Assembly (NCBI GenBank): GCA_012416205.1
Contig: GCA_012416205.1_3033.2
Direction: 5' to 3' (one strand)
Length of the DNA stretch: 64,000 nt
Source: a phage
Part shown: positions 1 to 64,000 of the stretch, piece by piece
Layout of the letters: every line of letters begins with the position of its first letter
Numbering within the stretch: position 1 is the first letter of the stretch
Notes under the pieces: generated by a model
Seen by the model: only the letters and a program-made list of their open reading frames with translations
Database searches by the model: none
Told to the model about the DNA's origin: nothing
Translations under genes and position numbers: made by a program

Positions 1-1
1 T

Positions 2-589
2 ATTGATGGCGTGCCAATGCTTGAATCCCATGATGGAAAAGACTTAGGTTTAAAACCTGGTTTATACATCGAAGGAATATTCATGCAAGCGGAAGTCGTC
101 AATAGAAATAAACGTCTTTATCCAAAACGCATATTAGAAAAAGCGGTAAAAGACTATATCAATGAGCAAGTTTTAACTAAACAAGCTCTCGGAGAATTAA
201 ATCATCCTCCACGCGCTAATGTTGACCCGATGCAAGCCGCTATCATTATAGAAGATATGTGGTGGAAAGGAAATGACGTATACGGACGAGCTCGTGTTAT
301 TGAAGGTGACCACGGTCCTGGAGATAAATTAGCAGCTAATATTCGTGCCGGATGGATTCCAGGAGTTTCTTCTCGTGGATTAGGTTCATTGACTGACACA
401 AATAAAGGTTATCGTATCGTAAACGAAGGATTCAAATTAACTGTAGGTGTTGATGCAGTATGGGGTCCAAGTGCTCCAGATGCATGGGTAACTCCTAAGG
501 AAATTACCGAATCACAGACGGCGGAAGCCGATACAAGTGCCGATGACGCCTATATGGCTCTCGCAGAGGCCATGAAAAAAGCGTTATAA
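2..589 (+). CDS. 21: Prohead core protease gp21, 5'-truncated at window edge
   Basis: Open frame runs from window start with no upstream stop; lies immediately before gp22/gp23 as in the T4 head gene order; Ser/His-containing protease-like motifs (GELNHP, SSRGLGS). Confidence 0.8.
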   Translation: MDGVPMLESHDGKDLGLKPGLYIEGIFMQAEVVNRNKRLYPKRILEKAVKDYINEQVLTKQALGELNHPPRANVDPMQAAIIIEDMWWKGNDVYGRARVIEGDHGPGDKLAANIRAGWIPGVSSRGLGSLTDTNKGYRIVNEGFKLTVGVDAVWGPSAPDAWVTPKEITESQTAEADTSADDAYMALAEAMKKAL

Positions 590-592
590 ATA
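585..592 (+). promoter_or_regulatory. T4-type late promoter box TATAAATA upstream of gene 22
   Basis: Exact TATAAATA 28 bp upstream of the gene 22 start codon. Confidence 0.6.
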
Positions 593-619
593 TTATTATC
601 TAAACAACAGGACTACAAA

Positions 620-1429
620 ATGCTTAAAGAACAACTGATTGCTGAAGCGCAAAAAATTGATGCTTCCGTTGCTCTTGATAGTATTTTCGAATCAGTTAAT
701 ATTTCTCCGGAAGCAAAAGAAACTTTCGGCACTGTATTCGAAGCTACCGTCAAGCAGCACGCCGTTAAATTAGCTGAATCTCATATCGCTAAAATTGCTG
801 AAAAAGCAGAAGAAGAAGTAGAAAAAAATAAAGAAGAAGCCGAAGAAAAAGCTGAGAAGAAAATCGCTGAGCAAGCTTCTAAATTCATCGACCATCTTGC
901 TAAAGAATGGCTCGCTGAAAATAAATTAGCAGTTGATAAAGGTATCAAAGCCGAACTGTTTGAATCCATGCTTGGTGGATTAAAAGAGCTCTTTGTTGAA
1001 CACAACGTTGTTGTTCCAGAAGAATCAGTTGATGTTGTAGCTGAAATGGAAGAAGAGCTGCAAGAACATAAAGAAGAATCAGCTCGTCTGTTCGAAGAAC
1101 TCAATAAGCGTGACGCATATATCAATTATGTGCAGCGTGAAGTGGCATTGAGCGAAAGTACTAAAGATCTGACTGAGTCTCAAAAAGAAAAAGTCTCTGC
1201 TCTGGTCGAAGGTATGGATTATTCAGATGAATTCTCAAGTAAATTGAGTGCCATCGTAGAAATGGTGAAGAAGTCTAATAAAGATGAAAGCACTATTACT
1301 GAGGGTATAAATACTCCTGATACTGAAGCAGCCGGACTGAATTTCGTCACTGAAGCTGTAGAAGATAAAGCTGCACCTGGTGCAGAAGATATTGTAAGTG
1401 TATATGCGAAAGTCGCATCTCGTTTCTAA
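620..1429 (+). CDS. 22: Prohead core scaffold protein gp22
   Basis: 269 aa, highly acidic coiled-coil-like (E/K-rich), located between gp21 and gp23; same length as T4 gp22. Confidence 0.85.
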   Translation: MLKEQLIAEAQKIDASVALDSIFESVNISPEAKETFGTVFEATVKQHAVKLAESHIAKIAEKAEEEVEKNKEEAEEKAEKKIAEQASKFIDHLAKEWLAENKLAVDKGIKAELFESMLGGLKELFVEHNVVVPEESVDVVAEMEEELQEHKEESARLFEELNKRDAYINYVQREVALSESTKDLTESQKEKVSALVEGMDYSDEFSSKLSAIVEMVKKSNKDESTITEGINTPDTEAAGLNFVTEAVEDKAAPGAEDIVSVYAKVASRF

Positions 1430-1447
1430 TTTTAAAGGTTAACACAA

Positions 1448-3013
1448 ATGACTATCAAAACTAAAGCTGAACTTTTGAACAAATGGAAGCCATTACTGGA
1501 AGGTGAAGGTTTACCGGAAATTGCTAATAGCAAACAAGCGATTATCGCTAAAATCTTTGAAAACCAGGAAAAAGATTTCCAGACAGCTCCAGAGTACAAA
1601 GACGAAAAAATCGCTCAGGCGTTCGGTTCTTTCTTAACAGAAGCTGAAATCGGTGGTGACCACGGTTACAACGCTACTAACATCGCTGCTGGTCAGACTT
1701 CTGGCGCAGTAACTCAGATTGGCCCAGCTGTTATGGGTATGGTACGTCGTGCTATTCCTAACCTGATTGCTTTCGATATTTGCGGTGTTCAGCCGATGAA
1801 CAGCCCGACTGGCCAGGTATTCGCACTGCGCGCAGTATATGGTAAAGACCCAATCGCTTCCGGTGCTAAAGAAGCATTCCACCCAATGTATGGTCCAGAT
1901 GCAATGTTCTCTGGTCAGGGTGCTGCTAAGAAATTCGCTGCTTTGAAAGCAAGTGATACTCTTGAAGTTGGAACTATTTACACCCACTTCTTCCAGGAAA
2001 CTGGTACTGTATATCTGCAAGCTACAGAAGCTAAACAAATTGATTCTACTGCATCTGACGCAGCTAAATTAGATGCTGAAATTAAGAAACAAATGGAAGC
2101 TGGTGTACTGGTAGAAATCGCTGAAGGTATGGCTACTTCTATCGCTGAACTTCAGGAAGGTTTCAACGGTTCTACCGATAACCCATGGAATGAAATGGGC
2201 TTCCGTATCGATAAACAAGTTATCGAAGCTAAATCTCGTCAACTGAAAGCTGCTTACTCTATCGAATTAGCACAAGACCTCCGCGCTGTTCACGGTATGG
2301 ATGCTGATGCTGAACTGTCTGGTATTCTGGCTACCGAAATCATGCTGGAAATCAACCGTGAAGTTGTTGATTGGATTAACTACTCAGCTCAGGTTGGTAA
2401 ATCTGGTATGACCCTGACTCCGGGTTCTAAAGCTGGTGTGTTTGACTTCCAGGATCCAATTGATATTCGTGGTGCTCGCTGGGCGGGTGAATCCTTTAAA
2501 GCTCTGTTGTTCCAGATTGACAAAGAAGCAGTTGAAATTGCTCGTCAGACCGGTCGTGGTGAAGGTAACTTCATTATCGCTTCCCGTAACGTAGTTAACG
2601 TTCTGGCTTCAGTTGATACTGGCATTTCTTATGCTGCACAGGGTCTGGCTACCGGCTTTAACACTGATACTACCAAGTCAGTATTTGCTGGTGTTCTGGG
2701 TGGTAAATACCGTGTATATATCGACCAGTATGCTAAACAGGATTATTTCACTGTAGGTTATAAAGGTCCGAACGAAATGGATGCTGGTATTTACTACGCT
2801 CCATATGTAGCTCTGACTCCGCTGCGTGGTTCCGATCCGAAGAACTTCCAACCAGTAATGGGATTCAAAACTCGTTACGGTATCGGTATCAACCCATTTG
2901 CAGAATCCGCTGCTCAGGCTCCGGCTTCTCGCATCCAGAGCGGTATGCCTTCTATTCTGAATAGCCTTGGTAAAAACGCTTACTTCCGCCGTGTATATGT
3001 TAAAGGTATCTAA
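1448..3013 (+). CDS. 23: Major capsid protein gp23
   Basis: 521 aa ORF with T4 gp23 length and recognisable sequence; strong codon usage; position between 22 and 24. Confidence 0.96.
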   Translation: MTIKTKAELLNKWKPLLEGEGLPEIANSKQAIIAKIFENQEKDFQTAPEYKDEKIAQAFGSFLTEAEIGGDHGYNATNIAAGQTSGAVTQIGPAVMGMVRRAIPNLIAFDICGVQPMNSPTGQVFALRAVYGKDPIASGAKEAFHPMYGPDAMFSGQGAAKKFAALKASDTLEVGTIYTHFFQETGTVYLQATEAKQIDSTASDAAKLDAEIKKQMEAGVLVEIAEGMATSIAELQEGFNGSTDNPWNEMGFRIDKQVIEAKSRQLKAAYSIELAQDLRAVHGMDADAELSGILATEIMLEINREVVDWINYSAQVGKSGMTLTPGSKAGVFDFQDPIDIRGARWAGESFKALLFQIDKEAVEIARQTGRGEGNFIIASRNVVNVLASVDTGISYAAQGLATGFNTDTTKSVFAGVLGGKYRVYIDQYAKQDYFTVGYKGPNEMDAGIYYAPYVALTPLRGSDPKNFQPVMGFKTRYGIGINPFAESAAQAPASRIQSGMPSILNSLGKNAYFRRVYVKGI

Positions 3014-3028
3014 TCTTTGACGATTTAA

Positions 3029-3044
3029 GGGACCTTCGGGTCCC
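3029..3044 (+). terminator. GC hairpin GGGACC-TTCG-GGTCCC followed by T-run after gene 23
   Basis: Perfect 6-bp stem with TTCG tetraloop followed by TTT directly after the gp23 stop. Confidence 0.6.
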
Positions 3045-3061
3045 TTTAGTTGTTTTTATGG

Positions 3062-3069
3062 TATAAATA
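3062..3069 (+). promoter_or_regulatory. Late promoter box TATAAATA upstream of gene 24
   Basis: Exact TATAAATA 27 bp upstream of the gene 24 ATG. Confidence 0.65.
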
Positions 3070-3096
3070 AATCATATAAACCAAAAGGAAAGCGCA

Positions 3097-4380
3097 ATGG
3101 CTAAAATCAACGAACTTCTGCGCGAATCAACCACAACGAATAGCAACTCAATCGGTCGCCCAAATCTCGTTGCTTTGACTCGCGCTACCACTAAATTAAT
3201 ATATTCTGACATTGTAGCAACGCAAAGAACTAATCAACCTGTTGCTGCTTTTTATGGTATCAAATACCTTAATCCAGATAACGAATTTACATTTAAAACT
3301 GGTGCTACTTACGCTGGCGAAGCTGGATATGTAGACCGAGAACAAATCACAGAATTAACAGAAGAGTCTAAATTAACTCTCAATAAAGGCGATTTATTCA
3401 AATATAATAATATCGTTTATAAAGTATTAGAAAATACACCATTTGCTGATATTGAAGAAAGTGATTTAGAATTAGCTCTTCAGATTGCAATTGTTCTTTT
3501 AAAGGTTCGTCTATTTTCTGATGCTGCAGTAACAAGCAAATTTGAAAGCTCTGATAGTGAAATTGCGGATGCTAGATTCCAGATTAATAAATGGCAAACC
3601 GCAGTTAAATCTCGTAAACTTAAAACTGGCATTACAGTTGAATTAGCACAAGATTTAGAAGCAAATGGATTCGATGCTCCTAATTTCTTGGAAGATTTGC
3701 TTGCAACCGAAATGGCAGATGAAATCAATAAAGATATTCTGCAGTCTTTGATTACAGTGTCAAAACGCTATAAAGTTACAGGAATTACTGATACTGGATT
3801 CATTGATTTGAGTTATGCATCTGCACCTGAAGCCGGTCGTTCATTATACCGAATGGTGTGTGAAATGGTTTCACATATCCAGAAAGAATCAACTTATACA
3901 GCAACGTTCTGTGTTGCTTCAGCTCGTGCTGCTGCGATTCTTGCTGCATCAGGTTGGTTAAAACATAAACCAGAAGATGACAAATATCTTTCACAAAATG
4001 CCTATGGGTTCTTAGCTAATGGTTTACCGCTTTATTGCGATACCAACAGCCCATTAGATTATGTAATCGTTGGCGTAGTAGAAAATATTGGTGAAAAAGA
4101 AATTGTTGGGTCAATTTTCTATGCTCCGTATACAGAAGGTCTTGACTTAGATGACCCTGAACATGTAGGTGCATTTAAAGTTGTAGTTGATCCAGAAAGT
4201 TTGCAGCCATCTATCGGTTTATTAGTTAGATATGCTTTATCTGCAAATCCTTACACTGTAGCAAAAGATGAAAAAGAAGCAAGAGTAATTGACGGTGGAG
4301 ACATGGATAAAATGGCGGGTCGTTCAGATTTGTCTGTTTTATTAGGTGTTAAGCTACCAAAAATTATCATTGATGAATAA
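3097..4380 (+). CDS. 24: Capsid vertex protein gp24
   Basis: 427 aa, follows gp23, T4 gp24 length. Confidence 0.92.
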   Translation: MAKINELLRESTTTNSNSIGRPNLVALTRATTKLIYSDIVATQRTNQPVAAFYGIKYLNPDNEFTFKTGATYAGEAGYVDREQITELTEESKLTLNKGDLFKYNNIVYKVLENTPFADIEESDLELALQIAIVLLKVRLFSDAAVTSKFESSDSEIADARFQINKWQTAVKSRKLKTGITVELAQDLEANGFDAPNFLEDLLATEMADEINKDILQSLITVSKRYKVTGITDTGFIDLSYASAPEAGRSLYRMVCEMVSHIQKESTYTATFCVASARAAAILAASGWLKHKPEDDKYLSQNAYGFLANGLPLYCDTNSPLDYVIVGVVENIGEKEIVGSIFYAPYTEGLDLDDPEHVGAFKVVVDPESLQPSIGLLVRYALSANPYTVAKDEKEARVIDGGDMDKMAGRSDLSVLLGVKLPKIIIDE

Positions 4381-4386
4381 AACAAA

Positions 4387-4402
4387 GGGACCGAAAGGTC
4401 CC
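4387..4402. terminator. Bidirectional hairpin GGGACC-GAAA-GGTCCC between convergent 24 and rnlB
   Basis: Perfect inverted repeat with GAAA loop and T-run, placed between convergent stops. Confidence 0.55.
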
Positions 4403-4409
4403 TTTTTAT

Positions 4410-5414
4410 TTAACTTACCAATTCAATCCAAGCCGGACGAAGTACATCTTGTACCATTTTAACTAATTCCTTCTTAATCAAAGAAGGATTATCTGCTTGA
4501 GTTAAAGTAATACCTTCACGAGAAGTTTCTTCCAAAATATCTTGAACAGTTAGTCCCATCACCTTTCCAAAATCTTTTGGACCAATTTCGCCAATTTTAG
4601 AAATAACGTTATTTACTCGGTTCAGTGTAACGTAGCAAGCTAAAATTCCCAGCAATTTATTATCAGCTTCTGACAGCTCAACTTTAGCTTTAATAGGCTT
4701 ATCAGACTTTTTCTTTTCGCTAAATTTAGAGTTCTTGCATTTAATCGCTACACGATTGCCATTAGGCATCCAAGAAGGATAACAAGGTTTCAATACATAT
4801 CCTTCAGCGGTAAATACTTCGCCTTTTGCTTCGGCATTCCAAACGCATTTATTTGCATCAACTAATCCAGCATGGTCTACTGTAAAATTATAATCCTGGA
4901 CGACAGAATCTAAATCATTTGGCAATTTAATAAGTTCTTCAAATTTACCACGACCCAAAAGTGGAGCCATTTTAAATTTGAATGTATTACAGAATGATTC
5001 CATCATATAATCATCGACATAAGTCACATCACCACTTTCTGTAGTAACAATAATGTCAAATACATAAAAATCTTTATCACCATAATCGACATTCTTCTGA
5101 ATGCCAGGTCCAGCGAATTCGCCGAAGACTTGATAAGATACAACTGCTGAAGTTTCCATAATTTCTTGGACAGCTTTAATAGAATCTTCGTAATTCTTTA
5201 GAATAATTTCATACCCAAAGAAATCTTCAGCAGGAAGAATCGGTCCAGTACGTTTAGCGCAAGTTACTTTATCACGCTCAATAATCAAAGAAAAGTTTGT
5301 TCCATGAATTTTTTCACGAGCTACCCATTCGCCGCCAGTCAATCCCAAGCTATAAAGTTTTTCAATAAATTTAGAGTTGTAATGATTTTCAAGACTGCTA
5401 TACTTTTTAAACAT
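4410..5414 (-). CDS. rnlB: RNA ligase 2 (Rnl2)
   Basis: 334 aa; nucleotidyltransferase lysine motif KIHGTN; position after gene 24 as T4 24.1/rnlB. Confidence 0.9.
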
Positions 5415-5423
5415 AATTAATCC

Positions 5424-5702
5424 TCAAAATGTAATTTCTAACCAATCACCATCACGTTGATCACTATTGACTTTAAAGCTAAATCCTTCTTTTCTCAGCC
5501 AATCACCAATTTCTTCAGTAATCAATTTATCGCGAGCAGTACAATAATAACTAAAATATGTTTTACCTTGTTCAGCTGCTTTATTAGCAAGTTCTGAAAA
5601 ATCTTTAATAAAACACTCTAGCTTAAACTGTTTACTTTTTAATGCTTTTTCACGTAATTGATTAGCAAAAGATTCATTTTCATAAAGATCATACTGTTCC
5701 AT
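5424..5702 (-). CDS. Hypothetical protein (T4 24.2 position)
   Basis: 92 aa ORF tightly packed after rnlB on the same strand. Confidence 0.5.
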   Translation of the reverse strand: MEQYDLYENESFANQLREKALKSKQFKLECFIKDFSELANKAAEQGKTYFSYYCTARDKLITEEIGDWLRKEGFSFKVNSDQRDGDWLEITF

Positions 5703-5904
5703 TTTTCACCTTTTTATTGATATGTCTTTTTCTATAGACAACTTTTTCTCGAGTTTCAAATTTATTCTTAGCAGTCATAGCTCGAGCCCATAATACAGCC
5801 ACTTCTTTTGCCTGTAAGTTTAATTCACGAGCAATTTCAATGAATGACTTTCCAGACTCATGAAGAGTAAACACCACAACCTCAGTTCTCATAATCAATC
5901 TCAT
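5689..5904 (-). CDS. Hypothetical small protein with helix-turn-helix-like segment (T4 24.3 position)
   Basis: 71 aa ORF; segment SGKSFIEIARELNLQAKEV resembles an HTH; start may be the internal Met. Confidence 0.45.
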   Translation of the reverse strand: MRLIMRTEVVVFTLHESGKSFIEIARELNLQAKEVAVLWARAMTAKNKFETREKVVYRKRHINKKVKNGTV

Positions 5905-5973
5905 GTTATCGAGTTGGTGCCATTATATACATCATTTTCTGATTGTGTTTTGTGTGCTTTCAAAATGAAGAAA

Positions 5974-5987
5974 GGGGCCGAAGCCCC
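5974..5987 (-). terminator. Hairpin GGGGC-CGAA-GCCCC downstream of hoc
   Basis: Perfect 5-bp GC stem immediately 3' of the hoc stop on the minus strand. Confidence 0.5.
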
Positions 5988-5993
5988 TTATGA

Positions 5994-7412
5994 TTATGGA
6001 TAGGTATAGATGATACCAGTTTCTAAAGCAGTTTTATGAATGATGTATCCATTACGTGATTCTTGAACATCAACTTCTGGATAGTCTTTCATCATTTTCT
6101 GAAGAGTGTAACGATGCAAGTAGTACTTACTATCTGGATCATCAGTTTTCCAATCTTTACCTTCTTCGGTCATTTTTTGGATTTCATCCATAACCCACCA
6201 ACCACACCAGATGTAAGCTGAAGTACGATGTGGAAGAGGATGAACATAAGGCAATTCACCTTCTGGTTCTGGAGCAACTTTATCAGTTACCTGAACTTGG
6301 CCTTCTGCTGTAATAGTTTTGCTATCATAATCAGCAGCAGTAACAGTTGCAGTAACTTCAATAGTTTGACTTCCAATAGATGAGGTATCAACGGTATATA
6401 CATTAGTTGACCCTTCTACAGGAGAAGAATCTTTCTTCCATGAATACGCAATTTGTGCTTCTTCTGGAGCATCAGTGACATTAGCGGTAAATGTAGCTGA
6501 AGCATCTTGCTGAACATTAATAGAAGGAGGAGTCAATGTAACCTGCGGATTCATTGTCTTCTTATTAACTGTTAATGATACTTCATTCGAAGTAACTTCC
6601 TTTTCATTGTAATTTTCAGCAGTTACTTGGGCTACACATTTAATTCGTTTTACTCCACTTGTAGTTGGAGTATAGCTAAATGTAGAGTTAGTTTCTCCAC
6701 CAACTTGTGAATCATCTACATACCACTGATACGTAGCAGATGCTCCATCAGGTTGAGAAGCTAAGGCAGCAGTAAATTGAACTGGGGTTCCAATTACTCC
6801 AGCTGAAGGACTATCGGGAGTTACTGCCAAAGTAGTTGTCTGTGTCTTTTTATTAACAGTCAGTGACACTTCATTAGAAGTAACTTCTTTTGCATCATAA
6901 TCTGTCGCGGTTACTTGAGCCACACACTTAATTGTTTTAACTCCGCTTGTGTCAGGAGTGTAATTGAATGTAGCGCTAGTCGCTTCGCTCACAGGAGAAC
7001 CGTCAACGTACCATTGATACGTAGCAGATGCGCCTAATGGCTGCGAAGCCAAAGCAGCGGTAAATTCAACAGCTGTTCCAATCACTCCAGCAGCAGGACT
7101 ATCAGGAGTTACTGCCAAGGTAGTTGTCTGTGTCTTATTTTGAACTGTGATAGTTGTAGTAGCTTCTGCTGTTTCAGCTTCAGTATCAGGAACTGGATTT
7201 GTTGCAACTACCTTAATAGTCTTTTGACCGGCAGGACCTTTTAGTACATAACTAAAAGTTGCTTCAGCCCCATCTTGTGGAACATCGTCTACAGTCCAAG
7301 CATATGTAATAGGTCCATCTCCAGTTTGACCACTGGGTGTAGCAGTAAACTGCTTAGTTTCATCAATAACTCCAGTAGGTGTTTTAGGAGTTATATCAAC
7401 TGTAAAAGCCAT
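5994..7412 (-). CDS. hoc: Highly immunogenic outer capsid protein Hoc with duplicated Ig-like domain
   Basis: 472 aa T/S/V-rich beta-type sequence with two near-identical ~95 aa tandem repeats; sits between 24.x and inh as in T4. Confidence 0.85.
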   Translation of the reverse strand: MAFTVDITPKTPTGVIDETKQFTATPSGQTGDGPITYAWTVDDVPQDGAEATFSYVLKGPAGQKTIKVVATNPVPDTEAETAEATTTITVQNKTQTTTLAVTPDSPAAGVIGTAVEFTAALASQPLGASATYQWYVDGSPVSEATSATFNYTPDTSGVKTIKCVAQVTATDYDAKEVTSNEVSLTVNKKTQTTTLAVTPDSPSAGVIGTPVQFTAALASQPDGASATYQWYVDDSQVGGETNSTFSYTPTTSGVKRIKCVAQVTAENYNEKEVTSNEVSLTVNKKTMNPQVTLTPPSINVQQDASATFTANVTDAPEEAQIAYSWKKDSSPVEGSTNVYTVDTSSIGSQTIEVTATVTAADYDSKTITAEGQVQVTDKVAPEPEGELPYVHPLPHRTSAYIWCGWWVMDEIQKMTEEGKDWKTDDPDSKYYLHRYTLQKMMKDYPEVDVQESRNGYIIHKTALETGIIYTYP

Positions 7413-7421
7413 AAGTTATCC

Positions 7422-8102
7422 TTATTTTAATGTTACGAAAGAAGAATTGCGTGTTTCACGAATTAGAACTGATCCGTCGCGATTAATGTAATAAATTAAG
7501 CTAAATAAAGTTTGGTGTGCCGACGCATGTTCAAAACTAGTTGGGTGAGATTTCCAATCCGGAGTTTCAGCAATCCACTGATAAATCCACCAAGGAACAG
7601 TACAGAATCCTGGATTTTTTCCAATCAGCTGAAGATTCGGACTAAAGTTTTCCGGAAGAGTAAATACAGACGGCTTTTCAGATTCAATAATCTCAGCTAC
7701 AGCCTTCTCGAATTTTTCTTCAACAAAAGGAGTATCTTCAATCAAAACATCGGTATTTTCGGGAATTTTATCCGTTTCGACTACTTCAATTTTAATGTCA
7801 GATTTAACTGGAGAATCAATCAGAAGTGCTGCCTCTGGATTGACTTCTTCATCGTCATATTTTAATCCGTCTGCGGCATCAGCAGCATCAATTAAGTCTT
7901 TAATAGATAACCCATCAGTCTCTGGCATAGGTTCACTAGCGAGCTTCTGGAGGGCTTCTTCAATATCAATAACGATATTATCAAAAGATTTATTCTTTTT
8001 GACCTTTATACCAAACTGTTCAGCATATTCAGCTAATTTAGCTTTAGCTTCTTTATTATCATCAAGAGCCTTCAGCTCTGCAATATAATCTTTATCTATC
8101 AT
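7422..8102 (-). CDS. inh: Inhibitor of prohead protease Inh
   Basis: 226 aa ORF adjacent to hoc, T4 Inh length and position. Confidence 0.7.
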   Translation of the reverse strand: MIDKDYIAELKALDDNKEAKAKLAEYAEQFGIKVKKNKSFDNIVIDIEEALQKLASEPMPETDGLSIKDLIDAADAADGLKYDDEEVNPEAALLIDSPVKSDIKIEVVETDKIPENTDVLIEDTPFVEEKFEKAVAEIIESEKPSVFTLPENFSPNLQLIGKNPGFCTVPWWIYQWIAETPDWKSHPTSFEHASAHQTLFSLIYYINRDGSVLIRETRNSSFVTLK

Positions 8103-8115
8103 AATATTTCCTCAG

Positions 8116-8123
8116 TATAAATA
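8116..8123 (+). promoter_or_regulatory. Late promoter box TATAAATA upstream of the GIY-YIG endonuclease gene
   Basis: Exact TATAAATA 28 bp upstream of the ATG at 8152. Confidence 0.45.
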
Positions 8124-8151
8124 TAGATATATTTATTACTCGGAAAATAGT

Positions 8152-8769
8152 ATGTACCACTTTGTATATGAAACAACAAATCTAATAAATGGTAAAAAGT
8201 ATATAGGAAAACACTCTACTGATGACTTGAATGATGGTTACCTTGGTTCCGGTAAGGCAATTCAGCAGGCTATAAAGAAATATGGTGAAAACAATTTCTC
8301 TAGAACAATACTAAAAGAGTTTAAAACTTCCGAAGAAGCGTACATGTATGAAGAAGAAATTATAACTCCTGAAATAATAAAAAGCAAAAATTATTATAAT
8401 ATGAAACCCGGTGGAATTGGTGGAATTGTTATGACTACAGAGGTTATAGCAAAGATGAAAGAATCTTCCGCTAAGAGATTTGAAAACTCACCGGGCACGG
8501 TATTAGGTACAACTTGTTACACTAATGGAACTAAAAATATTTTTATTAAACCTGGAGAACTTGTTCCAGAAGGATTTGTAAAAGGGATGGTTCATCCTAA
8601 TAGAAAGTCCAGAAAAGGATGTAAAGTCAAACCGACTACCACAGGAACTTTTTGGGTCAATAATGGTGCAATAAATAAATTAATACAGCCAGACGGTATT
8701 ATTCCCGACGGATTTATTAAAGGTCGTCTCATGAAAAGAGATTCTAAAGGCAAATTTAGTAAGGCATAA
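8152..8769 (+). mobile_element. Free-standing GIY-YIG homing endonuclease (Seg family, SegE-like position)
   Basis: N-terminal KYIGKHS...DGYLGSG...EF GIY-YIG module, 205 aa; inserted between inh and uvsW where T4 carries a seg gene. Confidence 0.8.
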
Positions 8770-8771
8770 TT

Positions 8772-10280
8772 ATGGATATTAAAGTACATTTTCACGACTT
8801 CAGTCATGTACGCATCGATTGTGAAGAGAGCACGTTCCACGAATTAAGAGATTTCTTTTCGTTTGAGGCCGATGGATATAGATTTAACCCTCGCTTCAGA
8901 TATGGCAACTGGGATGGACGAATCCGTCTTTTAGATTATAATCGTCTTCTTCCATTCGGCTTAGTCGGGCAAATTAAAAAGTTCTGTGATAACTTTGGCT
9001 ATAAAGCCTGGATTGACCCACAAATTAATGAAAAAGAAGAATTATCAAGAAAAGATTTTGATGAATGGCTTTCTAAATTAGAAATCTATTCAGGAAATAA
9101 AAGAATTGAACCACACTGGTATCAAAAAGATGCAGTGTTCGAAGGATTAGTTAATCGTCGTAGAATTCTTAATCTTCCAACATCTGCAGGTAAATCGTTA
9201 ATTCAAGCTCTGCTTGCTCGGTATTATTTGGAAAATTATGAAGGTAAAATTCTTATCATTGTTCCAACAACTGCTCTGACAACTCAGATGGCTGATGACT
9301 TCGTTGACTATCGTTTATTCAGTCATGCAATGATAAAGAAAATTGGTGGCGGAGCATCAAAAGATGATAAATATAAAAATGATGCACCAGTCGTTGTTGG
9401 TACATGGCAAACTGTAGTAAAACAACCGAAAGAATGGTTCTCACAGTTTGGAATGATGATGAATGATGAATGCCATCTTGCTACAGGAAAAAGTATTTCA
9501 TCTATCATATCAGGTTTAAATAACTGCATGTTCAAATTTGGTCTATCGGGTTCATTACGCGATGGCAAAGCCAATATCATGCAGTATGTTGGAATGTTTG
9601 GTGAAATATTTAAGCCAGTAACGACTTCTAAATTAATGGAAGATGGACAAGTAACTGAGTTAAAAATTAATAGTATTTTTCTTCGCTATCCCGATGAGTT
9701 CACTACTAAATTAAAGGGAAAAACTTACCAAGAAGAAATAAAAATTATTACTGGGCTCAGTAAAAGAAATAAATGGATCGCTAAATTAGCTATTAAACTT
9801 GCACAAAAAGATGAAAACGCTTTTGTCATGTTTAAACACGTATCGCACGGTAAAGCTATTTTCGATTTAATTAAAAATGAATACGATAAAGTTTATTACG
9901 TATCAGGGGAAGTTGATACCGAAACACGCAACGTAATGAAAACCTTAGCTGAAAACGGTAAAGGAATAATTATAGTAGCTAGTTATGGTGTATTTTCTAC
10001 TGGTATTTCAGTTAAAAATCTGCATCACGTTATTTTAGCACACGGTGTTAAATCTAAAATTATTGTATTGCAAACAATAGGTCGCGTATTACGTAAGCAT
10101 GGTTCTAAAACAATCGCAACAGTCTGGGACCTCATAGATGATTGCGGTGTTAAGCCAAAATCTGCTAATACGAAAAAGAAATACGTTCATTTGAACTATC
10201 TTTTAAAACACGGCATTGATCGTATTCAGCGCTACGCAGATGAAAAATTTAATTACGTAATGAAAACAGTTAATTTATAA
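8772..10280 (+). CDS. uvsW: UvsW DNA/RNA helicase
   Basis: 502 aa; Walker A-like PTSAGKS and DECH box (MMNDECHLATG); T4 UvsW length. Confidence 0.92.
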   Translation: MDIKVHFHDFSHVRIDCEESTFHELRDFFSFEADGYRFNPRFRYGNWDGRIRLLDYNRLLPFGLVGQIKKFCDNFGYKAWIDPQINEKEELSRKDFDEWLSKLEIYSGNKRIEPHWYQKDAVFEGLVNRRRILNLPTSAGKSLIQALLARYYLENYEGKILIIVPTTALTTQMADDFVDYRLFSHAMIKKIGGGASKDDKYKNDAPVVVGTWQTVVKQPKEWFSQFGMMMNDECHLATGKSISSIISGLNNCMFKFGLSGSLRDGKANIMQYVGMFGEIFKPVTTSKLMEDGQVTELKINSIFLRYPDEFTTKLKGKTYQEEIKIITGLSKRNKWIAKLAIKLAQKDENAFVMFKHVSHGKAIFDLIKNEYDKVYYVSGEVDTETRNVMKTLAENGKGIIIVASYGVFSTGISVKNLHHVILAHGVKSKIIVLQTIGRVLRKHGSKTIATVWDLIDDCGVKPKSANTKKKYVHLNYLLKHGIDRIQRYADEKFNYVMKTVNL

Positions 10281-10292
10281 GGGCTTCGGCCC
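10281..10292 (+). terminator. Short hairpin GGGC-TTCG-GCCC after uvsW
   Basis: 4-bp GC stem with TTCG loop followed by TTT; weak. Confidence 0.35.
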
Positions 10293-10305
10293 TTTGGAGA
10301 AAAAG

Positions 10306-10536
10306 ATGTTACTAGAATTTAAACAATTTCTTTATGAAGCTTCTATTGATGAATTTATGGGTAAAATTGCCTCTTGTCAAACATTAGAAGGTCTAGAAGA
10401 ACTTGAAGCTTATTACAAGAAAAGAGTTAAAGAAACTGAATTAAAAGATACTGATGACATCTCTGTGAGAGATGCTTTGGCAGGAAAAAGAGCTGAATTA
10501 GAAGATTCAGACGATGAAGTAGAAGAAAGCTTTTAA
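10306..10536 (+). CDS. uvsW.1: Small acidic protein UvsW.1
   Basis: ORF from the first ATG (the track's 10294 start is a TTG); acidic C-terminus; position matches T4 uvsW.1. Confidence 0.6.
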   Translation: MLLEFKQFLYEASIDEFMGKIASCQTLEGLEELEAYYKKRVKETELKDTDDISVRDALAGKRAELEDSDDEVEESF

Positions 10537-10591
10537 ATTAAAAAAGGCCCAACCAAAAAGGAAGGGCCAAAACTATAGACTAAAGGTCACA

Positions 10592-10759
10592 CTATAGCAA
10601 AAGTTGTGTTTCATTTAATTGTTCTTCCGAACTTTCTGAAACTGGTAGTTCTTTAATGTAATTATAGCAAGGCCCAGGATGTACAGGACCTTTGTCTGTT
10701 TCAACAACCAATGCAGAATCGATTGGAGTTTTACAGACAACACAAATCTTATCTGACAT
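10592..10759 (-). CDS. 55-aa CxxC-containing small protein (not in the supplied ORF track)
   Basis: Own translation: MSDKICVVCKTPIDSALVVETDKGPVHPGPCYNYIKELPVSESSEEQLNETQLLL; GAGGAG Shine-Dalgarno 6 nt upstream of ATG; Cys6/Cys9/Cys31. Confidence 0.45.
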   Translation of the reverse strand: MSDKICVVCKTPIDSALVVETDKGPVHPGPCYNYIKELPVSESSEEQLNETQLLL

Positions 10760-10787
10760 GATTGTCTCCTCTAAATTATATATCTAT

Positions 10788-11012
10788 TTATATAACTCTC
10801 ATATGCATATCAATGCCCATATCTTTAGAATAAAAATATTCATCAAGATATCCGGCAAATTTTCCTTTAATATAAAGTACATCTTCACCGCATGGATGGT
10901 CGGCCAGGATACGAATATCCTGACGCTTGAGATTATACTTTTTCATTAAGAATTGAATTTCCGTTTCAAATTCTTCTTCATAATTAAAAGCATCATCAAT
11001 GCTATATCTCAT
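10788..11012 (-). CDS. Hypothetical protein (uvsY.-1/-2 region)
   Basis: 74 aa ORF directly downstream of uvsY on the same strand. Confidence 0.55.
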   Translation of the reverse strand: MRYSIDDAFNYEEEFETEIQFLMKKYNLKRQDIRILADHPCGEDVLYIKGKFAGYLDEYFYSKDMGIDMHMRVI

Positions 11013-11425
11013 TATTTTCCAGCCTCAAATGCCCGCATGTCTTGAATATGCTTAATAGCAAATCCACGTGATTTGATAGCATCAAGAGCTCCGCTACAGA
11101 AATCTAATAAAATTCCCCAATATTGTAATGAAGTATCAACCTTTAAAACATCCTTATCAGCTGATAGAACTGTCTTCATTTCTGATTTCTCGTAACGATC
11201 CATACTAAATTCATCACCATCTCCTCGTCCCGAGTAGTAGTCTAATTTAGCTTTAAGAGCAACTTTTTTCTGTGCATCAATTCTAAGCATTTCCTTTTTA
11301 ATACTTGAATGCTTATTAAGCCATTTACTATATAACATCACATTATTAGCTGCTTCATACTGTAATTTAGTCGAATCTATAAACACATCTTTCTTCAATT
11401 CTTCTTGAAGATCTTCTAATCTCAT
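11012..11425 (-). CDS. uvsY: Recombination mediator UvsY
   Basis: 137 aa, T4 UvsY length; located upstream of baseplate gene 25 as in T4. Confidence 0.9.
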   Translation of the reverse strand: MRLEDLQEELKKDVFIDSTKLQYEAANNVMLYSKWLNKHSSIKKEMLRIDAQKKVALKAKLDYYSGRGDGDEFSMDRYEKSEMKTVLSADKDVLKVDTSLQYWGILLDFCSGALDAIKSRGFAIKHIQDMRAFEAGK

Positions 11426-11491
11426 ATTGTTCTCTATTCAATTGTTATTGGATGGACTTAGATTCATTATACCACGTTTATACGTGAAGCA

Positions 11492-11890
11492 TTATACTCT
11501 ATTACTGGAAGCCAGTTGTAGTTTTATCTGCTCAATATCATCAGGGTTATCGATGACTGAAAAGCGTATTTCTACTATCAAAGTATAATCATCATAAACC
11601 GGTATTACATTAACTGCTAATTTATCAATACGTGGCTCATAGTTTCTTACTGCGCTTTCGATATTACGCTCAACCGTGTCAGCAGTAAGAGGAGTCATAT
11701 TCTCAAAAAGTTGGTCAGATAAATCACATCCAAATTCAGGGTCAAACGGTCTTGAACCTTTTCTTGTTGTAATAATTCCTAAAAGACTATTTTTAATTGA
11801 CCTTAATCCAAGTGATCTTGAAACGTCTTTGTTCCAATCCATTTTCATCTCTGGGTCAATATCAGAATAAAGCTTATTAATATTTGCCAT
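11492..11890 (-). CDS. 25: Baseplate wedge protein gp25
   Basis: 132 aa (T4 gp25 length); between uvsY and gene 26. Confidence 0.9.
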   Translation of the reverse strand: MANINKLYSDIDPEMKMDWNKDVSRSLGLRSIKNSLLGIITTRKGSRPFDPEFGCDLSDQLFENMTPLTADTVERNIESAVRNYEPRIDKLAVNVIPVYDDYTLIVEIRFSVIDNPDDIEQIKLQLASSNRV

Positions 11891-12516
11891 TACAATAGCT
11901 CAAAGAATTCTTTGAGTCCTCTTATTACATGAGCGTGAGTTTTTCCACACTCTGGACACTTAATTGGAACAGCCAAATAAACGGTAGGCTTTAAAAGCAT
12001 ATCTTTTATAGCTACAATATCTGACTCTGTGATGATAGAATATAAATCTTCCAGTTCTTTTTCATTTAAGTCTTCAACTGGAATGCTTTCCCCGTTAGCA
12101 TGAATCGTTTCTATACATGATACTATCATGTGGGCTATATTTTTATCATCAAAAATTTTAGGGTAATGGAATTTAATTTTAATGTCACCCAGTGTATACC
12201 AGAGGTCTTCTGGTGCATCTATTTGTGTATGTAATAGATTTATATGGGTTGGTATTTCAGTTCCACAGGTGCACTTCCAGGAGTTTTCGTGATTAACTTC
12301 ACCAAGAGAATGTGCCCATAAATGAATCAACAATAGTTCTGATTCTTGGCGGTTTAAATCTTTTGCATTTGTGCAGTCTTTGATTAGCTTTTTAACAATT
12401 ACTTCTACGGAACCATTATTTTTGGCAGTAATAAGTTCTAGATATTCTTTAAGCGTGAATGCGCGACAATTGATTATTTTAGAACCAACTCTCACATTAA
12501 ATTTGTATTCATACAT
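11890..12516 (-). CDS. 26: Baseplate hub protein gp26
   Basis: 208 aa ORF, position as in T4, divergent from gene 51. Confidence 0.85.
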
Positions 12517-12537
12517 ATTTAGCTCCTTTATTTATCA

Positions 12538-12549
12538 TATTTATAAATA
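12538..12549. promoter_or_regulatory. Overlapping divergent late promoters (palindromic TATTTATAAATA) for genes 26 and 51
   Basis: TATAAATA on the plus strand at 12542-12549 and on the minus strand at 12538-12545, sharing a TATA core. Confidence 0.55.
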
Positions 12550-12566
12550 GAATAAAAGGAGCATCT

Positions 12567-13316
12567 ATGGCAAACATTATTCGTTGTAAATTACCAGATG
12601 GTGTTCATCGTTTTAAACCATTTACGGTAGAAGATTATCGAGATTTTTTGTTAGTTCGAAACGATATAGAACATCGGTCACCACAAGAACAAAAAGAAAT
12701 AATTGCTGATTTAATTGCCGATTATTTTGGAGACTATCCGAAGACTTGGCAACCATTTATATTTTTGCAGGTATTTGTAGGGTCAATAGGTAAAACTAAA
12801 GTACCGGTCACATTTGTATGTCCAAAATGTAAAAAAGAAAAGACAGTTCCATTTGAAATATATCAAAAAGAATTAAAGGAACCTGTTTTTGATGTAGCTA
12901 ATGTTAAAATTAAATTAAAGTTTCCTTCTGAGTTTTATGAAAATAAAGCAAAGATGATTACTGAAAATATTCATTCTGTTCAAGTAGATGAAATATGGTA
13001 TGATTGGAAGGAAATTAGCGAGTCCAGTCAAATAGAACTAGTTGATGCCATCGAGATAGAAACATTAGAAAAAATTCTCGATGCAATGAATCCTATTAAT
13101 TTAACTCTACATATGTCATGCTGTAATAAGTACATTAAAAAATACACTGATATAGTAGATGTGTTTAAGCTATTAGTTAACCCAGATGAAATATTTACTT
13201 TTTATCAAATTAATCACACACTCGTAAAAAGTAATTATAGCTTAAATTCAATAATGAAAATGATTCCTGCCGAGCGCGGATTCGTATTAAAACTGATTGA
13301 GAAGGATAAACAATAA
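12567..13316 (+). CDS. 51: Baseplate hub assembly protein gp51
   Basis: 249 aa; Cys-rich (CPKCKK); T4 gp51 position and length. Confidence 0.85.
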
Positions 13317-14491
13317 TGAGTATGTTGCAACGCCCCGGATATCCAAATCTCAGCGTTAAATTATTTGATAGCTACGACGCTTGGAGTAATAATAGATTTG
13401 TTGAATTAGCTGCTACTATTACCACATTAACTATGCGGGATTCTCTTTATGGACGAAATGAAGGAATGCTGCAGTTTTATGATTCTAAAAATATCCACAC
13501 AAAAATGGATGGAAATGAAATAATTCAAATTTCTGTAGCTAATGCAAACGATATTAATAATGTTAAAACACGAATTTATGGATGCAAGCATTTTTCCGTG
13601 TCAGTAGATTCAAAAGGTGATAACATCATTGCTATTGAATTGGGAACTATTCATTCTATAGAAAATCTTAAATTTGGTAGACCATTTTTCCCTGATGCAG
13701 GTGAATCTATAAAAGAAATGCTTGGTGTCATTTATCAGGATCGCACATTATTAACTCCAGCAATAAATGCTATAAATGCTTATGTTCCTGATATTCCATG
13801 GACTAGCACATTTGAAAACTATTTGTCATATGTAAGAGAAGTTGCTCTAGCTGTAGGAAGCGACAAATTTGTATTTGTATGGCAAGACATCATGGGAGTT
13901 AACATGATGGACTATGATATGATGATAAATCAAGAACCATATCCAATGATTGTCGGCGAGCCATCTTTAATAGGTCAATTCATCCAAGAATTAAAATATC
14001 CATTAGCATATGATTTCGTTTGGTTGACTAAATCGAATCCTCACAAACGTGACCCAATGAAAAATGCTACTATCTATGCGCATTCATTTTTAGATTCTTC
14101 ATTGCCAATGATTACTACGGGAAAGGGCGAAAACTCTATTGTAGTGTCAAGGTCAGGTGCTTATTCTGAAATGACTTATAGGAATGGCTATGAAGAAGCT
14201 ATTCGTCTTCAAACTATGGCGCAATACGATGGCTATGCTAAATGTTCTACTGTCGGTAATTTTAACTTGACTCCTGGCGTTAAAATTATTTTTAATGATA
14301 GTAAAAACCAATTTAAAACAGAATTTTACGTTGATGAAGTCATCCATGAATTATCCAATAATAATTCAGTAACTCATCTATATATGTTCACTAATGCAAC
14401 GAAACTGGAAACAATAGACCCAGTTAAGGTTAAAAATGAATTTAAATCTGATACTACCACTGAAGAAAGTAGTTCTTCCAATAAGCAATAA
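13316..14491 (+). CDS. 27: Baseplate hub protein gp27
   Basis: 391 aa, T4 gp27 length and position. Confidence 0.9.
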
Positions 14492-14969
14492 AGAAGTTTC
14501 TATTCCTAAAATGGGTCTTAAACACTATAACATTTTAAAAGATGTTAAAGGTCCTGATGAAAATTTAAAACTTCTTATTGATTCTATTTGTCCGAATTTA
14601 TCACCGGCAGAAGTTGATTTCGTTTCTATTCATCTATTGGAATTTAATGGAAAGATTAAATCTCGTAAAGAAATAGATGGTTATACTTATGACATTAATG
14701 ATGTTTATGTATGCCAAAGATTGGAATTTCAATACCAAGGAAATACATTTTATTTTAGACCTCCTGGAAAATTTGAACAATTTTTAACGGTGAGCGATAT
14801 GTTATCTAAATGCTTGCTTAAGGTCAATGATGAAGTTAAAGAAATTAATTTTCTTGAGATGCCAGCATTCGTTTTAAAATGGGCAAATGATATTTTTACA
14901 ACTTTAGCAATTCCTGGCCCTAATGGTCCAATAACCGGAATTGGCAATATTATTGGATTATTTGAATGA
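14436..14969 (+). CDS. 28: Baseplate hub distal subunit gp28
   Basis: 177 aa, overlaps gp27 3' end as in T4. Confidence 0.85.
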
Positions 14970-16738
14970 AAAAGCCACAAGAAATGCAAACGATGCGTAG
15001 AAAAGTTATTTCAGATAATAAACCAACACAGGAAGCGGCTAAATCCGCTTCCAACACTTTATCTGGACTTAACGATATATCTACGAAATTGGATGATGCT
15101 CAAGCTGCCTCTGAATTAATAGCTCAAACTGTCGAAGAAAAATCGAATGAAATAATTGGAGCAATTGATAACGTAGAAAGCGCAGTGAGTGATACTACTG
15201 CCGGTTCTGAGTTAATTGCTGAAACTGTCGAAATTGGCAACAATATTAATAAAGAAATTGGTGAATCACTCGGAAGCAAATTAGATAAATTAACGAGTTT
15301 ATTAGAACAAAAAATTCAGACAGCTGGAATTCAACAAACAGGAACCAGTTTAGCCACGGTTGAAAGCGCTATTCCTGTTAAAGTTGTTGAGGATGATACA
15401 GCTGAATCTGTGGGTCCTTTATTACCGGCCCCTGAAGCAGTTAATAATGATCCTGACGCTGATTTTTTCCCTACCCCTCAGCCAGTTGAACCCAAACAAG
15501 AATCGCCAGAAGAAAAACAGAAAAAAGAAGCATTTAACTTAAAATTATCTCAAGCTTTAGATAAATTAACGAAGACTGTTGATTTCGGATTTAAAAAATC
15601 CATTTCAATTACTGATAAAATATCAAGCATGTTATTTAAGTACACCATCAGTGCTGCTATTGAAGCTGCTAAAATGACTGCAATGATATTGGCTGTTGTT
15701 GTTGGAATAGACCTGTTGATGGTTCATTTTAAATACTGGTCAGATAAATTTTCAAAAGCCTGGGATTTATTTAATACTGACTTTACTAAATTCTCTAGCG
15801 AAACCGGAACATGGGGTCCTTTATTACAGAGCATCTTTGATTCTATTGATAAAATTAAACAACTTTGGGAAGCGGGAGATTGGGGTGGATTGACGGTAGC
15901 TATTGTAGAAGGGCTTGGAAAGGTTCTTTATAATTTAGGAGAACTTATTCAGCTTGGAATGGCTAAATTATCTGCTGCAATTCTTCGAGTCATTCCTGGC
16001 ATGAAGGATACCGCTGATGAAGTAGAAGGAAGAGCACTAGAAAATTTCCAAAATTCTACTGGAGCATCTCTCAATAAAGAAGACCAGGAAAAAGTTGCAA
16101 ATTATCAAGATAAACGAATGAACGGAGACCTTGGTCCGATAGCAAAAGGATTAGATAAAATTGCTAATTGGAAAACTCGTGCATCTAACTGGATTCGTGG
16201 CGTTGATAATAAAGAAGCACTAACTACCGACGAAGAACGCGCAGCAGAAGAAGAAAAATTAAAGCAACTTTCACCAGAAGAAAGAAAAAATGCTTTAATG
16301 AAGGCTAATGAAGCTCGGGCCGCGATGATTCGTTTTGAAAAATATGCTGATTCAGCTGATATGAGTAAAGACTCAACGGTTAAATCAGTTGAAGCTGCCT
16401 ATGAAGACCTTAAAAAACGGATGGATGACCCGGATTTAAATAATTCACCGGCAGTTAAAAAAGAACTTGCTGCTAGATTTTCTAAAATTGATGCTACTTA
16501 TCAAGAGCTCAAGAAAAATCAGCCTAATGCCAAACCTGAAACTTCTGCTAAATCGCCAGAAGCAAAACAAGTCCAGGTAATAGAAAAGAACAAAGCACAG
16601 CAAGCTCCTGTTCAACAAGCATCTCCTTCAATCAACAATACTAATAATGTTATTAAGAAAAATACTGTCGTTCATAATATGACACCTGTCACAAGCACAA
16701 CTGCTCCTGGTGTATTTGATGCGACTGGGGTTAATTAA
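14966..16738 (+). CDS. 29: Tail tube initiator / tape measure protein gp29
   Basis: 590 aa (T4 gp29 length), coiled-coil-rich. Confidence 0.9.
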   Translation: MKKPQEMQTMRRKVISDNKPTQEAAKSASNTLSGLNDISTKLDDAQAASELIAQTVEEKSNEIIGAIDNVESAVSDTTAGSELIAETVEIGNNINKEIGESLGSKLDKLTSLLEQKIQTAGIQQTGTSLATVESAIPVKVVEDDTAESVGPLLPAPEAVNNDPDADFFPTPQPVEPKQESPEEKQKKEAFNLKLSQALDKLTKTVDFGFKKSISITDKISSMLFKYTISAAIEAAKMTAMILAVVVGIDLLMVHFKYWSDKFSKAWDLFNTDFTKFSSETGTWGPLLQSIFDSIDKIKQLWEAGDWGGLTVAIVEGLGKVLYNLGELIQLGMAKLSAAILRVIPGMKDTADEVEGRALENFQNSTGASLNKEDQEKVANYQDKRMNGDLGPIAKGLDKIANWKTRASNWIRGVDNKEALTTDEERAAEEEKLKQLSPEERKNALMKANEARAAMIRFEKYADSADMSKDSTVKSVEAAYEDLKKRMDDPDLNNSPAVKKELAARFSKIDATYQELKKNQPNAKPETSAKSPEAKQVQVIEKNKAQQAPVQQASPSINNTNNVIKKNTVVHNMTPVTSTTAPGVFDATGVN

Positions 16739-16746
16739 GGAATAAT

Positions 16747-17841
16747 ATGGCAATTGTTAAAGAAATAACTGCTGATTTAATTAAAAAGTCCGGTGAGAAA
16801 ATTTCAGCCGGACAGAGTACTAAATCAGAAGTAGGAACTAAAACATACACAGCCCAGTTTCCAACTGGGCGTGCTAGTGGTAATGACACTACAGGGGACT
16901 TCCAGGTAACAGATCTATATAAGAATGGATTATTATTTACTGCATACAATATGTCATCTAGGGATTCTGGAAGTCTTAGATCGATGAGATCTAACTACTC
17001 TTCTTCATCTTCGAGTATTTTACGTACAGCCAGAAACACTATCAGTAATACAGTATCAAAACTGTCAAATGGATTAATATCAGATAATAATTCAGGAACA
17101 ATAAGTAAAGCCCCTGTTGCAAATATTCTTTTACCAAGATCTAAATCCGATGTTGATACATCATCACATAGATTTAATGATGTTCAAGAAAGTCTTATCA
17201 GCAGAGGCGGAGGTACTGCTACTGGTGTGCTAAGTAATATTGCTTCAACTGCAGTATTTGGAGCACTGGAAAGTATAACACAAGGTATAATGGCTGATAA
17301 TAATGAACAAATATACACTACGGCTCGAAGTATGTATGGTGGTGCTGAAAATAGAACTAAAGTGTTTACTTGGGATTTGACTCCACGTTCAACAGAAGAT
17401 TTAATGGCTATTATTAATATCTATCAATATTTTAACTATTTTTCTTATGGTGAAACTGGTAAATCTCAATATGCTGCTGAAATAAAGGGGTATTTAGATG
17501 ATTGGTATCGTTCTACGTTAATTGAACCTTTATCTCCGGAAGACGCAGCTAAAAATAAAACACTATTTGAGAAAATGACATCGAGTTTAACTAACGTTCT
17601 AGTAGTTTCAAACCCGACAATTTGGATGGTGAAAAACTTTGGTGCAACATCTAAGTTTGATGGAAAAACGGAAATATTTGGCCCATGCCAAATACAAAGC
17701 ATCAGATTTGATAAAACACCTAATGGTAACTTTAACGGATTAGCTATTGCTCCAAACCTCCCTAGTACATTTACTCTTGAGATTACTATGAGAGAAATTA
17801 TCACGTTAAACCGTGCTTCTTTATATGCGGGGACTTTTTAA
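16747..17841 (+). CDS. 48: Baseplate tail-tube junction protein gp48
   Basis: 364 aa, T4 gp48 length and position. Confidence 0.9.
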   Translation: MAIVKEITADLIKKSGEKISAGQSTKSEVGTKTYTAQFPTGRASGNDTTGDFQVTDLYKNGLLFTAYNMSSRDSGSLRSMRSNYSSSSSSILRTARNTISNTVSKLSNGLISDNNSGTISKAPVANILLPRSKSDVDTSSHRFNDVQESLISRGGGTATGVLSNIASTAVFGALESITQGIMADNNEQIYTTARSMYGGAENRTKVFTWDLTPRSTEDLMAIINIYQYFNYFSYGETGKSQYAAEIKGYLDDWYRSTLIEPLSPEDAAKNKTLFEKMTSSLTNVLVVSNPTIWMVKNFGATSKFDGKTEIFGPCQIQSIRFDKTPNGNFNGLAIAPNLPSTFTLEITMREIITLNRASLYAGTF

Positions 17842-18806
17842 TGTATTCTTTAGAGGAATTTAATAATCAAGCAATAAACGCAGATTTCCAACGTAATAAT
17901 ATGTTTAGCTGCGTTTTTGCGACAACTCCATCAACTAAAAGCTCTTCGTTGATAAGTTCAATTAGCAACTTTTCTTATAATAACTTGGGCCTAAATTCAG
18001 ATTGGTTAGGATTGACTCAAGGTGATATTAATCAGGGAATTACCACGCTAATTACTGCTGGCACACAAAAACTGATAAGAAAATCAGGGGTTAGTAAATA
18101 TCTTATTGGTGCCATGAGTCAACGTACAGTTCAAAGTTTATTAGGCTCATTTACAGTTGGTACATATTTAATTGACTTCTTTAACATGGCATATAACTCA
18201 TCTGGATTGATGATATATTCTGTAAAAATGCCAGAGAATAGATTATCCTATGAAACTGACTGGAACTACAATTCTCCTAATATTCGCATAACCGGGAGAG
18301 AATTAGACCCTTTGGTTATTTCATTTAGAATGGATTCAGAAGCTTGTAACTATCGTGCAATGCAAGACTGGGTTAACTCCGTTCAAGACCCAGTAACTGG
18401 ATTACGCGCTTTACCGCAAGATGTCGAGGCAGATATTCAGGTTAATCTTCATTCTCGTAATGGATTGCCTCATACTGCGGTGATGTTCACCGGATGCATT
18501 CCAGTGTCAGTGAGCGCTCCTGAGTTATCATATGATGGAGATAACCAAATAACTACATTTGATGTTACTTTTGCGTATAGAGTGATGCAGGCTGGAGCAG
18601 TTGATAGGCAAGCTGCGCTTGAATGGCTTGAATCTGCTGCTATAAATGGTATTCAAAGCGTTCTCGGAAATAGTGGAGGTGTTACTGGACTATCTAATTC
18701 GCTTTCACGACTCAGTAGATTAGGGGGAACTGCAGGAAGCATTTCAAACATTAATACTATGACAGGAATTGTCAATTCGCAAAGTAAAATATTAGGAGCA
18801 ATATAA
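17841..18806 (+). CDS. 54: Baseplate tail-tube junction protein gp54
   Basis: 321 aa, T4 gp54 length and position. Confidence 0.9.
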   Translation: MYSLEEFNNQAINADFQRNNMFSCVFATTPSTKSSSLISSISNFSYNNLGLNSDWLGLTQGDINQGITTLITAGTQKLIRKSGVSKYLIGAMSQRTVQSLLGSFTVGTYLIDFFNMAYNSSGLMIYSVKMPENRLSYETDWNYNSPNIRITGRELDPLVISFRMDSEACNYRAMQDWVNSVQDPVTGLRALPQDVEADIQVNLHSRNGLPHTAVMFTGCIPVSVSAPELSYDGDNQITTFDVTFAYRVMQAGAVDRQAALEWLESAAINGIQSVLGNSGGVTGLSNSLSRLSRLGGTAGSISNINTMTGIVNSQSKILGAI

Positions 18807-18810
18807 CAAT

Positions 18811-18828
18811 GGGGACCGAAAGGTCCCC
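18811..18828. terminator. Bidirectional hairpin GGGGACC-GAAA-GGTCCCC between 54 and alt.-3
   Basis: Perfect 7-bp stem with GAAA loop and flanking T-runs, between convergent stops. Confidence 0.55.
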
Positions 18829-18834
18829 ATATTT

Positions 18835-19125
18835 TTATTTACGGAATGAAATAAAAGCAGCAACTGAAGCAACTAAACTGTCTTCAATATAAACCTCAAT
18901 TTTTACCGGAGCTTCTGACTCAAATTTACCTGTTACTACACCTTGGAAAATACTTTCAGTCTGTTCTGGCTTTGAAAAATTTTCAGAAGGAAAAATTCCG
19001 AACTTTTTATCTGTTCCAAAAATTTTGATAAATTCATCGTAAACTGCTTCATTAAAAGCATTATCAGCAGGAATAACGCCTTCAACTACAAGTTCTTGAC
19101 CTAAAAAGCGCAAAGAAGATTTCAT
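18835..19125 (-). CDS. Hypothetical protein (T4 alt.-3 position)
   Basis: 96 aa ORF between gene 54 and the Alt paralogs. Confidence 0.6.
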   Translation of the reverse strand: MKSSLRFLGQELVVEGVIPADNAFNEAVYDEFIKIFGTDKKFGIFPSENFSKPEQTESIFQGVVTGKFESEAPVKIEVYIEDSLVASVAAFISFRK

Positions 19126-19133
19126 TTTGTGTT

Positions 19134-19186
19134 CCTCATGTTATGTCAGTAAGACTACTATAACACAACACGAGGGACTTGTAAAC
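19134..19186 (-). promoter_or_regulatory. Early-promoter-like GTTTAC(18)TATAGT element embedded in a 9-bp inverted repeat that includes the RBS (copy 1)
   Basis: 53-bp block repeated with one mismatch at 34953-35005; arms CCTC(G/A)TGTT and AACATGAGG flank the -10 element; 3' arm contains the GAGG Shine-Dalgarno. Confidence 0.5.
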
Positions 19187-21243
19187 TACATTTTGAACTT
19201 TTTAGACATTCCGTTGATGTTAACCAAAGAAGCCAAGATTTGAGAAACTTCGTTTTCCTCTTCTTTTGATTCTTCTACAAGGAATTGATTAAATCCAGCC
19301 ATTGGACGAACTTCACCAGTTTCCATTAGATGGTCGCCATCATATACCGATTCCTCTAATTGTTCAGAAGGAGGAACGATTGTACCTTCTATTAGATACT
19401 TGTTATAAGCAGTTTCTTTCATAAAGTACGTGCTCACTTTATTAATCTTCAGTAAAATTCCACGCGGTAGAATAACTTCAGCTTCTGATGGAAATCCTGA
19501 TAAATGACCTGGAACGATAACTTTGATTCGCTCAGCTCCTTTAATTACCATACCCACGCTAGTTTCAGCATCTTCATTAGCATATGTAGAATGACTACCC
19601 ATATGCATCAAATCTTCTGCATCAACGGAACCTTCTCCTTCGCCAGAAAATACTGCGCCGGAATCATCTAGAGCCATATAGTTTTTACCATGCTCACCGA
19701 AGATATTTGGTTTAAGCGATGTGGATACGAAGTTCTTGAAATAGAACATTTTATTTTCAATGTTATGACGCAAAGTTTTAAAGGTAACTTCTTGTCCACG
19801 GTAAAGTGTAGTTCCTGGAGGAAGAACTGAACCTTTAGCGAATGCAGAATCAAGCGTCTCAATATGTTTAATAGCTCGTTCCATATATTCTTCACGGGTA
19901 GAATCTGGTTTACCCAAAAGGAACGAGTTCATTTCAACATATGAATCTGCACAATAATCTTCAATTACATCAGACTCAGCCTGAGTTAATCCTTTTGGAG
20001 TTACTTCAGTACTTGCATATTCATATGCCTGAGCGGCAGATTCATTAATCAATTTATAAATGCCATTCATGACAAATTGAATAATAGCTGTCTTTTCATC
20101 TGGTGTAGCTTTAGAACCTTTAACTAAATCATTGATAATTTTCTTAATAACATCAAAGCTATTAGAAATATTAATGTCAGCAAGATCGCTTAAAATTTTA
20201 TCAGTTTTATAATCAAAGAATTCTTTATTCTTTAAATATTCTTGAGAACCTTGATATGTTATATCGCTCTGCAGCTTGATAGATGGATCGCGTAAACGTG
20301 CATGGGCCAATGCAATATGATTTCGGAAGTTTTCTAGTTCATAATCGTTAGATTTAAAACGAGAAGCACTTCTCATACCACCGATAGCTCCTTTGCTAAA
20401 GTTTGAACCAATCTGAATAACGCCAGAGTTCATCGGACCTTCTGCTTTATATACCGGAACTTTAGATTCAAACTCTTGATATTTCTTAGCAGCGAAGCTA
20501 TCACCCTGAAGTGAAGCATCGACAGTAGAATATTGAGCTTGTGCTGCTAATCGACGACTAATTTTAGTTTTCTGAATAACAGCTTGATCCGTGCGCTTAT
20601 CATTTTCTAAGGCAATAGAAGCAGCAACAGCAACAGCTTTAGGAACAGCATTACCTGTTTTAACATCCACATAAACATCACCAACCTTTGATTCAACTTT
20701 TGTGAATAACTCAGTTGAAATAGGAGGTACACCTGGAATGTCTTCTAAATTGGCATTTTTACGGTAAACCATAATATATGCATACTTTTTATCATAATCC
20801 CAGATTTCCTTTAAAAGAACATATCGACCTGCTCCTTTAGTACGTACTAAACGGTCAGCAATAACTTGCATTTGACGAGCTGCGCCATTTGTTTTACTTT
20901 TTAGTACGCGGAATAAGCATGCATCAATTTTATACTGTTTCATTGTTTGAAGAGCAGTATCAAAAACGGCATTAATGACACCAATTGGATTTCCACCTAA
21001 GTTTTTAAGTTTAACTAATGATAGTTTCTCATTGACACCTATCATTACGATATGCATCATTTTATCGCCTGGCTTAACGTTTTTATTCGTATCACCGCCA
21101 GAGGTGTATGTACAAAATCTAAATCCAGGAAGCACGCTTTCTTCACCGGCTTGAATAGCAAAAATTTGAGGTATTTTATGCTTAGGATTTAAGTTAACAA
21201 CCGGCGCCGAAGCGCCGTCAAATAATTCTGTAATAAGTTCCAT
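19186..21243 (-). CDS. Alt-like ADP-ribosyltransferase paralogue (T4 alt.-2 position)
   Basis: 685 aa; N-terminal ~220 aa and C-terminal domain (YRGQ, FVSTSL, EAEVILPRG: R-S-E ART motifs) parallel the adjacent alt product. Confidence 0.85.
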   Translation of the reverse strand: MELITELFDGASAPVVNLNPKHKIPQIFAIQAGEESVLPGFRFCTYTSGGDTNKNVKPGDKMMHIVMIGVNEKLSLVKLKNLGGNPIGVINAVFDTALQTMKQYKIDACLFRVLKSKTNGAARQMQVIADRLVRTKGAGRYVLLKEIWDYDKKYAYIMVYRKNANLEDIPGVPPISTELFTKVESKVGDVYVDVKTGNAVPKAVAVAASIALENDKRTDQAVIQKTKISRRLAAQAQYSTVDASLQGDSFAAKKYQEFESKVPVYKAEGPMNSGVIQIGSNFSKGAIGGMRSASRFKSNDYELENFRNHIALAHARLRDPSIKLQSDITYQGSQEYLKNKEFFDYKTDKILSDLADINISNSFDVIKKIINDLVKGSKATPDEKTAIIQFVMNGIYKLINESAAQAYEYASTEVTPKGLTQAESDVIEDYCADSYVEMNSFLLGKPDSTREEYMERAIKHIETLDSAFAKGSVLPPGTTLYRGQEVTFKTLRHNIENKMFYFKNFVSTSLKPNIFGEHGKNYMALDDSGAVFSGEGEGSVDAEDLMHMGSHSTYANEDAETSVGMVIKGAERIKVIVPGHLSGFPSEAEVILPRGILLKINKVSTYFMKETAYNKYLIEGTIVPPSEQLEESVYDGDHLMETGEVRPMAGFNQFLVEESKEEENEVSQILASLVNINGMSKKFKM

Positions 21244-21246
21244 GAT

Positions 21247-23340
21247 TTATCCTTGAACGAACTTGTAAGGCATGTTTGTAATATCTATGCAAGACGCAAT
21301 AATTCCAAGAGATGATTCTACTTTCTGTTTAACATTTGATGAAACAAATGATGCAAAGTCAACTCTGTCTTCTATTTCAATATCACCTGTCATTGCAACC
21401 AATTCACCAGTTTCCATTAAATGGTCTCCGTCATAGATTACCGATTCGGTGAGTTCTTCGGTGGTCATAACTTCAGCTTGAATGAGTTTTGTATTATTAG
21501 ACGTGGTTCCGTCATTATTAGAAGCATCAGTTATTTTATTAACTTTGACCATCAATCCGCGCGGTAGAATAACTTCAGCTTCTGTTGCTATTCCGAGATT
21601 TCCTGGATATACAACATTAACTTTATGAGCTCCATCAATTGCCCATCCTATTTGAACTTTAACGTATTCAGGATTTTCTTTATACGCTCTTATTTCGTTT
21701 GGATTAATAGTTATTCCTTCTTCATTTTTATCAACTGTTAATTCATTGCGAGCTTCTGGTTCTAAAAGACCAATACCAGCATGTGTAATTCCAAAACGTC
21801 CAAAAATGATAGGAGTTAAAGAAGTAGATACAAAATTTCTGAAGTAGAACACTTTATTTTTAACTAGTGCTTCGTATATAGGAGCAGTCATACTTTGAGC
21901 ACGATAAACTGTGATGCCTTCCGGTATGCGGTCACCATTTTCAAAAGCTGAATCTAAGTTATTTATAGCAGATTCAATTTCTTTTTCACTCATTACATCA
22001 TATCGTTCTGGATTGTAACGACCTAAAAGAAGATTATTGATGTCAGTATATCCTGAACCGCAATATTCTCTAATGCCACGCTTTTGTGATGGAGTATATT
22101 TAGAACCATCGCGGGCAATAGTAATATCAATCATTGGACCAGCACCAATTCCAGAAAAACTGTAAATCATTCGTTTGAGGAATTTAGTTTTTGCTGCGTT
22201 CCAGGAATTTTTAGTTATTTCTTCCCAGACTTCATCTGGTTGTCCTTTACGATTTTTATTATGATTAGCAAGCCATTTATCTTTATAATCTTCAAAGAAT
22301 TGATTTACAGCTGCTGCGTATTTCTCTAAACATTTTATTGAAGTAGTTGGTTCATTTTTAATTGCATTAAAAATTACTTCTTTAATTTTTTCTGAAACTT
22401 CACCGACTTGACTCATTGGAAAGAATTTATAATCATAGTGAAGTTCATCTGCCGTTCCTTCAGCAATAATTTTTGCTGCCTTTGTTTTAGAAGCTAATGA
22501 ATTAATTCCAATTTTCATTTCTTCTGCTTCGGGAATTAAAGGTGCAGTAGCTGGTTTATTAAAATTAGCTGCTGTAGATTCATACTTCTGGAATAATTCA
22601 CTTTCAAATCTAGAAGATTCCAATGACTGACTTTGTGCAATTGCTCTACGGGAAATTTTAACTTTAACGATTACAGCTTGGTCAGAACGTTTATCATTTT
22701 CTTGCGCAATAGATGCTGCAATTGCCTCATTTTTAGTTACTTGGGCTCCAGTATCTTTATTGATATAAACATCACCGACTTTCGATTCAACTTTAGTAAA
22801 GAGCTCGGTACTAATTTCCGGAACTCCTGGAATGTCTTCTAGTGATACATTTTTGCGATGTATAAGAATATATGCATACTTTTTATCATAATCCCAGAGT
22901 TCCTTAAGAAGGACGTATCTGCCACCTGAACGACTACGGATAAGTCTATCAGCAATAACTTGAATTTGTCGAGCTTGACCAGCGGTTTTAGACTTAAGAA
23001 TACGAAGCATACAAGCATCAATTTTATACTGACGCATTGTTTGCATTGCAACAGTAAAAACTGAATTGATATAATTAATTGGGCTTGGACCAAGACCTTT
23101 TAATTTAGCAATTGAACCTTTAGCAGTTAATGTAAAAGGAACAATATGCATCATTTTATCGCCCATCTTTAAATCGCGATTAGTATCACCTCCAGATGTA
23201 TAGGTACATAAACGAAAGCCTGGCTGTTCAATTGCATCATCAACGTGAACTGAAAAAATTTGCGGTATTTTCTTCTTTGGATTTAAGTTTGTAATCGGAA
23301 GAGTAGTATCTTCGTCAAATAATTCTGTAATAAGTTCCAT
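21247..23340 (-). CDS. alt: RNA polymerase ADP-ribosyltransferase Alt
   Basis: 697 aa from the second Met (better RBS spacing); recognisable Alt N-terminus MELITELFDEDTT; ART motifs YRAQ, FVSTSL, EAEVILPRG. Confidence 0.9.
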   Translation of the reverse strand: MELITELFDEDTTLPITNLNPKKKIPQIFSVHVDDAIEQPGFRLCTYTSGGDTNRDLKMGDKMMHIVPFTLTAKGSIAKLKGLGPSPINYINSVFTVAMQTMRQYKIDACMLRILKSKTAGQARQIQVIADRLIRSRSGGRYVLLKELWDYDKKYAYILIHRKNVSLEDIPGVPEISTELFTKVESKVGDVYINKDTGAQVTKNEAIAASIAQENDKRSDQAVIVKVKISRRAIAQSQSLESSRFESELFQKYESTAANFNKPATAPLIPEAEEMKIGINSLASKTKAAKIIAEGTADELHYDYKFFPMSQVGEVSEKIKEVIFNAIKNEPTTSIKCLEKYAAAVNQFFEDYKDKWLANHNKNRKGQPDEVWEEITKNSWNAAKTKFLKRMIYSFSGIGAGPMIDITIARDGSKYTPSQKRGIREYCGSGYTDINNLLLGRYNPERYDVMSEKEIESAINNLDSAFENGDRIPEGITVYRAQSMTAPIYEALVKNKVFYFRNFVSTSLTPIIFGRFGITHAGIGLLEPEARNELTVDKNEEGITINPNEIRAYKENPEYVKVQIGWAIDGAHKVNVVYPGNLGIATEAEVILPRGLMVKVNKITDASNNDGTTSNNTKLIQAEVMTTEELTESVIYDGDHLMETGELVAMTGDIEIEDRVDFASFVSSNVKQKVESSLGIIASCIDITNMPYKFVQG

Positions 23341-23363
23341 CATAGCCTCTCTAGTGTTTATTC

Positions 23364-23371
23364 TATTTATA
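23364..23371 (-). promoter_or_regulatory. Late promoter box TATAAATA (minus strand) upstream of alt
   Basis: Reverse complement TATAAATA about 20 bp upstream of the alt start. Confidence 0.55.
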
Positions 23372-23378
23372 AAATTAA

Positions 23379-23392
23379 AGGCCCGAAGGCCT
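23379..23392 (-). terminator. Hairpin GGCC-CGAA-GGCC upstream of the alt promoter
   Basis: Short GC inverted repeat directly after the stop of ORF 23393-23581. Confidence 0.4.
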
Positions 23393-23581
23393 TTAGTAAT
23401 CTAGTGGTAAGAGAGTACGATATATTTCAAACTTTGGTCCTTTTTCATAGGCATCAAATGTTTCTGTAAATTTATTATAAGCGTATGCATCTACAAATTC
23501 GAGAATGACTTGTGATACAGAAGTAGAAACATCTCCGCCTTCTTTTTGAGCAATGACAATTGTTTCTAAGTAAGCTTTCAT
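23393..23581 (-). CDS. Hypothetical 62-aa protein between alt and gene 30
   Basis: ORF overlapping the gene 30 stop by 4 bp. Confidence 0.5.
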   Translation of the reverse strand: MKAYLETIVIAQKEGGDVSTSVSQVILEFVDAYAYNKFTETFDAYEKGPKFEIYRTLLPLDY

Positions 23582-25041
23582 AAACCAGTTACCTCATGAA
23601 AATCACCAAATACATCCTCGAATGTATTAGCTTTAGTTTTATCTTCACGTAAACGAATCGCAATCGGAAGAAATAATTTAACGTAATCAGTGCGGCCATC
23701 AGATTTTAACCAACCGTTGCATTCGCACTCTAGAATTTTTCCAATATAATAATTTTGGTTTTCCATAATGCGAGTACGGTCAAGTTCATGTGATTTTACG
23801 CCGGCTTTGTCTTTTAAGCCTGAACCAGCATTTACTTTAATTTTTCCACACTCTGACTCAAGAATAAATCCACCTGCTTTAGTAGGGTCTTTACGGTGAG
23901 GATAAATTCCTACAATTTTTAAATCAACATCAATTACTTCTTTAAATTTATAGAGATTTTTTGAACGGGCATTTTCCCATAACCCATCAACGTTTTTGAG
24001 AATAATACCTTCAAGACCTTGATCAATATACTTTTTGTAAATTACCTTAGCTTCATCTAGGTTATTTACTACCTGGTTTTCAATTAAAATTACTTTATCA
24101 TAGCCTGATGTCATTTGTTCTAGTTTAGAAAAACGTACATCATACTTTAAACGAAATGCAGGAAGACCATATATTTCTACTAATGGAACATAATCCCAGA
24201 CCTGAAACTTCATGCATTGTGCTTCTTTTTCGGAAATGGTTCCCTTTAAAGATTTATTAGCGATTCCATTAGAAGCAGTACGTGATTCAGCTACTTCGAC
24301 GAATTCTTTAGCTTTACTAATTTCAGGATAAGCATTAAAAAGAAAATCTAGGCCTTCTGGCTCCTTTTTAACTTGCTCATGGTATACCAATTCGCCATCA
24401 ATTAACACACCTTCTGGATGAATCTGGCGGGCTTCAGCGGTCATTTTAATTAACTCTTCCTTAAGAAGATCTAATCCTAGATATTCATTACCAGCTCGTG
24501 ATAAAAGACGAACATCATCTAATTCATCACCTCTGACTTCAGCAAAGCACCGAGCTCCATCAGCTTTTAACTGGGCAAAAGCTGGAAATTTGATATTCTT
24601 ATTAATGCCTTTTTCATCATAAGAACTTGCAAGCATTTGAGGTTGTTCAGGAATTAAACCTGGCCAAACTTTGTTTGCAATAGATACTGAAGCACCGCAT
24701 TCAAGGTCTCGCATCATCACTCGACGCAAAACTTCAACATCATCTTTTTTACCATCGGTGATATATCCAATTAATTCCTCAATTGCCGCATTTCCAGTCA
24801 ATTTCCGAGTAGCTAACGTGAATTCAATGAAGTCAAGCATATCGGTAAGAGTCAACATTCCAAAACTCTGGGTAGCAATACCCGGTTTAGGCCATTTCTT
24901 GATATAATACTGTAACCCACGAGAATAAGTCAGACGATATACTCGTTTAAGCAATTCATTATCTTTGTTCTTTTCAAGAATTGCTTGCTTCTGCTTAGTT
25001 GAACCAATAGATGCTATTTCGTTCAGAATTTTAAGAATCAT
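23578..25041 (-). CDS. 30: ATP-dependent DNA ligase gp30
   Basis: 487 aa (T4 DNA ligase length); adenylation motif KADGAR. Confidence 0.93.
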   Translation of the reverse strand: MILKILNEIASIGSTKQKQAILEKNKDNELLKRVYRLTYSRGLQYYIKKWPKPGIATQSFGMLTLTDMLDFIEFTLATRKLTGNAAIEELIGYITDGKKDDVEVLRRVMMRDLECGASVSIANKVWPGLIPEQPQMLASSYDEKGINKNIKFPAFAQLKADGARCFAEVRGDELDDVRLLSRAGNEYLGLDLLKEELIKMTAEARQIHPEGVLIDGELVYHEQVKKEPEGLDFLFNAYPEISKAKEFVEVAESRTASNGIANKSLKGTISEKEAQCMKFQVWDYVPLVEIYGLPAFRLKYDVRFSKLEQMTSGYDKVILIENQVVNNLDEAKVIYKKYIDQGLEGIILKNVDGLWENARSKNLYKFKEVIDVDLKIVGIYPHRKDPTKAGGFILESECGKIKVNAGSGLKDKAGVKSHELDRTRIMENQNYYIGKILECECNGWLKSDGRTDYVKLFLPIAIRLREDKTKANTFEDVFGDFHEVTGL

Positions 25042-25307
25042 TGTTCATCCTTTAGAGTTTGGTTTACAGCTCTATTATAAATCAATTCATCATTAAGCTC
25101 AGTCAAAGACCTGTGGTACGTGGTTCTAACTTTATTTCCTTGCATCCAGTGCTTGACGTAAATGAAACCTTGCTCTACACATTTTTTAAAAATTCGTTCG
25201 TCTTTTTGAGCTCGGAATTCTGGATTGCATCTAAAAAATTGATTTACGTGACCGTAATCACGTGTAGTATTACCTTCATTTTCATAAATAGTATGAACAA
25301 CAAACAT
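25038..25307 (-). CDS. Hypothetical protein (T4 30.1 position)
   Basis: 89 aa ORF, 4-bp overlap with gene 30. Confidence 0.5.
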   Translation of the reverse strand: MFVVHTIYENEGNTTRDYGHVNQFFRCNPEFRAQKDERIFKKCVEQGFIYVKHWMQGNKVRTTYHRSLTELNDELIYNRAVNQTLKDEQ

Positions 25308-26143
25308 TAAAATGCTCCTTGAAAAATATTATCACCACTAGTAGGTCTATTATACAAATACTCTATGCCACCAGGTTTAATATAGTTCCATGTCTGAAAC
25401 GGATGTGTCTGATATGGATGATATGGATTATAAGGATTAAATCCAGGAGTTCTCCAGGTAGTGTTCCAAGGAAAAGAATCGTTTTTGATCATCTTCTCAA
25501 TTACATCTTTTATAACTTTTTCACTATCAAAACTTTCTTTATTTTCCTTCGATGGAAAAAGCTTATTCTCGACATCATTCCATGTATAAACTCGCTGTGC
25601 AGTTTTTGGAATACTGTCACGCTCCCCTCGAGCCATCCAATAAACAGGAACATTTAATATTTCACTCGCGTGATCGCAGTGGTGAGCGAGATCGTCAATA
25701 TAACAAATTACGTTATATTTCTCTTTTGCCTTTTTGAACAACTCTTCTTTTGAAGAATCATGACCACACATCAATACTTCTGAGAAGGCACCAGGAAAAA
25801 GAGCATTCAAATTAAATTGACGATTCAGCAGAGCGTCAATAGAATCACCCAATGCTGTAACAGCTACAAAATTATAATCTTCTTTTAATTTGTTAATTAC
25901 ACACAGGGCATCTTTATATGGAGACAAGTAACGAATAAAATCTGAACGATTGTATTTTTCAATTAACTTGACGCCAAGTTCTTCATCACAATTAAAAAGT
26001 TTACCTGGAGAAATAAATTTCTCATCTTGGATCATTTTTAAAATATGTTCCAACGGAAGATTATATTTCTGGGCAAAATAAGGAAGTCCTGATTGCCAGC
26101 TTAAACATACTCCATCAATATCAGTTAAAATAGTAGGCTTCAT
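25307..26143 (-). CDS. HAD-like hydrolase (T4 30.2 position)
   Basis: 278 aa; N-terminal LTDIDGV (HAD motif I DxDG[VT]) and downstream YIDD. Confidence 0.6.
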   Translation of the reverse strand: MKPTILTDIDGVCLSWQSGLPYFAQKYNLPLEHILKMIQDEKFISPGKLFNCDEELGVKLIEKYNRSDFIRYLSPYKDALCVINKLKEDYNFVAVTALGDSIDALLNRQFNLNALFPGAFSEVLMCGHDSSKEELFKKAKEKYNVICYIDDLAHHCDHASEILNVPVYWMARGERDSIPKTAQRVYTWNDVENKLFPSKENKESFDSEKVIKDVIEKMIKNDSFPWNTTWRTPGFNPYNPYHPYQTHPFQTWNYIKPGGIEYLYNRPTSGDNIFQGAF

Positions 26144-26604
26144 AGAGAGTCTCTTAATAGGTTTAACACATCAATAAATTCAGCTTCGGTTAGTATTGTA
26201 TCATCTTTTGTTAGACCACTAGCCATGCTGTGCTTCAAAACTTTTCCTTTCGAGGCTAGTAATGCATCACGAAAGCCCTTGTTTTGAATCGCTGCTTCAA
26301 AATATGCATTTGTGTATAATTCTTTCCACGCCGGGGAGTATCTTGAAAACGGAACTCCGAGCCAGAAGAGGGTCCCACGGTCCTGAGCTCTTGCATAAGA
26401 CCTTCCAGCTTGCTGTGCGGCAAGCCCGGATAACCCAAATATACGACGTTGTTGTTCAACATTTTTCACCTTACACCCTTGGAGGAATCCTTCGAGACCT
26501 CCAAATTGAATACCATCCATGACGAAAGGCCATTGGGCGAAATTACTTAATGCACATGATGGCCACCTAAAATTGCTTCTAATCTCTAACTCAGACATTT
26601 TCAA
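26140..26604 (-). CDS. NADAR/YbiA-like (DUF1768) domain protein (T4 30.3 position)
   Basis: 154 aa; LSNFAQWPF...DGIQFGGLEGFLQGCKV matches the SNF...P...EH.FQ..K core pattern of YbiA/NADAR proteins. Confidence 0.7.
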   Translation of the reverse strand: MKMSELEIRSNFRWPSCALSNFAQWPFVMDGIQFGGLEGFLQGCKVKNVEQQRRIFGLSGLAAQQAGRSYARAQDRGTLFWLGVPFSRYSPAWKELYTNAYFEAAIQNKGFRDALLASKGKVLKHSMASGLTKDDTILTEAEFIDVLNLLRDSL

Positions 26605-26797
26605 TGCTTATAATTTCAACATCAGCCCAATGACCATAGCAAGGAAGACGAAATTCAACTGGCCAGTTAGGGTCCTTTTCTAATATAATAGACTTAACTT
26701 GTGGTTCTTCATGTTCATCAGTATATGGATTTTTATCTGTTACTTTATATGTGACCTTAATGTACTGAATTCCAAAAATCTTATTAATTATATTCAT
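26591..26797 (-). CDS. Hypothetical protein (30.x cluster)
   Basis: 68 aa ORF, tightly packed in the 30.x operon. Confidence 0.45.
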   Translation of the reverse strand: MNIINKIFGIQYIKVTYKVTDKNPYTDEHEEPQVKSIILEKDPNWPVEFRLPCYGHWADVEIISIENV

Positions 26798-26991
26798 ACT
26801 AATTCCTTTAATCCGTAAATAGGAGATAATTCATCACCCATGCGAAGGTCTTCATTTCCATCTACCCAGGAAACAATATAAGCCTCTTTTATTTGAATAC
26901 CACTCCATTTAAATGGAGGTAGAACCTTAGAAATTAATCCAGGTATACCAATTCCCTTTAATTCAACAGTTTGACCTAAAAAGAATTTCAT
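26794..26991 (-). CDS. Hypothetical protein (30.x cluster)
   Basis: 65 aa ORF, 4-bp overlaps with neighbours. Confidence 0.45.
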   Translation of the reverse strand: MKFFLGQTVELKGIGIPGLISKVLPPFKWSGIQIKEAYIVSWVDGNEDLRMGDELSPIYGLKELV

Positions 26992-27278
26992 TAGAACCTC
27001 ATCTGAAAACCGTGCGATTTAACATTACCGCCGCCAATATCAGAAATGTTAATTTCACGCGCAATTGAAGGGTCAATGTCAATTTCGCGATTGAGTTTAG
27101 TGATAGCTAAAGTATCGCGCCCATTTACAGTACGAAACTCTAAAGGACAAACCACATCAACGTAGTTTTTAATCGATTCGCTAGTAGGTTGCAAATGTGC
27201 AGGAAGGTCTTTAGGCGCCTTTGAGAAAACTACTTCGCAGAAGTTTTTACGGGTATCAAAATAAGTAGTCATAAACAT
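26991..27278 (-). CDS. Hypothetical protein (30.x cluster)
   Basis: Start moved to the internal ATG with a GAGGA RBS; the longer track ORF would run through the hairpin at 27297-27310. Confidence 0.5.
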   Translation of the reverse strand: MFMTTYFDTRKNFCEVVFSKAPKDLPAHLQPTSESIKNYVDVVCPLEFRTVNGRDTLAITKLNREIDIDPSIAREINISDIGGGNVKSHGFQMRF

Positions 27279-27296
27279 AATATTTTCCTCAGTAAG

Positions 27297-27310
27297 GGGC
27301 CGAAGCCCCC
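27297..27310 (-). terminator. Hairpin GGGGC-CGAA-GCCCC
   Basis: Perfect 5-bp GC stem between two 30.x ORFs. Confidence 0.4.
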
Positions 27311-27319
27311 TCATTTATT

Positions 27320-27697
27320 TTAAATATCAAATTCATTAAGAACTACATCAAAGATTGCTTCAAGATGCTCAGGTTTAGCTCTGTTACTCAGAATATGACG
27401 AATCCAAGTTTTAACCAAAAGCTTGCGATTAGCACCATTCCAGCAAGGATGAGTCCCTAAATCACGTTGACGAAAATCATCATCCAGAGCGATTTTGAAG
27501 TTTGAACCTTCCATTGTGATTGAAACCGTGATTCCATTTTCAAATCGCATATAAACGTAATTAGGAGTCATATACTGTTCAATTTCGCATACTGATCCAT
27601 TTTGATGTTTCCAAAGGCAAATAGTATCAATAGAACCTGCAATACCATTAGAAACATATTTACGTTCAAAGTTGATGTAGTTCATTTTATTCTCCAA
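27320..27697 (-). CDS. Hypothetical protein (30.x cluster)
   Basis: 125 aa ORF. Confidence 0.5.
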   Translation of the reverse strand: MENKMNYINFERKYVSNGIAGSIDTICLWKHQNGSVCEIEQYMTPNYVYMRFENGITVSITMEGSNFKIALDDDFRQRDLGTHPCWNGANRKLLVKTWIRHILSNRAKPEHLEAIFDVVLNEFDI

Positions 27698-27752
27698 GAT
27701 GTTTAATTGCGGTACAGGTATATAATATCATATCCTGTACCAAAGTAAACAA

Positions 27753-28085
27753 TTATTTTACTACTTTCCAATGCTGCATGTCAAGTTTACCAACTTTTTT
27801 CATCTTCTCAATTAAGCGTTCGGCACGTTGGCGAGCTGTAACATAATACCATTCACCTAATTCATTTTGTTCAATTTTTCCAACGATTACTGTATTCAAT
27901 TCATAAATCCAACCAGTAAAGAAATTATGAACTTGAATTGTAAAGGTGAAATCTGTTCCCATACCTTCTGTTGTTTCTACTTCAATAATATCACCTTCAA
28001 CTGCCATTAAGAACCACATAGTTTCATCATATTTACCATTGAAGCATTTAGTTTTAACTGCAGCGTTCAGATTAATCGTTTTCAT
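27753..28085 (-). CDS. Hypothetical protein (30.x cluster)
   Basis: 110 aa ORF with an early-promoter-like element upstream. Confidence 0.5.
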   Translation of the reverse strand: MKTINLNAAVKTKCFNGKYDETMWFLMAVEGDIIEVETTEGMGTDFTFTIQVHNFFTGWIYELNTVIVGKIEQNELGEWYYVTARQRAERLIEKMKKVGKLDMQHWKVVK

Positions 28086-28112
28086 TTTATTCTCCTTTGT
28101 TTGTGTAAGATA

Positions 28113-28190
28113 ATACTATCACAAAGGAGCTATACTGTAAACAACTTTATGCAATCTTTGGAAAATAAAAAAGGACTCCCGAAGGAGTCC
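28113..28190 (-). promoter_or_regulatory. Terminator hairpin (GGACTCC-CGAA-GGAGTCC) followed by AT-rich UP-like tract and GTTTAC(18)TAGTAT early-promoter-like element
   Basis: Same architecture as the cassettes at 44723-44804 and 61033-61113. Confidence 0.45.
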
Positions 28191-28195
28191 TCAAC

Positions 28196-28414
28196 TTATG
28201 CTTTCTGCTTACCAAAACGAGAAGCATCATCTCGAAGAACCGCACGTGCTCGGCGCATGATCTTCTCAACAGTTTGATTGATACGAGAGTTCGACCCACG
28301 CTTGTAGCCAGCGCGTTTAGAATCACCAACTTTCTTTTCAACTGCTTTCTTTGCTTTAGCTTGTTTTGCCATTATAAATTCTCTTTTAAATGAAAATGCA
28401 GGACTTATTGGCAT
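28196..28414 (-). CDS. Small lysine/arginine-rich basic protein of unknown function
   Basis: Core MAKQAKAKKAVEKKVGDSKRAGYKRGSNSRINQTVEKIMRRARAVLRDDASRFGKQKA; start is either 28414 or 28372. Confidence 0.5.
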   Translation of the reverse strand: MPISPAFSFKREFIMAKQAKAKKAVEKKVGDSKRAGYKRGSNSRINQTVEKIMRRARAVLRDDASRFGKQKA

Positions 28415-28616
28415 TGCCTGCGCAAGCCCTCAAGGGGAACATAGGTTTTTGGATATTTAACGACCAGGATAACCATAAACCCGTCATCATTCACATTCAA
28501 GAGGTACACCGTAAAACTGCCGGGGTCTTAAAACTATAATGATTCGCAAATCATTAATCAGACAGTTCGACGGCTCCTCGATTTAGCTCACACTAAGGCA
28601 GTGAATCTCCAATAAA

Positions 28617-28865
28617 TTACTTCAGTGTTACCACAAAGTGACGAACTGCTTTTCGTGCAGCAGAAGCCAGAGGCTTAGCATATTTAAGTTCATCTTTTTC
28701 CTGAAGCTCAGCAGCTAATGCAGTTTGAGCAGGATTCAGATGTTTGAAATAACGCAGGATTTCAAGAGCTTCGGCTTCAACATCAATAGATGCGCCATAG
28801 TTTTCGTGACCATTATTCCATGCGTTTCGTTGCAGTTCAAGAGCGTGTTGTAATTGTTTAATCAT
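28617..28865 (-). CDS. rIII: Lysis inhibition accessory protein rIII
   Basis: 82 aa, T4 rIII length; located just upstream of gene 31 as in T4. Confidence 0.85.
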   Translation of the reverse strand: MIKQLQHALELQRNAWNNGHENYGASIDVEAEALEILRYFKHLNPAQTALAAELQEKDELKYAKPLASAARKAVRHFVVTLK

Positions 28866-29012
28866 TTAAAAATTCTCGTTAGAGATTAAAACTCGGTAGT
28901 CACGTTCTTCTGAATTTCATCTTCTTTCGACAGATCTCTCAGTTGTAGACTACCACATAGAATTGTTCGGTTAACTTATTATTCCGACACCCAATTCATA
29001 TTATTATTTATA

Positions 29013-29348
29013 TCACTTATAAAGACACGGAATAGCTTTATAGTGACAAGTAACGAATTTTTGTTTAATTTCTTTTGGCTGCTTAAGACCCAGAGCTACA
29101 AAAGGATGCGGAACATTTCGAATTTGACCAACTGGAAGAGAAGTCAAATCACCAACTTCGCAGAAACCTTCAGGAACATCAGGACCGACAGAGTGAACTA
29201 CACATAGTTCAGGAACTTCACCTTGAACACGTTTACCGATAATAAGTCCTGATTCTGTAACTTCTTCATCACCGGCTTGTGCAGGTTCAGAAACTAAAAT
29301 AACATATTCACCGACAGCACGAATTGGTAGCTGTTGTACTTCAGACAT
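29013..29348 (-). CDS. 31: GroES-like co-chaperonin gp31
   Basis: 111 aa (T4 gp31 length); between rIII and 31.1/cd. Confidence 0.9.
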
Positions 29349-29404
29349 CGTTTTTCCTTTTTGTTAACAGATGAATTAATAATAACAAATAATTCTTAAA
29401 GCAT

Positions 29405-29713
29405 TTATTTACCAATAAATTGGAGTAAATGCTCAACTTTCATACCATTAACAGAAATCAATTTGTCAATAGAAAAACCTCGCCATGCACCAAGCTCAAC
29501 ATCAAATACTGGAATCATGTCAGTAGATTCTTTCCGAGTAGATTCAGTCAATTTACCAGTTTGCATGGTTGGCATAAAGTCTGCATCGCGAGTACCTTTC
29601 ATAGTACGAATAGTACCATCAGACTTTTCAAAAACTACGTTTGAAACACCCATGGACAGTTTAGTTTTCAAAATTTCACGAATTGCTACTTTCTGCTCAG
29701 TTGTCAGTTTCAT
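29405..29713 (-). CDS. Hypothetical protein (T4 31.1 position)
   Basis: 102 aa ORF. Confidence 0.55.
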   Translation of the reverse strand: MKLTTEQKVAIREILKTKLSMGVSNVVFEKSDGTIRTMKGTRDADFMPTMQTGKLTESTRKESTDMIPVFDVELGAWRGFSIDKLISVNGMKVEHLLQFIGK

Positions 29714-29950
29714 TTATTTACCTATCACAGTTTTAATATGAGTTGTTCCACGTTCTTTAAGGGTGGAAAGTAATTTTTGGCATTTTTCTAAATCAGATTT
29801 CCAACTATATGGTCTATCAATACTAGTCCAATCAGTTTTATAATACTGTTTCCATTTAGAGAAAAAATACTTCTTATACTCTACAGCAAATGAAATGTTC
29901 TCGTTAGAATAAGAACTAATTGCTGTGAGCTGTACCAAACGAAATTTCAT
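29714..29950 (-). CDS. Hypothetical protein (T4 31.2 position)
   Basis: 78 aa ORF. Confidence 0.5.
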   Translation of the reverse strand: MKFRLVQLTAISSYSNENISFAVEYKKYFFSKWKQYYKTDWTSIDRPYSWKSDLEKCQKLLSTLKERGTTHIKTVIGK

Positions 29951-30531
29951 TATTCACCACAGAATTCGTTGATATTTTCCCAGTTTAACTTATTCAAGTT
30001 TTTCTTAGGAACATTAAACACTTCAATACCCGCATTTCGCAGAATATCATCCCAGCCAGGTTTATTTTTATCATATGTTTCACAATAAACCAGCTTTTTA
30101 ATACCAGATTGAGCTATCGCTTTTGCACAATCTGGGCAAGGAGAAAGTGTTACATACATAGTAGCACCTTCAATAGAAGAACCATTTCGTGCAGCAAACA
30201 AAATTGCATTTAGTTCAGCATGAATTTCATTTTTAGACGACCATTCCGAGTGAGCGCTACGGTGTTCTTTCGCCAAGACAAAGCGATCAGTTGAACCAAA
30301 TGATACGCATTCAGGCTTATGGCCTTGAATGATAGTATGTTTAGGCTTATTCAGCAACCAACCTTGCTCAGCAGCATAATCACAACAGTTCACACCACCA
30401 GCAGGTGAACCATTATATCCGGTAGAAATAATACGTCCATTCTTTTCAATTACTGCTCCTACCTTCCAGGAGCAACATTTTGATTCTTGTGATACTAAAT
30501 ATGCAATTTGAAGTACTGTACTCGCTTTCAT
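29950..30531 (-). CDS. cd: dCMP deaminase
   Basis: 193 aa; cytidine/dCMP deaminase zinc motifs HAELNAI and PCPDCAKAI. Confidence 0.92.
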   Translation of the reverse strand: MKASTVLQIAYLVSQESKCCSWKVGAVIEKNGRIISTGYNGSPAGGVNCCDYAAEQGWLLNKPKHTIIQGHKPECVSFGSTDRFVLAKEHRSAHSEWSSKNEIHAELNAILFAARNGSSIEGATMYVTLSPCPDCAKAIAQSGIKKLVYCETYDKNKPGWDDILRNAGIEVFNVPKKNLNKLNWENINEFCGE

Positions 30532-30866
30532 TTCATAATCACCAGATAAGCAGATTTAGCAGTTTCAACACGATAAATTTCGTGACGAAGTTTAGTTATA
30601 CTTTTAATAACAGAACTAATTATATTCTGCCCATCTTTAAAGCGGTTTTTCTTATCAATAAAAATTGCACCAGCCATCTTTTTGTGAAGCTCAACTGGAT
30701 ACTTCGTCACAATAATAGCATCATACACAGAAGGATGAATACTATTCACTAGAGTGTCATTCATTAAAGTTATTCTAATGAACTGTGCTGTGTCAGAGTC
30801 AAGCGCTCTATGATCGCCAGTATCATTTTCAAGACAATTATCAATTATATCAGTTAAATTCATCAT
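30528..30866 (-). CDS. Hypothetical protein (cd.1 position)
   Basis: 112 aa ORF. Confidence 0.5.
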   Translation of the reverse strand: MMNLTDIIDNCLENDTGDHRALDSDTAQFIRITLMNDTLVNSIHPSVYDAIIVTKYPVELHKKMAGAIFIDKKNRFKDGQNIISSVIKSITKLRHEIYRVETAKSAYLVIMK

Positions 30867-31099
30867 AGTACGCCATACACCCTTTGTGCTTCAACTAATC
30901 CATCAAAATCCAATTTGAGATGTGTTATTTGGTCACCATCACCTGGATTCACAATTACTAATACTGAACGAGGAGTTTCGGTAATAACACGAACCGATGT
31001 TTCTGGAAATCGTTCAGAAACCTTATTTACCAATTCCTGAGCAAATAGTTTAACTTTTTCTTGGAATTCTTTAACAGTAATCGGTTTTTCACTTAGCAT
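30863..31099 (-). CDS. Hypothetical protein (cd.2 position)
   Basis: 78 aa ORF. Confidence 0.5.
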   Translation of the reverse strand: MLSEKPITVKEFQEKVKLFAQELVNKVSERFPETSVRVITETPRSVLVIVNPGDGDQITHLKLDFDGLVEAQRVYGVL

Positions 31100-31620
31100 G
31101 TTGATCCCAGCTCCTTACTTTCAACGTTTTTAACTAATTTGACAGAAACTAATTCAGCATCTTGAGTAATCATTACCGGGCCTTCTTCATACTCTTCAAG
31201 ATATTCTAGAGCTTTCTTTTTAGCTTCTTCCTTCGTATCAGTTTGAGCATAGATATAGAACATACAACCAGTAATACCTACTACTTTCCACTTAATTTCT
31301 TTATCAGTTTTAATTTCAAATTTACTGATAGAGTCATCTTTTTGAACTTCTTCGAAAAAATAATATTCTGACATATAAGTAATTGAAAATAACGGGCTAT
31401 CTTTATAAGATTCGCCCATTACATCAACAGCTTTATACCAGCAGTCATCAATTTCACGTTTAATGCTAATAACATTTTTCGCAGAATCTATTTTTACTTT
31501 AAATGAATTTTCCCCAATAAACTTGGCAATTCGTTTATTAGCCCCGCAAGTTTCATTAAAAATATCTTTATATCCAGCTTTAAAGCGATAAACCTTATCT
31601 TCTTCAAACCATTTGCTCAT
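31093..31620 (-). CDS. Hypothetical protein (cd.3 position)
   Basis: 175 aa ORF. Confidence 0.5.
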   Translation of the reverse strand: MSKWFEEDKVYRFKAGYKDIFNETCGANKRIAKFIGENSFKVKIDSAKNVISIKREIDDCWYKAVDVMGESYKDSPLFSITYMSEYYFFEEVQKDDSISKFEIKTDKEIKWKVVGITGCMFYIYAQTDTKEEAKKKALEYLEEYEEGPVMITQDAELVSVKLVKNVESKELGSTC

Positions 31621-31682
31621 TTCAATTTCCTCATTTGTTTTGGTAGAGCTATAATATCACAACTCTACCGTAAAGTAAACTG

Positions 31683-31958
31683 TTAAATTGCCTTGAATTC
31701 TGATGTCTGTGATTCAAAACGAATATCGCCTTTGATGACTAGCTCAGCATCAAGACCGAATACGACAATGATATGTGCGGAACCTGGATACAGCGTAATG
31801 GCAATAGAATCAACCTGGTCTGGAAGCAAAGTATTCAATACATGAGTCACTTGAGCATGAATTCGAAGCTCGGCTGCGTTATCAAGCTTTTCAAACATAT
31901 TATTAGCGATAATTTGGCTAAACACTACTTCTACGATTTTAGAATAAGTCGGAAACAT
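31683..31958 (-). CDS. Hypothetical protein (cd.4 position)
   Basis: 91 aa ORF. Confidence 0.5.
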   Translation of the reverse strand: MFPTYSKIVEVVFSQIIANNMFEKLDNAAELRIHAQVTHVLNTLLPDQVDSIAITLYPGSAHIIVVFGLDAELVIKGDIRFESQTSEFKAI

Positions 31959-31960
31959 AT

Positions 31961-32153
31961 TTACCTCACATAATTTTCTTCAAGCCAATCAATAACATCC
32001 AACGCATTATCAAAAGTTGAACCATCTACTTTATCTTCTGTTTCATAATCAAGAACATCTAAGCCTACTCTTCCATCAACAATAGGCCATAAACAAAATA
32101 GATATTTCTTTTCTTTTTCAATTTTATCACAAAGACGATAAATCTTTTCTATA

Positions 32154-32161
<8 letters not shown>
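31961..32161 (-). CDS. Hypothetical protein (cd.5 position)
   Basis: 66 aa ORF. Confidence 0.45.
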
Positions 32162-33576
<1,415 letters not shown>

Positions 33577-33579
33577 TTA

Positions 33580-33810
33580 TTATTTCTCAACCAATGATTG
33601 AATATAATCATGCAAGTCTTTAGATGCTTTACCCCACTTATTTTGGTATTCATTTTTAAGATTAGCCCGAGATTGAGCTAATAAAACATCATTAGTTGGA
33701 GGTAAAGATTCTAATCGTTGAATCTGGCGTCCATAAATCATTGCAGCCATCTCGGATTCATAAATCAATCCTTTGAGATGTTCAAATTGATGCCATGAAA
33801 TCATTTGCAT
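33580..33810 (-). CDS. Hypothetical protein
   Basis: 76 aa ORF. Confidence 0.45.
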   Translation of the reverse strand: MQMISWHQFEHLKGLIYESEMAAMIYGRQIQRLESLPPTNDVLLAQSRANLKNEYQNKWGKASKDLHDYIQSLVEK

Positions 33811-34100
33811 TTATCCTCTTTTAGCTCTTGACGATAATAACATATCATAGTTTTTTGGTCATGTACATATCGTTTTACATCATTAAGCCAAATACGAAAT
33901 TCCTGGGAATCTTCAAATGGCATACCGACCCAAGCTTTACCATCAATAACTTTAACTTGCCAAGATAGTTTAGCTTCATCATATGACTTTATTTGTACAG
34001 GCCAATTAGGATGAACTGTTTCTTTCTTTACTTCTAGAGGCTTTGTCGAACAACCAACTAGAAGACCAATAGATAATATTACTGCTGATAGTTTAATCAT
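33801..34100 (-). CDS. Outer-membrane spanin lipoprotein (Rz1-like; T4 pseT.2 position)
   Basis: Signal peptide with lipobox LLVGC-S; 99 aa; immediately downstream of, and overlapping, the i-spanin-like gene. Confidence 0.7.
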   Translation of the reverse strand: MIKLSAVILSIGLLVGCSTKPLEVKKETVHPNWPVQIKSYDEAKLSWQVKVIDGKAWVGMPFEDSQEFRIWLNDVKRYVHDQKTMICYYRQELKEDKCK

Positions 34101-34450
34101 TTAGAAAGGTCCTGGATGTCTTCTGCGAACTTGTTGAAGGAGTTGTTGATTTGTTTTTCAACCAATCCTGGCTTATGAGCCACCACATCCGCCTTCTTTG
34201 CGTCTTTGCGCAGTTTTTCATTTTCACGCTCAATAGCAGCAATTGCCTCACGATTTTTATTATTCATCGCATCAATATAATTATACTGAATTCGCAAATT
34301 ATTTAATGCTAAAGCGTTTTCATTGGCCGTTTTTGTAATTTCTACGACAGACGTTTCTAATCTTTCAATTTTATTTTTTAAAATTAAAGAAGTTCCGCCC
34401 AATGCAATTACAATTAATAGCAAGCCTGCTGTCGTATTACTTAATTGCAT
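34097..34450 (-). CDS. Inner-membrane spanin (Rz-like; T4 pseT.3 position)
   Basis: N-terminal transmembrane helix (LLLIVIALGGTSLIL) followed by a charged coiled-coil segment; 117 aa. Confidence 0.7.
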   Translation of the reverse strand: MQLSNTTAGLLLIVIALGGTSLILKNKIERLETSVVEITKTANENALALNNLRIQYNYIDAMNNKNREAIAAIERENEKLRKDAKKADVVAHKPGLVEKQINNSFNKFAEDIQDLSK

Positions 34451-34944
34451 AAAGTTTTAATAACCTCTATAATATCGTCTTGAGAAAGACCGTTAATTAA
34501 AATATGATGTTCAGCCGGAGATTTAGAAATTTTAAAGCACGCCGCAACATCTTCTGCCATATCCGATGCGCTACGATTTGGATTACTAATTCCAAGACGA
34601 TGCTTTCCTGTCAAAGGATTAACGATGATATAGCATTTGCAGCTATTGATATGAACATTAGGTTGAGTCTGATTAATAAACACTTCACAATCATACTTAG
34701 CGAGTTGATTTTCTAAAAAGACTTTCATCTCCTCAACCGCATCAGGAAGCATATCACGGGCTTGCTCAAGACGACGATTTCGATATTCTTTAATGGTCGT
34801 TTTCCGCTTGACTTGCTTAGCTAAATCTTTCTTAAGATCGGTGATATATCCAACTCGACGATTTCCTTTGAATACAGAAATCCCATCTGTAGTATCACCG
34901 TATGCTTCAACGACCATTTCAGTAGTAATAAGCTGCAAATCCAT
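34441..34944 (-). CDS. alc: Alc (transcription terminator of cytosine-containing DNA)
   Basis: 167 aa from the second Met; position between pseT.x and rnlA as in T4. Confidence 0.8.
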   Translation of the reverse strand: MDLQLITTEMVVEAYGDTTDGISVFKGNRRVGYITDLKKDLAKQVKRKTTIKEYRNRRLEQARDMLPDAVEEMKVFLENQLAKYDCEVFINQTQPNVHINSCKCYIIVNPLTGKHRLGISNPNRSASDMAEDVAACFKISKSPAEHHILINGLSQDDIIEVIKTLCN

Positions 34945-34952
34945 CATAAAGT

Positions 34953-35005
34953 CCTCATGTTATGTCAGTAAGACTACTATAACACAACATGAGGGACTTG
35001 TAAAC
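34953..35005 (-). promoter_or_regulatory. Early-promoter-like GTTTAC(18)TATAGT element embedded in a 9-bp inverted repeat that includes the RBS (copy 2, upstream of alc)
   Basis: 52 of 53 bp identical to 19134-19186; arms CCTCATGTT / AACATGAGG. Confidence 0.5.
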
Positions 35006-35008
35006 AGC

Positions 35009-36596
<1,588 letters not shown>

Positions 36597-36604
36597 AATA
36601 AAAT

Positions 36605-36618
36605 GGGCCTTGCGGCCC
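36605..36618 (-). terminator. Hairpin GGGCC-TTGC-GGCCC between nrdB and denA
   Basis: Perfect 5-bp GC stem directly after the nrdB stop. Confidence 0.45.
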
Positions 36619-36623
36619 ACTCC

Positions 36624-37802
36624 TTAAAAATATTTTTTAAAACTCATCATAACTTTATCATCAACATCATTATCAATCTGTGCAACAAGGTAAGATGACA
36701 GTTCTACTTCTTGCGGTGCAGATTGAACATTATCAGAATTAAGATATTCACGAATCCAAGGATACGGGTGTTTAACCGGAGCATCGGTAATTGGGCATGG
36801 AAGACCACACTGTTTCATACGAGATACAGTTAAGTAATCAATAAAGCTCCACATGCTATTTGTATTTAATCCAGGAACATCACCATCTTTAAATAAATGA
36901 ACTGCCCAGTCTTTTTCCTGGCGGTTAACTTCCATGAAAATATCAACTGCTTCTTGTTCACACTCTTGAGCAATTTTAACCCATTCATCACCATCAGTGC
37001 CAAGTTGAAGTTGACGAATAATATATTGTGTGCCTTTAAGGTGAAGCTGTTCATCGCGTGCAATGAACTTCATAATCTTGGCATTACCTTCCATGATTTC
37101 CATGTTTTTATGGAAGTTAAAGGTACACGCAAAGGATACATAAAAACGAATAGCTTCCAATGCGTTGATTACATGCAGGCAGAGGTAAAGAGAGCGCATT
37201 AGTTCACGTTTCCAATACATTTCATGCTCTATGGCATCTTCAATAACGTCTTCGTCTGCATTAATTTCTTTTTGGTACTCAATATCAGCTTTAGCATTCT
37301 GCCAATATCTAGTTTTCTCAATAACATCATCATAATAACGACCAATAGATTCAGCACGTTTCATGATAGCTTTATCTAATACAATCTCATCAAATACCTT
37401 TGACGGATCAGTATAAAGATTTCGCATAATATGAGTGTATGAACGACTGTGAATAGTTTCACTAAAAGTCCATGTAGCAACCCATGTATCAAGGCTTGGA
37501 TCTGAAATTAATGACATAAGTACAGCAGACGGCGCACGACCCTGAATGCTATCTAGAAGTGATTGATACTTCAGGTTGTTAGTAAAAATATCTTGCTGAT
37601 ATTGAGGAAGCTTGTTAAATTGCGCAGCATCCATCATTAAGTTTACTTCTTCAGGGCGCCAGAAAAATGATAATTGCTTTTCGGTCAAATCTTCAAAAAC
37701 TTTATGGCGTTGAATATCATAACGCGCAATACCAAGGCCTGAACCAAAAAACATAGGTTCTTTTAAAACATCAACTGGATTTGTATTAAAAACTGTAGAC
37801 AT
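36624..37802 (-). CDS. nrdB: Ribonucleotide reductase small subunit, intronless
   Basis: 392 aa from MSTVFNTNPVDVL; continuous frame with no intron-sized interruption. Confidence 0.9.
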   Translation of the reverse strand: MSTVFNTNPVDVLKEPMFFGSGLGIARYDIQRHKVFEDLTEKQLSFFWRPEEVNLMMDAAQFNKLPQYQQDIFTNNLKYQSLLDSIQGRAPSAVLMSLISDPSLDTWVATWTFSETIHSRSYTHIMRNLYTDPSKVFDEIVLDKAIMKRAESIGRYYDDVIEKTRYWQNAKADIEYQKEINADEDVIEDAIEHEMYWKRELMRSLYLCLHVINALEAIRFYVSFACTFNFHKNMEIMEGNAKIMKFIARDEQLHLKGTQYIIRQLQLGTDGDEWVKIAQECEQEAVDIFMEVNRQEKDWAVHLFKDGDVPGLNTNSMWSFIDYLTVSRMKQCGLPCPITDAPVKHPYPWIREYLNSDNVQSAPQEVELSSYLVAQIDNDVDDKVMMSFKKYF

Positions 37803-38533
37803 TAATTTTTCCTCTTTAAAATTCTGCCGCGTTTCCAACCTGGCGGTATAATATCATCTTTACCTATAAGCGTGCATTCACTTCCATTATTAATCCATTT
37901 CTTACCGCGGATTCCTTTATAATCTCTTGGTTGTATTTTATCAAACTTTGCATCAAGTTGATATGACCATCTAAATCCATAGGCATATTGAAATTTACCC
38001 TCAGCACAATATTTGATATTTGACCCGTTTCCATTAACTGACCTGGACGCTGCCGCAATAGAGTGAAAGGTTTCTATGAAATCCCCATCTAATGAGAATT
38101 TATGTATTTCGATAGATGGGCATGCATACCTATTCACGTTTGATACATGTCGTTTAGTTTCGTTTTTATGATGCTTGCCTAACATTCCTCTAGGATGAGG
38201 ATTATTTTTCCAATATTTCTTAAAGAAATCAGAATTAGCTTTAGCAAATAATTTTCTGTGCAAGCTATACAATCTGTTATTAATTCTATTACCAGCTTTA
38301 TCTGTTGCCATTAACGTTAACGCAGAGGCAAGCCCAAAATGGCCTTCATTTATCTTACATAGTAATAGATGCGCTATAAAATGTTCTCTAGCTGTTAATT
38401 CAACTAAATTTTCTTTATCATCAGAACCTCCCATGCATTTAGGGACTATATGATGTGTCTCTTTATATTCGGATAAAGGTTCCCGAGCCTGAGCTCGGGA
38501 AATTAGGTCATTATAGATTTTTTGATAATTCAT
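37802..38533 (-). mobile_element. mobE: Free-standing HNH homing endonuclease between nrdA and nrdB (MobE-like)
   Basis: HNH motif HHIVPKCMGGSDDKENLVELTAREH; 243 aa; sits in the nrdA-nrdB intergenic position where T4 carries mobE. Confidence 0.75.
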
Positions 38534-40797
38534 TACAATTTACACGCTGCACAATCGTCGGCTTTAGGAGTTTCTATTTCATAATCATCAGTACCAGAAC
38601 CATCACGGGTATTATGATAATAGAAATTTTTAATGCCATAATACCATCCGTATAGCATGTCATCAATCATTATTGACATTGGAACCTTTCCTTTTGGAAA
38701 AATCTGCGGGTCATAATATGTATTCGCTGAAGCTGATTGACATACCCATTTAAGCATAATAGCTACTTGCGTAAGATAAGGTTTATTACCTTTCTTAGCT
38801 AATTTCCACGTATAATCATAGAGGTCTATGTTATGCTCAATATTGGGCACGACTTGATTAAAGGAGCCCTCTTTTGATTCTTTAACAGAGACTGGTCCAC
38901 GTGGAGGCTCGATACCGTTTGTACTGTTAGAAACTTGGGAAGATGACTCACATGGCATAAGTGCTGATAATGTGCTATTACGGATGCCAAAGAGCTTAAG
39001 GTCTTCCCGCAGCGACGACCAGTCACAAACGTATTTTGGAGCTGCGATTTGGTCAATCTTTTTATTGTACCAGTCGATAGGTAATTCGCCTCGAGACCAA
39101 CGAGTGTCTGAATAATATTCGCAAGGTCCTTTTTCTTTGGCGAGCTTAATGGATGCTTTAATGAGTCCATACTGTAATCTCTCAAATAGTTCATGTGTTA
39201 AATCGTTAGCATCTTCATAAGAAGCAAAGTTACTTGCCAGCCAAGCCGCATAGTTGGTAACACCTACACCGAGGTTACGACGCTTTTTAGCTTTTTCTGC
39301 TTCAGGAACTGGATATCCTTGGTAATCCAAAAGATTATCAAGAGCACGAACTTGAACTTCTGCCAATTCATTAATTTTATCTTGGTCTTGCCAATCGAAG
39401 TTATCCAGCACAAATGCAGATAACGTGCACAATCCAATTTCAGCATCGGGGCTATTCACATCATTTGTTGGAATAGCAATTTCACAGCACAAGTTACTCT
39501 GACGAATAGGTGCCTTTTCACGAATAAATGGAGTATAGTTATTCGTATTATCAATGAACTGTACATAAATCCTTGCTGTTCCTGAGCGTTCAGTCATGAG
39601 CAATTCAAACAGTTCACGGGCTTTAATGCGCTTTTTACGAATATTAGGGTCTTTTTCTGCTGCTTCATATAATTCACGGAAACGGTCTTGGTCTTTAAAA
39701 TAAGAATAATAAAGCTCGCCACCCATTTCATGCGGACTGAACAAAGTAATGTAATCGTTCTTTCCGAATCGTTCCATCATCAAATCATTCAGTTGAACAC
39801 CATAATCCATATGACGAATGCGGTTTTCTTCTACGCCTTTGTTATTTTTCAAAACGAGAAGATTTTCAACTTCCAAATGCCAAATAGGATAATAAGCAGT
39901 AGCAGCGCCGCCACGAATTCCACCCTGTGAACATGATTTAACTGCAGTCTGAAAATGTTTCCAAAAAGGAATAACACCAGTATGGCGTACTTCACCCATG
40001 CCAATCTTAGAACCTTCGGCACGAATCATACCAACGTTAATACCAATTCCAGCGCGTTTAGAGATATATTCAACAATTGAAGCGGAAGCCTTATTGATAG
40101 ACTTCAGCGAATCACCTGCCTCAATAACAACACATGAACTAAACTGTCGAGTCGGAGTACGACAACCAGCCATAATAGGAGTTGGCAGTGAAATCTGTCG
40201 AGTAGATACTGCTTCATAAAAACGGATAACATGTTTTAATCTATCAACAGGTTCATCTTGATGCAGTGCCATTCCAATAGCCATAAATGCAAACTGTGGA
40301 GTTTCATAAATTTGACCGGTGGTTTTATCTTTGACTAGATATTTTTCTTTTAATTGCATCGCTCCGGAATAAGTAAATTCCATATCCCGCTCGTGCTTAA
40401 TTTTTGATTCTAAAAATGTAATTTCTTCCGCAGAATATTTTGACAGCAGTTCAGGGTCATATTTCCCTTCATTTACGCAATAAGAAATATGGTCAATAAA
40501 TGAACGCGGTTCATACTGCCCGTAAACATGCTTACGAAGAGCAAACATTAAACAGCGTGCAGCTACATATTGATAATCAGGCTCTTCAACCGAAATAGAA
40601 TTCGCAGCAGCCTTAATGACAATAGTCTGAATATCATCAGTTGTCATTCCATCACGGAGATAAGATTTAATATTTTCATATAATTCATAAGGATCGACTG
40701 ATGTTCCTTCAGCTGCCCAAGATAAAACTTTAATAATTTTTTGTGGGTCAAAGCTCTGAGAAACACCACTACTTTTGATAACATTAATTAATTGCAT
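38533..40797 (-). CDS. nrdA: Ribonucleotide reductase large subunit
   Basis: 754 aa (T4 NrdA length); class I RNR features. Confidence 0.95.
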   Translation of the reverse strand: MQLINVIKSSGVSQSFDPQKIIKVLSWAAEGTSVDPYELYENIKSYLRDGMTTDDIQTIVIKAAANSISVEEPDYQYVAARCLMFALRKHVYGQYEPRSFIDHISYCVNEGKYDPELLSKYSAEEITFLESKIKHERDMEFTYSGAMQLKEKYLVKDKTTGQIYETPQFAFMAIGMALHQDEPVDRLKHVIRFYEAVSTRQISLPTPIMAGCRTPTRQFSSCVVIEAGDSLKSINKASASIVEYISKRAGIGINVGMIRAEGSKIGMGEVRHTGVIPFWKHFQTAVKSCSQGGIRGGAATAYYPIWHLEVENLLVLKNNKGVEENRIRHMDYGVQLNDLMMERFGKNDYITLFSPHEMGGELYYSYFKDQDRFRELYEAAEKDPNIRKKRIKARELFELLMTERSGTARIYVQFIDNTNNYTPFIREKAPIRQSNLCCEIAIPTNDVNSPDAEIGLCTLSAFVLDNFDWQDQDKINELAEVQVRALDNLLDYQGYPVPEAEKAKKRRNLGVGVTNYAAWLASNFASYEDANDLTHELFERLQYGLIKASIKLAKEKGPCEYYSDTRWSRGELPIDWYNKKIDQIAAPKYVCDWSSLREDLKLFGIRNSTLSALMPCESSSQVSNSTNGIEPPRGPVSVKESKEGSFNQVVPNIEHNIDLYDYTWKLAKKGNKPYLTQVAIMLKWVCQSASANTYYDPQIFPKGKVPMSIMIDDMLYGWYYGIKNFYYHNTRDGSGTDDYEIETPKADDCAACKL

Positions 40798-41114
40798 AAG
40801 TCCTCAACTTGAAAATCGTCTTTAAACAATCGGTTAACTATATGAGCTATTATATCACCATGACACGGCTTTGGTTTACATGTGCATCCTAGCCTCATTC
40901 CACGTAAAGGCTCTAAATGTGCTTTAGTTATTTCTCCGGATTTAATTCGACGTATAAAATCTTTTTTGAATAATTCAATGGCAGCCTCCCGGCTGCCAGC
41001 ATCTTTACCGACGTAATTTCCCCAAAATGTACCACGGTGAATATTAACATCAAAGTCGGATTTGTATTTATTCACTACCCGGCATAGACGGCCCACGCTG
41101 GAATAATTCGTCAT
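40788..41114 (-). CDS. Hypothetical protein (nrdA.1 position)
   Basis: 108 aa ORF. Confidence 0.5.
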
Positions 41115-41343
41115 ATTGTTTTTCCGTTAATACAGTAATATCATAGTAACAATCGGAAGAAGTTTTAACTGTGGAAATTTTATTATCAAAATACTCACGA
41201 GTCATTTTATGAGTATAGTATTTTTTACCATAAATGGTAATAGGCTGTTCTGGTCCTGGAACTTCTAACTCGCTTGGGTTAGGAAGTGTAAAAAGAACAA
41301 CACCAGAAGTATCTTTAAATCGTAAAATCATATATCCTCGCAA
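41068..41343 (-). CDS. Hypothetical protein (nrdA.2 position)
   Basis: 91 aa ORF. Confidence 0.5.
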
Positions 41344-41351
41344 TAATAAAA

Positions 41352-42212
41352 TTACACCGCCATCTTTCCTTTAATAGGAGGGTGTGATTCATAGTTGTTA
41401 AGAATAAAATTATGCGGCTTTGCGAATTGACTCAACCAAAATACCTGCGATTCTGTGTCCCATTCATCAAATTCATCTGGAAATTTTAATTGTAATTCGC
41501 ATAAATCCATAGGTTCACGACGCAAAATTTCTTTACATTGTTCTACGTGATTCATATAGATATGAGTATTACCGCCAGAAAATATCAAATCTCCCGGAAT
41601 AAGATTACACATCTTAGCTACAATATGAACTAACGTAGCATATGATGCAATATTAAATGGAAGACCGAGGAAAACATCTACTGATCGTTGATACCACTGA
41701 AGGTCAAGGTATCCATTACGAACATTAAATTGATAGAACATATGACAAGGCGGTAATGCCATATATTTAAGTTCAGCTGGATTCCATGCAGAAACAATTT
41801 GACGCCTATCATTTGGCAGTTTTTTAATACGATCAATAACTTCTATAATTTGGTCTACACCGCCAAAATCACGCCACTGTTTTCCATAAATTGGACCAAG
41901 TTCACCGCTATGGTATCCTAAATCTTTTGCTTGATTTTCGTAATTTTCATCCCAGACTGTTTTGCCTTGAATTAATGAATCATGTTGAATTAATCGCAAA
42001 TCATTGACATTTGTGCTTCCTGATAAAAACCATATTAGCTCAGCAATGCATGCGTTCCAGGCGAGCTTTTTAGTTGTTACTGCAGGAAAACCTTTGGTTA
42101 AATCCCAACGCAATTTAGTACCGAACAGAGCAATTGTTCCTGTGCCCGTTCGGTCATCGGTTTCATAGCCATTTTCAAAAATGTCTTTAATTAAATCTTG
42201 GTATTGTTTCAT
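41352..42212 (-). CDS. td: Thymidylate synthase, intronless
   Basis: 286 aa continuous ORF, the length of spliced T4 Td. Confidence 0.95.
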
Positions 42213-42257
42213 TTAGTACCTTATATAAATTATAATACATTTTATGAAGCTAAATAA

Positions 42258-42605
42258 TCAATACGGTTTAGCATCAAATTTTCTCTCAATTTCAGGTGTG
42301 AAATATAATTCTTTACCGCGTTTGGAAAAACGACCAATAATATGATAATTATTCTCATCAAACGTGATATTACCAATATCCATAGCTTTCAACCAAATAT
42401 CAATATTTCTATCCAGCTTTATGTCAAAATTCCAATACGGAGAACTATTACCGAAAATACTGCAAGCGGATTCAGTGAAACAACTACTATAAATCTTGTC
42501 TTTAGGAACTACTAATTGATAAACGCCTTTAATAAACTGAGGACCCTGCCACTTTGGCTGTTTCTCATCTTTTTCTAATAGAATAGGGTAATAATTAAAA
42601 TTCAT
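42258..42605 (-). CDS. Hypothetical protein
   Basis: 115 aa ORF between frd and td. Confidence 0.5.
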   Translation of the reverse strand: MNFNYYPILLEKDEKQPKWQGPQFIKGVYQLVVPKDKIYSSCFTESACSIFGNSSPYWNFDIKLDRNIDIWLKAMDIGNITFDENNYHIIGRFSKRGKELYFTPEIERKFDAKPY

Positions 42606-42624
42606 ATTTCCGCCACGCGTTATT

Positions 42625-43451
<827 letters not shown>

Positions 43452-43461
43452 ATTATTTTCC

Positions 43462-43761
43462 TTAAACAGACTTTTTCACAATTTTCCAATCGGCTTTAAA
43501 CTGCTCGACGTCAGAATGGTAAATCCAAAATCCTGCGCTTTCACCGTCTTCATAAAGCGGACACCCATCACATTCATCTTCCCATCCCATGCCACGTAAA
43601 AGGTGTTCAGCTTTTTCAACAAGTTCAGAATCTTTACCGATGATATTAAAATACCATTTACCTCTAACTTCCGAATCTTTGATGCTCTGACGTTGTAATC
43701 TCATTTTATTCTCCTTAGTTGATAAGGCTATAGTATCATTACCATAGCCCGTTGTAAACAA
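43462..43761 (-). CDS. Hypothetical protein (frd.x cluster)
   Basis: 99 aa ORF. Confidence 0.5.
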   Translation of the reverse strand: MFTTGYGNDTIALSTKENKMRLQRQSIKDSEVRGKWYFNIIGKDSELVEKAEHLLRGMGWEDECDGCPLYEDGESAGFWIYHSDVEQFKADWKIVKKSV

Positions 43762-44064
43762 TTATTTTTGAATTTTATCGAGCCACTTACCAAGCTTAAT
43801 CATTTCTTTAGTAGCCTTTTCCATACTTCTGAACTTGACCAATAGAGGATAGGTATCGACACCCATAACTAAACTGGTTACAAGACTGTGTTCACCCACA
43901 AGCCATAACGAATACGTTTGAATATCGAGCCCGTAATTTCTGTCTTTATGGACCCGTACACCCATCACTTCAAATTTCTCACTAGCTTTTTCTACCGCAT
44001 CCAGGAAATCATCTTTAGTCATATTAGGCCTTAAAAGTTTTTCGCAAAAGTTCAATGATTTCAT
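43762..44064 (-). CDS. Hypothetical protein (frd.x cluster)
   Basis: 100 aa ORF. Confidence 0.5.
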   Translation of the reverse strand: MKSLNFCEKLLRPNMTKDDFLDAVEKASEKFEVMGVRVHKDRNYGLDIQTYSLWLVGEHSLVTSLVMGVDTYPLLVKFRSMEKATKEMIKLGKWLDKIQK

Positions 44065-44404
44065 CTACATTGTTTTCATCTACAATGCAGTGAATTTTTG
44101 TTACGCCAGAAACCTTGTCTTTGACTTCATCTTCTTCAGAAGTCGGTTCTTTATACTCACGAAAACAATGAAATTCATCTTCGCAAATTTCTAAAAGTCT
44201 ATCTTTGAGGTAAAAATGCTTTCCATTTGCGCATTCAATGTGTTTTACTGCTTTATATCCATTAGCGACGGAAACTTCTTTAACTTCAAACCATCCGCCA
44301 TTATCTCGAATAGCTTTAACGATTGATGAATTAGAACGTGGGCTATAATTAATAAATGTATCAATAAGTCTTGGAACAAGTTCATACTTTTTACCGGTAT
44401 ACAT
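44024..44404 (-). CDS. Hypothetical protein (frd.x cluster)
   Basis: 126 aa ORF. Confidence 0.5.
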   Translation of the reverse strand: MYTGKKYELVPRLIDTFINYSPRSNSSIVKAIRDNGGWFEVKEVSVANGYKAVKHIECANGKHFYLKDRLLEICEDEFHCFREYKEPTSEEDEVKDKVSGVTKIHCIVDENNVDEIIELLRKTFKA

Positions 44405-44425
44405 TACGGTTTCCTCATTTTAATA

Positions 44426-44441
44426 GGGGCTTGATAGCCCC
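44426..44441 (-). terminator. Hairpin GGGGC-TTGATA-GCCCC
   Basis: Perfect 5-bp GC stem between two frd.x ORFs. Confidence 0.4.
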
Positions 44442-44448
44442 TTGATAA

Positions 44449-44679
44449 TTATTGTTCAATCAGTCCCATGTAAAATTCTGCGTCTTCAGAATCCATGCCA
44501 TCACAATATTCATTAGCCATAAAGCGGGTGAGGTCTTCAAGAGGACCTTCAATGACAATAGAAAAATTGCAATAATTGGGATCATCGTGAATACTTGTGA
44601 TACTAAGTTCAGGATAACGATTACGAATAATTTCTTCGATATATTCAAAATCAACGATGTCAATATCAACTTTAGCCAT
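44449..44679 (-). CDS. Hypothetical acidic protein
   Basis: 76 aa from MAKVDIDIV with a GAGGA RBS; the longer track ORF would overlap the promoter element. Confidence 0.45.
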
Positions 44680-44722
44680 ATTATTTTCCTCTTTAATCAT
44701 CAGCAGTATTGCCGATAGTTGT

Positions 44723-44804
44723 ATAGTACCATGGAAGGACAAGGATGTAAACCATTTTGTGAAAAAATTTTTGAAATAAAAAAAAGGGGACCCTAGAGGT
44801 CCCC
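44723..44804 (-). promoter_or_regulatory. Gene 32 terminator hairpin plus early-promoter-like GTTTAC(18)TACTAT element (cassette copy A)
   Basis: Hairpin GGGGACC-CTAGA-GGTCCCC, T-run, AT-rich tract, -35 GTTTAC and -10 TACTAT; flanks repeated at 61033-61113. Confidence 0.5.
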
Positions 44805-44826
44805 AATTAATTAGTAATATAATCTA

Positions 44827-45735
44827 TTAAAGGTCATTCAAAAGGTCATCCAGGTCCGTGTCATCAGCACTAGATGAACTGCCAGAGCTTGAGCTCATAA
44901 AATCATCTTCAGTTTTTGTATTGAAGTCATCAACATTGAATGCATCCAAATCATCAGCAACTTTATCAGCTTTCTTAGCAGCAGTTGCAGCAGCACCGCC
45001 CATCACAGCAGTTCCCATAACTTGACCGAATTTAGTGCTCAGTTCTTCAAACGATTTGAATTTATCTTTAGAAGTCATTTCAGAAAGGTCAACCATTTGT
45101 TCGAACAGTTCTTTCTGGAAAGATTCATCGTCAATGTTTGGAATCGCAGATTGATTCAGGAATTTAGATTCATCGTAATTACTAAATCCAGAAACCTGTT
45201 TAACTTTCAGTACAAAGTTAGCACCTTCCCACGGACAAGTTACATCAACCGGAGTTTCACCCATTTCAACATCAACCGCAATCATCGCGTTGATTTTATC
45301 CCAGATTTTCTTACCGAAACGATATTTAAATACTTTACCTTCATTTTCTGGAGCAGCTGGGTCTTTTACAACAAGAATATTAGCCCAATAAGAAGTTTTA
45401 CGTTTAACAAGACTGTACTCTTTATTGTCAGTGTTGTACAAATCATTTTTACTGATGTACTGACATACTGGGCAAGAATCGTAATCACCGTGGGTAGATG
45501 AACAGTTTTCAATATACCATTTACCATTTTTCTTGAAACCGTGATTTACAAGAATTGCGAATGGTGCTTGTTCATCATTTTTAGACGGAAGAAAACGAAT
45601 TACTGCTTGACCGTTACCCGCATTATCGAGTTTCAGTTTCCACTCGCCTTTATCTTCAGAAGAAAAACCACCTTTATTTCCAGCCAGTTTAGCCATTTGT
45701 GCAGCGAGTTCAGCAGTAGATTTACGTTTAAACAT
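44827..45735 (-). CDS. 32: Single-stranded DNA-binding protein gp32
   Basis: 302 aa; recognisable gp32 sequence including the acidic Ser-rich C-terminus and zinc-binding Cys/His cluster. Confidence 0.96.
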
Positions 45736-45834
45736 TTTTATTTCCTTTTTAATTTAATTAACAGTTGGTGCTATGACGATGTATGACCTCATAGCTGGTC
45801 AGTGAGATAATTATAATCTATTTATAATAAGCAA

Positions 45835-46488
45835 TTAATATTTGCAAGATTTCACAGTTTCAATAAAAACACTTTTAGCTTTCTGTGAATCAATATTTAA
45901 AATTTTTCTATAAGCCTTTAACTTTATAGAATAATTATTCCAGACTAAATTATCAGTCTGTTCATCATGTTTATCAATTATATTTAAAAATGAATCAAGC
46001 AAGATAAACGTCTCAAACGAAATTATATTCGATTGAAGTAGTTTAAAAATATAACTTGATTGAACTTTTGGATTATACTCAAAGATTTCTTTAAAAGCAG
46101 AAACTTCAACTTTTTTACTAAAATAATAGATATTCCTAATATCTTCTTCAAATTTAAATTTAACTTGCTTTAAGCGACCGATATATTCACGATAAAATAC
46201 TAATGCATCAGCGTCAGAGATATCACCAATCCAAGCATCTTGGTTAGCTACAAGATTGCTAATAAAAATTAAAGTCAATTCTTTTAATTTATACTTTTCT
46301 GATAGCTTTTGGAAAAAATACTTATCTCTTCGTTTTTGATAAGCGGCATCAGACACCCGCATGCACCAATTATACTTAATAACATCATACTTTCCATTCA
46401 TATGTTGTTTTATCATTAAGTATAATTTATAAACTGATTTACCATCAATGTATCTTTCACCACCAGCAGGCATGCGGAGTTTAATCAT
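45835..46488 (-). CDS. 59: Helicase loader gp59
   Basis: 217 aa (T4 gp59 length), adjacent to gene 32. Confidence 0.85.
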   Translation of the reverse strand: MIKLRMPAGGERYIDGKSVYKLYLMIKQHMNGKYDVIKYNWCMRVSDAAYQKRRDKYFFQKLSEKYKLKELTLIFISNLVANQDAWIGDISDADALVFYREYIGRLKQVKFKFEEDIRNIYYFSKKVEVSAFKEIFEYNPKVQSSYIFKLLQSNIISFETFILLDSFLNIIDKHDEQTDNLVWNNYSIKLKAYRKILNIDSQKAKSVFIETVKSCKY

Positions 46489-46823
46489 AGCAGAAAATCT
46501 AATGTATTAGTTTTTTCACAACGAACAACAGAAGGACGTAAAAGATTTTCGTCAATAGCTTCTGACTGAATTTTTTCAATTATACCCGAAGGAATAAATT
46601 TAGCAAATTGAGTTTCAGGAATAGAGTTTTCTTCTAAGAATGCTGTCGTAGCTTCAAGATAACTCATTCCAAACTCTTCTACCATTTTTTCAATAATAAA
46701 TCCATTTTCTTGACGATCAAGAAGCTTTGCTATTTCATCCTTTTCTTTCTTGATTGAAAGTTCTTTTTCTGAAAGACCGGTCTCATCGACCGGGCGAATA
46801 TCATTTAGAGAAAACTGTGTCAT
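46485..46823 (-). CDS. 33: Late transcription co-activator gp33
   Basis: 112 aa from MTQFSL; position between 59 and dsbA. Confidence 0.8.
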   Translation of the reverse strand: MTQFSLNDIRPVDETGLSEKELSIKKEKDEIAKLLDRQENGFIIEKMVEEFGMSYLEATTAFLEENSIPETQFAKFIPSGIIEKIQSEAIDENLLRPSVVRCEKTNTLDFLL

Positions 46824-47070
46824 AAAGTTCAACTACCTCTTCGGTTTCAGCTTCAAACACATCACGGTTATCTTTATGATATAGAGCCAAAAGACGATTA
46901 AACATCTTGCCATCAACACCAAGTTCATCTTTGGCACGAATTCGAATATCTTTAATCAATTCATTATAACCGGAAATTTTCAGTTTATGATCAGATGCTT
47001 CTTTAATAAATTTAGCCAAGTCTTCGCCATGGATAGCTTCATCAAATTCAACCATTTCTTTTTTAGCCAT
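46801..47070 (-). CDS. dsbA: Double-stranded DNA-binding protein DsbA
   Basis: 89 aa (T4 DsbA length), between rnh and 33. Confidence 0.8.
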   Translation of the reverse strand: MAKKEMVEFDEAIHGEDLAKFIKEASDHKLKISGYNELIKDIRIRAKDELGVDGKMFNRLLALYHKDNRDVFEAETEEVVELYDTVFSK

Positions 47071-47078
47071 TATTCACC

Positions 47079-47996
47079 TCAAAATTCATTAATGCTATTA
47101 GTTAATTTAGAAAGACCCGCTTTTACAAAATATGAATAAATTTTGCCACGCGGTGGTAATTTATATGAATTATAGTAATTCACAATGTTTGAAGCAATAT
47201 TATCAGGAATATAATCAAAATCAATTAGAACTAAATTTTCTTTATAACGATTATATTCAGATTCTGTGAGAAGCACCTTAGCTTGCTCACGGTCATTAGC
47301 AATAGCTTCAACGATTGAAGTTTTCATTGAAGGAGTTCGTTCACCTTCAACTTTGGTAAACCAAAAGTCAGATCGTACTTTAACTGAAGCAACGTTATCC
47401 TTTTTATCGCCTTTAAGGATTTTAGTCATACAGTCAATTTCAGCAGAACCGCTTTTAATTTTAACCCATTTCTTGTGCATCGGTGACCATTGCTTAACAT
47501 TTGGATATTTGTGAAGTTGAGTAAAGTCACCATCAGATGAAATGATTAAAATCTTGTGTCCTTCTAAAGAGAACTTTTTAACAAGAACAGCAATGTGGTC
47601 ATCTGCTTCATACTTATCAATATCCATAACAATGTATGGCATATAAGCTTTCAATTCATCTATAACTTTATGGCTGGATTCAAAATAACCTTCCCAGTCC
47701 CAAGTAGATTCTTCTCGTGCTTTTCCACGGTTTTTCTTGTAATAGTAAGCAAAATCACGACGCCAGTATCCAGATTTCGCGTTATCAATACACAGTACAA
47801 TTTTAGTGTATCCAAGCGTTTTTGCTTTTTTGACATTAAACTTAATTGAGTTCAATATCAAATGACGAACCATTGATAAATTAATTTTTTCTTTATCTGG
47901 GAAGTTTACTAAAGCAGTTGAAAGCGCAATTTGACTAAAGTCAATAAAGCAAATTCCTTCTTTGTAATCTTCATCCAACATCATTTCTAAATCCAT
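47079..47996 (-). CDS. rnh: RNase H (5'-3' exonuclease, FEN family)
   Basis: 305 aa from MDLEMMLDEDYKEG; recognisable T4 RNase H sequence. Confidence 0.92.
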   Translation of the reverse strand: MDLEMMLDEDYKEGICFIDFSQIALSTALVNFPDKEKINLSMVRHLILNSIKFNVKKAKTLGYTKIVLCIDNAKSGYWRRDFAYYYKKNRGKAREESTWDWEGYFESSHKVIDELKAYMPYIVMDIDKYEADDHIAVLVKKFSLEGHKILIISSDGDFTQLHKYPNVKQWSPMHKKWVKIKSGSAEIDCMTKILKGDKKDNVASVKVRSDFWFTKVEGERTPSMKTSIVEAIANDREQAKVLLTESEYNRYKENLVLIDFDYIPDNIASNIVNYYNSYKLPPRGKIYSYFVKAGLSKLTNSINEF

Positions 47997-48058
47997 ATGA
48001 ACCTCGTTCAATTAGTGAGATTTCTATTATATACCATCCAAATCTTAAAGTAAACAAG

Positions 48059-48066
48059 TATAAATA
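48059..48066 (+). promoter_or_regulatory. Late promoter box TATAAATA upstream of gene 34
   Basis: Exact TATAAATA 34 bp upstream of the gene 34 ATG. Confidence 0.65.
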
Positions 48067-48100
48067 CTTATTATTGAAAACACAATAGGAGCCCGGGAGA

Positions 48101-51100
48101 ATGGCCGAGATTAAAAGAAAGTTCAGAGCAGAAGATGGTCTGGACGCAGGTGGTGATAAAATAATCAACGTAGCTTTAGCTGATCGTGCCGTAGGAACTG
48201 ACGGTGTTAACGTTGATTACTTAATTCAAGAAAACACAGTTCAACAATACGATCCAACTCGTGGATATTTAAAAGATTTTGTAATCATTTATGATAACCG
48301 CTTTTGGGCTGCTATAAATGATATTCCAAAACCGGCAGGAGCTTTTAATAGCGGACGCTGGAGAGCATTACGTACCGATGCTAACTGGATTACGGTTTCA
48401 TCTGGTTCATATCAATTAAAATCTGGTGAAGCTATTTCGGTTAACACCGCAGCTGGTAATGATATTACATTTACTTTACCATCTACCCCAATTGATGGTG
48501 ATACTATCGTTCTCCAAGATATTGGAGGAAAACCTGGAGTTAACCAAGTTTTAATTGTAGCTCCGGTGCAAAGTATTGTAAACTTCAGAGGTCAACAAGT
48601 ACGTTCAGTACTAATGACTCATCCAAAGTCACAGCTAGTTTTAATTTTTAGTAATCGTCTGTGGCAAATGTATGTTGCTGATTATAGTAGAGAAGCTGTA
48701 ATTGTAACACCAGCGAATACTTATCAAGCGCAATCCAACGATTTTATCGTGCGTAGATTTACTTCTGCCGCACCGATAAATATTAAACTTCCAAGATTTG
48801 CTAATCATGGAGATATTATTAATTTCGTCGATTTAGATAAACTAAATCCACTTTATCATACAATTGTTACTACATACGATGAAACGACTTCAGTACAAGA
48901 AGTTGGAACTCATTCCATTGAAGGCCGTACATCGATTGACGGTTTCTTGATGTTTGATGATAATGAGAAATTGTGGAGATTGTTTGACGGGGATAGTAAA
49001 GCGCGTTTACGCATTATAACGACTAATTCTAATATTCGTCCAAACGAAGAAGTTATGGTATTTGGTGCGAATAACGGAACAACCCAAACAATTGAGCTTC
49101 AGCTTCCAACTAATATTTCTGTTGGTGATACTGTTAAAATTTCCATGAATTACATGAGAAAAGGACAAACAGTTAAAATCAAAGCTGCCGGTGAAGATAA
49201 AATTGCTTCTTCAGTTCAATTGCTGCAATTCCCAAAACGTTCAGAATATCCGCCTGAAGCTGAATGGGTTACAGTCCAAGAATTAGTTTTTAACGGTGAA
49301 ACTAATTATGTTCCAGTTTTACAACTTGCTTATATTGAAGATTCTGATGGAAAATATTGGGTTGTACAGCAAAACGTTCCAACTGTCGAAAGAGTAGATT
49401 CTTTAAATGATTCTACTAGAGCAAGATTAGGCGTAATTGCTTTAGCTACACAAGCTCAAGCTAACGTCGATTTAGAAAATTCTCCACAAAAAGAATTAGC
49501 AATTACTCCAGAAACATTAGCTAACCGTACTGCTACAGAAACTCGTAGAGGTATCGCAAGAATAGCAACTACTGCTCAAGTGAATCAGAACACCACATTC
49601 TCTTTTGCTGATGATATTATCATCACTCCTAAAAAGCTGAATGAAAGAACTGCTACAGAAACTCGCAGAGGTGTTGCAGAAATTGCTACTCAGCAAGAAA
49701 CAAACGCAGGAACAGATGATACAACCATCATTACTCCTAAAAAGCTTCAAGCTCGTCAAGGTTCTGAATCATTATCTGGTATTGTAACTTTTGTATCTAC
49801 TGCAGGTGCTACTCCAGCTTCTAGCCGTGAATTAAATGGTACGAATGTTTATAATAAAAACACTAATAATTTAGTTGTTTCGCCAAAAGCTTTGGATCAG
49901 TATAAAGCTACTCCAACACAGCAAGGTGCAGTAATTTTAGCAGTTGAAAGTGAAGTAATTGCTGGTCAAAGTCAGGAAGGATGGACAAATGCTGTTGTAA
50001 CGCCAGAAACGTTACATAAAAAGACATCAACTGATGGAAGAATTGGTTTAATTGAAATTGCTACGCAAAGTGAAGTTAATACAGGAACTGATTATACTCG
50101 TGCAGTCACTCCTAAAACTTTAAATGACCGTAGAGCAACTGAAAGTTTAAGTGGTATAGCTGAAATTGCTACACAAGTTGAATTCGACGCAGGCGTCGAC
50201 GATACTCGTATCTCTACACCATTAAAAATTAAAACCAGATTTAATAGTACTGATCGTACTTCTGTTGTTGCTCTATCTGGATTAGTTGAATCAGGAACTC
50301 TCTGGGACCATTATACCCTTAATATTCTTGAAGCAAATGAGACGCAACGTGGTACACTTCGTGTAGCTACACAAGTTGAAGCTGCTGCAGGAACATTAGA
50401 TAATGTTTTAATAACTCCTAAAAAGCTTTTAGGTACTAAATCTACCGAATCGCAAGAAGGTGTTATTAAAGTTGCAACTCAGTCTGAAACTGTGACTGGA
50501 ACGTCAGCGAACACTGCTGTATCTCCAAAAAATTTAAAATGGATTGTGCAGAGTGAACCTACTTGGGCAGCTACTACTGCAATAAGAGGTTTTGTTAAAA
50601 CTTCATCTGGTTCAATTACATTCGTTGGTAATGATACAGTCGGTTCTACCCAAGATTTAGAACTGTATGAGAAAAATAGCTATGCGGTATCACCATATGA
50701 ATTAAACCGTGTATTAGCAAATTATTTGCCATTAAAAGCAAAAGCTGCTGATACAAATTTATTGGATGGTCTAGATTCATCTCAGTTCATTCGTAGGGAT
50801 ATCGCACAGACGGTTAATGGTTCACTAACCTTAACCCAACAAACGAATCTGAGTGCCCCTCTTGTATCATCTAGTACTGCTACGTTTGGTGGATCAGTTT
50901 CGGCAAATAGTACATTAACTATTTCTAATACTGGAACGGCAACTCGTCTGATTTTTGAGAAAGGACCTCAAACTGGAACTAACCCAGCACAGACGATGAC
51001 TATCAGAGTTTGGGGAAATCAGTTTGGTGGCGGATCAGATACAACGCGTTCTACTGTATTTGAAGTTGGTGATGAAACATCTAATCACTTTTATTCTCAA

Positions 51101-51970
51101 CGTAATAAAGATGGGAATATAACGTTTAGCATTAATGGTACTGTGATGCCAATAAATGTTAACGCTTCAGGCACGTTAAATGCGAATGGCGTTGCAACAT
51201 TCGGTCGTTCAGTTACAGCCAACGGTGAATTCATTAGCAAGTCTGCAAATGCTTTCAGAGCAATTAGTGGTGATTACGGATTCTTTATTCGCAATGATGC
51301 TGCTAATACCTATTTTATGCTCACTGCATCCGGTGATCAGACTGGCGGATTTAATGGATTACGTCCTTTGTCTATTAATAATGCATCTGGCCAAGTAACG
51401 ATTGGTGAAAGCTTAATCATTGCCAAAGGTGCTACTATAAATTCTGATGGTTTAACTGTTAACTCGAGAATTCGTTCTCAAGGTACTAAAACATCTGACT
51501 TATATACCCGTGCGCCAACATCTGATACTGTAGGATTCTGGTCAATTGATATTAACGATTCAGCCACTTATAACCAGTTCCCGGGTTATTTTAAAATGGT
51601 TGAAAAAACTAATGAAGTGACTGGACTTCCGTACTTAGAACGTGGCGAAGAAGTTAAATCTCCTGGTACACTGACACAGTTTGGTAACACACTTGATTCG
51701 CTTTACCAAGATTGGATTACTTATCCAACGACACCAGAAGCACGTACCACTCGCTGGACCCGTACATGGCAGAAAACCAAAAACTCTTGGTCGAGTTTTG
51801 TTCAGGTATTTGATGGAGGTAACCCTCCTCAGCCGTCTGATATCGGTGCTTTACCATCTGATAATGCTACAATGGGGAATCTTACTATTCGTGATTTCTT
51901 ACGAATTGGTAATGTTCGCATTATTCCTGACCCAGTGAATAAAACTGTTAAATTTGAATGGGTTGAATAA
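48101..51970 (+). CDS. 34: Long tail fibre proximal subunit gp34
   Basis: 1289 aa (T4 gp34 length); repeated TPKKL/ETRRG motifs. Confidence 0.93.
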   Translation: MAEIKRKFRAEDGLDAGGDKIINVALADRAVGTDGVNVDYLIQENTVQQYDPTRGYLKDFVIIYDNRFWAAINDIPKPAGAFNSGRWRALRTDANWITVSSGSYQLKSGEAISVNTAAGNDITFTLPSTPIDGDTIVLQDIGGKPGVNQVLIVAPVQSIVNFRGQQVRSVLMTHPKSQLVLIFSNRLWQMYVADYSREAVIVTPANTYQAQSNDFIVRRFTSAAPINIKLPRFANHGDIINFVDLDKLNPLYHTIVTTYDETTSVQEVGTHSIEGRTSIDGFLMFDDNEKLWRLFDGDSKARLRIITTNSNIRPNEEVMVFGANNGTTQTIELQLPTNISVGDTVKISMNYMRKGQTVKIKAAGEDKIASSVQLLQFPKRSEYPPEAEWVTVQELVFNGETNYVPVLQLAYIEDSDGKYWVVQQNVPTVERVDSLNDSTRARLGVIALATQAQANVDLENSPQKELAITPETLANRTATETRRGIARIATTAQVNQNTTFSFADDIIITPKKLNERTATETRRGVAEIATQQETNAGTDDTTIITPKKLQARQGSESLSGIVTFVSTAGATPASSRELNGTNVYNKNTNNLVVSPKALDQYKATPTQQGAVILAVESEVIAGQSQEGWTNAVVTPETLHKKTSTDGRIGLIEIATQSEVNTGTDYTRAVTPKTLNDRRATESLSGIAEIATQVEFDAGVDDTRISTPLKIKTRFNSTDRTSVVALSGLVESGTLWDHYTLNILEANETQRGTLRVATQVEAAAGTLDNVLITPKKLLGTKSTESQEGVIKVATQSETVTGTSANTAVSPKNLKWIVQSEPTWAATTAIRGFVKTSSGSITFVGNDTVGSTQDLELYEKNSYAVSPYELNRVLANYLPLKAKAADTNLLDGLDSSQFIRRDIAQTVNGSLTLTQQTNLSAPLVSSSTATFGGSVSANSTLTISNTGTATRLIFEKGPQTGTNPAQTMTIRVWGNQFGGGSDTTRSTVFEVGDETSNHFYSQRNKDGNITFSINGTVMPINVNASGTLNANGVATFGRSVTANGEFISKSANAFRAISGDYGFFIRNDAANTYFMLTASGDQTGGFNGLRPLSINNASGQVTIGESLIIAKGATINSDGLTVNSRIRSQGTKTSDLYTRAPTSDTVGFWSIDINDSATYNQFPGYFKMVEKTNEVTGLPYLERGEEVKSPGTLTQFGNTLDSLYQDWITYPTTPEARTTRWTRTWQKTKNSWSSFVQVFDGGNPPQPSDIGALPSDNATMGNLTIRDFLRIGNVRIIPDPVNKTVKFEWVE

Positions 51971-51978
51971 GAGGTATT

Positions 51979-53094
51979 ATGGAAAAATTTATGGCAGAGT
52001 TTGGACAAGGATATGTCCAAACGCCATTTTTATCGGAAAGCAATTCAGTAAGATATAAAATAAGCATAGCGGGTTCTTGCCCGCTTTCTACAGCAGGACC
52101 ATACGTTAAATTTCAGGATAATCCTGTAGGAAGTCAAACATTTAGCGCAGGCCTTCATTTAAGAGTTTTTGACCCTTCCACCGGAGCATTAGTTGATAGT
52201 AAGTCATATGCTTTTTCTACTTCAAATGATACTACATCTGCTGCCTTTGTTAGTTTCATGAATTCTTTTTCAAGCAATAGACTTGTTGCTATATTAACTA
52301 ACGGAAAGGTTAATTTTCCTCCTGAAGTAGTATCTTGGTTAAGAACAGCAGGAACGTCTGCTTTTCCATCTGACTCTGTATTGTCAAGATTCGACGTATC
52401 ATATGCTGCTTTTTATACTTCTTCTAAAAGAGCTATTGCATTAGAGCATGTTAAACTGAGTAATAGAAAAAGCACAGATGATTATCAAACTATTTTAGAT
52501 GTTGTATTTGACAGTTTAGAAGACGTCGGAGCTACCGGGTTTCCAAGAAGAACGTATGAAAGCGTTGAGCAATTTATGTCAGCGGTTGGTGGAACTAATA
52601 ACGAAATTGCCCGTCTACCTACAGCATCTGCAATAAGTAAACTTTCTGACTATAATTTAATTCCTGGAGATGTTCTTTATCTTAAAGCACAACTATATGC
52701 TGACGCTGATTTATTAGCGTTGGGAACTACTAATATTTCAATTCGTTTTTATAATGCGTCGAATGGATATATTTCCTCGACACAAGCTGAGTTTACTGGA
52801 CAGGCTGGGTCTTGGGAATTAAAGGAAGACTATGTAGTTGTTCCAGAAAATGCAGTTGGATTTACGATATATGCACAGAGAACTGCTCAAGCGGGACAAG
52901 GCGGTATGCGAAATTTAAGCTTTTCTGAAGTATCAAGAAATGGCGGAATTTCAAAACCTGCTGAATTTGGCGTCAATGGTATTCGTGTTAATTATATTTG
53001 TGAATCTGCTTCACCTCCGGATATAATGGTACTTCCTACGCAAGCATCGTCTAAAACTGGTAAAGTGTTTGGGCAAGAATTTAGAGAAGTATAA
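51979..53094 (+). CDS. 35: Long tail fibre hinge protein gp35
   Basis: 371 aa, follows gp34. Confidence 0.88.
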   Translation: MEKFMAEFGQGYVQTPFLSESNSVRYKISIAGSCPLSTAGPYVKFQDNPVGSQTFSAGLHLRVFDPSTGALVDSKSYAFSTSNDTTSAAFVSFMNSFSSNRLVAILTNGKVNFPPEVVSWLRTAGTSAFPSDSVLSRFDVSYAAFYTSSKRAIALEHVKLSNRKSTDDYQTILDVVFDSLEDVGATGFPRRTYESVEQFMSAVGGTNNEIARLPTASAISKLSDYNLIPGDVLYLKAQLYADADLLALGTTNISIRFYNASNGYISSTQAEFTGQAGSWELKEDYVVVPENAVGFTIYAQRTAQAGQGGMRNLSFSEVSRNGGISKPAEFGVNGIRVNYICESASPPDIMVLPTQASSKTGKVFGQEFREV

Positions 53095-53099
53095 ATTGA

Positions 53100-53117
53100 G
53101 GGAGCCTTCGGGTTCCC
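53100..53117 (+). terminator. Hairpin GGGAGCC-TTCG-GGTTCCC after gene 35
   Basis: 7-bp stem (one G-U pair) with TTCG loop followed by a T-run. Confidence 0.5.
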
Positions 53118-53125
53118 TTTTTCTT

Positions 53126-53133
53126 TATAAATA
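53126..53133 (+). promoter_or_regulatory. Late promoter box TATAAATA upstream of gene 36
   Basis: Exact TATAAATA 23 bp upstream of the gene 36 ATG. Confidence 0.6.
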
Positions 53134-53156
53134 CTATTAAAATAAAGGGGCATACA

Positions 53157-53819
53157 ATGGCTGATTTAAAAGTAGGTTCAACAACCGGAGGCTCTGTCAT
53201 TTGGCATCAAGGAAATTTTCCATTGAATCCAGCCGGTGACGATGTACTCTATAAATCATTTAAAATATATTCAGAATATAATAAACCGCAGGCAGCTGAT
53301 AACGATTTCGTTTCTAAAGCTAATGGTGGTACTTACGCCGCGACTGTTCGATTTAATGGAGGAGTACATGTTCCTACTATAGGTAGTAGTCAACAGTGCG
53401 GTGTTTATCCAGGTAACGGTGATGCAGCTACCTTTGCTATGGCAAATATTGATATTGTTTCGTGGAATGGTATTGGTTTTAAATCATCACAAGGTTCAGC
53501 AGACCGAACTGTTGTAATTAATGCACGTAATGGTGATATTAGTACAAAAGGCGTTATGACAGCAGTAGGTCAAATAAGAAGTAATGCAGTTGCTCCTATA
53601 GCAGCGAATGACCTTACTAGAAAGGACTATGTTGATGGAGCAATAAATACTGTTACAGCAAATGCGAACTCTAGGGTGCTACGATCTGGTGACACCATGA
53701 CAGGTAATTTAACCGCGCCAAACTTTTTCTCGCAGAATCCTGCATCTCAACCTTCACATGTTCCACGATTTGACCAAATCGTAATTAAGGATTCTGTTCA
53801 AGATTTCGGCTATTATTAA
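53157..53819 (+). CDS. 36: Long tail fibre distal connector gp36
   Basis: 220 aa, T4 gp36 length and position. Confidence 0.88.
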
Positions 53820-53827
53820 GAGGACTT

Positions 53828-56800
53828 ATGGCTACTTTAAAACAAATACAATTTAAAAGAAGCAAAACTGCAGGTCAACGTCCTGCTGCTTCAGTATTAG
53901 CCGAAGGTGAATTGGCTATAAACTTAAAAGACCGTACTCTTTTTACTAAAGATGACTCGGGAAATATTATTGATTTAAGCATTACCGCTGGCGGTAATAT
54001 TAGTGGAAATATCACTCAAACTGGCGATTATACACAGACTGGAAAATTTAATTTAATTGGTCCGCAAATTGTAGCAAGCGGTGGATATATTGAGTTTAAT
54101 TATCGTACTACTGGAAGTGGGGCTTGGTCTGGTCAACACACTGCAAAAGCTCCAATTTTTGTAGATTTAAGCTCAGCTACTTCCACATCTGAATATAATC
54201 CTATAATTAAACAGCGCTTTAAAGATGGAACTTTTTCATTAGGTACTTTAGTTTCTGAAGGTTCGTTGAAGATTCATTATATCAATGAATCTGGCGATTC
54301 GAAATATTGGACGTTTCGACGTGACGGCGGATTTGTTGTTGACGGTGGAGGTTTAGCAGTATCAGGAGGTAGTATAACTACATCTGGAAATATTGCAGCT
54401 CTCGGAAATATTACTTCGCCTCAGATTAATACTAAAAATATTATTTTAGATACAAAAGCATTTGGACAATACGATTCGCAATCATTAGTTCAATATGTTT
54501 ATCCTGGAACAGGTGAAGAAAATGGTATAAACTATCTTCGTAAAGTTCGAGCTAAATCAGGCGGAAGCATTTACCATGAAATCGCTTCAGCTCAAACCGG
54601 TAAAAATGATGAAATTTCTTGGTGGACCGGAAATACACTTACTACTAAATTAATGGGTCTTCGTAATGATGGCGCAATGGTATTACGTCGTTCACTTGCT
54701 ATTGGCACAATTACCACTGACGAAAATACTAACAACTATGGTTCTCCTACTCCAATGGGAGAAAGATATATTGCTTTGGGCGATGCTGCCACTGGTTTAA
54801 AATACATTAAGCAGGGTGTTTATGATTTAGTAGGTAATTGGAATTCTGTTGCTTCTATTACTCCTGATAGTTTCCGTAGTACTCGTAAAGCGTTATTTGG
54901 ACGTTCAGAAGACCAAGGCGGAACCTGGACAATGCCTGGAACGAACGCTGCCTTTTTATCAGTTCAAACACAGGCTGATGAAAACACTGCTGGAGACGGC
55001 CAGACGCATATTGGCTATAACTCAGGCGGAAAAATGAACCACTATTTCCGTGGTAAAGGCAAAACTAATATTAATACTCAGGAAGGTATGGAAGTTAATC
55101 CGGGTATTTTGAAATTGGTAACTGGCTCTAATAACGTACAGTTTTATGCCGACGGAACAGTATCTTCAATACAAAGAATTAAATTTGATAACGGATTAGT
55201 TCTTACTGGTGCTAGACCCGACGGTATTCAACTTGACGCTCCTACAGCAACAGATGGCACTAAAACTATATTGTGGGCCGGCGGTACTCGCCCAGGTCAG
55301 AATAAAAGTTATCTATCTATCAAAGCATGGGGTAATGCCTTTAATGCATCTGGCGATCGTGCTCGTGAAACAGTTTTTGAAGTATCAGATGGACAAGGTT
55401 ACCATTTTTATTCTCAACGAGTTGCTCCCGGATCAGGTTCTACCGTCGGACCTATTCAATTTCGAGTTAATGGTGGTTTATTAACTTCTGGTGGTATTAC
55501 ATCATCTGGTTCTATTGTTACTGAATCAAGTTTAGTTGCAAATAATGGATTATCTGTAAATGGTCAGGCTAAATTCGGTGGAACGGCAGATGCATTAAGA
55601 ATTTGGAATGCCGAATACGGTGCTATTTTCCGTCGCTCAGAAACAGCATTGCATATTATCCCGACTCCTAAAGATGCCGGTGAAAGTGGTGGAATAAGTA
55701 ATCTCCGCCCGTTAAGTATTAGTCTTAATAATGGTATGGTACAAATGCGCCATTCTGTTACGTTAGGCGATGATGGCGCTGGCGGTAATATGATTACTGT
55801 GGACAACGATACCAAACTTGTTGTTGTTACTAGTAATAGTCGTATTTCTCCTAATTTCAGAATGCAATTAGGACAAAATTCTTATATAGATATCGAGGCT
55901 TCTGATGGCGTTCGCCCAGCAGGGTGTGGTTCATTTGCATCCCAGAATGACGTAAACGTCAGAGCTCCAATTTATATGAATATAGAGCGTACTGCTGCTT
56001 CTGAATATATCCCTATTATCAAACAACGTTACGTACAAGGTGATAGTACTTATTCTATTGGTACCTTAATTTCTCAAGGAGACTTCCGTGTCCATTATCA
56101 CCAGGGTACTAGTACTACCGGAACTGATTTAAGCTGGGAATTCCGTCGAAATGGTGATTTCCGCGCGACAGGTAAAATTATTGCCGGTGCTGCTACTTTT
56201 GGCACTGATGGCAATATTACGGGTGGTTCAGGAAACTTTGCTAACTTAAACAGTACAATTGAATCACTTAAAACTGATATTGTTTCAAGTTATCCTATTG
56301 GAGCTCCAATTCCATGGCCAACGGATACTCCTCCTGACGGTTACGCTATTATGGAAGGTCAGACTTTTGATAAGTCTGCATATCCAAAGCTAGCTGTTGC
56401 ATATCCTAGCGGTGTTATTCCAGATATGCGCGGGCAGACTATCAAGGGTAAACCAAGCGGTCGTGATGTTTTGAGCGCAGAAGCAGACGGTGTTAAGGCT
56501 CATAACCATAGTGCATCGGCTTCAAGTACTGACTTAGGCACTAAAACCACGTCAAGTTTTGATTATGGTACTAAGACAACAAGTAGCTTCGACTATGGTA
56601 CTAAGACCAGCAATACCACTGGTGACCATGCTCATAATAGAGGTAACATGGAAATTTCTGGTGTGTTTGGTTGGTTCAGAAGTGATAGTAGTGCATTCTA
56701 CACTGCTAGTGGTGCATTCGTGATGGGTAGTAGTCAGGGTTCACATGGTTTCACAGGTTCTAACTTCACTAATGGTGCTCCTGTTGATTTTCGCGCGTCA

Positions 56801-57007
56801 AGAACTTGGACAGGTGTAACCAACACGACAGGTAAGCATGCTCATACCGTAGGTATTGGTGCTCACACACATACCGTAGGTATTGGTGCTCACACGCACT
56901 CAGTAGCAATTGGTTCGCACGGTCATACTATCACTGTAAATAGTACAGGTAATACAGAAAACACAGTTAAAAACATTGCTTTTAACTACATCGTTCGTTT
57001 AGCATAA
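53828..57007 (+). CDS. 37: Long tail fibre distal subunit gp37 (receptor-binding tip)
   Basis: 1059 aa; C-terminal [10 protein letters not shown] repeats and HxH boxes ([31 protein letters not shown]) as in the T4 gp37 needle domain. Confidence 0.93.
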
Positions 57008-57012
57008 GGAGA

Positions 57013-57026
57013 GGGGCTTCGGCCCC
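57013..57026 (+). terminator. Hairpin GGGGC-TTCG-GCCCC after gene 37
   Basis: Perfect 5-bp GC stem with TTCG loop followed by a T-run. Confidence 0.55.
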
Positions 57027-57034
57027 TTCTAAAT

Positions 57035-57586
57035 ATGAAAATATATCATTATTATTTTGACACTAAAGAATTTTACAAAGAAGAAAATTACAAACCGGTT
57101 AAAGGACTCGGTCTTCCTGCTCATTCAACAATTAAAAAACCTTTAGAACCTAAAGAAGGATACGCAGTTGTATTTGATGAACGTACTCAAGATTGGATTT
57201 ATGAAGAAGACCATCGCGGCAAACGAGCATGGACTTTTAATAAAGAAGAAATTTTTATAAGTGACATTGGAAGCCCGGTTGGTATAACCTTTGATGAGCC
57301 CGGCGAATTTGATATATGGACTGATGACGGTTGGAAAGAAGACGAAACATATAAACGCGTTTTAATTCGCAATAGAAAAATTGAAGAATTATACAAAGAA
57401 TTTCAAGTTTTAAATAATATGATTGAAGCTTCTGTCGCGAATAAAAAGGAAAAATTCTATTATAAAAACCTTAAGCGATTCTTTGCTCTTTTAGAAAAGC
57501 ATGAGCATTTAGGTGGTGAATTTCCCGCATGGCCTGAAAAAGAACGGAAACCTTGGTATAAGCGTTTATTCAAGCATTACGTATAA
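57035..57586 (+). CDS. 38: Tail fibre assembly chaperone gp38 (T4 type)
   Basis: 183 aa; recognisable T4 gp38 sequence starting MKIYHYYFDTKEFYKEENYKPVKGLGLPAH. Confidence 0.93.
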   Translation: MKIYHYYFDTKEFYKEENYKPVKGLGLPAHSTIKKPLEPKEGYAVVFDERTQDWIYEEDHRGKRAWTFNKEEIFISDIGSPVGITFDEPGEFDIWTDDGWKEDETYKRVLIRNRKIEELYKEFQVLNNMIEASVANKKEKFYYKNLKRFFALLEKHEHLGGEFPAWPEKERKPWYKRLFKHYV

Positions 57587-57589
57587 ATA
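57582..57589 (+). promoter_or_regulatory. Late promoter box TATAAATA upstream of t
   Basis: TATAAATA overlapping the gene 38 stop, 17 bp upstream of the t ATG. Confidence 0.6.
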
Positions 57590-57606
57590 TCTTAAAAGGA
57601 GGGTCT

Positions 57607-58263
57607 ATGGCAGCACCTAGAATATCATTTTCGCCCTCTGATATTCTGTTTGGTGTTCTAGATCGCTTGTTCAAAGATAACGCTACCGGGAAAGTTCTTG
57701 CTTCCCGGGTAGCTGTCGTAATTCTTTTATTTATGATGGCGATTGTTTGGTATAGGGGAGATAGTTTCTTTGAGTACTATAAGCAATCAAAGTATGAAAC
57801 ATACAGTGAAATTATTGAAAAGGAAAGAAATGCACGCTTTGAATCTGTCGCCCTGGAACAACTCCAGATAGTTCATATATCATCTGAGGCAGACTTTAGT
57901 GCGGTGTATTCTTTCCGCCCTAAAAACTTAAACTATTTTGTTGATATTATAGCATACGAAGGAAGATTACCTTCAACAATAACTGAAAAATCACTTGGAG
58001 GATATCCTGTTGATAAAACTATGGATGAATATACAGTTCATTTAAATGGACGTCATTATTATTCCAACTCAAAATTTGCTTTTTTACCAACTAAAAAGCC
58101 TACTCCCGAAATAAACTACATGTACAGTTGTCCATATTTTAATTTGGATAATATCTATGCTGGAACGATAACCATGTACTGGTATAGAAATGATCATATA
58201 AGTAATGACCGCCTTGAATCAATATGTGCTCAGGCGGCCAGAATATTAGGAAGGGCTAAATAA
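57607..58263 (+). CDS. t: Holin T
   Basis: 218 aa (T4 holin length); single N-terminal TM segment and large periplasmic domain; follows gene 38. Confidence 0.9.
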   Translation: MAAPRISFSPSDILFGVLDRLFKDNATGKVLASRVAVVILLFMMAIVWYRGDSFFEYYKQSKYETYSEIIEKERNARFESVALEQLQIVHISSEADFSAVYSFRPKNLNYFVDIIAYEGRLPSTITEKSLGGYPVDKTMDEYTVHLNGRHYYSNSKFAFLPTKKPTPEINYMYSCPYFNLDNIYAGTITMYWYRNDHISNDRLESICAQAARILGRAK

Positions 58264-58536
58264 TTATTTGTTCGTATACATCTCTAGATATCGATATACA
58301 CCCTCAAAACCCTCGTTGAATTCGTCGATGAGGGTTTTCTTATCTTCTTGAGTTAATTCAGAAACAATTTTACGGAATGAATTCTGATTTAATTTTCTAC
58401 CTTCATGCGTTACTCCAATCTCATTCAGAAATGCAATAAAATTAGCACGATTTTCAACAATATCTTCTCTGGAAAATTTAATCAAAATAGACGCAACAGT
58501 AATAATTTCACGAACTGTATCAATGTTTTTATTCAT
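58264..58536 (-). CDS. asiA: Anti-sigma-70 factor AsiA
   Basis: 90 aa; recognisable AsiA sequence MNKNIDTVREIITVASILIKFSRED. Confidence 0.95.
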   Translation of the reverse strand: MNKNIDTVREIITVASILIKFSREDIVENRANFIAFLNEIGVTHEGRKLNQNSFRKIVSELTQEDKKTLIDEFNEGFEGVYRYLEMYTNK

Positions 58537-58548
58537 TAACTATACCAC

Positions 58549-58701
58549 TCAATTAGTTGACTTTGTTATAATATCATCAGACGCTTGATTTGTAAACTGG
58601 TCTGTGTTATTTTCTTCAAAAATTTTTTCTACGAATTCTTTGAACGACTCACGTTCCTGAGCTACATTATGCTCGATTACCTTTTCAAGATTATGACTCA
58701 T
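58549..58701 (-). CDS. 50-aa acidic small ORF between arn and asiA (not in the supplied track)
   Basis: Own translation MSHNLEKVIEHNVAQERESFKEFVEKIFEENNTDQFTNQASDDIITKSTN; ATGA overlap with the arn stop; contains GTTTAC(18)TATTAT early-promoter-like element for asiA (58568-58597). Confidence 0.35.
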   Translation of the reverse strand: MSHNLEKVIEHNVAQERESFKEFVEKIFEENNTDQFTNQASDDIITKSTN

Positions 58702-58976
58702 TCGAAATAATCTTCAATTTCGTAATCATGGACATAAATCATTATAGTTTTTAATACATCATCAATACTTTTTCCTGGAGCTGGAATTACATAAAAATAT
58801 CCTGCTTTTGAGAGGTCTTTATAAGTTCCAACCAAGAAATCGTTATTCTCAAGATGTAGTTCTTCAACTAATTCATTGACAATTGAGTGGTATAAATTTG
58901 GTAGAAACTTATATAGCTTTTCTAGAATATCAATTTTGATTGTATATTGAACCACGGATTGAGAATCAATAATCAT
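58698..58976 (-). CDS. arn: Anti-restriction nuclease Arn
   Basis: 92 aa (T4 Arn length), highly acidic, adjacent to asiA. Confidence 0.85.
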   Translation of the reverse strand: MIIDSQSVVQYTIKIDILEKLYKFLPNLYHSIVNELVEELHLENNDFLVGTYKDLSKAGYFYVIPAPGKSIDDVLKTIMIYVHDYEIEDYFE

Positions 58977-59059
58977 AGACCTTCCCCTTATGTTTCTGTT
59001 TGCGATTAGATTCTTTAAACGCTTTCTTCTTATCCTTATGAACAGAAGCTTTATTAAAA

Positions 59060-59278
59060 TTATGTTTTGCGACTAAATTGTTCATAGTGCTGAATTACCT
59101 CTCTTAAACATTTGCATGTGAATGAAAACTTTTTAGCTACACCACATTCAAATATATGTTCTCTTAAATCACGTGTATCGGTATATCCCATCTCAACAAT
59201 AAAATGCCGTATTAAATTTTTATCTTTATCATTGAGAGAATTAAAATAGTCAGATTTTGAATTAATTTCCCTGGCCAA
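59060..59278 (-). CDS. Hypothetical protein (arn/motA intergenic cluster)
   Basis: 72 aa ORF. Confidence 0.45.
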   Translation of the reverse strand: MAREINSKSDYFNSLNDKDKNLIRHFIVEMGYTDTRDLREHIFECGVAKKFSFTCKCLREVIQHYEQFSRKT

Positions 59279-59558
59279 ATTGAATCACCTTCAGTTGACG
59301 TTTTAATTCTTTTATCATTTCTTCGTTCATCGCAATATAAAGATCGCGTAAAGCAGGTTTTAGCATTCCATTTATTGGAGAACTAAATGGACATACATAA
59401 TCTTTTCCTACAAGCTTTTTGGTGAATTCCATATCACAGAACTTAAATCCCGGCTCATTGGTATAAATTCCCCAATTAGTTGACATCATTTTATTAGCAT
59501 ATTCCAGCGCCTGGATTTGATTCATAATTCCATCAATTTGAAACTTTTTAATATTCAT
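59262..59558 (-). CDS. Hypothetical protein (arn/motA intergenic cluster)
   Basis: 98 aa ORF. Confidence 0.45.
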   Translation of the reverse strand: MNIKKFQIDGIMNQIQALEYANKMMSTNWGIYTNEPGFKFCDMEFTKKLVGKDYVCPFSSPINGMLKPALRDLYIAMNEEMIKELKRQLKVIQFGQGN

Positions 59559-60019
59559 TAGTAAAGGTCCTCAGAGTAAAGTTCTTTTTCACTACCACCG
59601 CGTTCAATACGTACTTGTCCGGCGTAAGTTGCAATAATCATTGCTTCTTCACGTGTCCAATAATTACTATATTGGTCAATAAACCCTTGGTCATCATCAC
59701 AAACTTGCTGAGTAACTAATTGAGGTTTAACTACATCTAAAACTTCTGCCATATCTTTAGAATAATGACGAGCACCTGGAATAATAAGAGTTCGTCCATC
59801 TTTTAATTTAAAACGGTTGGCTGCGCAAACAATTCGTCGTTGATATTTTTGATTTTCGTCCCAATATGCAGACTGCCAACAGATTTCAGGAACTTCTTTC
59901 AGAATATCTTCTTCTGTGCATTTATAACCATGCGCTTTAAATTTTTCAACAAGACTTTCTGGAGTCTCACGAAATAAAGGAACATTCAACATTTTTAAAC
60001 GATTAATAAATGGGTTCAT
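59558..60019 (-). CDS. Hypothetical protein (arn/motA intergenic cluster)
   Basis: 153 aa ORF. Confidence 0.5.
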
Positions 60020-60345
60020 TTAAACCATCCTTTAATACGCTGCCACAAAGTTTTCTGTTGAGCTTTGTTAACACCAATTGAGCGAATAACTGGTTGAGAT
60101 TCCTGGAATTCTTTATAATCAGCAAGGTAAATTTCATAAGCCGCTTGAACAAAAGTACTGATCGCTGCCATAAAGTTCTTGCGAATTCCCATAGAGGCTT
60201 CAGAACCGCCACGGATGATTAAATATTTACCAGTCTTAATCTTTACGATACTTCCAAGATAAGCTCCATGGTACCAGATATCCCAACCCTCTTGAGTAGG
60301 TTCTGCACAACGACGAAGTTCATTGATAATTTCTAACTTGTTCAT
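60016..60345 (-). CDS. Hypothetical protein (arn/motA intergenic cluster)
   Basis: 109 aa ORF. Confidence 0.5.
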
Positions 60346-60355
60346 TATTTATTCC

Positions 60356-60991
60356 TCACAGTTCAGATGCTACAGCGATTACAGCTTCAATGTTTTCTGC
60401 TGAACGTTTAATGTCAAGATACACATTACCGTTTTTAGCGATTTTACATGACATTCCGATATCAGTAAATTTCTGAATATGATGTTCCATCATTTTGTAT
60501 CCAAAAATTCGCATATTTCCATTATTGTTAATTTCAAAATTACGAATTCCGTGAGTGCGTTTTTCTAAAATAGCGAGATAGTTACTGCGATAAGTTTCAA
60601 CCTTTTTAAGAACAAATCCATTTTCATCTAAAAGTTTTAACATGAAGTCTTTATCTTCTTCCATATCAGAAGTAATCTCACGAGCTTTACGAGTTGCTCG
60701 TTTTTTCAGCAGTTCCGGAGCATTTTCCTGCGCGTATAAAGTTGCTGCGTTTGAAATAATATCCTGAGCTTCACCTGTAATGATTAATCCATCACCAGAT
60801 TTCTCCACCAGGCCTTTTTTAATCAATACCCCAATATTACTATTAACTACTGCGTTACCTAAATCTGGATGCACCTCACGAACTTCTGCAGCTGTAATGA
60901 AATCTTTCTTAGCAATGGTAATTAAAATCGCAGCAGTTTTTTCATTCAGAACATCGTTAGAAGCTTTGATGATGTAAGTTACTTTAGACAT
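60356..60991 (-). CDS. motA: Middle transcription activator MotA
   Basis: 211 aa (T4 MotA length); located beside gene 52. Confidence 0.92.
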   Translation of the reverse strand: MSKVTYIIKASNDVLNEKTAAILITIAKKDFITAAEVREVHPDLGNAVVNSNIGVLIKKGLVEKSGDGLIITGEAQDIISNAATLYAQENAPELLKKRATRKAREITSDMEEDKDFMLKLLDENGFVLKKVETYRSNYLAILEKRTHGIRNFEINNNGNMRIFGYKMMEHHIQKFTDIGMSCKIAKNGNVYLDIKRSAENIEAVIAVASEL

Positions 60992-61032
60992 TTTCTAATC
61001 TCCGTAATTCTATATCAGTAGTTGATAGTTGT

Positions 61033-61113
61033 ATAGTACCACAGTATGCTTTGGTTGTAAACCGTTTTGTGAAAAAATTTTTGAAATAAAAAAGGGAGAG
61101 CCTCAGCTCTCCC
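61033..61113 (-). promoter_or_regulatory. Terminator hairpin plus early-promoter-like GTTTAC(18)TACTAT element upstream of motA (cassette copy B)
   Basis: Hairpin GGGAGAGC-CTCA-GCTCTCCC, T-run, AT-rich tract, GTTTAC and TACTAT; flanks near-identical to copy A at 44723-44804. Confidence 0.5.
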
Positions 61114-61118
61114 TAAAA

Positions 61119-61268
61119 TTACTGCATGACTGTGATAACTGTCATGATAACACGTTGAATTCCGAACGCAAGAAGACCTCCTGCTACGGCTGGAACAACA
61201 CCTAAACCCGCCAGTAAAATGCCACCGGATACTAATGCAGCGCTTGTAATACCAATTAATGGACTCAT
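61119..61268 (-). CDS. 49-aa hydrophobic glycine-rich membrane peptide (not in the supplied track)
   Basis: Own translation MSPLIGITSAALVSGGILLAGLGVVPAVAGGLLAFGIQRVIMTVITVMQ; ATGA overlap with the gene 52 stop. Confidence 0.4.
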   Translation of the reverse strand: MSPLIGITSAALVSGGILLAGLGVVPAVAGGLLAFGIQRVIMTVITVMQ

Positions 61269-62593
61269 TTGATTTCCTCTAAATCTTTAGTGTATTCTGT
61301 AACTACATCAGTAGTTTTCCAATATTCGTTTTCTTCTTTTTTAGCTTTAGCTTCTTCAGCAAGTTTCTTTGCTTCGTCGGAAGTCATATGAAAAATGTTC
61401 ATTCCAACTAGTTTATCAACATAAGAAGAATACATATCAATTTTAGAAAGTTCTTCGGTCAGTTCTTTACGAGTTTTACCTTGTACAACAATTTCACCTG
61501 AAATTACTTTCTTAATGAAATGTGCCTTGGCAAAGGCTAAACGAAATGCCGATTCAGTTTCTTTGATTTTGTTATCAATTCGTTTTTGGACATAAGTTTT
61601 ACGAACTTCAACGAAGTCTTTGATTAAATCAACTACGTTATCGTAAACTTGTAGTTTTCCTTTCTCATTAATAACGGTAATATTCTGGGAACGACGCTCA
61701 ATCAACCCGAAGTCTTTCATGATTTTTGCATGGCGTTCTTCTTCGTTATCGCTCAAAGAGTATTCTTTGCGGAATTTAATTTTAAAGCCAAAACCATGCT
61801 CACCACAAGCATCATCCCATGTAATGAAGCCTTTATCTTCAAGCGGGTCTAAGATTTTACTCACGTAAGTTTCACGATCATACTTATACGGAATCTCAGT
61901 GATATTCATTTGAGTTCGTGAAGTAAACTTGTACGTTCCACGAATTTCATATTGACCGTCAATTTCAACGACTTCACCACGAAATTCTGGGAATTCTACC
62001 TTCGGTTTAGTTACTTTCTTTCCTTGAAGAGCTTGTAATACAGCTTTCTTGACAGAAGAAACGCTATGAGGAAGAATGTAAGTTGCATAACCAGTTGCAA
62101 TACCGGAAACACCATTAAGAAGAACGGTAGGAATAATAGGCAAATAGAAAGCAGGCGGAATGTGTTCTTTATCTTGATGTACCGGAGCATATTCAATATC
62201 TTTATATACGTTATAGAAATTTTTACTTACACGAGCAAAAATATAACGACTTGCTGCTGCTTTTTGGACGGTACGAGAACCAAAGTTTCCTTGACCATCT
62301 AACAGAGGAAAGTTATTATTCCAAGTGTTAGCCATCAAAGCACCTGCGTCTTGCGCAGAGTTTTCACCATGATGATATCCAAGGTCCGCTACACCACCTG
62401 CAATAGAAGCGAGTTTATGAAATTTATCTTTATTTCCTCGTGCCAAATCAAGAGCTCGAGCAATAACAAATCGTTGAACTGGCTTAAATCCGTCAATCAT
62501 ATTTGGGATAGCACGATTTTCAACCGTGTACATAGCATAAGCCAGTGCTTCATTATCAATGATACTTTTTAAATCGCGATTATTCAGTTGCAT
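61265..62593 (-). CDS. 52: DNA topoisomerase II medium subunit gp52
   Basis: 442 aa (T4 gp52 length); type II topoisomerase GyrA-like N-terminal domain. Confidence 0.93.
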   Translation of the reverse strand: MQLNNRDLKSIIDNEALAYAMYTVENRAIPNMIDGFKPVQRFVIARALDLARGNKDKFHKLASIAGGVADLGYHHGENSAQDAGALMANTWNNNFPLLDGQGNFGSRTVQKAAASRYIFARVSKNFYNVYKDIEYAPVHQDKEHIPPAFYLPIIPTVLLNGVSGIATGYATYILPHSVSSVKKAVLQALQGKKVTKPKVEFPEFRGEVVEIDGQYEIRGTYKFTSRTQMNITEIPYKYDRETYVSKILDPLEDKGFITWDDACGEHGFGFKIKFRKEYSLSDNEEERHAKIMKDFGLIERRSQNITVINEKGKLQVYDNVVDLIKDFVEVRKTYVQKRIDNKIKETESAFRLAFAKAHFIKKVISGEIVVQGKTRKELTEELSKIDMYSSYVDKLVGMNIFHMTSDEAKKLAEEAKAKKEENEYWKTTDVVTEYTKDLEEIK

Positions 62594-62730
62594 AAATTTA
62601 CCATACTAGTGAATGTAGTGCCATAATAACATCAGAAATGAAAAGCACGATTTGAATTAATCCGAACATTACTCCATAATATAGTGCTACTAATAAAGTA
62701 GCAAGGGCTAATGAATAGCCCAAGATTTTC

Positions 62731-62889
62731 TTAATCATTAGTAGATAACAACACAAATGTTAAATATGCACACATACCCTGAGCTAAAGCTTGCGAAAAC
62801 ACACTGCTGACATCAATACAGATAGTTAAAACACATGCTACTATCCAACAAATAAATGAAATAACTCCTAATAATTTTGCGATATTCAT
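62731..62889 (-). CDS. Small membrane protein (Ac-like), paralogue 1
   Basis: 52 aa from MNIAKLLGV; hydrophobic with F-CW...C...T...SVF.QA.AQG pattern shared with the neighbouring ORF. Confidence 0.5.
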   Translation of the reverse strand: MNIAKLLGVISFICWIVACVLTICIDVSSVFSQALAQGMCAYLTFVLLSTND

Positions 62890-62899
62890 AATATTCTCC

Positions 62900-63055
62900 T
62901 CAACTATTTTTAGAACCAATGTACGCGAATAATGATAAAATCGCTAATACACCCTGAGCTGATGCTTGCAAAAATACTGAAGTTTCTCCAGTTATTACTG
63001 TTCCGATGCATAAAAAGAACCAACAGAAAAAGGCTATACCGTGAACAAATTTCAT
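62900..63055 (-). CDS. Small membrane protein (Ac-like), paralogue 2 (not in the supplied track)
   Basis: Own translation MKFVHGIAFFCWFFLCIGTVITGETSVFLQASAQGVLAILSLFAYIGSKNS (51 aa); same motif pattern as paralogue 1. Confidence 0.45.
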   Translation of the reverse strand: MKFVHGIAFFCWFFLCIGTVITGETSVFLQASAQGVLAILSLFAYIGSKNS

Positions 63056-63062
63056 ATTTTCC

Positions 63063-63143
63063 TCACTGGCGTCCGAAGACGCCTTTGGTTTTAAGATTGT
63101 TACGATAGAACTGCATCACATGTTCGTTATGGAAATTACTCAT
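63063..63143 (-). CDS. stp: Stp peptide (suppressor of three-prime phosphatase; anticodon nuclease activator)
   Basis: Own translation [26 protein letters not shown] (26 aa), matching the T4 Stp peptide as I recall it; TAATG overlap with the ndd stop; sits between ac-like genes and ndd as in T4. Confidence 0.8.
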
Positions 63144-63586
63144 TAATATGCCTGCAAAACAAATTTAAAGTTATCAGCCAACATACGGTTCATTTCTTCA
63201 AGTGTTTGATACTCAGAATGATGATTACGAGTAAACGCTAAAGCTAACTGACCTTTTCCAAATCCCGTCGTCAGAGGTTTCATCTTAGAAGCAGGAAGAT
63301 AAAATACAGTGTATGCCATATTGTTATTTGCAATAGTACGCGCAAGCTGAGACCGGCGTTGACGAATATGACTTAGAACTGCGCTGAATCCTTGCTTAGA
63401 ACGCTGATTACCCACATAAAATCGTGCGGATACGCATGAACCATCGAATTCATTTACTAAAAAGTAAAATCCAGGTTTAGATAAAATATCTTTATGCGGA
63501 GTTCCCAAAAACCACTCACCACCCTTGATTGTACCAATAACAGTAGCGCCTGCGTTGTTCAGATCAGTAACAGTCATGTATTTCAT
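63143..63586 (-). CDS. ndd: Nucleoid disruption protein Ndd (probable)
   Basis: 147 aa ORF in the T4 ndd position immediately upstream of stp. Confidence 0.65.
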
Positions 63587-63645
63587 TTTAATTTCCTCTA
63601 ATTATTTTCTACTCCAAGGCCGCATGAATACACACGGCCATTAAA

Positions 63646-63861
63646 TTAATCGTCGCAGTCGACGCTCAATTCCCAGAATTCTTCTACGGTGTAAGTTTCA
63701 GTATCATTTTCAATACAGAAACGTTCATTACTATTATTTGCTAAAGTAGCATTAACTGTCGGTTTCTCGCTAGTGCTCTTAAGAGGTGAAATACGAATTA
63801 ACTGATCACCGTTATCTAAACAGAAAATTTCACCAACTTTTACATCTTTAAAACTTTTCAT
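63646..63861 (-). CDS. Hypothetical protein (ndd.1 position)
   Basis: 71 aa acidic, Cys-containing ORF. Confidence 0.45.
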   Translation of the reverse strand: MKSFKDVKVGEIFCLDNGDQLIRISPLKSTSEKPTVNATLANNSNERFCIENDTETYTVEEFWELSVDCDD

Positions 63862-64000
63862 AATTCACCTCAAGGAGTATAAAATCCAAATGCAGTTGTT
63901 GACCATCCCATCCAATATGGGAAATTTGCACCAATGTAAAACATAAGAATATAAAACCAACCGCTCAACAAATTCATCATTTTACACCATTCCAAATTGT

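Follow-up and report, generated by a model that had tools for sequence, protein, structure and literature searches.

Two tandem copies of Ig-like domain 2 in the Hoc head-decoration protein of a T4-type phage, an apparently old duplication within a known and widespread length polymorphism

Does the long Hoc protein encoded in the window, by which we mean the whole 64,000-nucleotide stretch of phage DNA that was analysed, owe its length to the tandem duplication of an Ig-like domain, as the original prediction had it, and if so, how old is that duplication and how did the number of copies come to vary? Hoc serves as a display scaffold in T4-based vaccine and delivery platforms, and it is the founding example of phage mucus adherence.

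The window is that of a Tequatrovirus, and its nearest record over the first 20 kb is phage AdolfPortmann (97.7%). The 472-aa protein matched PHROG 1149, 'Hoc-like head decoration', with an E value of 1.6e-140, and also PHROG 21694. A phmmer search of the PDB matched the T4 Hoc chains (5vf3_Z and others; E = 9.6e-223); T4 Hoc alone was found in that search, which missed RB49 Hoc. The genes are arranged in the order rnlB (4410-5414), 24.2, 24.3, hoc, inh (7422-8102), segE and uvsW, as in the late-gene region of T4 (NC_000866). Residues 377-472 of the window protein are identical to residues 281-376 of T4 Hoc at 94 of 96 positions, and it is this C-terminal region that was used as the criterion for Hoc homologues by Fokine et al. 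2023 (PMC10385173). Judged by homology and gene order, the ORF encodes a T4-type Hoc head-decoration protein, whose parts are listed with the neighbouring features in Table 1.

Table 1. Coordinates of hoc, its predicted domains and repeat, and features of its neighbourhood (window positions)
Feature	Position	Strand	Remarks
hoc gene	5994..7412	minus	1419-nt ORF, 472 aa; four Ig-like domains and a C-terminal capsid-binding domain
Ig-like domain 1, aa 1-92	7137..7412	minus	aligned to T4 Hoc aa 1-92
Repeat unit A, aa 93-188	6849..7136	minus	Ig-like; without T4 Hoc counterpart in direct alignment
Repeat unit B, aa 189-284	6561..6848	minus	Ig-like; nearest to T4 Hoc domain 2
Last Ig-like domain, aa 285-380	6273..6560	minus	aligned to T4 Hoc aa 189-284, i.e., T4 Hoc domain 3
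C-terminal capsid-binding domain, aa 381-472, and stop codon	5994..6272	minus	
Tandem repeat, 288 nt x 2.0	6555..7136	minus	Tandem Repeats Finder, 79% matches, score 729
24.3-position ORF	5689-5904	minus	71 aa vs 56 aa annotated in T4
segE	8152-8769	plus	GIY-YIG homing endonuclease; between inh and uvsW
uvsW	8772-10280	plus	502 aa vs 587 aa in T4 RefSeq record

The internal tandem duplication was recovered by two repeat finders as two 288-nt copies in one reading frame. The direct-repeat search placed them at 6555-6842 and 6843-7130, ungapped and 77% identical. The repeat-finder register is 6 nt off that of the domain boundaries, the register being arbitrary in tandem repeats, and the limits originally given for the duplication, 6567-7139, fall within about 12 nt of those of the repeat finders. 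The four motifs that had been named, KTQTTTLAVTPDSP, ATYQWYVD, IKCVAQVTA and KEVTSNEVSLTVNKKT, are all present in both copies. The copies had been described as near-identical segments of about 95 aa, or 285 bp. They do form a tandem pair, with a real size of 96 aa and 288 nt, and they are similar, but 'near-identical' is too strong a wording for a protein identity of 81% (78 of 96 residues, with the copies exactly 96 aa apart). At the DNA level, for which about 80% identity had been predicted, 223 of the 288 positions (77.4%) are identical in ungapped alignment. A shuffle control of 10,000 replicates gave an expectation of 73.9 +/- 7.2 identical positions (z = 20.6 for the observed value). Identity is unevenly distributed along the unit: the segment nt 1-62 is 92% identical, nt 63-241 only 71% and nt 242-288 83%.

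We aligned the protein with T4 Hoc, which is 376 aa long (NC_000866), in agreement with the predicted excess of about 96 aa. The alignment opened a single gap of 96 aa, which is exactly one unit. The repeat count thus differs from that of T4, and the claim of one extra Ig-like domain therefore stands. Unit B shares 97% DNA identity with the unit of RB3, 91% with that of T4 and 77% with unit A, and orthologues of unit A are present in RB30, RB27, REP2, PTK and QOTSP. The last Ig-like domain is only about 34% identical in DNA to units A and B.

The Ig-like assignment of the repeat units was checked with Pfam, and it held, the units scoring above the cut-offs of PKD and Ig_2. The scores over cut-off in the protein were 38.4 bits for PKD (cut-off 23.5), 28.9 for Ig_2 (27) and 28.6 for PKD_3 (26.3). 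Ig_2 and BiPBP_C stretches were located at residues 126-177 in unit A, the best PKD stretch at 195-267 in unit B, and Ig_3 and I-set stretches at 289-373 in the last Ig-like domain. Domain 1 had no Pfam match of its own, and its Ig-like nature rests on the structural model and on the T4 literature. In the AlphaFold2 (AF2) model, which was computed from a single sequence and whose C-terminal domain and inter-domain geometry are unreliable (mean pLDDT 68, pTM 0.30), four all-beta blocks are predicted. Domain 1 appears as a beta-rich block with a pLDDT of about 80-89, the strand pattern of unit A recurs in unit B exactly 96 aa further on, and confidence dips at residues 189-191 and 286-290, which are unit boundaries. 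The top PDB match of the model in Foldseek was RB49 Hoc (3SHS; E = 2.3e-10), followed by multi-Ig receptors.

We determined how common this architecture is by megablast with the hoc gene, which matched 685 hoc-bearing phage records. Whole-gene coverage could not be used to count long and short forms, as the two half-matches of a short form join to 100% coverage. We therefore used a query of 60 nt centred on the A|B junction at E <= 1e-9, a threshold beyond the reach of half-matches. The junction was found in 226 of the 685 records, about one third, all of which cover at least 80% of the query. In a systematic sample of 60 rows, about 20 had a gene of 1419-1425 nt and about 30 a T4-like gene of 1131 nt, the remainder being more divergent genes. 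The extra domain has a precedent in the database. The record of RB30 hoc, AY101183.1, bears a repeat_region note that credits an additional immunoglobulin-like domain to an intragenic repeat, together with five domain features. That repeat_region spans CDS nt 338-915, and the Ig domains of the record lie at CDS nt 283-570 and 571-858; in the window the repeat occupies gene nt 277-852. The window gene has the traits by which the RB30-type allele is defined, namely, a 288-nt intragenic repeat that duplicates Ig domain 2 and a gene of 1419 nt. Within the searchable library, the literature yielded no account specific to a four-Ig Tequatrovirus Hoc, and the prior description consists of the AY101183.1 annotation and of general statements on variable Ig number. 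Among the latter, 650 Hoc homologues with strings of one to ten Ig-like domains have been described (Fokine et al. 2023, PMC10385173), and a two-Ig Hoc variant has been functionally studied (PMC11853027). The extra Ig domain in Hoc is thus a real, already known and widespread polymorphism. What is added here is that the single-unit alleles, that of T4 included, range from A to B through mosaics.

These records also bear on the explanation that the repeat was falsely expanded in sequencing or assembly, an error to which tandem repeats are notoriously prone. The gene reads through in an intact frame, and hundreds of independently sequenced genomes share the structure, as does a Sanger-era single-gene record. 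In addition, with no more than 77% identity between the copies, reads map unambiguously. An artefact, which we would hardly credit at all, was ruled out by the RB30 single-gene record and the 226 junction-bearing records.

The age of the duplication was assessed from the divergence of the two units. Between A and B, dS was 1.17 and dN 0.11, giving a dN/dS of 0.10, with synonymous sites near saturation, and the divergence of the two units within RB30 and within REP2 was like that in the window. Orthologous units of different phages differed by a dS of only 0.13-0.57, and for the flanking domains of the window and T4, dS was 0.25 (domain 1) and 0.36 (last Ig-like domain). As dS between A and B is near saturation and far above that of orthologues, the A/B split therefore predates the divergence of the sampled phages, and the low dN/dS ratio shows both copies to be under purifying selection. 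By these measures the A/B duplication is old rather than recent. A recent, lineage-specific duplication, by which the window Hoc would be freshly derived from a T4-like 376-aa form, might be suspected from a length excess over T4 of exactly one unit and from the long peptide motifs that are identical in both units. However, 65 of the 288 nt differ and dS exceeds that of orthologous units several-fold, and the same A-then-B layout is found in the 226 records, among them those of two phages of the classical RB collection, RB30 and RB27. We consider a recent origin highly improbable, and it was ruled out on the A/B divergence and the junction-bearing records.

We then asked what the single unit of the short forms is made of. 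Twenty-four A/B-diagnostic sites were defined from six long-form genes and scored on the single unit of 12 short-form phages, these genes being a sample and not a census. RB3 and ZN18 have a pure or nearly pure B unit. In T4, AV110 and mar005P1, the unit is of B type with an A-type patch near its 3' end. SH7, Sso113, Shinka and FelixPlatter have pure or mostly A units, that of SH7 being pure A, and CrRp10, SYGD1 and slur07 have complex mosaics. Compared with RB30, its nearest long form, the T4 unit is A-like over the first ~54 nt, turns B-like over nt 63-219 and returns to A type around nt 228-252. Copy number varies even between close relatives: CrRp10 shares 97.3% identity with the window over 20 kb but matches it over a span that is shorter by exactly 288 nt.

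If A and B underwent one unequal crossover, the expected product would be a hybrid that is A at its 5' end and B at its 3' end. This one-step deletion model, A[1..x]+B[x..288], was tested on the 12 short forms. RB3 and ZN18 fitted it with 0 mismatches, and plausible breakpoints, at differing places, were obtained for T4, AV110, mar005P1, CrRp10, Sso113 and Shinka. The remaining short forms showed 4-23 mismatches, and T4 and CrRp10 need extra conversion patches. For the SYGD1 unit, the opposite polarity fitted better (12 vs 23 mismatches). Single deletions as the sole origin of the short forms were dropped, since several units do not fit and the polarity of SYGD1 is reversed; repeated unequal recombination and conversion are therefore preferred. 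The gradation of single units from pure A through mosaics to pure B likewise indicates that the copies have undergone unequal recombination repeatedly. The 376-aa Hoc of T4 may accordingly be a derived state, a collapsed mosaic, and if so, being 'longer than T4' does not imply an origin from a T4-like form. As for the direction of the change in copy number, we infer, rather than prove, a two-unit ancestor.

The neighbourhood of hoc was compared with that of T4 over positions 4400-11000. The rnlB-24.3, inh, segE and uvsW segments are 96-100% identical in DNA, and identity drops to 81-93% within the Ig-domain part of hoc (about 6150-7350). The drop being confined to that part, it thus forms a local divergence island beside a near-identical segE, the product of which is identical to T4 SegE at 202 of 205 residues. 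In crosses of T4 with RB30, homing of SegE has been reported to carry flanking markers along by co-conversion. Two smaller differences were noted in this region. The alignment of window positions 5701-5850 with T4 has a 33-nt gap, in the 24.3-position ORF, and the length of the uvsW product differs from that in the T4 RefSeq record (Table 1), a record that itself flags sequence discrepancies in its uvsW section.

The divergence island is compatible with another origin of the long form. A and B might be divergent alleles of domain 2, or A might have been imported from a distant phage, the two having been joined by register-shifted recombination between co-infecting phages; the single-unit state would then be ancestral and the long form the recombinant. 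Single-unit genes of pure A (SH7) and of pure B (RB3, ZN18) both exist, and Hoc Ig regions are clearly exchanged as modules, Pinarejo and CCU7 combining the same C-terminal domain with another Ig set. Recombination is intense among T-even phages, and the adjoining SegE promotes co-conversion of its flanks. Nevertheless, pure-A and pure-B units are also expected from unequal crossovers in the conserved unit ends, the order A then B was constant in all six long forms examined, and the joining of alleles needs a dS of about 1.2 in one domain against the much lower values of its two flanking domains. We regard this origin as unlikely.

It is very probable, in our view, that the window carries a five-domain Hoc allele of RB30 type, in which an old A/B duplication is part of a segregating length polymorphism with recurrent collapse. 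Domain 2 is present as two paralogues in tandem, with A following domain 1 and B preceding the last Ig-like domain, and the allele is one state of a polymorphism of three, four or five Ig domains among closely related T4-like phages. Copy number would change when units recombine homologously out of register, the ends of the units being their best-conserved parts. Most single-unit alleles, including that of T4, would descend from a two-unit ancestor by collapse or recombination, this ancestor having collapsed repeatedly and occasionally expanded, with gene-conversion patches added. One may go further and suppose that the number of three, four or five Ig domains is a fast-switching polymorphism under selection, driven by unequal recombination at the unit ends that would enlarge and shrink the domain-2 array again and again and reshuffle A and B segments, with the T4 form as a collapsed mosaic; we put this forward as a possibility that we rather doubt. 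If it were true, natural populations would hold a range of fibre lengths and of glycan-binding avidities, and a second copy of domain 2 would double a mucin-contact surface.

What might the additional domain do at the capsid surface? In T4, every gp23 hexamer has one Hoc at its middle, anchored by the C-terminal domain, and the string of Ig-like domains stands out from the capsid as a linear fibre about 180 A long (Fokine et al. 2023, PMC10385173). Monomeric binding at this site and dispensability for growth are among the traits that characterise T4-type Hoc. By extrapolation from T4, the extra Ig domain would add about 40-45 A, roughly a quarter, to the fibre. The extra unit would also provide a second copy of the domain-2 surface, which could raise the reach of the fibre or its avidity for glycans or surfaces. 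Ig-like adhesins of the bacteriophage-adherence-to-mucus (BAM) type are characterised by domains that attach to mucin glycans and by enrichment of the phage in mucus. In phage PNJ-9, an SLT tripeptide in Hoc domain 2 has been reported as the contact to MUC2, as mapped with a hoc gene only about 65% identical in DNA to that of T4 (PMC11853027). SLT is found at residues 183 and 279 of the window Hoc and once in T4 Hoc. Given a second domain-2 surface and a duplicated SLT, a tuning of mucus adherence through the number of domains, as originally suggested, is therefore a reasonable idea, and we consider it plausible. Among sequenced T4-like phages, about one in three has the longer, five-domain Hoc, and the T4 form may be a collapsed mosaic; both points bear on the choice of display scaffold and on comparisons of mucus-adherence results obtained with different phages.

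Among known systems, the closest to the window Hoc are the proteins of RB30, RB27, slur02/04, PhiZZ30, QOTSP and AdolfPortmann, which have the same architecture. RB30 Hoc (AY101183.1, AAM52483.1) is likewise encoded by 1419 nt, comprises 472 aa and has a 288-nt repeat at the same position. The window and RB30 genes are collinear, with 93.5% DNA identity (93% in unit A and 92% in unit B), and differ by point substitutions only; the proteins are identical at 442 of 472 residues. For QOTSP Hoc the count is 468 of 472. Three phages labelled Mosigvirus, PTK (L008), AV110 (L014) and mar005P1 (L016), have a hoc gene about 90% identical in DNA to that of the window, and the presence of a Tequatrovirus-type hoc in them could reflect either the taxonomy labels or exchange between genera. 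The annotation of vB_EcoM_G29 (L005) splits hoc into two CDS that overlap (1092-1556 and 1498-2565), each named 'PKD domain protein', which suggests a frameshift, from a sequencing error or in a disrupted gene.

T4 Hoc (NP_049793.1, 376 aa; PDB 5vf3, 8t1x and others) shares its locus and synteny with the window Hoc, and its domain 1, domain-2 unit and last Ig-like domain are collinear with those of the window protein. It differs in having one domain-2 unit instead of two. The net charge of the window Hoc is -27, against -14 for T4 Hoc, and the extra unit contributes only -4 to the difference; the acidity of Hoc has been tied to virion dispersion (Fokine et al. 2023, PMC10385173). The N-terminal fragment of RB49 Hoc (3SHS) resembles the window protein as a linear string of Ig-like domains, but sequence identity is about 17%, and RB49 Hoc comprises three Ig domains and lacks a recent internal repeat.

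Other forms vary in the Ig string itself. The 471-aa Hoc of Pinarejo (L012, 861-2276) has a C-terminal region 96% identical in DNA to that of the window and four Ig-like domains of a different sequence type, undetected by megablast; this combination of a conserved anchor with a foreign Ig string implies modular exchange of the whole string. CCU7 Hoc (567 aa; L003, 1501-3204) has five Ig-like domains, arranged as domain 1, an A-like unit, two domains of another type, from the Ig set also present in Pinarejo, and a differing last Ig-like domain. The Hoc of YUEEL01 (568 aa; L004, 940-2646), a Tequatrovirus-like phage as is CCU7, also has five Ig-like domains, of which three are A/B-family units in tandem, all of them mosaics of A and B, and exemplifies a variable Ig number on a conserved C-terminal anchor. 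Expansion goes much further in Serratia phage Muldoon, whose Hoc has 1174 aa and 10 Ig domains (Fokine et al. 2023, PMC10385173).

Follow-up and report, generated by a model that had tools for sequence, protein, structure and literature searches.

Two known homing endonuclease genes, segE and the RB3-type mobE, in a T4-like phage genome segment with intronless td and nrdB

Introduction

The free-standing genes segE and mobE are classic cases of intronless homing in the T-even phages. In the T4 record, segE is found at positions 112057-112674, between inh and uvsW. In Table 1 of a published review, SegE is listed as active, inserted at inh/uvsW and with uvsW as its target gene (PMC2988022). The passage on SegE in PMC2330249, which cites Kadyrov et al. 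1997, presents the protein as a site-specific endonuclease and reports that segE homes into the segE-less phage RB30 with an efficiency of nearly 100%; according to the same passage, this homing depends on DNA homology and on the gene being intact, and the flanking markers are co-converted. The location given for the SegE site varies slightly between the published statements consulted, which place it, in phages without segE, either at the uvsW 5' end or in the spacer between inh and uvsW (PMC2330249; PMC2988022).

The mobE gene of T4 is promoterless and co-transcribed with nrdA, and its expression is limited by an internal terminator, a hairpin that was mapped in the T4 gene with an efficiency of about 30% (PMC2790892). 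Its product nicks phage T2's nrdB gene at codon 42 in a strand-specific manner, and mobE is inherited at high frequency (PMC2790892).

In this work we analysed a stretch of 64,000 nucleotides of phage DNA, which we refer to as the window. A preliminary description of it, made from the sequence alone, had reported a GIY-YIG and an HNH endonuclease ORF in a genome with continuous td and nrdB genes. In that description the ORFs were not recognised as the named genes segE and mobE, the HNH gene being the RB3 allele and not the T4 one. We conclude that what the window carries is, very probably, two already characterised selfish genes in a T4-like phage, segE and the RB3 allele of mobE, whose cleavage, homing and expression timing would be those published for T4 and RB3. 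Both are named and studied homing genes, found here at the places that they occupy in T4 and RB3. The window adds one more carrier of each gene, and little beyond a correct annotation.

Results and discussion

The window and its closest relatives

The window is a T4-like (Tequatrovirus) segment. Its gene order (21, 22, 23, 24, rnlB, hoc, inh, uvsW, uvsY, 25 ... rnlA, denA, nrdB, nrdA, td, frd, 32, 59 ... 34) is that of T4 between about 103.5 kb and 166.5 kb, and the alignment with T4 presented 94-97% identity across most of the window length. The search of the GenBank phage collection gave no record identical to the window. In that collection, the best relative of the inh-uvsW region was Citrobacter phage CrRp10 (99.4%), and the best relative of the 20-45 kb stretch was Escherichia phage JLBYU24 (97.7%). 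Different closest relatives for different regions constitute the mosaic pattern that is usual for Tequatrovirus. The features on which the analysis was centred are listed in Table 1.

Table 1. Positions in the window of the segE and mobE loci, their signals and neighbours, and the td gene.
Feature	Position	Strand	Description
inh (hoc.1)	7422..8102	-	divergent upstream neighbour of segE; size and position as in T4 inh
T4-type late promoter box TATAAATA	8116..8123	+	exact match; identical in T4
segE cassette	8140..8911	+	approximate extent relative to empty-site phages: segE leader, segE and diverged first ~140 nt of uvsW
segE	8152..8769	+	free-standing GIY-YIG homing endonuclease gene, 205 aa
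uvsW	8772..10280	+	helicase gene, downstream neighbour of segE; corresponds to T4 uvsW
nrdB	36624..37802	-	continuous, 392 aa from ATG, without group I intron
mobE, RB3-type allele	37802..38533	-	free-standing HNH homing endonuclease gene, 243 aa
Stem-loop in the 5' end of mobE	38480..38501	-	same sequence as the weak intrinsic terminator that was mapped in the T4 gene
TAATGA, nrdA stop over mobE start	38530..38535	-	same arrangement in T4 mobE (PMC2988022)
td	41352..42212	-	continuous, 286 aa, without group I intron and without I-TevI

segE and its neighbours

A GIY-YIG ORF between inh and uvsW, ending 2 bp before the uvsW start, had been reported in the preliminary description, and this gene was recovered here with clear family matches. 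Its product matched the Pfam family SegE_GIY-YIG (E 3e-9; 37.6 bits with a cut-off of 25) and PHROG 314, "homing endonuclease" (8.7e-44); the score against the general Pfam GIY-YIG family was 20.9 bits, slightly below the cut-off of 22.6. The alignment with T4 SegE was gapless, with 202 of the 205 residues identical (E 2e-154), and the segE DNA together with the whole upstream spacer presented 99% identity to T4. The likeness extends to the surroundings, since the lengths of the two genes are equal, segE keeps the T4 distances of 49 bp to the start of inh (8102) and 2 bp to the uvsW ATG (8772), the upstream spacer with TATAAATA is identical and the 5' end of uvsW is diverged in the same way. 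Judged by these sequence comparisons, the gene is an ortholog of T4 segE.

The three residues that differ from T4 (I75L, E97D and T120K, relative to T4) are conservative changes, and nothing functional can be drawn from them. They correspond to three non-synonymous changes among the nine nucleotide differences, the other six being synonymous; the resulting pN of 0.006 is lower than the pS of 0.047, which argues for purifying selection and not for decay.

Loss of catalytic residues was looked for on alignment in both endonucleases, and the motifs were found intact. In SegE, residues Y6, Y17, E68 and N83 align with positions of the catalytic core of I-TevI, the GIY-YIG enzyme of the T4 td intron, where the last two correspond to E75 and N90. 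However, the identity with I-TevI is only 30%, a 9-residue segment with R27 of I-TevI is missing from SegE in the alignment, and I-TevI is encoded in an intron whereas SegE is free-standing. A sequence search against solved structures gave nothing useful for SegE or MobE. We took a match of SegE to a tail tube protein (0.015) as due to chance. We also ruled out segD as the identity of the gene at inh/uvsW: segD is located between 23 and 24 in T4 and is absent from the window, where the gap between these genes is of about 80 nt (3014-3096) and T4 has 789 nt more.

The product of the downstream neighbour presented a Pfam UvsW_N domain (8.3e-44) and helicase domains. As a separate observation, uvsW encodes 502 aa in the window and is followed by an independent ORF of 80 aa (10294-10536, + strand), whereas the T4 reference has a single uvsW of 587 aa, with sequence discrepancies flagged in that section.

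mobE, an RB3-type allele

The HNH ORF that had been reported in the gap between nrdB and nrdA was also found, and it fills this gap. The protein of 243 aa matched PHROG 655, "homing endonuclease" (1.3e-57), and Pfam NUMOD1 above the cut-off (1.1e-5, residues 147-177); the score against Pfam HNH was 19.2 bits, below the cut-off of 21.4. The HNH motif has its H28, N42 and H51, and residues 24-54 align with the same motif in a maturase of a group II intron. The ORF had also been said to overlap the start region of nrdB. An overlap exists, although it comprises a single base, where the mobE stop runs over the nrdB ATG (TAATG); the larger overlap appears only with a mechanical TTG start at 37838.

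The comparison with RB3 MobE gave 242 identical residues out of 243 (99.6%), with the AY262130 entry and with the RB3 genome alike. The RB3 gene (AY262130 / KM606994 RB3_226) has, in addition, the same nrdA and nrdB junctions and the same internal hairpin. Both phages differ in their introns, since RB3 carries an nrdB intron with an intact I-TevIII and a td intron with I-TevI, and neither of them is present in the window.

What the gene has in common with T4 mobE is its junction, the overlap with nrdA at TAATGA, an internal terminator and the HNH N-terminus. Near-identity to T4 covers the final ~35 nt of nrdA, the TAATGA and ~190 nt at the start of mobE, and 57 of residues 1-59 are identical. 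In contrast, the DNA from that point to nrdB cannot be aligned, and the protein sequences are unrelated after about residue 105. The C-terminal, DNA-binding half is not homologous to that of T4 MobE, with NUMOD1 here and NUMOD3 in T4 and T6; in T4, NUMOD3 is carried by the nrdB.1 segment, in a reading frame that matches the C-terminus of the contiguous T6 MobE (213 aa). Another difference is found in the flanking nrdB 5' end, which in the window is like that of T2, a phage without mobE, and not like that of T4. We also considered a kinship between the C-terminus of the RB3-type MobE and I-TevIII, the neighbouring intron endonuclease in RB3, and rejected it, as there was no meaningful similarity beyond the HNH motif.

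A side observation concerns the T4 reference itself (139716-140416), in which a mobE of 141 aa and a separate nrdB.1 of 83 aa are annotated. Because the third reading frame of this stretch matches the C-terminus of T6 MobE, the T4 mobE must be either frameshifted or mis-sequenced in the reference.

The stem-loop in the 5' end of mobE has a stem of 9 bp and a loop of 4 nt, lies about 27 nt into the coding region and presented a folding energy of -16.7 kcal/mol (z -3.6). These values come from direct folding; the generic scan for promoters and terminators missed the hairpin because of its short U-tract. By analogy with T4, mobE would be co-transcribed with nrdA, the TAATGA overlap would probably couple the translation of the two genes, and this weak internal terminator would damp mobE expression. 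Within mobE there is also a candidate middle promoter for nrdB, formed by a MotA-box-like GCTTATA (37865-37871) and a TATTAT (37848-37853).

Regarding the distribution of the gene, this mobE allele was present in 58 records of the GenBank phage collection, and T4, T6 and some others carried the T4 allele. Most of the remaining sampled records presented an empty nrdA/nrdB junction, 679 bp shorter, including CrRp10, which is the closest relative of the window at the segE locus. The scans of IMG/VR gave a single close locus of the RB3 type and three with an empty site; given these low numbers, the junction samples were drawn from the GenBank phage collection. An nrdA/nrdB insertion of another size was observed in Escherichia phage ECO07P2 (OP172785, 86037-87727), with a match span of 1691 bp and an annotated DNA adenine methylase.

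The target of the RB3-type MobE

The preliminary description had placed the cleavage sites of both endonucleases in neighbouring genes of endonuclease-free relatives, and the published targets agree with this, being the uvsW 5' end or spacer for T4 SegE and nrdB codon 42 for T4 MobE. By analogy with the T4 enzyme, the MobE of the window would nick the neighbouring nrd gene of mobE-less phages, and mobE would spread by gene conversion. T4 MobE, by nicking T2 nrdB, also mobilises the defunct I-TevIII intron in trans; the window differs in having no neighbouring intron to mobilise.

The RB3-type allele may, however, have another target than that of T4. In T4, nt 40-150 of nrdB are strongly diverged from T2, a divergence that has been proposed to protect T4 (PMC2790892); the window is nearly the same as T2 in this tract. 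To this we added a comparison of nrdB nt 1-210 in 17 genomes, seven with the RB3-type mobE, two with the T4-type gene and eight with an empty junction. JLBYU24 and G9062, both RB3-type, showed no difference from T2 throughout nrdB nt 7-146. Aplg8, also RB3-type, presented a T6-like nrdB haplotype, and RB33 and phiD1, with empty junctions, presented T4-like changes. In these 17 genomes, the nrdB polymorphisms around codon 42 did not separate the phages with mobE from those without it. This mixture of haplotypes indicates that the nrdB 5' haplotype and the mobE state are unlinked in this sample. Furthermore, since JLBYU24 and G9062 are identical to T2 at the site nicked by T4 MobE, the self-protection of T4 by a polymorphism of the target is not obviously applicable to phages of the RB3 type. 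As far as the sequences can tell, either another site would be used by the RB3-type enzyme or the carrier would not be spared through this polymorphism.

An alternative to a simple transfer of the T4 scheme is, then, that after an exchange of the DNA-binding half the RB3-type MobE recognises a DNA site other than that of T4 MobE, or that it cuts carrier and non-carrier DNA alike. We consider this a real possibility, although we lean against it. It agrees with the fact that only the first ~190 nt are common to T4 mobE, with the presence of NUMOD1 in the place of the NUMOD3 of T4 nrdB.1, with the absence from the window of the divergence seen in T4 nrdB nt 40-150, and with the lack of segregation between the nrdB 5' haplotype and the mobE state. 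Against it, the RB3-type mobE occupies the same junction as the T4 allele and shares with it the left border, in the last ~35 nt of nrdA, and the published logos, in which all the mobE-containing phages were pooled, still led to nrdB codon 42 being proposed as the site (PMC2790892). Moreover, the synonymous G117 and A129, which flank codon 42, were found in four of the seven RB3-type genomes and in one of the eight empty ones (L078), and they could matter. A more specific version, in which the RB3-type mobE would be the HNH head of T4 on an unrelated NUMOD1 tail, either a natural domain swap that retargets the nuclease or a nuclease that does not discriminate between carrier and non-carrier DNA, we put forward tentatively and regard as less likely than not. 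In any case, two mobE alleles with one nuclease head and different DNA-binding halves are a natural test case for target change, or loss of discrimination, in HNH endonucleases.

The inh/uvsW junction and the origin of the promoter

Both the inh/uvsW and the nrdA/nrdB junctions are insertion points of homing endonuclease genes known in T-even phages, as had been stated in the preliminary description; the annotation of T4 and RB3 and Table 1 of PMC2988022 place segE at the first and mobE at the second. We looked for relatives with identical junction content throughout and found that both junctions differ between relatives. A query of 1.6 kb spanning the segE junction was fully covered in 159 records, including T4, T6, RB3 and PST, which amounts to about 159 carriers of segE among roughly 500 close genomes of the GenBank phage collection. 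Every sampled record with 93-96% identity and 60% coverage aligned in two pieces, with a span of 985 bp compared to 1601. T2, RB32, RB27 and RB18 are among these records and present a precise empty site, 616 bp shorter.

The same phages inform on the promoter. The preliminary description had attributed to the GIY-YIG ORF a late promoter of its own. The box TATAAATA is indeed present upstream of segE, 28 nt separating it from the ATG, and no further exact copy was found in segE and its surroundings. The octamer is not rare in this A+T-rich DNA, and the window contains 15 copies of it when 9.05 +/- 2.6 are expected; the motif alone is thus weak evidence, and its weight comes from its position and not from its occurrence. 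What did not stand is the origin of the promoter. T2, RB32 and RB27, which have no segE, have in common with the window the start of inh, the spacer, TATAAATA and the next 16 nt, up to position 8139, and all the 30-nt bins of inh but one presented 27-30 identities out of 30 in the comparison with segE-less phages up to this break. Past 8139, these three phages continue with ATGGTATTTAGAC followed directly by the uvsW ATG, and the window continues with TCGGAAAATAGT followed by the segE ATG. As the box and its 16 nt are identical there and lie directly upstream of uvsW, TATAAATA should be the uvsW late promoter in segE-less phages; expression of UvsW from a late promoter has been reported (PMC3016281). 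These alignments show that segE is inserted downstream of a pre-existing uvsW late promoter, that is, that the promoter was captured and is not its own. Since segE now stands between that ancestral promoter and uvsW, it would be transcribed from it, and a single late message probably covers both segE and uvsW in the carriers.

One could think instead that the late promoter is part of the segE cassette and arrived along with segE, uvsW having another promoter for its expression. No promoter-like element upstream of segE is closer to it than TATAAATA, and the review describes segE as transcribed from a promoter in the upstream non-coding region, with promoters of downstream genes embedded in segE (PMC2988022). 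Yet we find this explanation improbable, given that the break between sequences with and without segE falls downstream of the box, that phages without segE (T2, RB32 and RB27) run from the identical box and its 16 bases straight into uvsW, and that no other exact box exists in or near segE.

Returning to the captured promoter and its insert, the segE-containing sequence does not end at the segE stop. The first 150 nt of uvsW presented about 77% identity to RB32, T2 and RB27 (116/150 for RB32), and the later 30-nt bins returned to 26-30 identities out of 30. In the comparison with RB32, nt 1-150 accumulate 22 synonymous changes over 26 synonymous sites (pS ~0.85) and 12 non-synonymous changes, while nt 151-810 accumulate 13 synonymous changes over 137 sites (pS 0.095) and no non-synonymous change. 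So deep a divergence suggests that the segment and segE arrived together from a more distant source, accumulation in place being unlikely. The segE-type uvsW tract was found at an identity of at least 95% in 158 records, compared with the 159 carriers of segE, and the empty-type tract, at a query coverage of at least 80%, in 345 records, the correspondence between tract and segE being one of record counts and not of individual records. These counts fit a target site located at the uvsW 5' end and altered in the carriers, and most likely the diverged tract makes the carrier a poor substrate for SegE.

By orthology with T4 SegE, the enzyme would be made late in infection and would cut co-infecting relatives that lack segE at, or close to, the uvsW 5' end. 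As the cut genome is repaired by recombination with the segE-containing one, segE and the flanking DNA would then be copied into it, and the spread of segE would be a case of homing with marker exclusion. The segE locus illustrates in this way the capture of host regulation and the dragging of flanking sequence between phages.

There is a further explanation for both genes, that segE, mobE or the two have become inactive and are decaying, their overlap with regulatory signals of essential neighbours being all that keeps them in place; decay after fixation is common among homing endonuclease genes, as illustrated by the defective I-TevIII of T4 itself, and the Pfam HNH and GIY-YIG scores are slightly below the curated cut-offs, but we hold decay to be very unlikely, with both ORFs at full length, both loci still polymorphic and not fixed, SegE only three residues away from the experimentally active T4 enzyme with synonymous changes predominating, and MobE one residue away from that of RB3 with its HNH residues in place.

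Introns and other endonuclease genes

The claim that td and nrdB are intronless was borne out by the alignment with T4. The 598 nt of the T4 nrdB intron are missing exactly at 37126/37127 of the window, and the 1017 nt of the T4 td intron are missing exactly at 41663/41664. The third intron of T4, that of nrdD, falls outside the window, and therefore the term intronless applies to td and nrdB only. The window lacks I-TevI and I-TevIII together with their introns. In the same way, segG is absent, with 32 and 59 adjacent (45736-45834) where T4 has 623 nt more. The window encodes one more GIY-YIG protein, denA (36186-36620), which is no homing enzyme but endonuclease II. Free-standing endonucleases together with intronless td and nrdB are common in the sequenced relatives, many of which gave single-piece, full-length matches.

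Other differences from T4

Apart from the homing genes, some regions of the window depart from T4. The Hoc protein (5994-7412, - strand) has 472 aa compared with 376 aa in T4; the alignment of hoc with T4 presented an extra copy of one internal repeat, of about 300 nt, and a hoc gene of 1419 nt is also found in RB27. The alt region (19206-22533) occupies about 3.3 kb compared with about 1.6 kb in T4, with 69-80% identity, and in the annotation of the relatives it contains two Alt-like ADP-ribosyltransferase genes. In the distal part of the long-tail-fibre gene 37 (54441-56575), the identity to T4 falls to 74-75%, with gaps that cannot be aligned, the flanks presenting 94-96%.

Three small ORFs were also observed, all on the - strand. 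An ORF of 115 aa (42258-42605) separates td from frd, two genes that in T4 overlap directly; this ORF had no Pfam match and belongs to PHROG 1928, of unknown function. Two others have no counterpart at the corresponding T4 position: an ORF of 175 aa at the cd.2/cd.3 junction (31093-31620; PHROG 3710, function unknown) and an ORF of 106 aa at the pseT/pseT.1 junction (33256-33576; PHROG 2364, function unknown).

Follow-up and report, generated by a model that had tools for sequence, protein, structure and literature searches.

Two unrelated genes of a T4-like phage, alt.-3 and alc, are preceded by nearly identical copies of a 54-bp early-promoter cassette that carries a stem-loop. The cassette is of the type of the promoter-early stem-loops (PeSLs) of T4-type phages (Arbiol et al. 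2010, PMC2839356; Comeau et al. 2014, PMC4122927), and we consider it probable that its stem-loop insulates translation of the downstream gene from read-through transcripts. In the window, the whole 64,000-nucleotide stretch of phage DNA analyzed here, the block occurs at 19133-19186 and 34952-35005, 15.8 kb apart and both times on the minus strand, with a single mismatch (on that strand, G at 19171 and A at 34990). A preliminary description of this DNA had noted the two occurrences and the lone mismatch, both of which hold, but gave the length as 53 bp; the last shared base is the A that follows GAGG on the minus strand, making 54. A pattern search matched at 19134-19186 and 34953-35005 and nowhere else; the expectation from 100 shuffles was 0. 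Among the ten early-promoter-like sites of the window, the cassette pair is 98% identical over 54 nt, and the other pairs have a median identity of 46% and a maximum of 63%. Two cassettes per genome are found in ∼500 Tequatrovirus records, T4 among them. An Rfam search gave no match above noise.

The cassette fills the intergenic gaps from alt to alt.-3 and from rnlA to alc. Copy 1 (19133..19186, minus strand) lies between an alt-like gene, whose stop codon TAG (19188-19186) ends on cassette base 1, and alt.-3 (18835..19125, minus strand), which encodes 96 amino acids and is 100% identical to T4 Alt.-3. Two alt-like ADP-ribosyltransferase genes stand in tandem (19186-21243 and 21247-23343, minus strand), with a late-promoter motif, TATAAATA, upstream of them at ∼23364-23371. 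Copy 2 (34952..35005, minus strand) starts 3 nt past the stop codon TAA (35011-35009) of rnlA (gene 63; 35009..36133, minus strand) and precedes alc (34441..34947, minus strand), which by homology encodes the 168-amino-acid inhibitor of host transcription. The rnlA start is put at the ATG at 36133 so that the gene has the 1125 nt of its T4 counterpart; the ORF tool begins it at an upstream GTG at 36169. The alt-like, alt.-3, rnlA, and alc genes match annotated T4-like records by homology, which confirms their identities. The 20 nt 5' of the cassette, which belong to the upstream coding sequence at both sites, have an A+T content of 75% at alt.-3 and 50% at alc.

Both copies read, on the minus strand, G-TTTACA, 17 nt that include a TGn extended -10 element, TATAGT, and a leader ending in the Shine-Dalgarno (SD) sequence GAGG. 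This is the same arrangement as the GTTTAC, 18-nt spacer, and TATAGT reported earlier, and the leader likewise ends as described there. The -35 hexamer TTTACA is at 19180..19185 in copy 1 and 34999-35004 in copy 2, the -10 hexamer TATAGT is at 19157..19162 and 34976-34981, and the TGn of copy 1 is at 19163-19165 (all minus strand). The promoter matches the sigma-70 consensus at 10 of 12 positions and departs from TAYWAT at one; some Tequatrovirus alt.-3 copies have TATAAT as the -10 element. Judging from sequence, transcription would start ∼7 nt after TATAGT, at an A (19150 in copy 1 and 34969 in copy 2, minus strand) that is base 37 of the cassette. The GAGG is 8 nt from the ATG of alt.-3 and 5 nt from that of alc. 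The T4 GenBank and RefSeq records have no promoter feature at the alt.-3 and alc sites, and a literature search did not turn up a T4 genome-wide start-site paper; the early RNA class of T4 alc and alt.-3 lends indirect support to activity of the cassette promoter. The RegB cleavage motif GGAG is present in neither leader, and RegB cleavage there was rejected.

Folded as RNA, the cassette forms a hairpin that spans the promoter spacer, crosses the -10 hexamer at its top, and runs into the leader, with the SD at its base; a start at the predicted +1, inside the structure, would fit this layout. The preliminary description had proposed a 9-bp inverted repeat. The fold is longer, with 14 bp, a 2-nt bulge, 4 bp, and the tetraloop GUCU, and has ΔG values of -23.0 (alt.-3) and -24.8 (alc) kcal/mol (z of -4.8 and -3.9). 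The 5' arm (CCUCGUGUUGUGUU), which includes the anti-SD CCUC, sits in the promoter spacer at 19162..19175 in copy 1 and 34981-34994 in copy 2, where pairing extends to 34999 via AAGUCC/GGACUU. The 3' arm (GACAUAACAUGAGG) is the leader ending in GAGG, at 19134..19147 and 34953-34966, and the SD itself occupies 19134-19137 and 34953-34956 (all minus strand). The mismatch between the copies is not the change from G-C to G-U described before; it sets a G-U pair in the alt.-3 copy against an A-U pair in the alc copy. In the predicted fold of read-through RNA, all four SD bases are paired and opening the SD would cost 7.2 (alt.-3) or 11.2 (alc) kcal/mol, compared with 1.2 and 3.2 kcal/mol for RNA beginning at the predicted +1, which is unstructured (z about 0). 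Thus, the models bury the SD only when the 5' arm is present.

These folds suggest how the cassette could work. Each copy would be a complete T4-type early (sigma-70) promoter-plus-leader module in which the spacer doubles as an anti-SD strand. Because a start at the predicted +1 excludes the whole 5' arm, RNA from the module's own promoter would carry the 3' arm only, leaving the ribosome-binding site open and allowing the gene to be translated right after infection. RNA arriving from upstream would carry both arms and fold into an 18- to 22-bp hairpin with the SD buried, so that the downstream gene would be translationally insulated from upstream transcription units. The incoming RNAs would be late alt transcripts at alt.-3 and delayed-early or later rnlA transcripts at alc. 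According to T4 omics data, alc and alt.-3 belong to the early RNA/early protein class (PMC9697503, text and supplements 4 and 6), alt is late/late, and rnlA is early RNA/late protein (PMC9697503); rnlA has also been classed as delayed-early (PMC3014915). A consensus terminator scan lists no site between the alt genes and alt.-3 or between rnlA and the alc cassette. The first terminator-like site that it lists past alt is a hairpin at 18809..18830, which separates alt.-3 from gene 54 and has a score on both strands; late alt transcripts are therefore expected to read through into alt.-3, and rnlA transcripts presumably run directly into copy 2. Translational coupling seems unlikely, since the upstream stop codons lie 11 to 16 nt before the anti-SD, a distance at which a ribosome that terminates would probably leave it paired. 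If true, the mechanism would explain how T4-type phages confine immediate-early proteins such as Alc to the first minutes of infection despite later-expressed genes directly upstream and without a predicted terminator in between. The cassette would then also be a compact 54-bp part combining a strong promoter with a ribosome-binding site proof against read-through.

A stem-loop at this position might instead, as has been suggested for PeSLs, terminate or attenuate transcription coming from alt or rnlA before it reaches the next gene, and overlap the SD only incidentally. One PeSL stem-loop of RB49/phi1 cut expression of a downstream lacZ about as strongly as rrnB T1 did (PMC2839356), and 5 of the 8 nt past the stem are U in the alc copy (UUUAUGAU) and in CHI14 (UUCAUUAU). 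Given these moderately U-rich tails, some termination is possible in the Tequatrovirus alc copy and in CHI14. We nevertheless judge this account unlikely: the alt.-3 copy and six of the seven alc hairpins from other lineages have A-rich tails with 1 to 3 U in 8 nt, the SD is inside the stem in all eight lineages compared, and other early promoters of the window (31679 and 27749) place the 3' arm right past the -10 and leave the SD untouched. Identity between the copies stops at the SD, so the tail is outside the conserved unit. An intrinsic (Rho-independent) terminator was rejected, with A-rich tails in 7 of 9 sequences and neither cassette site listed by the terminator scan. Terminator and translational insulator roles can coexist.

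Evidence that the pairing itself is maintained comes from the alc promoters of other phages. Seven other lineages (Dhaka-, Karam-, Jiaoda-, Winkler-, Roskilde-, and Kanagawavirus of the Tevenvirinae and one unclassified Klebsiella phage), each sampled by one sequence from an annotated phage collection, have the same architecture at the alc promoter, though built from other sequences: the spacer holds a 5' arm that pairs with the SD-containing leader. GTTTACA followed by an anti-SD arm in the spacer is present in 7/7, and, with Tequatrovirus included, the SD is inside the stem at alc in 8/8. Plain MAFFT and RNAalifold on the full-length alc-upstream regions misaligned the 3' arms and so missed the helix; we therefore compared cognate with non-cognate duplexes and aligned the arms only. 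Cognate alc arms form duplexes with a mean of -20.8 kcal/mol, against -12.5 kcal/mol for non-cognate arms; in 20,000 permutations the cognate value was never reached. The arms-only alignment comprised ten sequences, five of them from Tequatrovirus and the rest from five other lineages; Bp7 and Cronus were left out because MAFFT gapped them. Of its cells, 90% were paired, compared with 68.9% in shuffles.

Compensatory changes in relatives, which the preliminary description had suggested looking for, were found upstream of alc: across the six lineages alignable without gaps, 9 of the 14 stem pairs change on both sides. The covariation score was 0.60, compared with 0.22 in shuffles (0/500 reached 0.60), and slid registers gave ≤0.18; the underlying alignment was built from each sequence's own helix register, with loops swapped for GAAA, and so leans towards structure. 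Scans of IMG/VR and JGI metagenomes added only 5, 5, and 8 loci, all from close relatives. Mosigvirus, on the other hand, no longer pairs the SD at alc and seems not to suffer from it. In RB69, the alc spacer is of the mini-hairpin type found at alt.-3 in other genera, yet the alc leader can pair with the 5' arm of T4 (-20.6 kcal/mol). Taken with the folds, the covariation supports the original reading that in modeled read-through RNA the 5' arm sequesters the ribosome-binding site, and from it we infer an effect of the hairpin on translation.

Covariation shows that the structure was selected, not why. A long, stable stem exactly at a cistron boundary, kept by covariation, could also protect the 3' ends of alt and rnlA mRNAs or be cut by a double-strand-specific nuclease to separate the cistrons. 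We find such a role in RNA stability or processing very unlikely, as it accounts neither for the SD that invariably closes the 3' arm nor for the constant position of the 5' arm just upstream of the predicted start, which would keep it out of own-promoter RNA. The inverted repeat could, alternatively, act as DNA, whether as a protein operator (for example, for early-promoter shut-off), a cruciform, or a recombination site, with the RNA fold as a by-product. The arms flank the -10, and the authors of the PeSL work speculated on a DNA-binding recombination protein (PMC2839356, discussion). Nearly all pairs in the stems of other lineages are Watson-Crick, and sense and antisense strands therefore fold equally well there; a G-U-based strand-asymmetry test of RNA versus DNA level is thus informative in Tequatrovirus only. 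In that genus, the stems hold 2 to 3 G-U pairs, which would turn into A-C mismatches in the antisense strand, and the sense fold is the more stable by ∼5 kcal/mol. That asymmetry speaks against a DNA-level role, as do loops of 12 to 24 nt, which are poor for cruciform extrusion, and arms that covary rather than being conserved, which is unexpected for a sequence-specific protein site. We give this explanation hardly any credence.

The alt.-3 promoters of five other genera are of another type, with a mini-hairpin within the spacer and a free SD. Judged by these sequences, the alt.-3 cassette of Tequatrovirus most likely arose secondarily, as a copy of the one at alc. We propose that the alc module is ancestral in the Tevenvirinae and that in the Tequatrovirus ancestor it was copied over an older alt.-3 promoter, the junctions being the shared GTTTACA and ACATGAGGA elements; copying would thus have run from alc to alt.-3. 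A breakpoint in homology between T4 and the window lies ∼19 bp upstream of the alt.-3 cassette. The RB69 alc promoter, with its spacer swapped and its 3' arm kept, counts as a cassette exchange between loci, and the cassette is a concrete case of promoter-module replacement between loci. Concerted evolution of the two copies is unsupported, as copies in the same genome do not share substitutions: T2 has 5 and 2 changes in its two copies, 1 of them shared, and in the second genome compared none is shared.

The duplication might be a neutral by-product of recombination among early promoters, with pairing that has no selected function at either site. Less than 50 bp of homology suffices for T4 recombination (cited in PMC2839356), Mosigvirus does without SD pairing at alc, and some changes that break pairs (C12A, G29A, and G40T) are tolerated in the alt.-3 copy. 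Neutrality is difficult to reconcile with covariation over eight lineages at alc, with the retention of both copies in ∼500 genomes, and with the changes seen within Tequatrovirus, where 3/3 observed stem substitutions in alc copies preserve pairing and one pair of the SHFML-26 alt.-3 copy goes from C-G through U-G to U-A. We regard it as highly improbable.

A selected, translational role would make the cassette a variation on two regulatory designs that T4-type phages are known to use. The first is the PeSL. Like PeSLs, the cassette has a strong sigma-70-type early promoter (PST/T4 consensus TTTACW-N17-TAYWAT), a stem-loop that lies between the promoter boxes or overlaps them, and a 3'-terminal SD; it also occurs as related copies before unrelated genes, and such cassettes are implicated in exchanges between loci. 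It shares with the group the early promoter, the stem-loop over the boxes, and the exchange between loci. Unlike in published PeSLs, its 3' arm is the leader and SD itself, its arms covary across genera, and its tail is neither conserved nor consistently U-rich. The cassette copies flank essential genes rather than ORFans. The PeSL papers interpret the stem-loop as a terminator or attenuator and a recombination substrate, and the word "translation" is absent from Arbiol et al. 2010 (PMC2839356); we read the cassette as translational, which would offer an alternative, testable function for PeSL stem-loops.

The second design is that of T4 e, soc, 49, and I-TevI, in which promoter-embedded hairpins sequester the translation initiation region (reviewed in PMC3014915). 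There, as predicted for the cassette, long transcripts hold the SD in a helix, and because the promoter lies within the structure, RNA started from it is missing the 5' strand and is translated. Related phages conserve that structure, as eight lineages conserve the stem of the cassette at alc. In those genes a late promoter (TATAAATA) lies inside the hairpin and early or middle RNAs are silenced; the cassette has an early sigma-70 promoter, its 5' arm is the promoter spacer itself, and silencing would fall on late alt RNAs or on delayed-early and later rnlA RNAs. The late-promoter motif is absent from the cassette. Since its promoter is of the -35/-10 early type, the cassette is not a strict member of this group, although it would work alike, by the same logic with the opposite timing.

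Outside phages, Davis, Simons, and Kleckner reportedly described in 1985 a "fold-back inhibition" that guards IS10/Tn10 against outside transcription. Incoming transcripts are said to include sequence lying 5' of the start site used by the element itself; this segment pairs with the ribosome-binding site, so that only promoter-proximal transcripts are translated. In contrast to the cassette, IS10/Tn10 is a transposon, with neither a temporal program nor cassette duplication.

More tentatively, some Tevenvirinae early promoters may be self-insulating modules, with a spacer complementary to their own leader, that fold foreign transcripts shut and leave their own open; many PeSL stem-loops would then act as insulators of translation and not as terminators. 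Conversion anchored on the shared -35 and SD elements would move such modules between genes, for example, from alc to alt.-3. Spacer-leader pairing is not universal among the early promoters of the window, being strong at 5 of 10 sites and at background level at the rest. The spacer is complementary to the SD in at least three modules of the window, those of alc, alt.-3, and 30.8.

The early promoter and leader that precede alt.-3 occur a second time before alc. The block has exactly two matches in the window (19134-19186 and 34953-35005), with none expected by chance, confirming the duplication noted in the preliminary description but not its length of 53 bp: read on the minus strand, the identity reaches one base further, to 54 bp (19133-19186 and 34952-35005). 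Among 10 early-promoter-like sites in the window, these two are 98% identical over 54 nt, whereas the remaining pairs reach 63% at most (median, 46%). At both loci, the cassette fills the entire intergenic gap on the minus strand. The first base of copy 1 is the G of the TAG that closes an alt-like ADP-ribosyltransferase gene, and 8 nt separate its other end from the ATG of alt.-3; copy 2 opens 3 nt past the rnlA (gene 63) stop codon and leaves 5 nt to the ATG of alc. The window is from a Tequatrovirus (top match Serratia phage PhiZZ30, 100% identity). Both copies are also present in T4, and blastn against ~50,700 phage records placed the cassette at two sites per genome in ~500 Tequatrovirus records.

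On the minus strand, the cassette reads G-TTTACA, 17 nt, TGn, TATAGT, a 19-nt leader, and GAGG. The RNA is predicted to form a hairpin far bigger than the 9-bp arms originally proposed: its 14-bp stem (cassette bases 12 to 25 with 40 to 53) continues past a 2-nt bulge into 4 more base pairs capped by a GUCU loop. The -10 hexamer lies at the top of the hairpin, and the Shine-Dalgarno sequence (SD) makes up its final four base pairs. Folding energies are -23.0 kcal/mol (z-score, -4.8) for the alt.-3 copy and -24.8 kcal/mol (z-score, -3.9) for the alc copy, whose stem is longer via AAGUCC/GGACUU. The sole difference between the copies, earlier read as G-C versus G-U, is a G-U pair in the alt.-3 copy and an A-U pair in the alc copy; in the sampled relatives, G is the more frequent base here at alt.-3 and alc alike. 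Initiation at the predicted start, ~7 nt past the -10 element (19150 and 34969), would give RNA with the 3′ arm only and without significant structure. In partition-function calculations, opening the SD is predicted to be costlier in read-through RNA than in RNA from the predicted +1 at both copies, at 7.2 versus 1.2 kcal/mol for alc and 11.2 versus 3.2 kcal/mol for alt.-3. Folding, covariation, and temporal classes support the ribosome-binding-site masking suggested in the preliminary description, and we consider it fairly probable that the promoter-embedded hairpin masks the SD in read-through RNA and leaves own-promoter RNA open.

In T4 time courses of transcriptome and proteome, RNA and protein are both early for alc and alt.-3 and both late for alt, and rnlA has early RNA and late protein (PMC9697503); rnlA is classed as delayed-early (PMC3014915). 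Upstream of the first alt gene, a terminator-like hairpin (23376-23395, minus strand) is directly followed by the late-promoter motif TATAAATA (23364-23371, minus strand), forming a compact terminator-then-late-promoter junction (23364-23395). The first terminator-like hairpin listed downstream of the alt genes lies past alt.-3, at 18809-18830. With this arrangement, late alt mRNA would be expected to include alt.-3, exactly where an SD-masking hairpin would matter. Just upstream of rnlA (36160-36188, minus strand), a MotA-box-like sequence, ATGCTTCCA, 12 nt, and TGG-TACTAT follow the T4 middle promoter pattern; the T4 middle promoters tabulated as identified in PMC2988021 do not include one for rnlA/63.

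At the rnlA-alc junction of seven other lineages, the spacer begins directly after GTTTACA and pairs with the leader that contains the SD, and the arm sequences are very different. The anti-SD/SD helix is 9 bp in Bp7 (Dhakavirus) and Cronus (Roskildevirus); it is 11 bp in CIP9 (Kanagawavirus), where it includes a G-rich SD, and in the unclassified Klebsiella phage HMGUkp2, where it also includes the SD. The arms are UCUCCAUUUGGUUGUGU/ACACCAACCAAAUGGAGA in RZH (Karamvirus), UCCUCAUCAG/CUGAUGAGGA in Mineola (Jiaodavirus), and UCCUCAUUUCGUUGUGG/CACUAACGAAAUGAGGA in CHI14 (Winklervirus). Cognate arm duplexes at alc average -20.8 kcal/mol versus -12.5 kcal/mol for non-cognate ones; the cognate mean was reached in 0 of 20,000 permutations. 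An arms-only alignment comprised 10 sequences (five Tequatrovirus rows, RZH, Mineola, CHI14, HMGUkp2, and CIP9); Bp7 and Cronus were left out because MAFFT gapped them. Compensatory changes are evident there, with 9 of 14 pairs changed on both sides, 90% of cells paired (shuffles, 68.9 ± 2.8%), and a covariation score of 0.60 (shuffled, 0.22, with 0/500 reaching 0.60; slid registers, ≤0.18), in a register taken from each sequence's own fold and therefore biased in favor of structure. Plain MAFFT/RNAalifold on the full-length alc-upstream sequences did not yield the helix.

In RB69 (Mosigvirus), the alc promoter has a small hairpin (ACACC/GGTGT) entirely within the spacer, and the SD is free. 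Its leader, AACAACACGAGG, shows almost perfect complementarity to a 5′ arm of the T4 type (-20.6 kcal/mol; rnlA-alc junction, record L027, 340-412); because this complementarity persists though the spacer differs, the leader looks like an orphaned 3′ arm remaining from a promoter swap. No recognizable -35/anti-SD module was found upstream of alc in Gaprivervirus TH40 (record L029, 290-405), where the junction context is different. In Escherichia phage 212, the match to Alc is split in two, a sign that the alc junction in Gaprivervirus may have undergone an insertion or rearrangement. SD pairing was not seen at alc in more distant phages (Acinetobacter and Aeromonas).

At the alt-alt.-3 junction of five other genera (Gaprivervirus, Dhakavirus, Mosigvirus, Marfavirus, and Karamvirus), the early promoter is of a spacer-mini-hairpin type (CAC-AAGGA-GTG) with an unpaired SD. 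By parsimony, the anti-SD module would be ancestral at alc, and a copy of it would have replaced the alt.-3 promoter on the branch leading to Tequatrovirus. The identical block ends in elements that the two promoter types share, GTTTACA at one end and ACATGAGGA at the opposite end, which would fit homologous exchange through short stretches of homology, a route already suggested for the promoter-early stem-loops (PeSLs) of T4-type phages. A partial cassette relative (-10 through GAGGAACACAAAATG, 86% identity) precedes a 66-amino-acid ORF adjoining ndd in Mosigvirus ST0 and phiEC1 (records L024, 1181-1243, and L026, 1199-1262); its own spacer/leader hairpin, GTAGGA/TCCTAC, excludes the SD. Like T2 and most Tequatrovirus records, the window has two full-length tandem alt paralogues (19186-23343, minus strand). 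In T4, alt is accompanied by two fragments, alt.-1 and alt.-2 (record L015, 1066-3503), and homology between the two arrangements picks up again ~19 bp upstream of the cassette that precedes alt.-3. The annotated T4 alt.-2 frame enters the cassette and ends at a TAG within TATAGTAG, so any ribosomes translating that frame would cross the 5′ arm.

Within Tequatrovirus, we sampled 15 locus-specific variants (6 alc and 9 alt.-3). All three stem substitutions in alc copies (C13T, C15T, and G16A) preserve pairing, as do C15T, G16A, and G40A in alt.-3 copies; in the SHFML-26 alt.-3 copy, G50A finishes a C-G > U-G > U-A swap. Pair-breaking changes in alt.-3 copies are C12A, G29A (which creates TATAAT), and G40T. 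Concerted evolution of the copies is not supported: the T2 alt.-3 copy has 5 changes and the alc copy 2, with 1 in common.

The cassette largely matches the anatomy of PeSLs, defined as a stop codon, an AT-rich stretch, -35, -10, a stem-loop whose position varies (usually it falls between the boxes or overlaps with -10), SD, and ATG (PMC2839356), and later extended to the T4/PST pair (PMC2839356; PMC4122927). There, the stem-loop was taken as a terminator or attenuator, and translation was never discussed (PMC2839356; PMC4122927). In cassette-type hairpins, the sequence after the stem is not conserved, and the tail is A-rich in 7 of 9. In T4, genes e, soc, 49, and I-TevI have SD-masking hairpins with a late promoter inside (PMC3014915). 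The cassette would work in the same way, but its promoter is early and the timing reversed, so it falls outside that group as strictly defined by a late promoter. IS10 fold-back inhibition is a further analogue. The finding belongs to a very well-studied phage group, and the kinds on which it varies, PeSLs and SD-masking hairpins, are already known.

Five other early-promoter-like sites in the window pair at background only. Three further early-promoter-like modules on the minus strand (28085-28141, 27685-27749, and 31620-31679) have a strong inverted repeat from the spacer to just past -10; their arms pair at -13.8 to -15.1 kcal/mol, every cognate arm ranking first of nine. Pairing stops short of the SD before gene 30.7 (27749) and before a 175-amino-acid ORF (31093-31620, minus strand; promoter at 31679). 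A tblastn search of the equivalent T4 region (122-141 kb) gave no match to this ORF, marking it as a variable gene in an otherwise collinear block. Before gene 30.8 (28141), CUCCUUUGUG pairs with CAAACAAAGGAG, so the SD is predicted to be buried there too.

Follow-up and report, generated by a model that had tools for sequence, protein, structure and literature searches.

Two Tandem Alt-Like ADP-Ribosyltransferase Genes With Dissimilar Central Regions at the alt Locus of a T4-Like Phage

Introduction

Why does a T4-like phage carry two alt genes side by side, and would their products act on the same host proteins? T4 Alt (gpAlt) is a capsid-packaged and injected NAD+:arginine mono-ADP-ribosyltransferase (ART), the textbook example of an enzyme that enters the cell with the phage DNA to reprogram the host, and the knowledge of it comes nearly all from T4. 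A head contains about 40 molecules of Alt, and MazF is a reported target of the enzyme. The question is raised here by a stretch of 64,000 nucleotides of phage DNA (the window), whose source is a Tequatrovirus (T4-like phage); phage REP1 is 99% identical in the region. On its minus strand gene B (19186-21243, 685 aa) and gene A (21247-23340, 697 aa) lie in the order ligase, alt.1, A, B, alt.-3 and gene 54, which is the same order as in T4.

A tandem A/B pair is the common and already annotated state in T2, T6, and most Tequatrovirus relatives. Both genes are annotated as Alt-like in RefSeq and as Alt-like ARTs in many records, and the T4 record already mentions the alt duplication, as does a 2006 paper, which also lists tandem Alt-like genes in 44RR (ORF187c/188c) and RB49 (ORF183c) (Nolan et al., 2006; PMC1524935). 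In the literature searched we found no functional study of copy B or its target; no virion proteome or biochemistry for B turned up in the searchable literature, and the published proteomics that we checked did not tell the A and B paralogues apart. The second gene is unstudied only because laboratory T4 lost it: T4 is the exception that deleted the second copy, while T2, T6, and about 400 relatives keep it intact.

Results

Gene Organization of the alt Locus

A sequence-only reading of the window had taken the two adjoining minus-strand ORFs for paralogues, and BLASTP of A against B bears this out: the two align along their whole lengths at 41% identity (E = 2e-163), well above chance. The pair goes back to an old tandem duplication of alt and lies at the locus of the T4 Alt family, between gene 30/alt.1 and alt.-3/gene 54. 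Gene A is the positional orthologue of T4 alt (NP_049811), with which it has the promoter, the start context, and both gp21 cleavage motifs in common. Its ORF (21247-23343, minus strand) encodes 698 aa when read from the first ATG and 697 aa when the second one, at 23340, is used; the latter is the annotated T4 Alt start (MELITELFD), and the ATGATG start doublet is also found in T4. A Shine-Dalgarno sequence, GAGAGG (23346-23351, minus strand), precedes the first ATG by 2 nt and the second by 5 nt.

Both proteins have the same four-part layout, which in A comprises an N-terminal alpha/beta domain (residues 1-225), a helical centre (about 248-410), an ART domain (about 413-632), and a C-terminal propeptide-like tail (633-697). 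Compared to T4 Alt, A is 99.6% identical in the first 238 aa and 94% in the C-terminal tail. Since identity is only 33% in the centre and 61% in the ART domain, A is an effector allele different from that of T4; the middle one of the Alt copies in Dhakavirus PSD2002 is nearer to A (ART 95%). B has the whole architecture in common with T4 Alt at 43% overall identity, whereas the central domains of T4 Alt and of the A allele are unrelated in sequence to that of B.

It had also been claimed that only the upstream copy has an obvious late promoter and that the two genes, separated by 3 bp, are probably co-transcribed. A T4-type late promoter box TATAAATA is indeed present upstream of A (23364-23371, minus strand), in the same place in seven out of seven related loci, and no late promoter lies directly before B either in these seven loci or in the window. 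The box is not the only one, however, as a second TATAAATA occurs inside A (21960-21967, minus strand), where it encodes A-I-N-N. The internal box is absent in ZN18, T4, HP3.2, and ECML-134; for this reason it was rejected as a conserved promoter of B and is probably incidental. In this phage it could give B some independent late transcription. Exactly 3 nt separate A from B (TAA-atc-ATG). In the junction (21244-21254, minus strand) the Shine-Dalgarno AAGGA (21254-21250) overlaps the end of A, the stop codon TAA (21249-21247) is followed by the 3-nt spacer and the B start ATG (21243-21241), and neither a promoter nor a terminator was found at this junction. The proposed co-transcription agrees with the sequence of the window and of the seven related loci, where one late promoter is conserved: both genes would be transcribed late from the TATAAATA upstream of A, and B would be translated from its own ribosome-binding site overlapping the A stop codon.

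The pair is flanked by signals that would set it off from its neighbors. A terminator-like hairpin AAAGGCCTTCGGGCCTTT plus T-run at the end of alt.1 (23376-23395, minus strand) is predicted to shield the alt pair from upstream transcription. Directly after the B stop codon there is a T4-early-type sigma-70 promoter, GTTTACA-N17-TATAGT with a TG (19157-19186, minus strand; 10/12 match to consensus), which would serve alt.-3 (DUF5498, 96 aa; 18835-19125, minus strand; PF17602, E = 1.4e-64), the last gene of the leftward block. The gene alt.-3 shares a bidirectional terminator hairpin (18809-18830) with gene 54, and the late alt transcript, which would run from about 23,358 through A, B, and alt.-3, probably ends there.

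Catalytic Motifs and Fold

Both proteins pass the Pfam gathering cut-off of 23.4 for PF03496 ADPrib_exo_Tox (A: 129 bits, E = 1.8e-37; B: 71.9 bits, E = 5.8e-20), and both match phrog_802, "Alt-like RNA polymerase ADP-ribosyltransferase", with the whole profile covered (A: E = 2e-273; B: E = 9e-257). The C-terminal ART motifs quoted in the earlier reading (YRAQ/YRGQ, FVSTSL, and EAEVILPRG) are found in the proteins. The catalytic residues are R480, S505-T-S507, and E587-A-E589 in A and R482, S507-T-S509, and E587-A-E589 in B, so the R-S-E triad of the second copy is unbroken and the refuting condition named in the sequence-only reading does not apply. The R / S-T-S / E-x-E residues are invariant in a 19-sequence homologue alignment. 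The E-x-E form in R-S-E ARTs predicts arginine specificity, which suggests that A and B both carry out arginine-specific mono-ADP-ribosylation. The second Glu of E-x-E in the two proteins corresponds to T4 Alt E577 (numbering checked), and the E577 Ala mutant of T4 Alt is catalytically dead (PMC11404850).

The AF2 model of B (pLDDT 73.6) and that of A, both made from shallow alignments of 16-19 sequences, have the same domain layout. When the B model was compared to the PDB with Foldseek, Vis was matched (4xzk, E = 1e-7, TM on target 0.63), together with the ARTs C3bot, Certhrax, CDTa, iota, and VIP2 (E up to 5e-5); only the ART domain had matches in this fold search, and none were found for the N-terminal or central domain. 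A PDB sequence search with B alone gave no match, and phmmer of A against the PDB gave weak matches to CDTa and iota only (E = 5e-4 to 1e-2). The C3-like, VIP2, iota/CDTa, and Vis R-S-E toxins (PF03496) agree with A and B in catalytic fold and in the motifs R / S-T-S / E-x-E, but they are secreted bacterial toxins with other delivery domains and do not have the Alt N-domain. T4 ModA and ModB are host-takeover enzymes that also belong to the R-S-E ART clade and come from the same phage group; they are about 200 aa long, are made early, are without the N-terminal and central domains, and are not packaged (PMC5512222). A short early ART of the ModA/ModB type was rejected for A and B, which are multi-domain proteins of 697 and 685 aa behind a late promoter.

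Divergence of the Two Copies

The sequence-only reading described a common N-terminal region and strongly different centres, and the regional comparison of A and B agrees on both counts: identity is 67% over the N-terminal residues 1-238, 19% over the centre (239-415), 32% in the ART domain, and 36% in the tail. Comparison of the profiles of the B-type and A-type central regions (~180 aa) by hhalign detected no homology (probability 0.9%), and the two proteins have unrelated loops from S-T-S to E-x-E. Both centres are predicted by the models to be all-helical, and extreme divergence and module replacement would both fit. At synonymous sites A and B have diverged to saturation (dS > 1.2). Recent gene conversion as the source of the similar N-termini was rejected since saturation is reached even there (dS 1.26); older concerted evolution or co-adaptation of the N-domains to the head may still have contributed, because the N-domains group by genome.

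B is under strong purifying selection, with a dN/dS of 0.02-0.06 in 15 pairwise comparisons (dS 0.13-0.25). Intact copies at least 90% identical to B are present in about 402 phage records, T2 and T6 included, and by its selection and spread B appears to be a working gene. Tandem Alt-like genes at the same ligase-to-gene 54 locus are also found in the Alt arrays of other Tevenvirinae (44RR, RB49, and PSD2002), where the copy number varies from 1 to 3 and the effector modules group by type across genera while the N-domains group by genome. Candidate recombination breakpoints are at about aa 227 and about aa 648. Dhakavirus PSD2002 has three tandem Alt copies; the copy adjoining alt.-3 is B-type (centre 47% and ART 59% identical to B), and this effector is kept as a distinct type beside the A-type and third-type copies.

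Because the central domains and the loops around the active site differ, we infer that the targets of A and B most likely differ in part, in line with the different target that the sequence-only reading suggested for the second copy. The unrelated centres, the unrelated loops before E-x-E, and the purifying selection on B strengthen this view. B could instead be redundant, a duplicate that acts on the targets of Alt and is kept for dosage alone (more ART molecules per head), as might be expected from the architecture, active-site motifs, promoter, and cleavage motifs common to A and B and from T4, which shows no obvious harm without B. We consider this unlikely. Gene conversion would be expected to keep a pure dosage copy similar, whereas the centres are without detectable homology and the ART domains are only 32% identical with unrelated S-T-S to E-x-E loops; moreover, B is held at a low dN/dS despite the saturated dS between A and B, and the B-type effector has been maintained as a type of its own in Dhakavirus.

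N-Domain, Processing, and Packaging

The Alt N-terminal domain (PF26846, precomputed on homologues) is family-specific and covers the first ~225 aa. Among 1.84 billion representatives it is found in 69 clusters, only in T4-like Alt proteins, and always as the N-terminal part of a protein of roughly 600-712 aa. An ART domain is present in eight of the ten distant N-domain proteins tested. With 69 clusters only and the same ART family in those eight, a general polymorphic-toxin scaffold was rejected. To judge by its conservation, this domain would be what directs the protein into the prohead core.

T4 Alt is cut by the gp21 protease at ITE-6 and LTE-619 (PMC5694885), and the computed mass of T4 Alt residues 7-619 matches the reported 68.2 kDa. 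The protease motifs are kept in the window: ITE-6 is present in both proteins, and an L-x-E motif about 63 aa from the C-terminus reads LTE-632 in A and LEE-631 in B, with a disordered and acidic tail past the cut site in both. By analogy with T4 Alt, A and B would be built into the prohead core, trimmed by gp21 after ITE-6 and L-x-E, and injected with the DNA, and they would act on proteins of the host, modifying them in the first seconds of infection. A single chimeric gene that combines the A N-terminus with the B effector is found in ECML-134 and in clusters P0005/P0006; since such natural chimeras exist, the N-domains of A and B are probably functionally interchangeable.

Besides its role as an enzyme, Alt is assigned a place in the head core (PMC11404850), and B might be a functional ART that is not a virion passenger, acting late in the producing cell or serving mainly as a structural part of the head core. 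This seems to us quite improbable, given that B keeps the ITE-6 site, the N-domain, and the C-terminal L-x-E at the T4 Alt cut position, that it is on Alt's late promoter, and that its effector occurs behind the A N-terminus in the natural chimeras. Delivery of both proteins in the virion remains the preferred reading.

The Remnant of Gene B in T4

The counterpart of B in T4 is alt.-1/alt.-2 (NP_049810/NP_049809), annotated as "an old duplication of the first part of gene alt". These ORFs are in the same position and match the opening 365 nt and the last few nt of B with 96-99% nucleotide identity. In T4 the frame was split when 1 nt was lost from an A-run, and the codons from about 118 to the end went with a 1,699-bp deletion bounded by 9-bp repeats. 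In the window the direct repeat CTAAAAAGT is present at both deletion endpoints, the upstream copy at 20896-20904 (minus strand; left endpoint) and the downstream copy at 19197-19205 (minus strand; right endpoint). T4 alt.-1/alt.-2 are evidently a remnant of B and not a partial duplication, and the window carries the intact gene. That B is decaying and will in time be lost, as the frameshifted and deleted T4 remnant and the shortened cluster representatives P0007, P0008, and P0010 (which may be contig-end fragments) might imply, is effectively refuted by the selection analysis (dN/dS 0.02-0.06), with the frame intact in about 400 records and the catalytic residues invariant in the 19-sequence alignment.

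Discussion

The best explanation of the locus as a whole, which we regard as probable, is a tandem pair of Alt-type enzymes that would be injected into the host and have partly different targets. In molecular terms A and B are most likely co-transcribed, capsid-packaged, arginine-specific mono-ARTs with different effector modules. A more far-reaching proposal is put forward tentatively, as a serious possibility somewhat short of probable. B would be a second virion-delivered ART with its own host targets (possibly a defence or translation factor and not RNA polymerase), conserved in T2, T6, and about three-quarters of Tequatroviruses and invisible to 60 years of T4 work since the laboratory strain deleted it. 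The alt locus would then consist of a delivery domain and swappable effectors, in which the N-domain follows the head and the modules of centre and ART pass from one genus to another.

If B has targets of its own, a host modification that earlier work has passed over belongs to the opening seconds of T-even infection, and comparisons of T4 with T2 or T6 in defence-system studies are perhaps confounded by gene B. The value of the locus lies in a clear and inexpensive experiment rather than in a new kind of system. Since T4 grows well without B and ECML-134 without the effector of A, neither copy appears to be essential in laboratory hosts.

Two Alt-Like Paralogues in the T4 Gene Order

The window is a segment of a Tequatrovirus (T4-like) genome: Escherichia phage REP1 matches the region 18800-23600 at 99.0% identity, and 362 phage records each cover 80% or more of this region. 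The gene order is that of T4, with gene 30 ligase (23578-25041), alt.1 (23393-23581, minus strand, 62 aa; Pfam PF24647 'Phage_blade', E 1.9e-29), the upstream Alt-like gene A, the downstream Alt-like gene B and alt.-3 (18835-19125, minus strand; DUF5498, 96 aa), then the convergent genes 54 and 48. In the ORF listing A occupies 21247-23343 on the minus strand (698 aa, or 697 aa from a second ATG at 23340 that equals the annotated T4 Alt start) and B 19186-21243 on the same strand (685 aa).

The sequence-only reading had described two adjacent minus-strand Alt-like paralogues with a shared N-terminus and ADP-ribosyltransferase (ART) domain and a divergent centre, and the pairwise alignment confirmed this observation. 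A and B align across their full length (BLASTP E 2e-163, 41% identity), with 67% identity in the N-terminal part (1-238), 19% in the centre (239-415), 32% in the ART domain and 36% in the C-terminal tail. Both surpass the gathering score of PF03496, and each matches phrog_802 ('Alt-like RNA polymerase ADP-ribosyltransferase') over the full length. Synonymous divergence between them is saturated in all regions (dS 1.2-1.6); thus the duplication is old, with no recent homogenisation. The catalytic signature is intact in A (R480, S505-T-S507, E587-A-E589) and in B (R482, S507-T-S509, E587-A-E589), and its residues do not vary across a 19-sequence family alignment. The counterpart of the second Glu of E-x-E is E577 of T4 Alt (numbered from an upstream in-frame ATG that is present in T4 and in the window), and its replacement by Ala leaves the enzyme catalytically dead (PMC11404850). 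The triad of the second copy is therefore unbroken, so the defect that the sequence-only reading had named as refuting it is absent, and the earlier interpretation of the pair is supported.

Gene B Is Intact Here and a Deletion Remnant in T4

A is the positional orthologue of T4 alt: the proteins share 99.6% identity in the first 238 residues and 94% in the last 65, the centre being only 33% and the ART domain 61% identical. B corresponds to T4 alt.-1/alt.-2 in intact form. The T4 remnant matches the B region at 96% over the first 365 nt and at 99% over the last few nt plus the downstream spacer. The split into alt.-1 and alt.-2 is due to a 1-nt deletion in an A-run of T4; the missing interior is a 1,699-bp deletion, each end of which lies at one copy of a 9-bp repeat, CTAAAAAGT (20896-20904 and 19197-19205 in the window). 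Since these two deletions explain the remnant, the two-gene state is ancestral and the T4 state derived. T2 and T6 each carry a 2,094-nt Alt gene and an intact 2,058-nt B gene, and an Alt gene with an intact B is also found in RB18, P922, ZN18, Sf23 and HP3.2.

A tblastn search places B in ~402 phage records at an identity of 90% or above and gives hardly any matches between 60% and 90%; the 90% cluster of B in a large protein collection has 772 members. In all 15 pairs of six phages its dN/dS is 0.022-0.057 at dS 0.13-0.25 (Nei-Gojobori), so the whole protein is under strong purifying selection; A behaves in the same way within its own allele class (0.02-0.08).

The tandem arrangement is common and expected in this phage group; the pair is real, and existing annotations already include it. 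RefSeq records annotate it as 'Alt-like RNA polymerase ADP-ribosyltransferase (x2)', the Sf23 record carries the wording 'distinct from ... T4 Alt', the T4 GenBank entry describes alt.-1/alt.-2 as duplicating the beginning of alt, and Alt paralogues were reported in T4, RB49 and 44RR (Nolan et al., 2006; PMC1524935). In the searchable literature we found no study on the activity, packaging or targets of B. Our additions are modest: the exact deletion behind the T4 remnant, a quantitative case for constraint on B, the finding that B retains both protease motifs, and relationships that are incongruent between domains. T4 lacks this conserved second, predicted enzyme.

Predicted Structure and Effector Region

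AlphaFold2 models of B and A (mean pLDDT 73.6 and 72.2) have an identical layout: an alpha/beta N-terminal domain (~1-225), a low-confidence linker, an all-helical central domain (~250-410), the ART domain (~415-625) and a low-confidence, mostly disordered C-terminal tail. Foldseek matched the B model, over its ART part only, to Vis toxin, C3bot, Certhrax, CDTa, iota-like toxins and VIP2 (E 1e-7 to 5e-5). No sequence homology was detected between A-type and B-type central domains (hhalign probability 0.9%). In C3-like ARTs the turn before E-x-E is the target-recognition ARTT loop; A, B and T4 Alt have unrelated stretches from S-T-S to E-x-E (67-78 residues), this turn included.

Packaging and Processing Motifs

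Each T4 head carries ~40 copies of Alt, and these are injected along with the DNA (PMC9026906). By mass spectrometry, gp21 cleaves T4 Alt after ITE-6 and LTE-619, removing 63 C-terminal residues to give a 68.2 kDa product (PMC5694885); residues 7-619 have a computed mass of 68.2 kDa. At the aligned positions A has ITE-6 and LTE-632, and B has ITE-6 and LEE-631, followed in both proteins by the invariant SV(I)YDGDHLMETGE. With the acidic tails (pI 4.2-4.5) removed, mature A is predicted at 70.1 kDa and mature B at 69.0 kDa. From these motifs we infer that B would be packaged and cleaved.

Escherichia phage ECML-134 has a single Alt-like gene (locus L003, 2601-4661), A-like (97-100%) over its first ~450 nt and B-like (95-100%) from there on; similar A/B chimeras make up the protein clusters P0005 and P0006. 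These natural recombinants support functional equivalence of the two N-domains. The chimeras presumably arose by unequal recombination between both N-terminal regions, with one gene-length deleted.

Modular Evolution of the Alt Locus

In Dhakavirus PSD2002 this locus (L008, 1012-7124) holds three Alt-like genes in tandem. Its middle copy shares 95% identity with A in the ART domain, 65% in the centre and only 47% in the N-domain, with 80% nucleotide identity to nt 681-1943 of A; this points to intergenus exchange of an effector module, with breakpoints close to residues 227 and 648 of A. The last copy, adjoining alt.-3, is of the B type (47% in the centre, 59% in the ART domain). N-domains cluster with their genome: identity is 68% for the pair in the window, 62-67% among those of PSD2002 and 43-47% from one phage to the other. 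Among Tequatroviruses, two alleles of A are found, one of the window/T2/T6 type (~317 records at 90% or more) and one of the T4 type (~212 records at 60-80%), and HP3.2 combines the latter with an intact B.

The N-domain is rare (69 representative clusters among 1.84 billion proteins) and N-terminal in every case; it is joined to an ART domain of the same family in 8 of the 10 distant members examined. Taken with the grouping by genome and the effector exchange, this suggests that the alt locus behaves as a genome-matched delivery domain plus exchangeable ART effector modules. Two distant N-domain matches, P0183 (485 aa, E 3e-8) and P0184 (541 aa, E 8e-7), have no Pfam ART match in the remaining sequence and may join an Alt-type delivery domain to a different or highly diverged effector.

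Expression Signals

A T4-type late promoter box, TATAAATA, lies upstream of A on the minus strand (23364-23371), followed by a GAGAGG ribosome-binding site and an ATGATG start. The A stop codon TAA is separated from the B ATG by exactly 3 nt, the spacing given by the sequence-only reading; the AAGGA ribosome-binding site of B overlaps the end of A, and neither a promoter nor a terminator was found between the genes. The upstream box is kept in 7/7 related loci, and none of the seven has TATAAATA directly before B. Late co-transcription of A and B, proposed earlier as probable, is thus the best reading of these signals. The claim that only the upstream copy has a late promoter held for the positions directly before each gene and requires one amendment: a second perfect TATAAATA lies within A (21960-21967, minus strand), where it codes A-I-N-N, ~720 nt upstream of the B start. 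It occurs in RB18, P922 and Sf23 and is absent from ZN18, HP3.2, T4 and ECML-134; it is probably incidental, with a possible role as a minor late promoter for B.

A terminator-like hairpin (23376-23395, minus strand) at the end of alt.1 precedes the alt late promoter and contains the alt.1 stop codon. Downstream, a T4-early-type promoter for alt.-3, GTTTACA-N17-TATAGT (19157-19186, minus strand), begins at the last base of the B stop codon, and the convergent genes alt.-3 and 54 are separated by a bidirectional terminator (18809-18830), a GC-rich hairpin that has a perfect 9-bp stem and T-runs on either strand. C-terminal extensions of Alt.-3 allow T4 to escape CmdTAC defence (PMC11618068). 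Alt.-3 of the window is of normal length, 96 aa.

What the first reader, a model, noticed from the sequence alone, without database searches (positions are those of the whole stretch)
28196..28616. Lysine-rich small basic protein next to a roughly 200-bp tract without a convincing ORF, between the 30.x cluster and rIII
The protein core MAKQAKAKKAVEKKVGDSKRAGYKRGSNSRINQTVEKIMRRARAVLRDDASRFGKQKA is about one third K/R, resembling histone-like, ribosome-associated or nucleic-acid-binding small proteins. Upstream of it, 28415-28616 is one of the few stretches in this densely packed genome with no good ORF on either strand, and it lacks the canonical GTTTAC early promoter or TATAAATA late box seen elsewhere. 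The start codon is ambiguous (28414 or 28372). The tract could be a structured leader or a small RNA.
Basis: seen in the sequence. Interest (0 to 1): 0.5.

Follow-up and report, generated by a model that had tools for sequence, protein, structure and literature searches.

The report
Structured RNA array with antitoxin mimic
The "empty" 244-base gap between phage T4 genes rIII and 30.9 is a chain of conserved folded RNA modules; one resembles ToxI, the RNA antidote of a bacterial suicide defence, and another also sits among tRNA genes of unrelated phages.

Summary
The window is T4-like. 30.9 (28196-28372, minus strand) encodes a 58-aa protein with 33% K/R, and the 244 nt up to rIII hold no credible ORF, promoter or terminator. 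The start codon is 28372, not 28414.

The spacer is more than a passive leader. Across 58 distinct T4-like spacers it is always long (123-419 nt). It is built from shuffled sense-strand RNA modules that are more conserved than the flanking genes. T4 carries F, D, B, C and N plus a weak hairpin over the ribosome-binding site.
- D (four helices) and B (an H-type pseudoknot) have compensatory base changes.
- F is a diverged single unit of ToxI, the 36-nt RNA antitoxin of ToxIN abortive-infection systems. Relatives match ToxI at about 31 of 33 compared positions. T4 keeps the pseudoknot pairs, GCUA and the AAAU cleavage motif.
- B is in 56 of 58 spacers and also lies between or next to tRNA genes in unrelated phages, as ToxI-like units do in a T5-like phage.

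No Rfam family matches, and the T4 record annotates nothing here.

Best reading: an array of small decoy-type RNAs. Function is unproven, because T4 is still restricted by plasmid-borne toxIN. gp30.9 remains uncharacterised.

The parts
28617..28865 (-). rIII coding sequence (upstream neighbour; context)
   Evidence: 82-aa ORF, identical in position to annotated T4 rIII.
28578..28614 (-). Module F: a single, diverged ToxI-like pseudoknot unit (UUGGAGAUUCACUGCCUUAGUGUGAGCUAAAU; core 28581-28612). It ends in the AAAU motif at 28581-28584.
   Evidence: Best hit in the whole 64-kb window to a ToxI model built without T4-type rows, but weak: 13.3 bits, E = 1.8. It sits at the same position, directly 5' of module D, as unambiguous ToxI-like units in RB69-type relatives. 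ToxI pseudoknot pairs are kept through compensatory changes (U9-A25 to C-G, G10-C24 to A-U): 94.4% paired, covariation 0.444 against at most 0.143 for slid controls. ToxI sequence and numbering come from PMC8610362 and PMC3475682.
28493..28580 (-). Module D: an 88-nt element of four helices (P1 GAGG/CCUC, P2 GCCGU/ACGGU, P3 AACUGUC/GGCAGUU, P4 hairpin UAAUGAUU/AAUCAUUA)
   Evidence: 99.1% of cells paired and 5 pairs with changes on both sides, against 22-60% paired in slid controls. Invariant G-U and U-G pairs fix the RNA strand as the gene-sense strand. It is 100% identical between T4 and RB69, while rIII is 86%. It is found only in T4/RB69-type phages.
28438..28492 (-). Module B: an H-type pseudoknot (core 28440-28485). 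S1 is GACGGG/CCUGGUC, a conserved loop is UUAUCC, and an A-rich loop is CGUUAAAUAUCCAAAA(A). S2 is weak in T4 (GG/CC plus possibly a bulged AU/UA).
   Evidence: Present in 56 of 58 distinct spacers. S1 plus S2 are 81.5% paired with covariation 0.414, against at most 0.14 for slid controls, and 8 pairs change on both sides. The covariance model scores 63.2 bits here and finds no other copy in the window. The same element lies between tRNA-Asp and tRNA-Pro in an unrelated phage contig, and next to tRNAs or in ORF-poor regions of others.
28423..28440 (-). Module C: a small conserved hairpin with flanks (GUUCCCCUUGAGGGCUUG)
   Evidence: nhmmer finds it in 45 of 58 spacers, before or after B depending on the phage. 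The stem is only 3-4 bp, so the structure is weakly supported.
28396..28423 (-). Module N: a hairpin (GCGCAGGCAAUGCCAAUAAGUCCUGCAU). Other phages carry different hairpin modules (G, K, L) at this position.
   Evidence: There is a weak, sub-threshold resemblance to the Rfam DUF2815 RNA: 14.5 bits against a gathering score of 41.2. This was not reproduced in a relative.
28379..28396 (-). Weak hairpin pairing the 30.9 ribosome-binding site (UUUUC...GAGAA)
   Evidence: In minimum-free-energy folds of the last 48 nt, the purine-rich Shine-Dalgarno stretch is at least partly paired in most of 36 distinct variants. The hairpins are weak, about -3 to -8 kcal/mol.
28196..28372 (-). 30.9 coding sequence (58 aa, 33% K/R; start ATG 28372)
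   Evidence: The conserved start is MAKQ and matches the T4 annotation. PHROG 1427, unknown function. Its RNA is classed 'early' and the protein was not detected in T4 omics (PMC9697503 supplement).
28162..28192 (-). Intrinsic terminator ending the 31-rIII-30.9 transcription unit
   Evidence: A 9-bp GC-rich stem followed by a T run. A relative's record annotates it as a terminator.

Best explanation
The rIII-30.9 spacer is transcribed as part of the 31-rIII-30.9 message. It consists of a row of independently folding RNA modules (F, D, B, C, N) that T4-like phages exchange and shuffle.

Shown:
- The modules are non-coding and lie on the sense strand.
- They are more conserved than the neighbouring genes.
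- They carry compensatory base changes.
- F descends from the same sequence family as ToxI, the 36-nt RNA pseudoknot that neutralises the ToxN endoribonuclease of ToxIN abortive-infection systems.
- B is a self-contained pseudoknot that also occurs as a separate unit between tRNA genes of unrelated phages.

Inferred:
- The modules act as small RNAs rather than as a leader. They would be released from the message by host RNases or by toxin cleavage at the conserved AAAU sites.
- They serve as decoys or mimics of host defence RNAs. F would be a solitary antitoxin mimic of the kind phage PhiTE expands to escape ToxIN.
- In T4 itself F is diverged and single-copy, so it is probably weak, tuned to another ToxN relative, or a reservoir for expansion.
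- The last small hairpin additionally damps translation of 30.9.
For: - Spacer length and make-up. The spacer is long in all 58 distinct T4-like versions (123-419 nt). It is built from recurring modules in different orders, such as B-A-C, A-B-C, C-B and F-D-B-C-N.
- Conservation. T4 versus RB69 gives D 100%, B 94% and C+N 96%, against rIII 86% and gene 31 89%. Versus L054 it is 92-98%, against 73-83% for the flanking genes.
- Covariation in D, B and F. G-U pairs fix the strand.
- ToxI link. The L013-type F matches the ToxI repeat at about 31 of the 33 positions that line up. It hits 66 small plasmids at 3-10 places each. One of these carries 5.6 ToxI repeats directly upstream of an annotated ToxN/AbiQ toxin gene.
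- ToxI-like units occur in 200 phage records.
- T4's F is the top window hit of a ToxI model built without T4-type rows. It keeps C27/U28 (GCUA) and the 3' AAAU.
- Context outside T4-like phages. B lies between tRNA-Asp and tRNA-Pro, or just upstream of tRNA-Pro and tRNA-Leu, in unrelated phages. ToxI-like units lie directly after tRNA-Ile inside a T5-like tRNA array.
- Precedent. PhiTE pseudo-ToxI suppresses ToxN once expanded (PMC3475682).
Against: - No experiment shows discrete small RNAs from this tract.
- T4's F scores only 13.3 bits (E = 1.8 over the whole window) against ToxI-like models. It has a 1-nt insertion and a deletion near the ToxN-contact region, an A-G mismatch in helix ii, no 5' AAAU site and no tandem repetition.
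- Wild-type T4, T2 and T6 are strongly restricted by plasmid-borne toxIN. T4 needs the protein TifA to overcome chromosomal toxIN, with a drop of about 100-fold without it (PMC9391042). F therefore does not by itself neutralise that ToxN.
- A single PhiTE pseudo-ToxI unit was also inactive.
- For B, D, C and N no bacterial counterpart was found. blastn against plasmids and E. coli genomes was empty.
- S2 of B is poor in T4 itself.
Confidence: 0.45

Rival explanations
1. Cis-acting structured intercistronic leader. The modules stabilise the rIII 3' end and/or set the translation rate of 30.9, perhaps with the basic gp30.9 binding its own leader, as gp32, RegA or ribosomal proteins do.
For: The tract lies inside one transcription unit, with no internal promoter or terminator. 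B and 30.9 co-occur in all T4-like loci examined. The ribosome-binding site is partly paired in most variants. gp30.9 is very basic with a predicted helix.
Against: The distance from B to the 30.9 start varies from about 60 to 250 nt, and the module order changes. B also occurs between or next to tRNA genes in unrelated phage contigs, far from any rIII/30.9-type locus. F derives from a trans-acting antitoxin RNA. In T4 the G module serves the rIII leader, but in other phages it sits upstream of 30.9. The ribosome-binding-site hairpins are weak.
Confidence: 0.25
2. Selfish or relic sequence. The modules are small mobile elements or decaying remnants (for example a vestigial ToxI capture) that spread by recombination between T4-like phages and have no present function in T4.
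For: Presence and absence are mosaic, and identity between otherwise diverged phages is very high. T4's F is degraded relative to ToxI. T4 lacks modules A and I that sister phages carry at the same junction.
Against: Compensatory changes show selection on RNA structure. B is kept in 56 of 58 spacers, and the spacer is never lost or shorter than 123 nt in a genome that is otherwise tightly packed.
Confidence: 0.17
3. B is a catalytic RNA related to the pistol self-cleaving ribozyme, and it processes the message.
For: B shares with the env25 pistol ribozyme a hairpin whose loop pairs downstream, followed by the same CGUUAAAUA string (pistol sequence from PMC6101554). Pistol RNAs are phage-associated (PMC4604425).
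Against: No P2 or P3 helices and no G-U cleavage junction could be placed. The sequences following B differ between phages. Rfam gives no pistol hit, even at E = 10 on a 271-nt search.
Confidence: 0.05
4. The tract is a degenerate or overlooked protein-coding gene.
For: Some records annotate small hypothetical ORFs here. SA20RB has a 58-aa ORF, and ESh30 has three short ORFs.
Against: The window has only 34-49-aa ORFs. Single-base indels separate close relatives. Substitutions are compensatory in RNA helices, and conservation is higher than in real genes nearby.
Confidence: 0.03

Closest known systems
ToxI antitoxin RNA of ToxIN (type III toxin-antitoxin) and the phage PhiTE 'pseudo-ToxI' mimic
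   Same: Module F aligns to the 36-nt ToxI unit. It keeps the central pseudoknot pairs through compensatory changes, the GCUA (C27/U28) segment and the 3' AAAU cleavage motif. RB69-type relatives show the same U9C/A25G, UU and extra-A variants described for PhiTE pseudo-ToxI, yet keep CUA. It is phage-encoded, non-coding and unannotated.
   Different: T4 has one unit, not 1.5-5.5 tandem repeats, and there is no toxN gene nearby. The T4 copy is diverged (13.3 bits) and lacks a 5' cleavage site. T4 is not protected from plasmid toxIN.
CptI / TenpI type III antitoxins (H-type pseudoknots with an A-rich loop)
   Same: B is an H-type pseudoknot of about 46 nt with a very short first loop and a long conserved A-rich loop placed to contact stem 1. 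These are the features reviews give for CptI and tenpI (PMC5086642; PMC12283969).
   Different: No sequence comparison was possible, because no antitoxin sequences were available as text. B is single-copy, and no B-like array or adjacent toxin gene was found in plasmids, E. coli or the bacterial contigs examined from a truncated scan.
Pistol self-cleaving ribozyme
   Same: A P1 hairpin whose loop forms a pseudoknot, followed by CGUUAAAUA.
   Different: No P2, P3 or cleavage junction, and no Rfam hit.
T4 stable RNAs C and D (species 1 and 2) in the tRNA cluster
   Same: These are small, structured phage RNAs of unknown function that are co-transcribed and processed with neighbouring genes. In other phages B sits in exactly such a tRNA-array slot.
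   Different: No resemblance to rnaC or rnaD was seen when their sequences were read by eye; no alignment was run. The T4 modules lie inside an mRNA, not in the tRNA cluster.
TifA (T4 gp61.4), the protein inhibitor of ToxN
   Same: Like gp30.9, it is a small basic phage protein with a basic helix (PMC10853763).
   Different: No sequence similarity: BLASTP E = 15.

Membership tests
ToxI / pseudo-ToxI (type III antitoxin RNA) | Sequence similarity to the 36-nt ToxI repeat AGGTGATTTGCTACCTTTAAGTGCAGCTAGAAATTC | tested here: inconclusive
   Relatives meet it. L013-type F matches about 31 of the 33 positions aligned with ToxI. blastn hits ToxI arrays on toxIN plasmids. The model scores positive controls at 34-51 bits. 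T4's own copy scores 13.3 bits with E = 1.8 over 128 kb searched. It is the top hit in the window and positionally orthologous to clear copies.
ToxI / pseudo-ToxI (type III antitoxin RNA) | Pseudoknot core pairs (U9-A25, G10-C24, C11-G23; G2-C15, G3-C14, U4-A13) | tested here: met
   94.4% of cells paired, with three pairs changed on both sides. T4 has C9-G25 and A10-U24. The U4-A13 pair is broken (A-G) in the T4 subgroup.
ToxI / pseudo-ToxI (type III antitoxin RNA) | C27 and U28, individually essential for antitoxicity | tested here: met
   GCUA is retained in T4's F by alignment. Essentiality comes from PMC3475682. The neighbouring 1-nt insertion and loss of G30 make function uncertain.
ToxI / pseudo-ToxI (type III antitoxin RNA) | ToxN cleavage motif AA^AU on both sides of the unit | tested here: not met
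   The 3' AAAU is present in the T4-type and ToxI-type F variants aligned, though not in the outlier L028. No AAAU lies 5' of the unit in T4.
ToxI / pseudo-ToxI (type III antitoxin RNA) | Tandem repetition of the unit | tested here: not met
   Tandem Repeats Finder reports nothing in 28150-29050, and the model finds a single hit.
ToxI / pseudo-ToxI (type III antitoxin RNA) | Binds or neutralises a ToxN-family endoribonuclease | not testable with these tools
   The literature argues against strong activity. T4 is restricted by plasmid toxIN and depends on TifA (PMC9391042).
Pistol ribozyme (Rfam) | P1, P2, P3, a pseudoknot and a G-U cleavage junction; match to the covariance model | tested here: not met
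   Only P1, the pseudoknot and the CGUUAAAUA string are shared. No Rfam hit at E up to 10.
CptI / TenpI-type antitoxin | H-type pseudoknot with an A-rich loop | tested here: met
   The architecture of B is supported by covariation. The family description comes from reviews.
CptI / TenpI-type antitoxin | Tandem repeats upstream of a cognate toxin gene in bacteria; sequence relation to a known antitoxin | tested here: inconclusive
   No match in plasmids or E. coli genomes. No reference antitoxin sequences were available.
Cis-regulatory leader or riboswitch of 30.9 | Fixed position relative to the regulated ribosome-binding site; restricted to that gene context | tested here: not met
   The B-to-start distance and the module order both vary. 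B also lies between tRNA genes in an unrelated phage.
Any Rfam 15 family | Score at or above the family's gathering threshold | tested here: not met
   Nothing above threshold in the window region or in seven related loci. The best match inside the tract is DUF2815 RNA at 14.5 bits against a threshold of 41.2.
gp30.9 protein family (PHROG 1427) | Profile match | tested here: met
   E = 2.3e-31 to phrog_1427, function unknown. No Pfam match and no PDB sequence match.

The most novel reading that the evidence does not exclude
The rIII-30.9 spacer of T4-like phages is an RNA counter-defence island. It would be a recombining array of solitary mimics of host defence RNAs: ToxI-like F, the near-universal pseudoknot B, D, and in other phages A, G, I, J and K. 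Each would neutralise a different RNA-dependent immune system, such as a type III toxin-antitoxin family. They would be released by toxin or tRNA-type processing. The same logic would explain why such units also populate phage tRNA arrays.
Probability: 0.3. Interest if true: 0.9.

Novelty: new variant of a known kind. Interest (0 to 1): 0.7.

Why it matters
T4 is the reference lytic phage, yet this tract is blank in its annotation, and none of the modules is in Rfam.
- If the modules are small decoy RNAs, RNA-based counter-defence would extend from a single case (PhiTE pseudo-ToxI) to hundreds of T4-like, T5-like and other phages.
- It would give the long-unexplained non-tRNA units in phage tRNA arrays a testable role.
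- It would supply defined RNAs (B, D) with which to fish for unknown host nucleases.
- Even on the conservative reading, it adds at least two well-supported new structured RNA families (B and D) to a model genome.

Tried and rejected
- Rfam, on the window region and on seven related loci, at permissive E-values. It returned only chance-level hits. Atu_C8 is just the 30.9 terminator. DUF2815 RNA scored 14.5 bits and was not reproduced in L024.
- Other copies of modules B, C and G in the 64-kb window. None were found.
- Pistol or hammerhead ribozyme reading of B. Rejected because there is no P2, P3 or catalytic core, and the 5' AUGAUG flank is not conserved.
- blastn of the T4 spacer against plasmids and E. 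coli genomes. No match.
- Weak 25-bit model hits for B in viral contigs. They lie inside a 209-aa ORF and were discarded.
- ToxI-like units in the uncultivated phages that carry B. None.
- Module D outside T4-like phages. None.
- gp30.9 versus TifA. No similarity.
- AlphaFold of gp30.9. Confidence was too low, and the model too simple, to justify a fold search.
- Literature searches for T4 small RNAs or for the 30.9/rIII spacer. Nothing describes this tract.
- T4 rnaC and rnaD sequences, read by eye. No resemblance to the modules was seen; no alignment was run.
- Resemblances of F to the type I-F CRISPR repeat and of C to the type I-E repeat, recalled from memory. I dropped these because the hairpins do not fit and I could not test them.

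Full report
**Locus.** The window is phage T4 or a near-identical relative. The 245 nt ending at the 30.9 start are 99.6% identical to NC_000866. In T4, 30.9 is 130364-130540 and rIII is 130785-131033, with nothing annotated between them. All genes here are on the minus strand. In window coordinates they are gene 31 (29013-29348), rIII (28617-28865), a spacer (28373-28616), 30.9 (28196-28372), a terminator (28171-28192 plus a T run) and then a GTTTAC early-type promoter for 30.8. A TATAAATA late promoter sits directly after gene 31 (annotated in a relative).

**Observation check.**
- The quoted peptide is correct, with 19 of 58 residues K or R.
- Only the MAKQ start is conserved among relatives, so the upstream ATG at 28414 is not the start.
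- The spacer holds only 34-49-aa ORFs.
- It has no promoter-like or terminator-like site.
- gp30.9 has no Pfam or PDB match. It belongs to PHROG 1427, of unknown function.
- Its homologues are confined to T4-like phages and are named hypothetical apart from occasional evident mislabels.
- AlphaFold predicts a disordered basic N-terminus and one helix (residues 29-53) at pLDDT 67.
- In a published T4 time course its RNA is classed early, and the protein was not detected (PMC9697503 supplement).

**The spacer is conserved, non-coding and modular.** I collected 83 T4-like loci holding both rIII and 30.9, which gave 58 distinct spacers of 123-419 nt. Iterative nhmmer splits them into recurring blocks, which I named F, D, A, I, B, C, N, G, J and K. 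Their order and presence differ between phages.
- T4 has F-D-B-C-N.
- ESh30-type phages add the 135-nt module A exactly between D and B.
- RB69 has module I at that junction.
- Klebsiella phages have J-B-F-A-C-G, and others have C-B or A-B-C.

Close relatives differ by single-base indels, which rules out coding. The modules are more conserved than the flanking genes. Between T4 and RB69, D is 100% identical, B 94% and C+N 96%, against rIII 86% and gene 31 89%. Against a second RB69-type phage (L054) the modules are 92-98%, against 73-83% for the genes.

**Structures.**
- D folds into four helices. 99.1% of cells are paired and five pairs change on both sides, while slid controls pair at 22-60%.
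- B is an H-type pseudoknot. Stem 1 has 6 bp with a bulge. Stem 2 has up to 7 bp, pairing the stem-1 loop with the sequence after a conserved CGUUAAAUAxxxAAAA loop.
- On 29 distinct B sequences the two stems are 81.5% paired. Covariation is 0.414, against at most 0.14 when the partners are slid.
- In T4 itself, stem 2 of B is poor (GG/CC plus possibly a bulged AU/UA).
- G-U pairs in D and B would be A-C on the other strand, so the RNA is the gene-sense transcript.
- C is a 3-4-bp hairpin with conserved flanks. N is a hairpin that other phages replace with different hairpins.
- The ribosome-binding site of 30.9 is partly paired with an upstream pyrimidine run in most variants, but these hairpins are weak.
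- A covariance model of B finds exactly one copy in the 64-kb window, at 28438-28492, with 63 bits.

**Module F is ToxI-like.**
- The ToxI repeat of the Pectobacterium ToxIN system is AGGTGATTTGCTACCTTTAAGTGCAGCTAGAAATTC (PMC8610362). Its numbering and key residues are given in PMC3475682.
- In Klebsiella T4-like phages F reads GGTGATTTGCTACCAAAGTGCAGCTAGAAAT, about 31 of the 33 positions aligned with ToxI.
- In RB69-type phages F reads AGGTGATTCGCTACCTTAAGTGCGGCTAGAAAAT. That has the U9C/A25G compensatory pair, UU instead of UUU, and the extra 3' A described for PhiTE pseudo-ToxI, yet it keeps the essential CUA.
- The Klebsiella-type unit hits 66 small mobilizable plasmids at 3-10 places each. 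One of them, pNMEC-O75B, carries 5.6 copies of the exact ToxI unit directly upstream of an annotated ToxN/AbiQ toxin gene.
- T4's F (UUGGAGAUUCACUGCCUUAGUGUGAGCUAAAU) occupies the same slot, directly 5' of D. It keeps the central stack through two compensatory changes (C9-G25, A10-U24), and it keeps GCUA and the 3' AAAU.
- Across 15 sequences including ToxI, the pseudoknot pairs are 94.4% intact with covariation 0.444.
- A model built without any T4-type sequence ranks T4's F first in the whole window, but at only 13.3 bits and E = 1.8. It scores positive controls at 34-51 bits.
- I therefore treat homology of T4's F to ToxI as likely. It rests on positional orthology and a chain of intermediates, not on the pairwise score.
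- The unit is single: no tandem repeat is present.

**Context outside T4-like phages.**
- Pattern scans of viral contigs, filtered with the B model, found B in phages unrelated to T4.
- In one, B fills the 58-nt gap between tRNA-Asp and tRNA-Pro in a 12-tRNA array.
- In another family, B lies in an ORF-poor region of about 1 kb, about 80 nt upstream of tRNA-Pro and tRNA-Leu.
- In a third, B lies near a tRNA-Ile.
- ToxI-like units occur in 200 phage GenBank records from several families, all unannotated.
- In the T5-like Klebsiella phage pzk-kv7, about 1.9 ToxI-like units follow tRNA-Ile directly inside the tRNA array.
- In Salmonella phage SeKF_80, one unit flanked by GAAAU-type sites sits between two genes.
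- So B and the known antitoxin mimic use the same two kinds of genomic slot. This is my main reason for reading B as a stand-alone small RNA of the same functional class. It is an inference, not a demonstration.

**What it is not.**
- No Rfam family reaches threshold.
- B shares a hairpin, a pseudoknot and the CGUUAAAUA string with the env25 pistol ribozyme, but it lacks P2, P3 and the cleavage junction.
- B, D, C and N have no blastn match in plasmids or E. coli genomes.
- No B-like array was found among the bacterial contigs examined. That scan was truncated, so absence is not shown.
- gp30.9 is unrelated in sequence to TifA.

**Mechanism and caveats.**
- The best-supported model is that the spacer is an array of small structured RNAs carried inside the early and late 31-rIII-30.9 message.
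- At least one of them derives from a type III antitoxin, and the array probably acts as decoys against RNA-targeting abortive-infection nucleases.
- The conserved AAAU at the F/D border and in the B loop could be toxin or host RNase entry points.
- Against a strong role in T4: plasmid-borne E. coli toxIN restricts T4, T2 and T6, and T4 needs TifA even against chromosomal toxIN (PMC9391042). A single PhiTE pseudo-ToxI unit was also inactive until expanded.
- T4's F may therefore be tuned to another ToxN relative, act only additively, or be a reservoir or relic.
- A purely cis-acting leader role is the main rival. It fits the position and the weak hairpin over the ribosome-binding site. It does not explain module shuffling, B inside tRNA arrays, or the ToxI ancestry of F.

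**Novelty.**
- Phage-encoded ToxI mimicry is known from one phage, PhiTE.
- In the papers I searched and read, I found no report of ToxI-like units in T4-like phages or of the B and D RNAs.
- Database records leave the tract blank or call spurious small ORFs.
- The structural findings are solid. The function is a testable hypothesis.

Noticed in passing
window 28892-28956 (-), between gene 31 and rIII: Module G is a three-helix RNA with conserved internal loops CUACAAC / AAGAACGUG and a GUCGAAAGA hairpin loop. In T4 it lies in the rIII leader just downstream of the late promoter, but in Klebsiella, Yersinia and Serratia-type relatives it sits upstream of 30.9. All three helices show compensatory changes, for example GGGAGC/GCUCCC, GGUAGU/ACUACC and GGUGGA/UCCACC. 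No Rfam match.
   Followed up: partly
L002 1400-1535; L013, L010, L011 and other related loci (absent from the window): Module A is an RNA of about 135 nt (CGGCAAGUGCAUGCUACC...GCUAACGGUGUGCAACAGAUAAGAG) with several covarying helices. It is inserted exactly between D and B in many T4-like phages. It is present once per genome in 403 GenBank phage records, either unannotated or under spurious small ORFs. No Rfam match.
   Followed up: partly
L352 2497-2572 (Klebsiella phage pzk-kv7, T5-like); L353 2505-2544 (Salmonella phage SeKF_80): ToxI-like units occur in phages of several families (200 records), all unannotated. In pzk-kv7, about 1.9 units follow tRNA-Ile and are followed by a partial duplicate of that tRNA. 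In SeKF_80, one complete unit with GAAAU-type sites on both sides precedes a terminator.
   Followed up: partly
L188 about 2340-3250; L159 about 8700-9640; L195: Uncultivated phage contigs carry a region of about 1 kb with no convincing ORF. It contains the B pseudoknot and, in L159, two tRNAs. It may be a larger RNA-gene island. There is no match in GenBank phages.
   Followed up: no
L003 1354-1393 (RB69), L026, L017, L013 and other related loci: Further small conserved hairpin modules occur in the same spacer in relatives: I (CACGCGUCAGAAAAAGGUUAUCUGUCUAAGUCGUG), J (conserved UGUACG loop) and K. All are absent from T4.
   Followed up: no
window 28523 versus T4 reference: The single difference from NC_000866 in this tract lies in helix P3 of D (window GGCAG, T4 GACAG). 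It changes a U-G pair to U-A, so pairing is preserved.
   Followed up: yes
window 28196-28414; database records: Annotation of 30.9 is inconsistent. UniProt lists a 97-aa '11.1 kDa protein in Gp30-rIII intergenic region'. Many records use the 68-72-aa extended ORF. Some homologues are mislabelled '1,4-alpha-glucan branching enzyme'.
   Followed up: no
L352 3296-3360: In the pzk-kv7 tRNA region there is a hairpin GUGGGG...CCCCAC followed by GUUAAACGUUCAAG and a possible loop-to-downstream pairing. It looks B-like or pistol-like, but the B model gives only 12 bits.
   Followed up: partly
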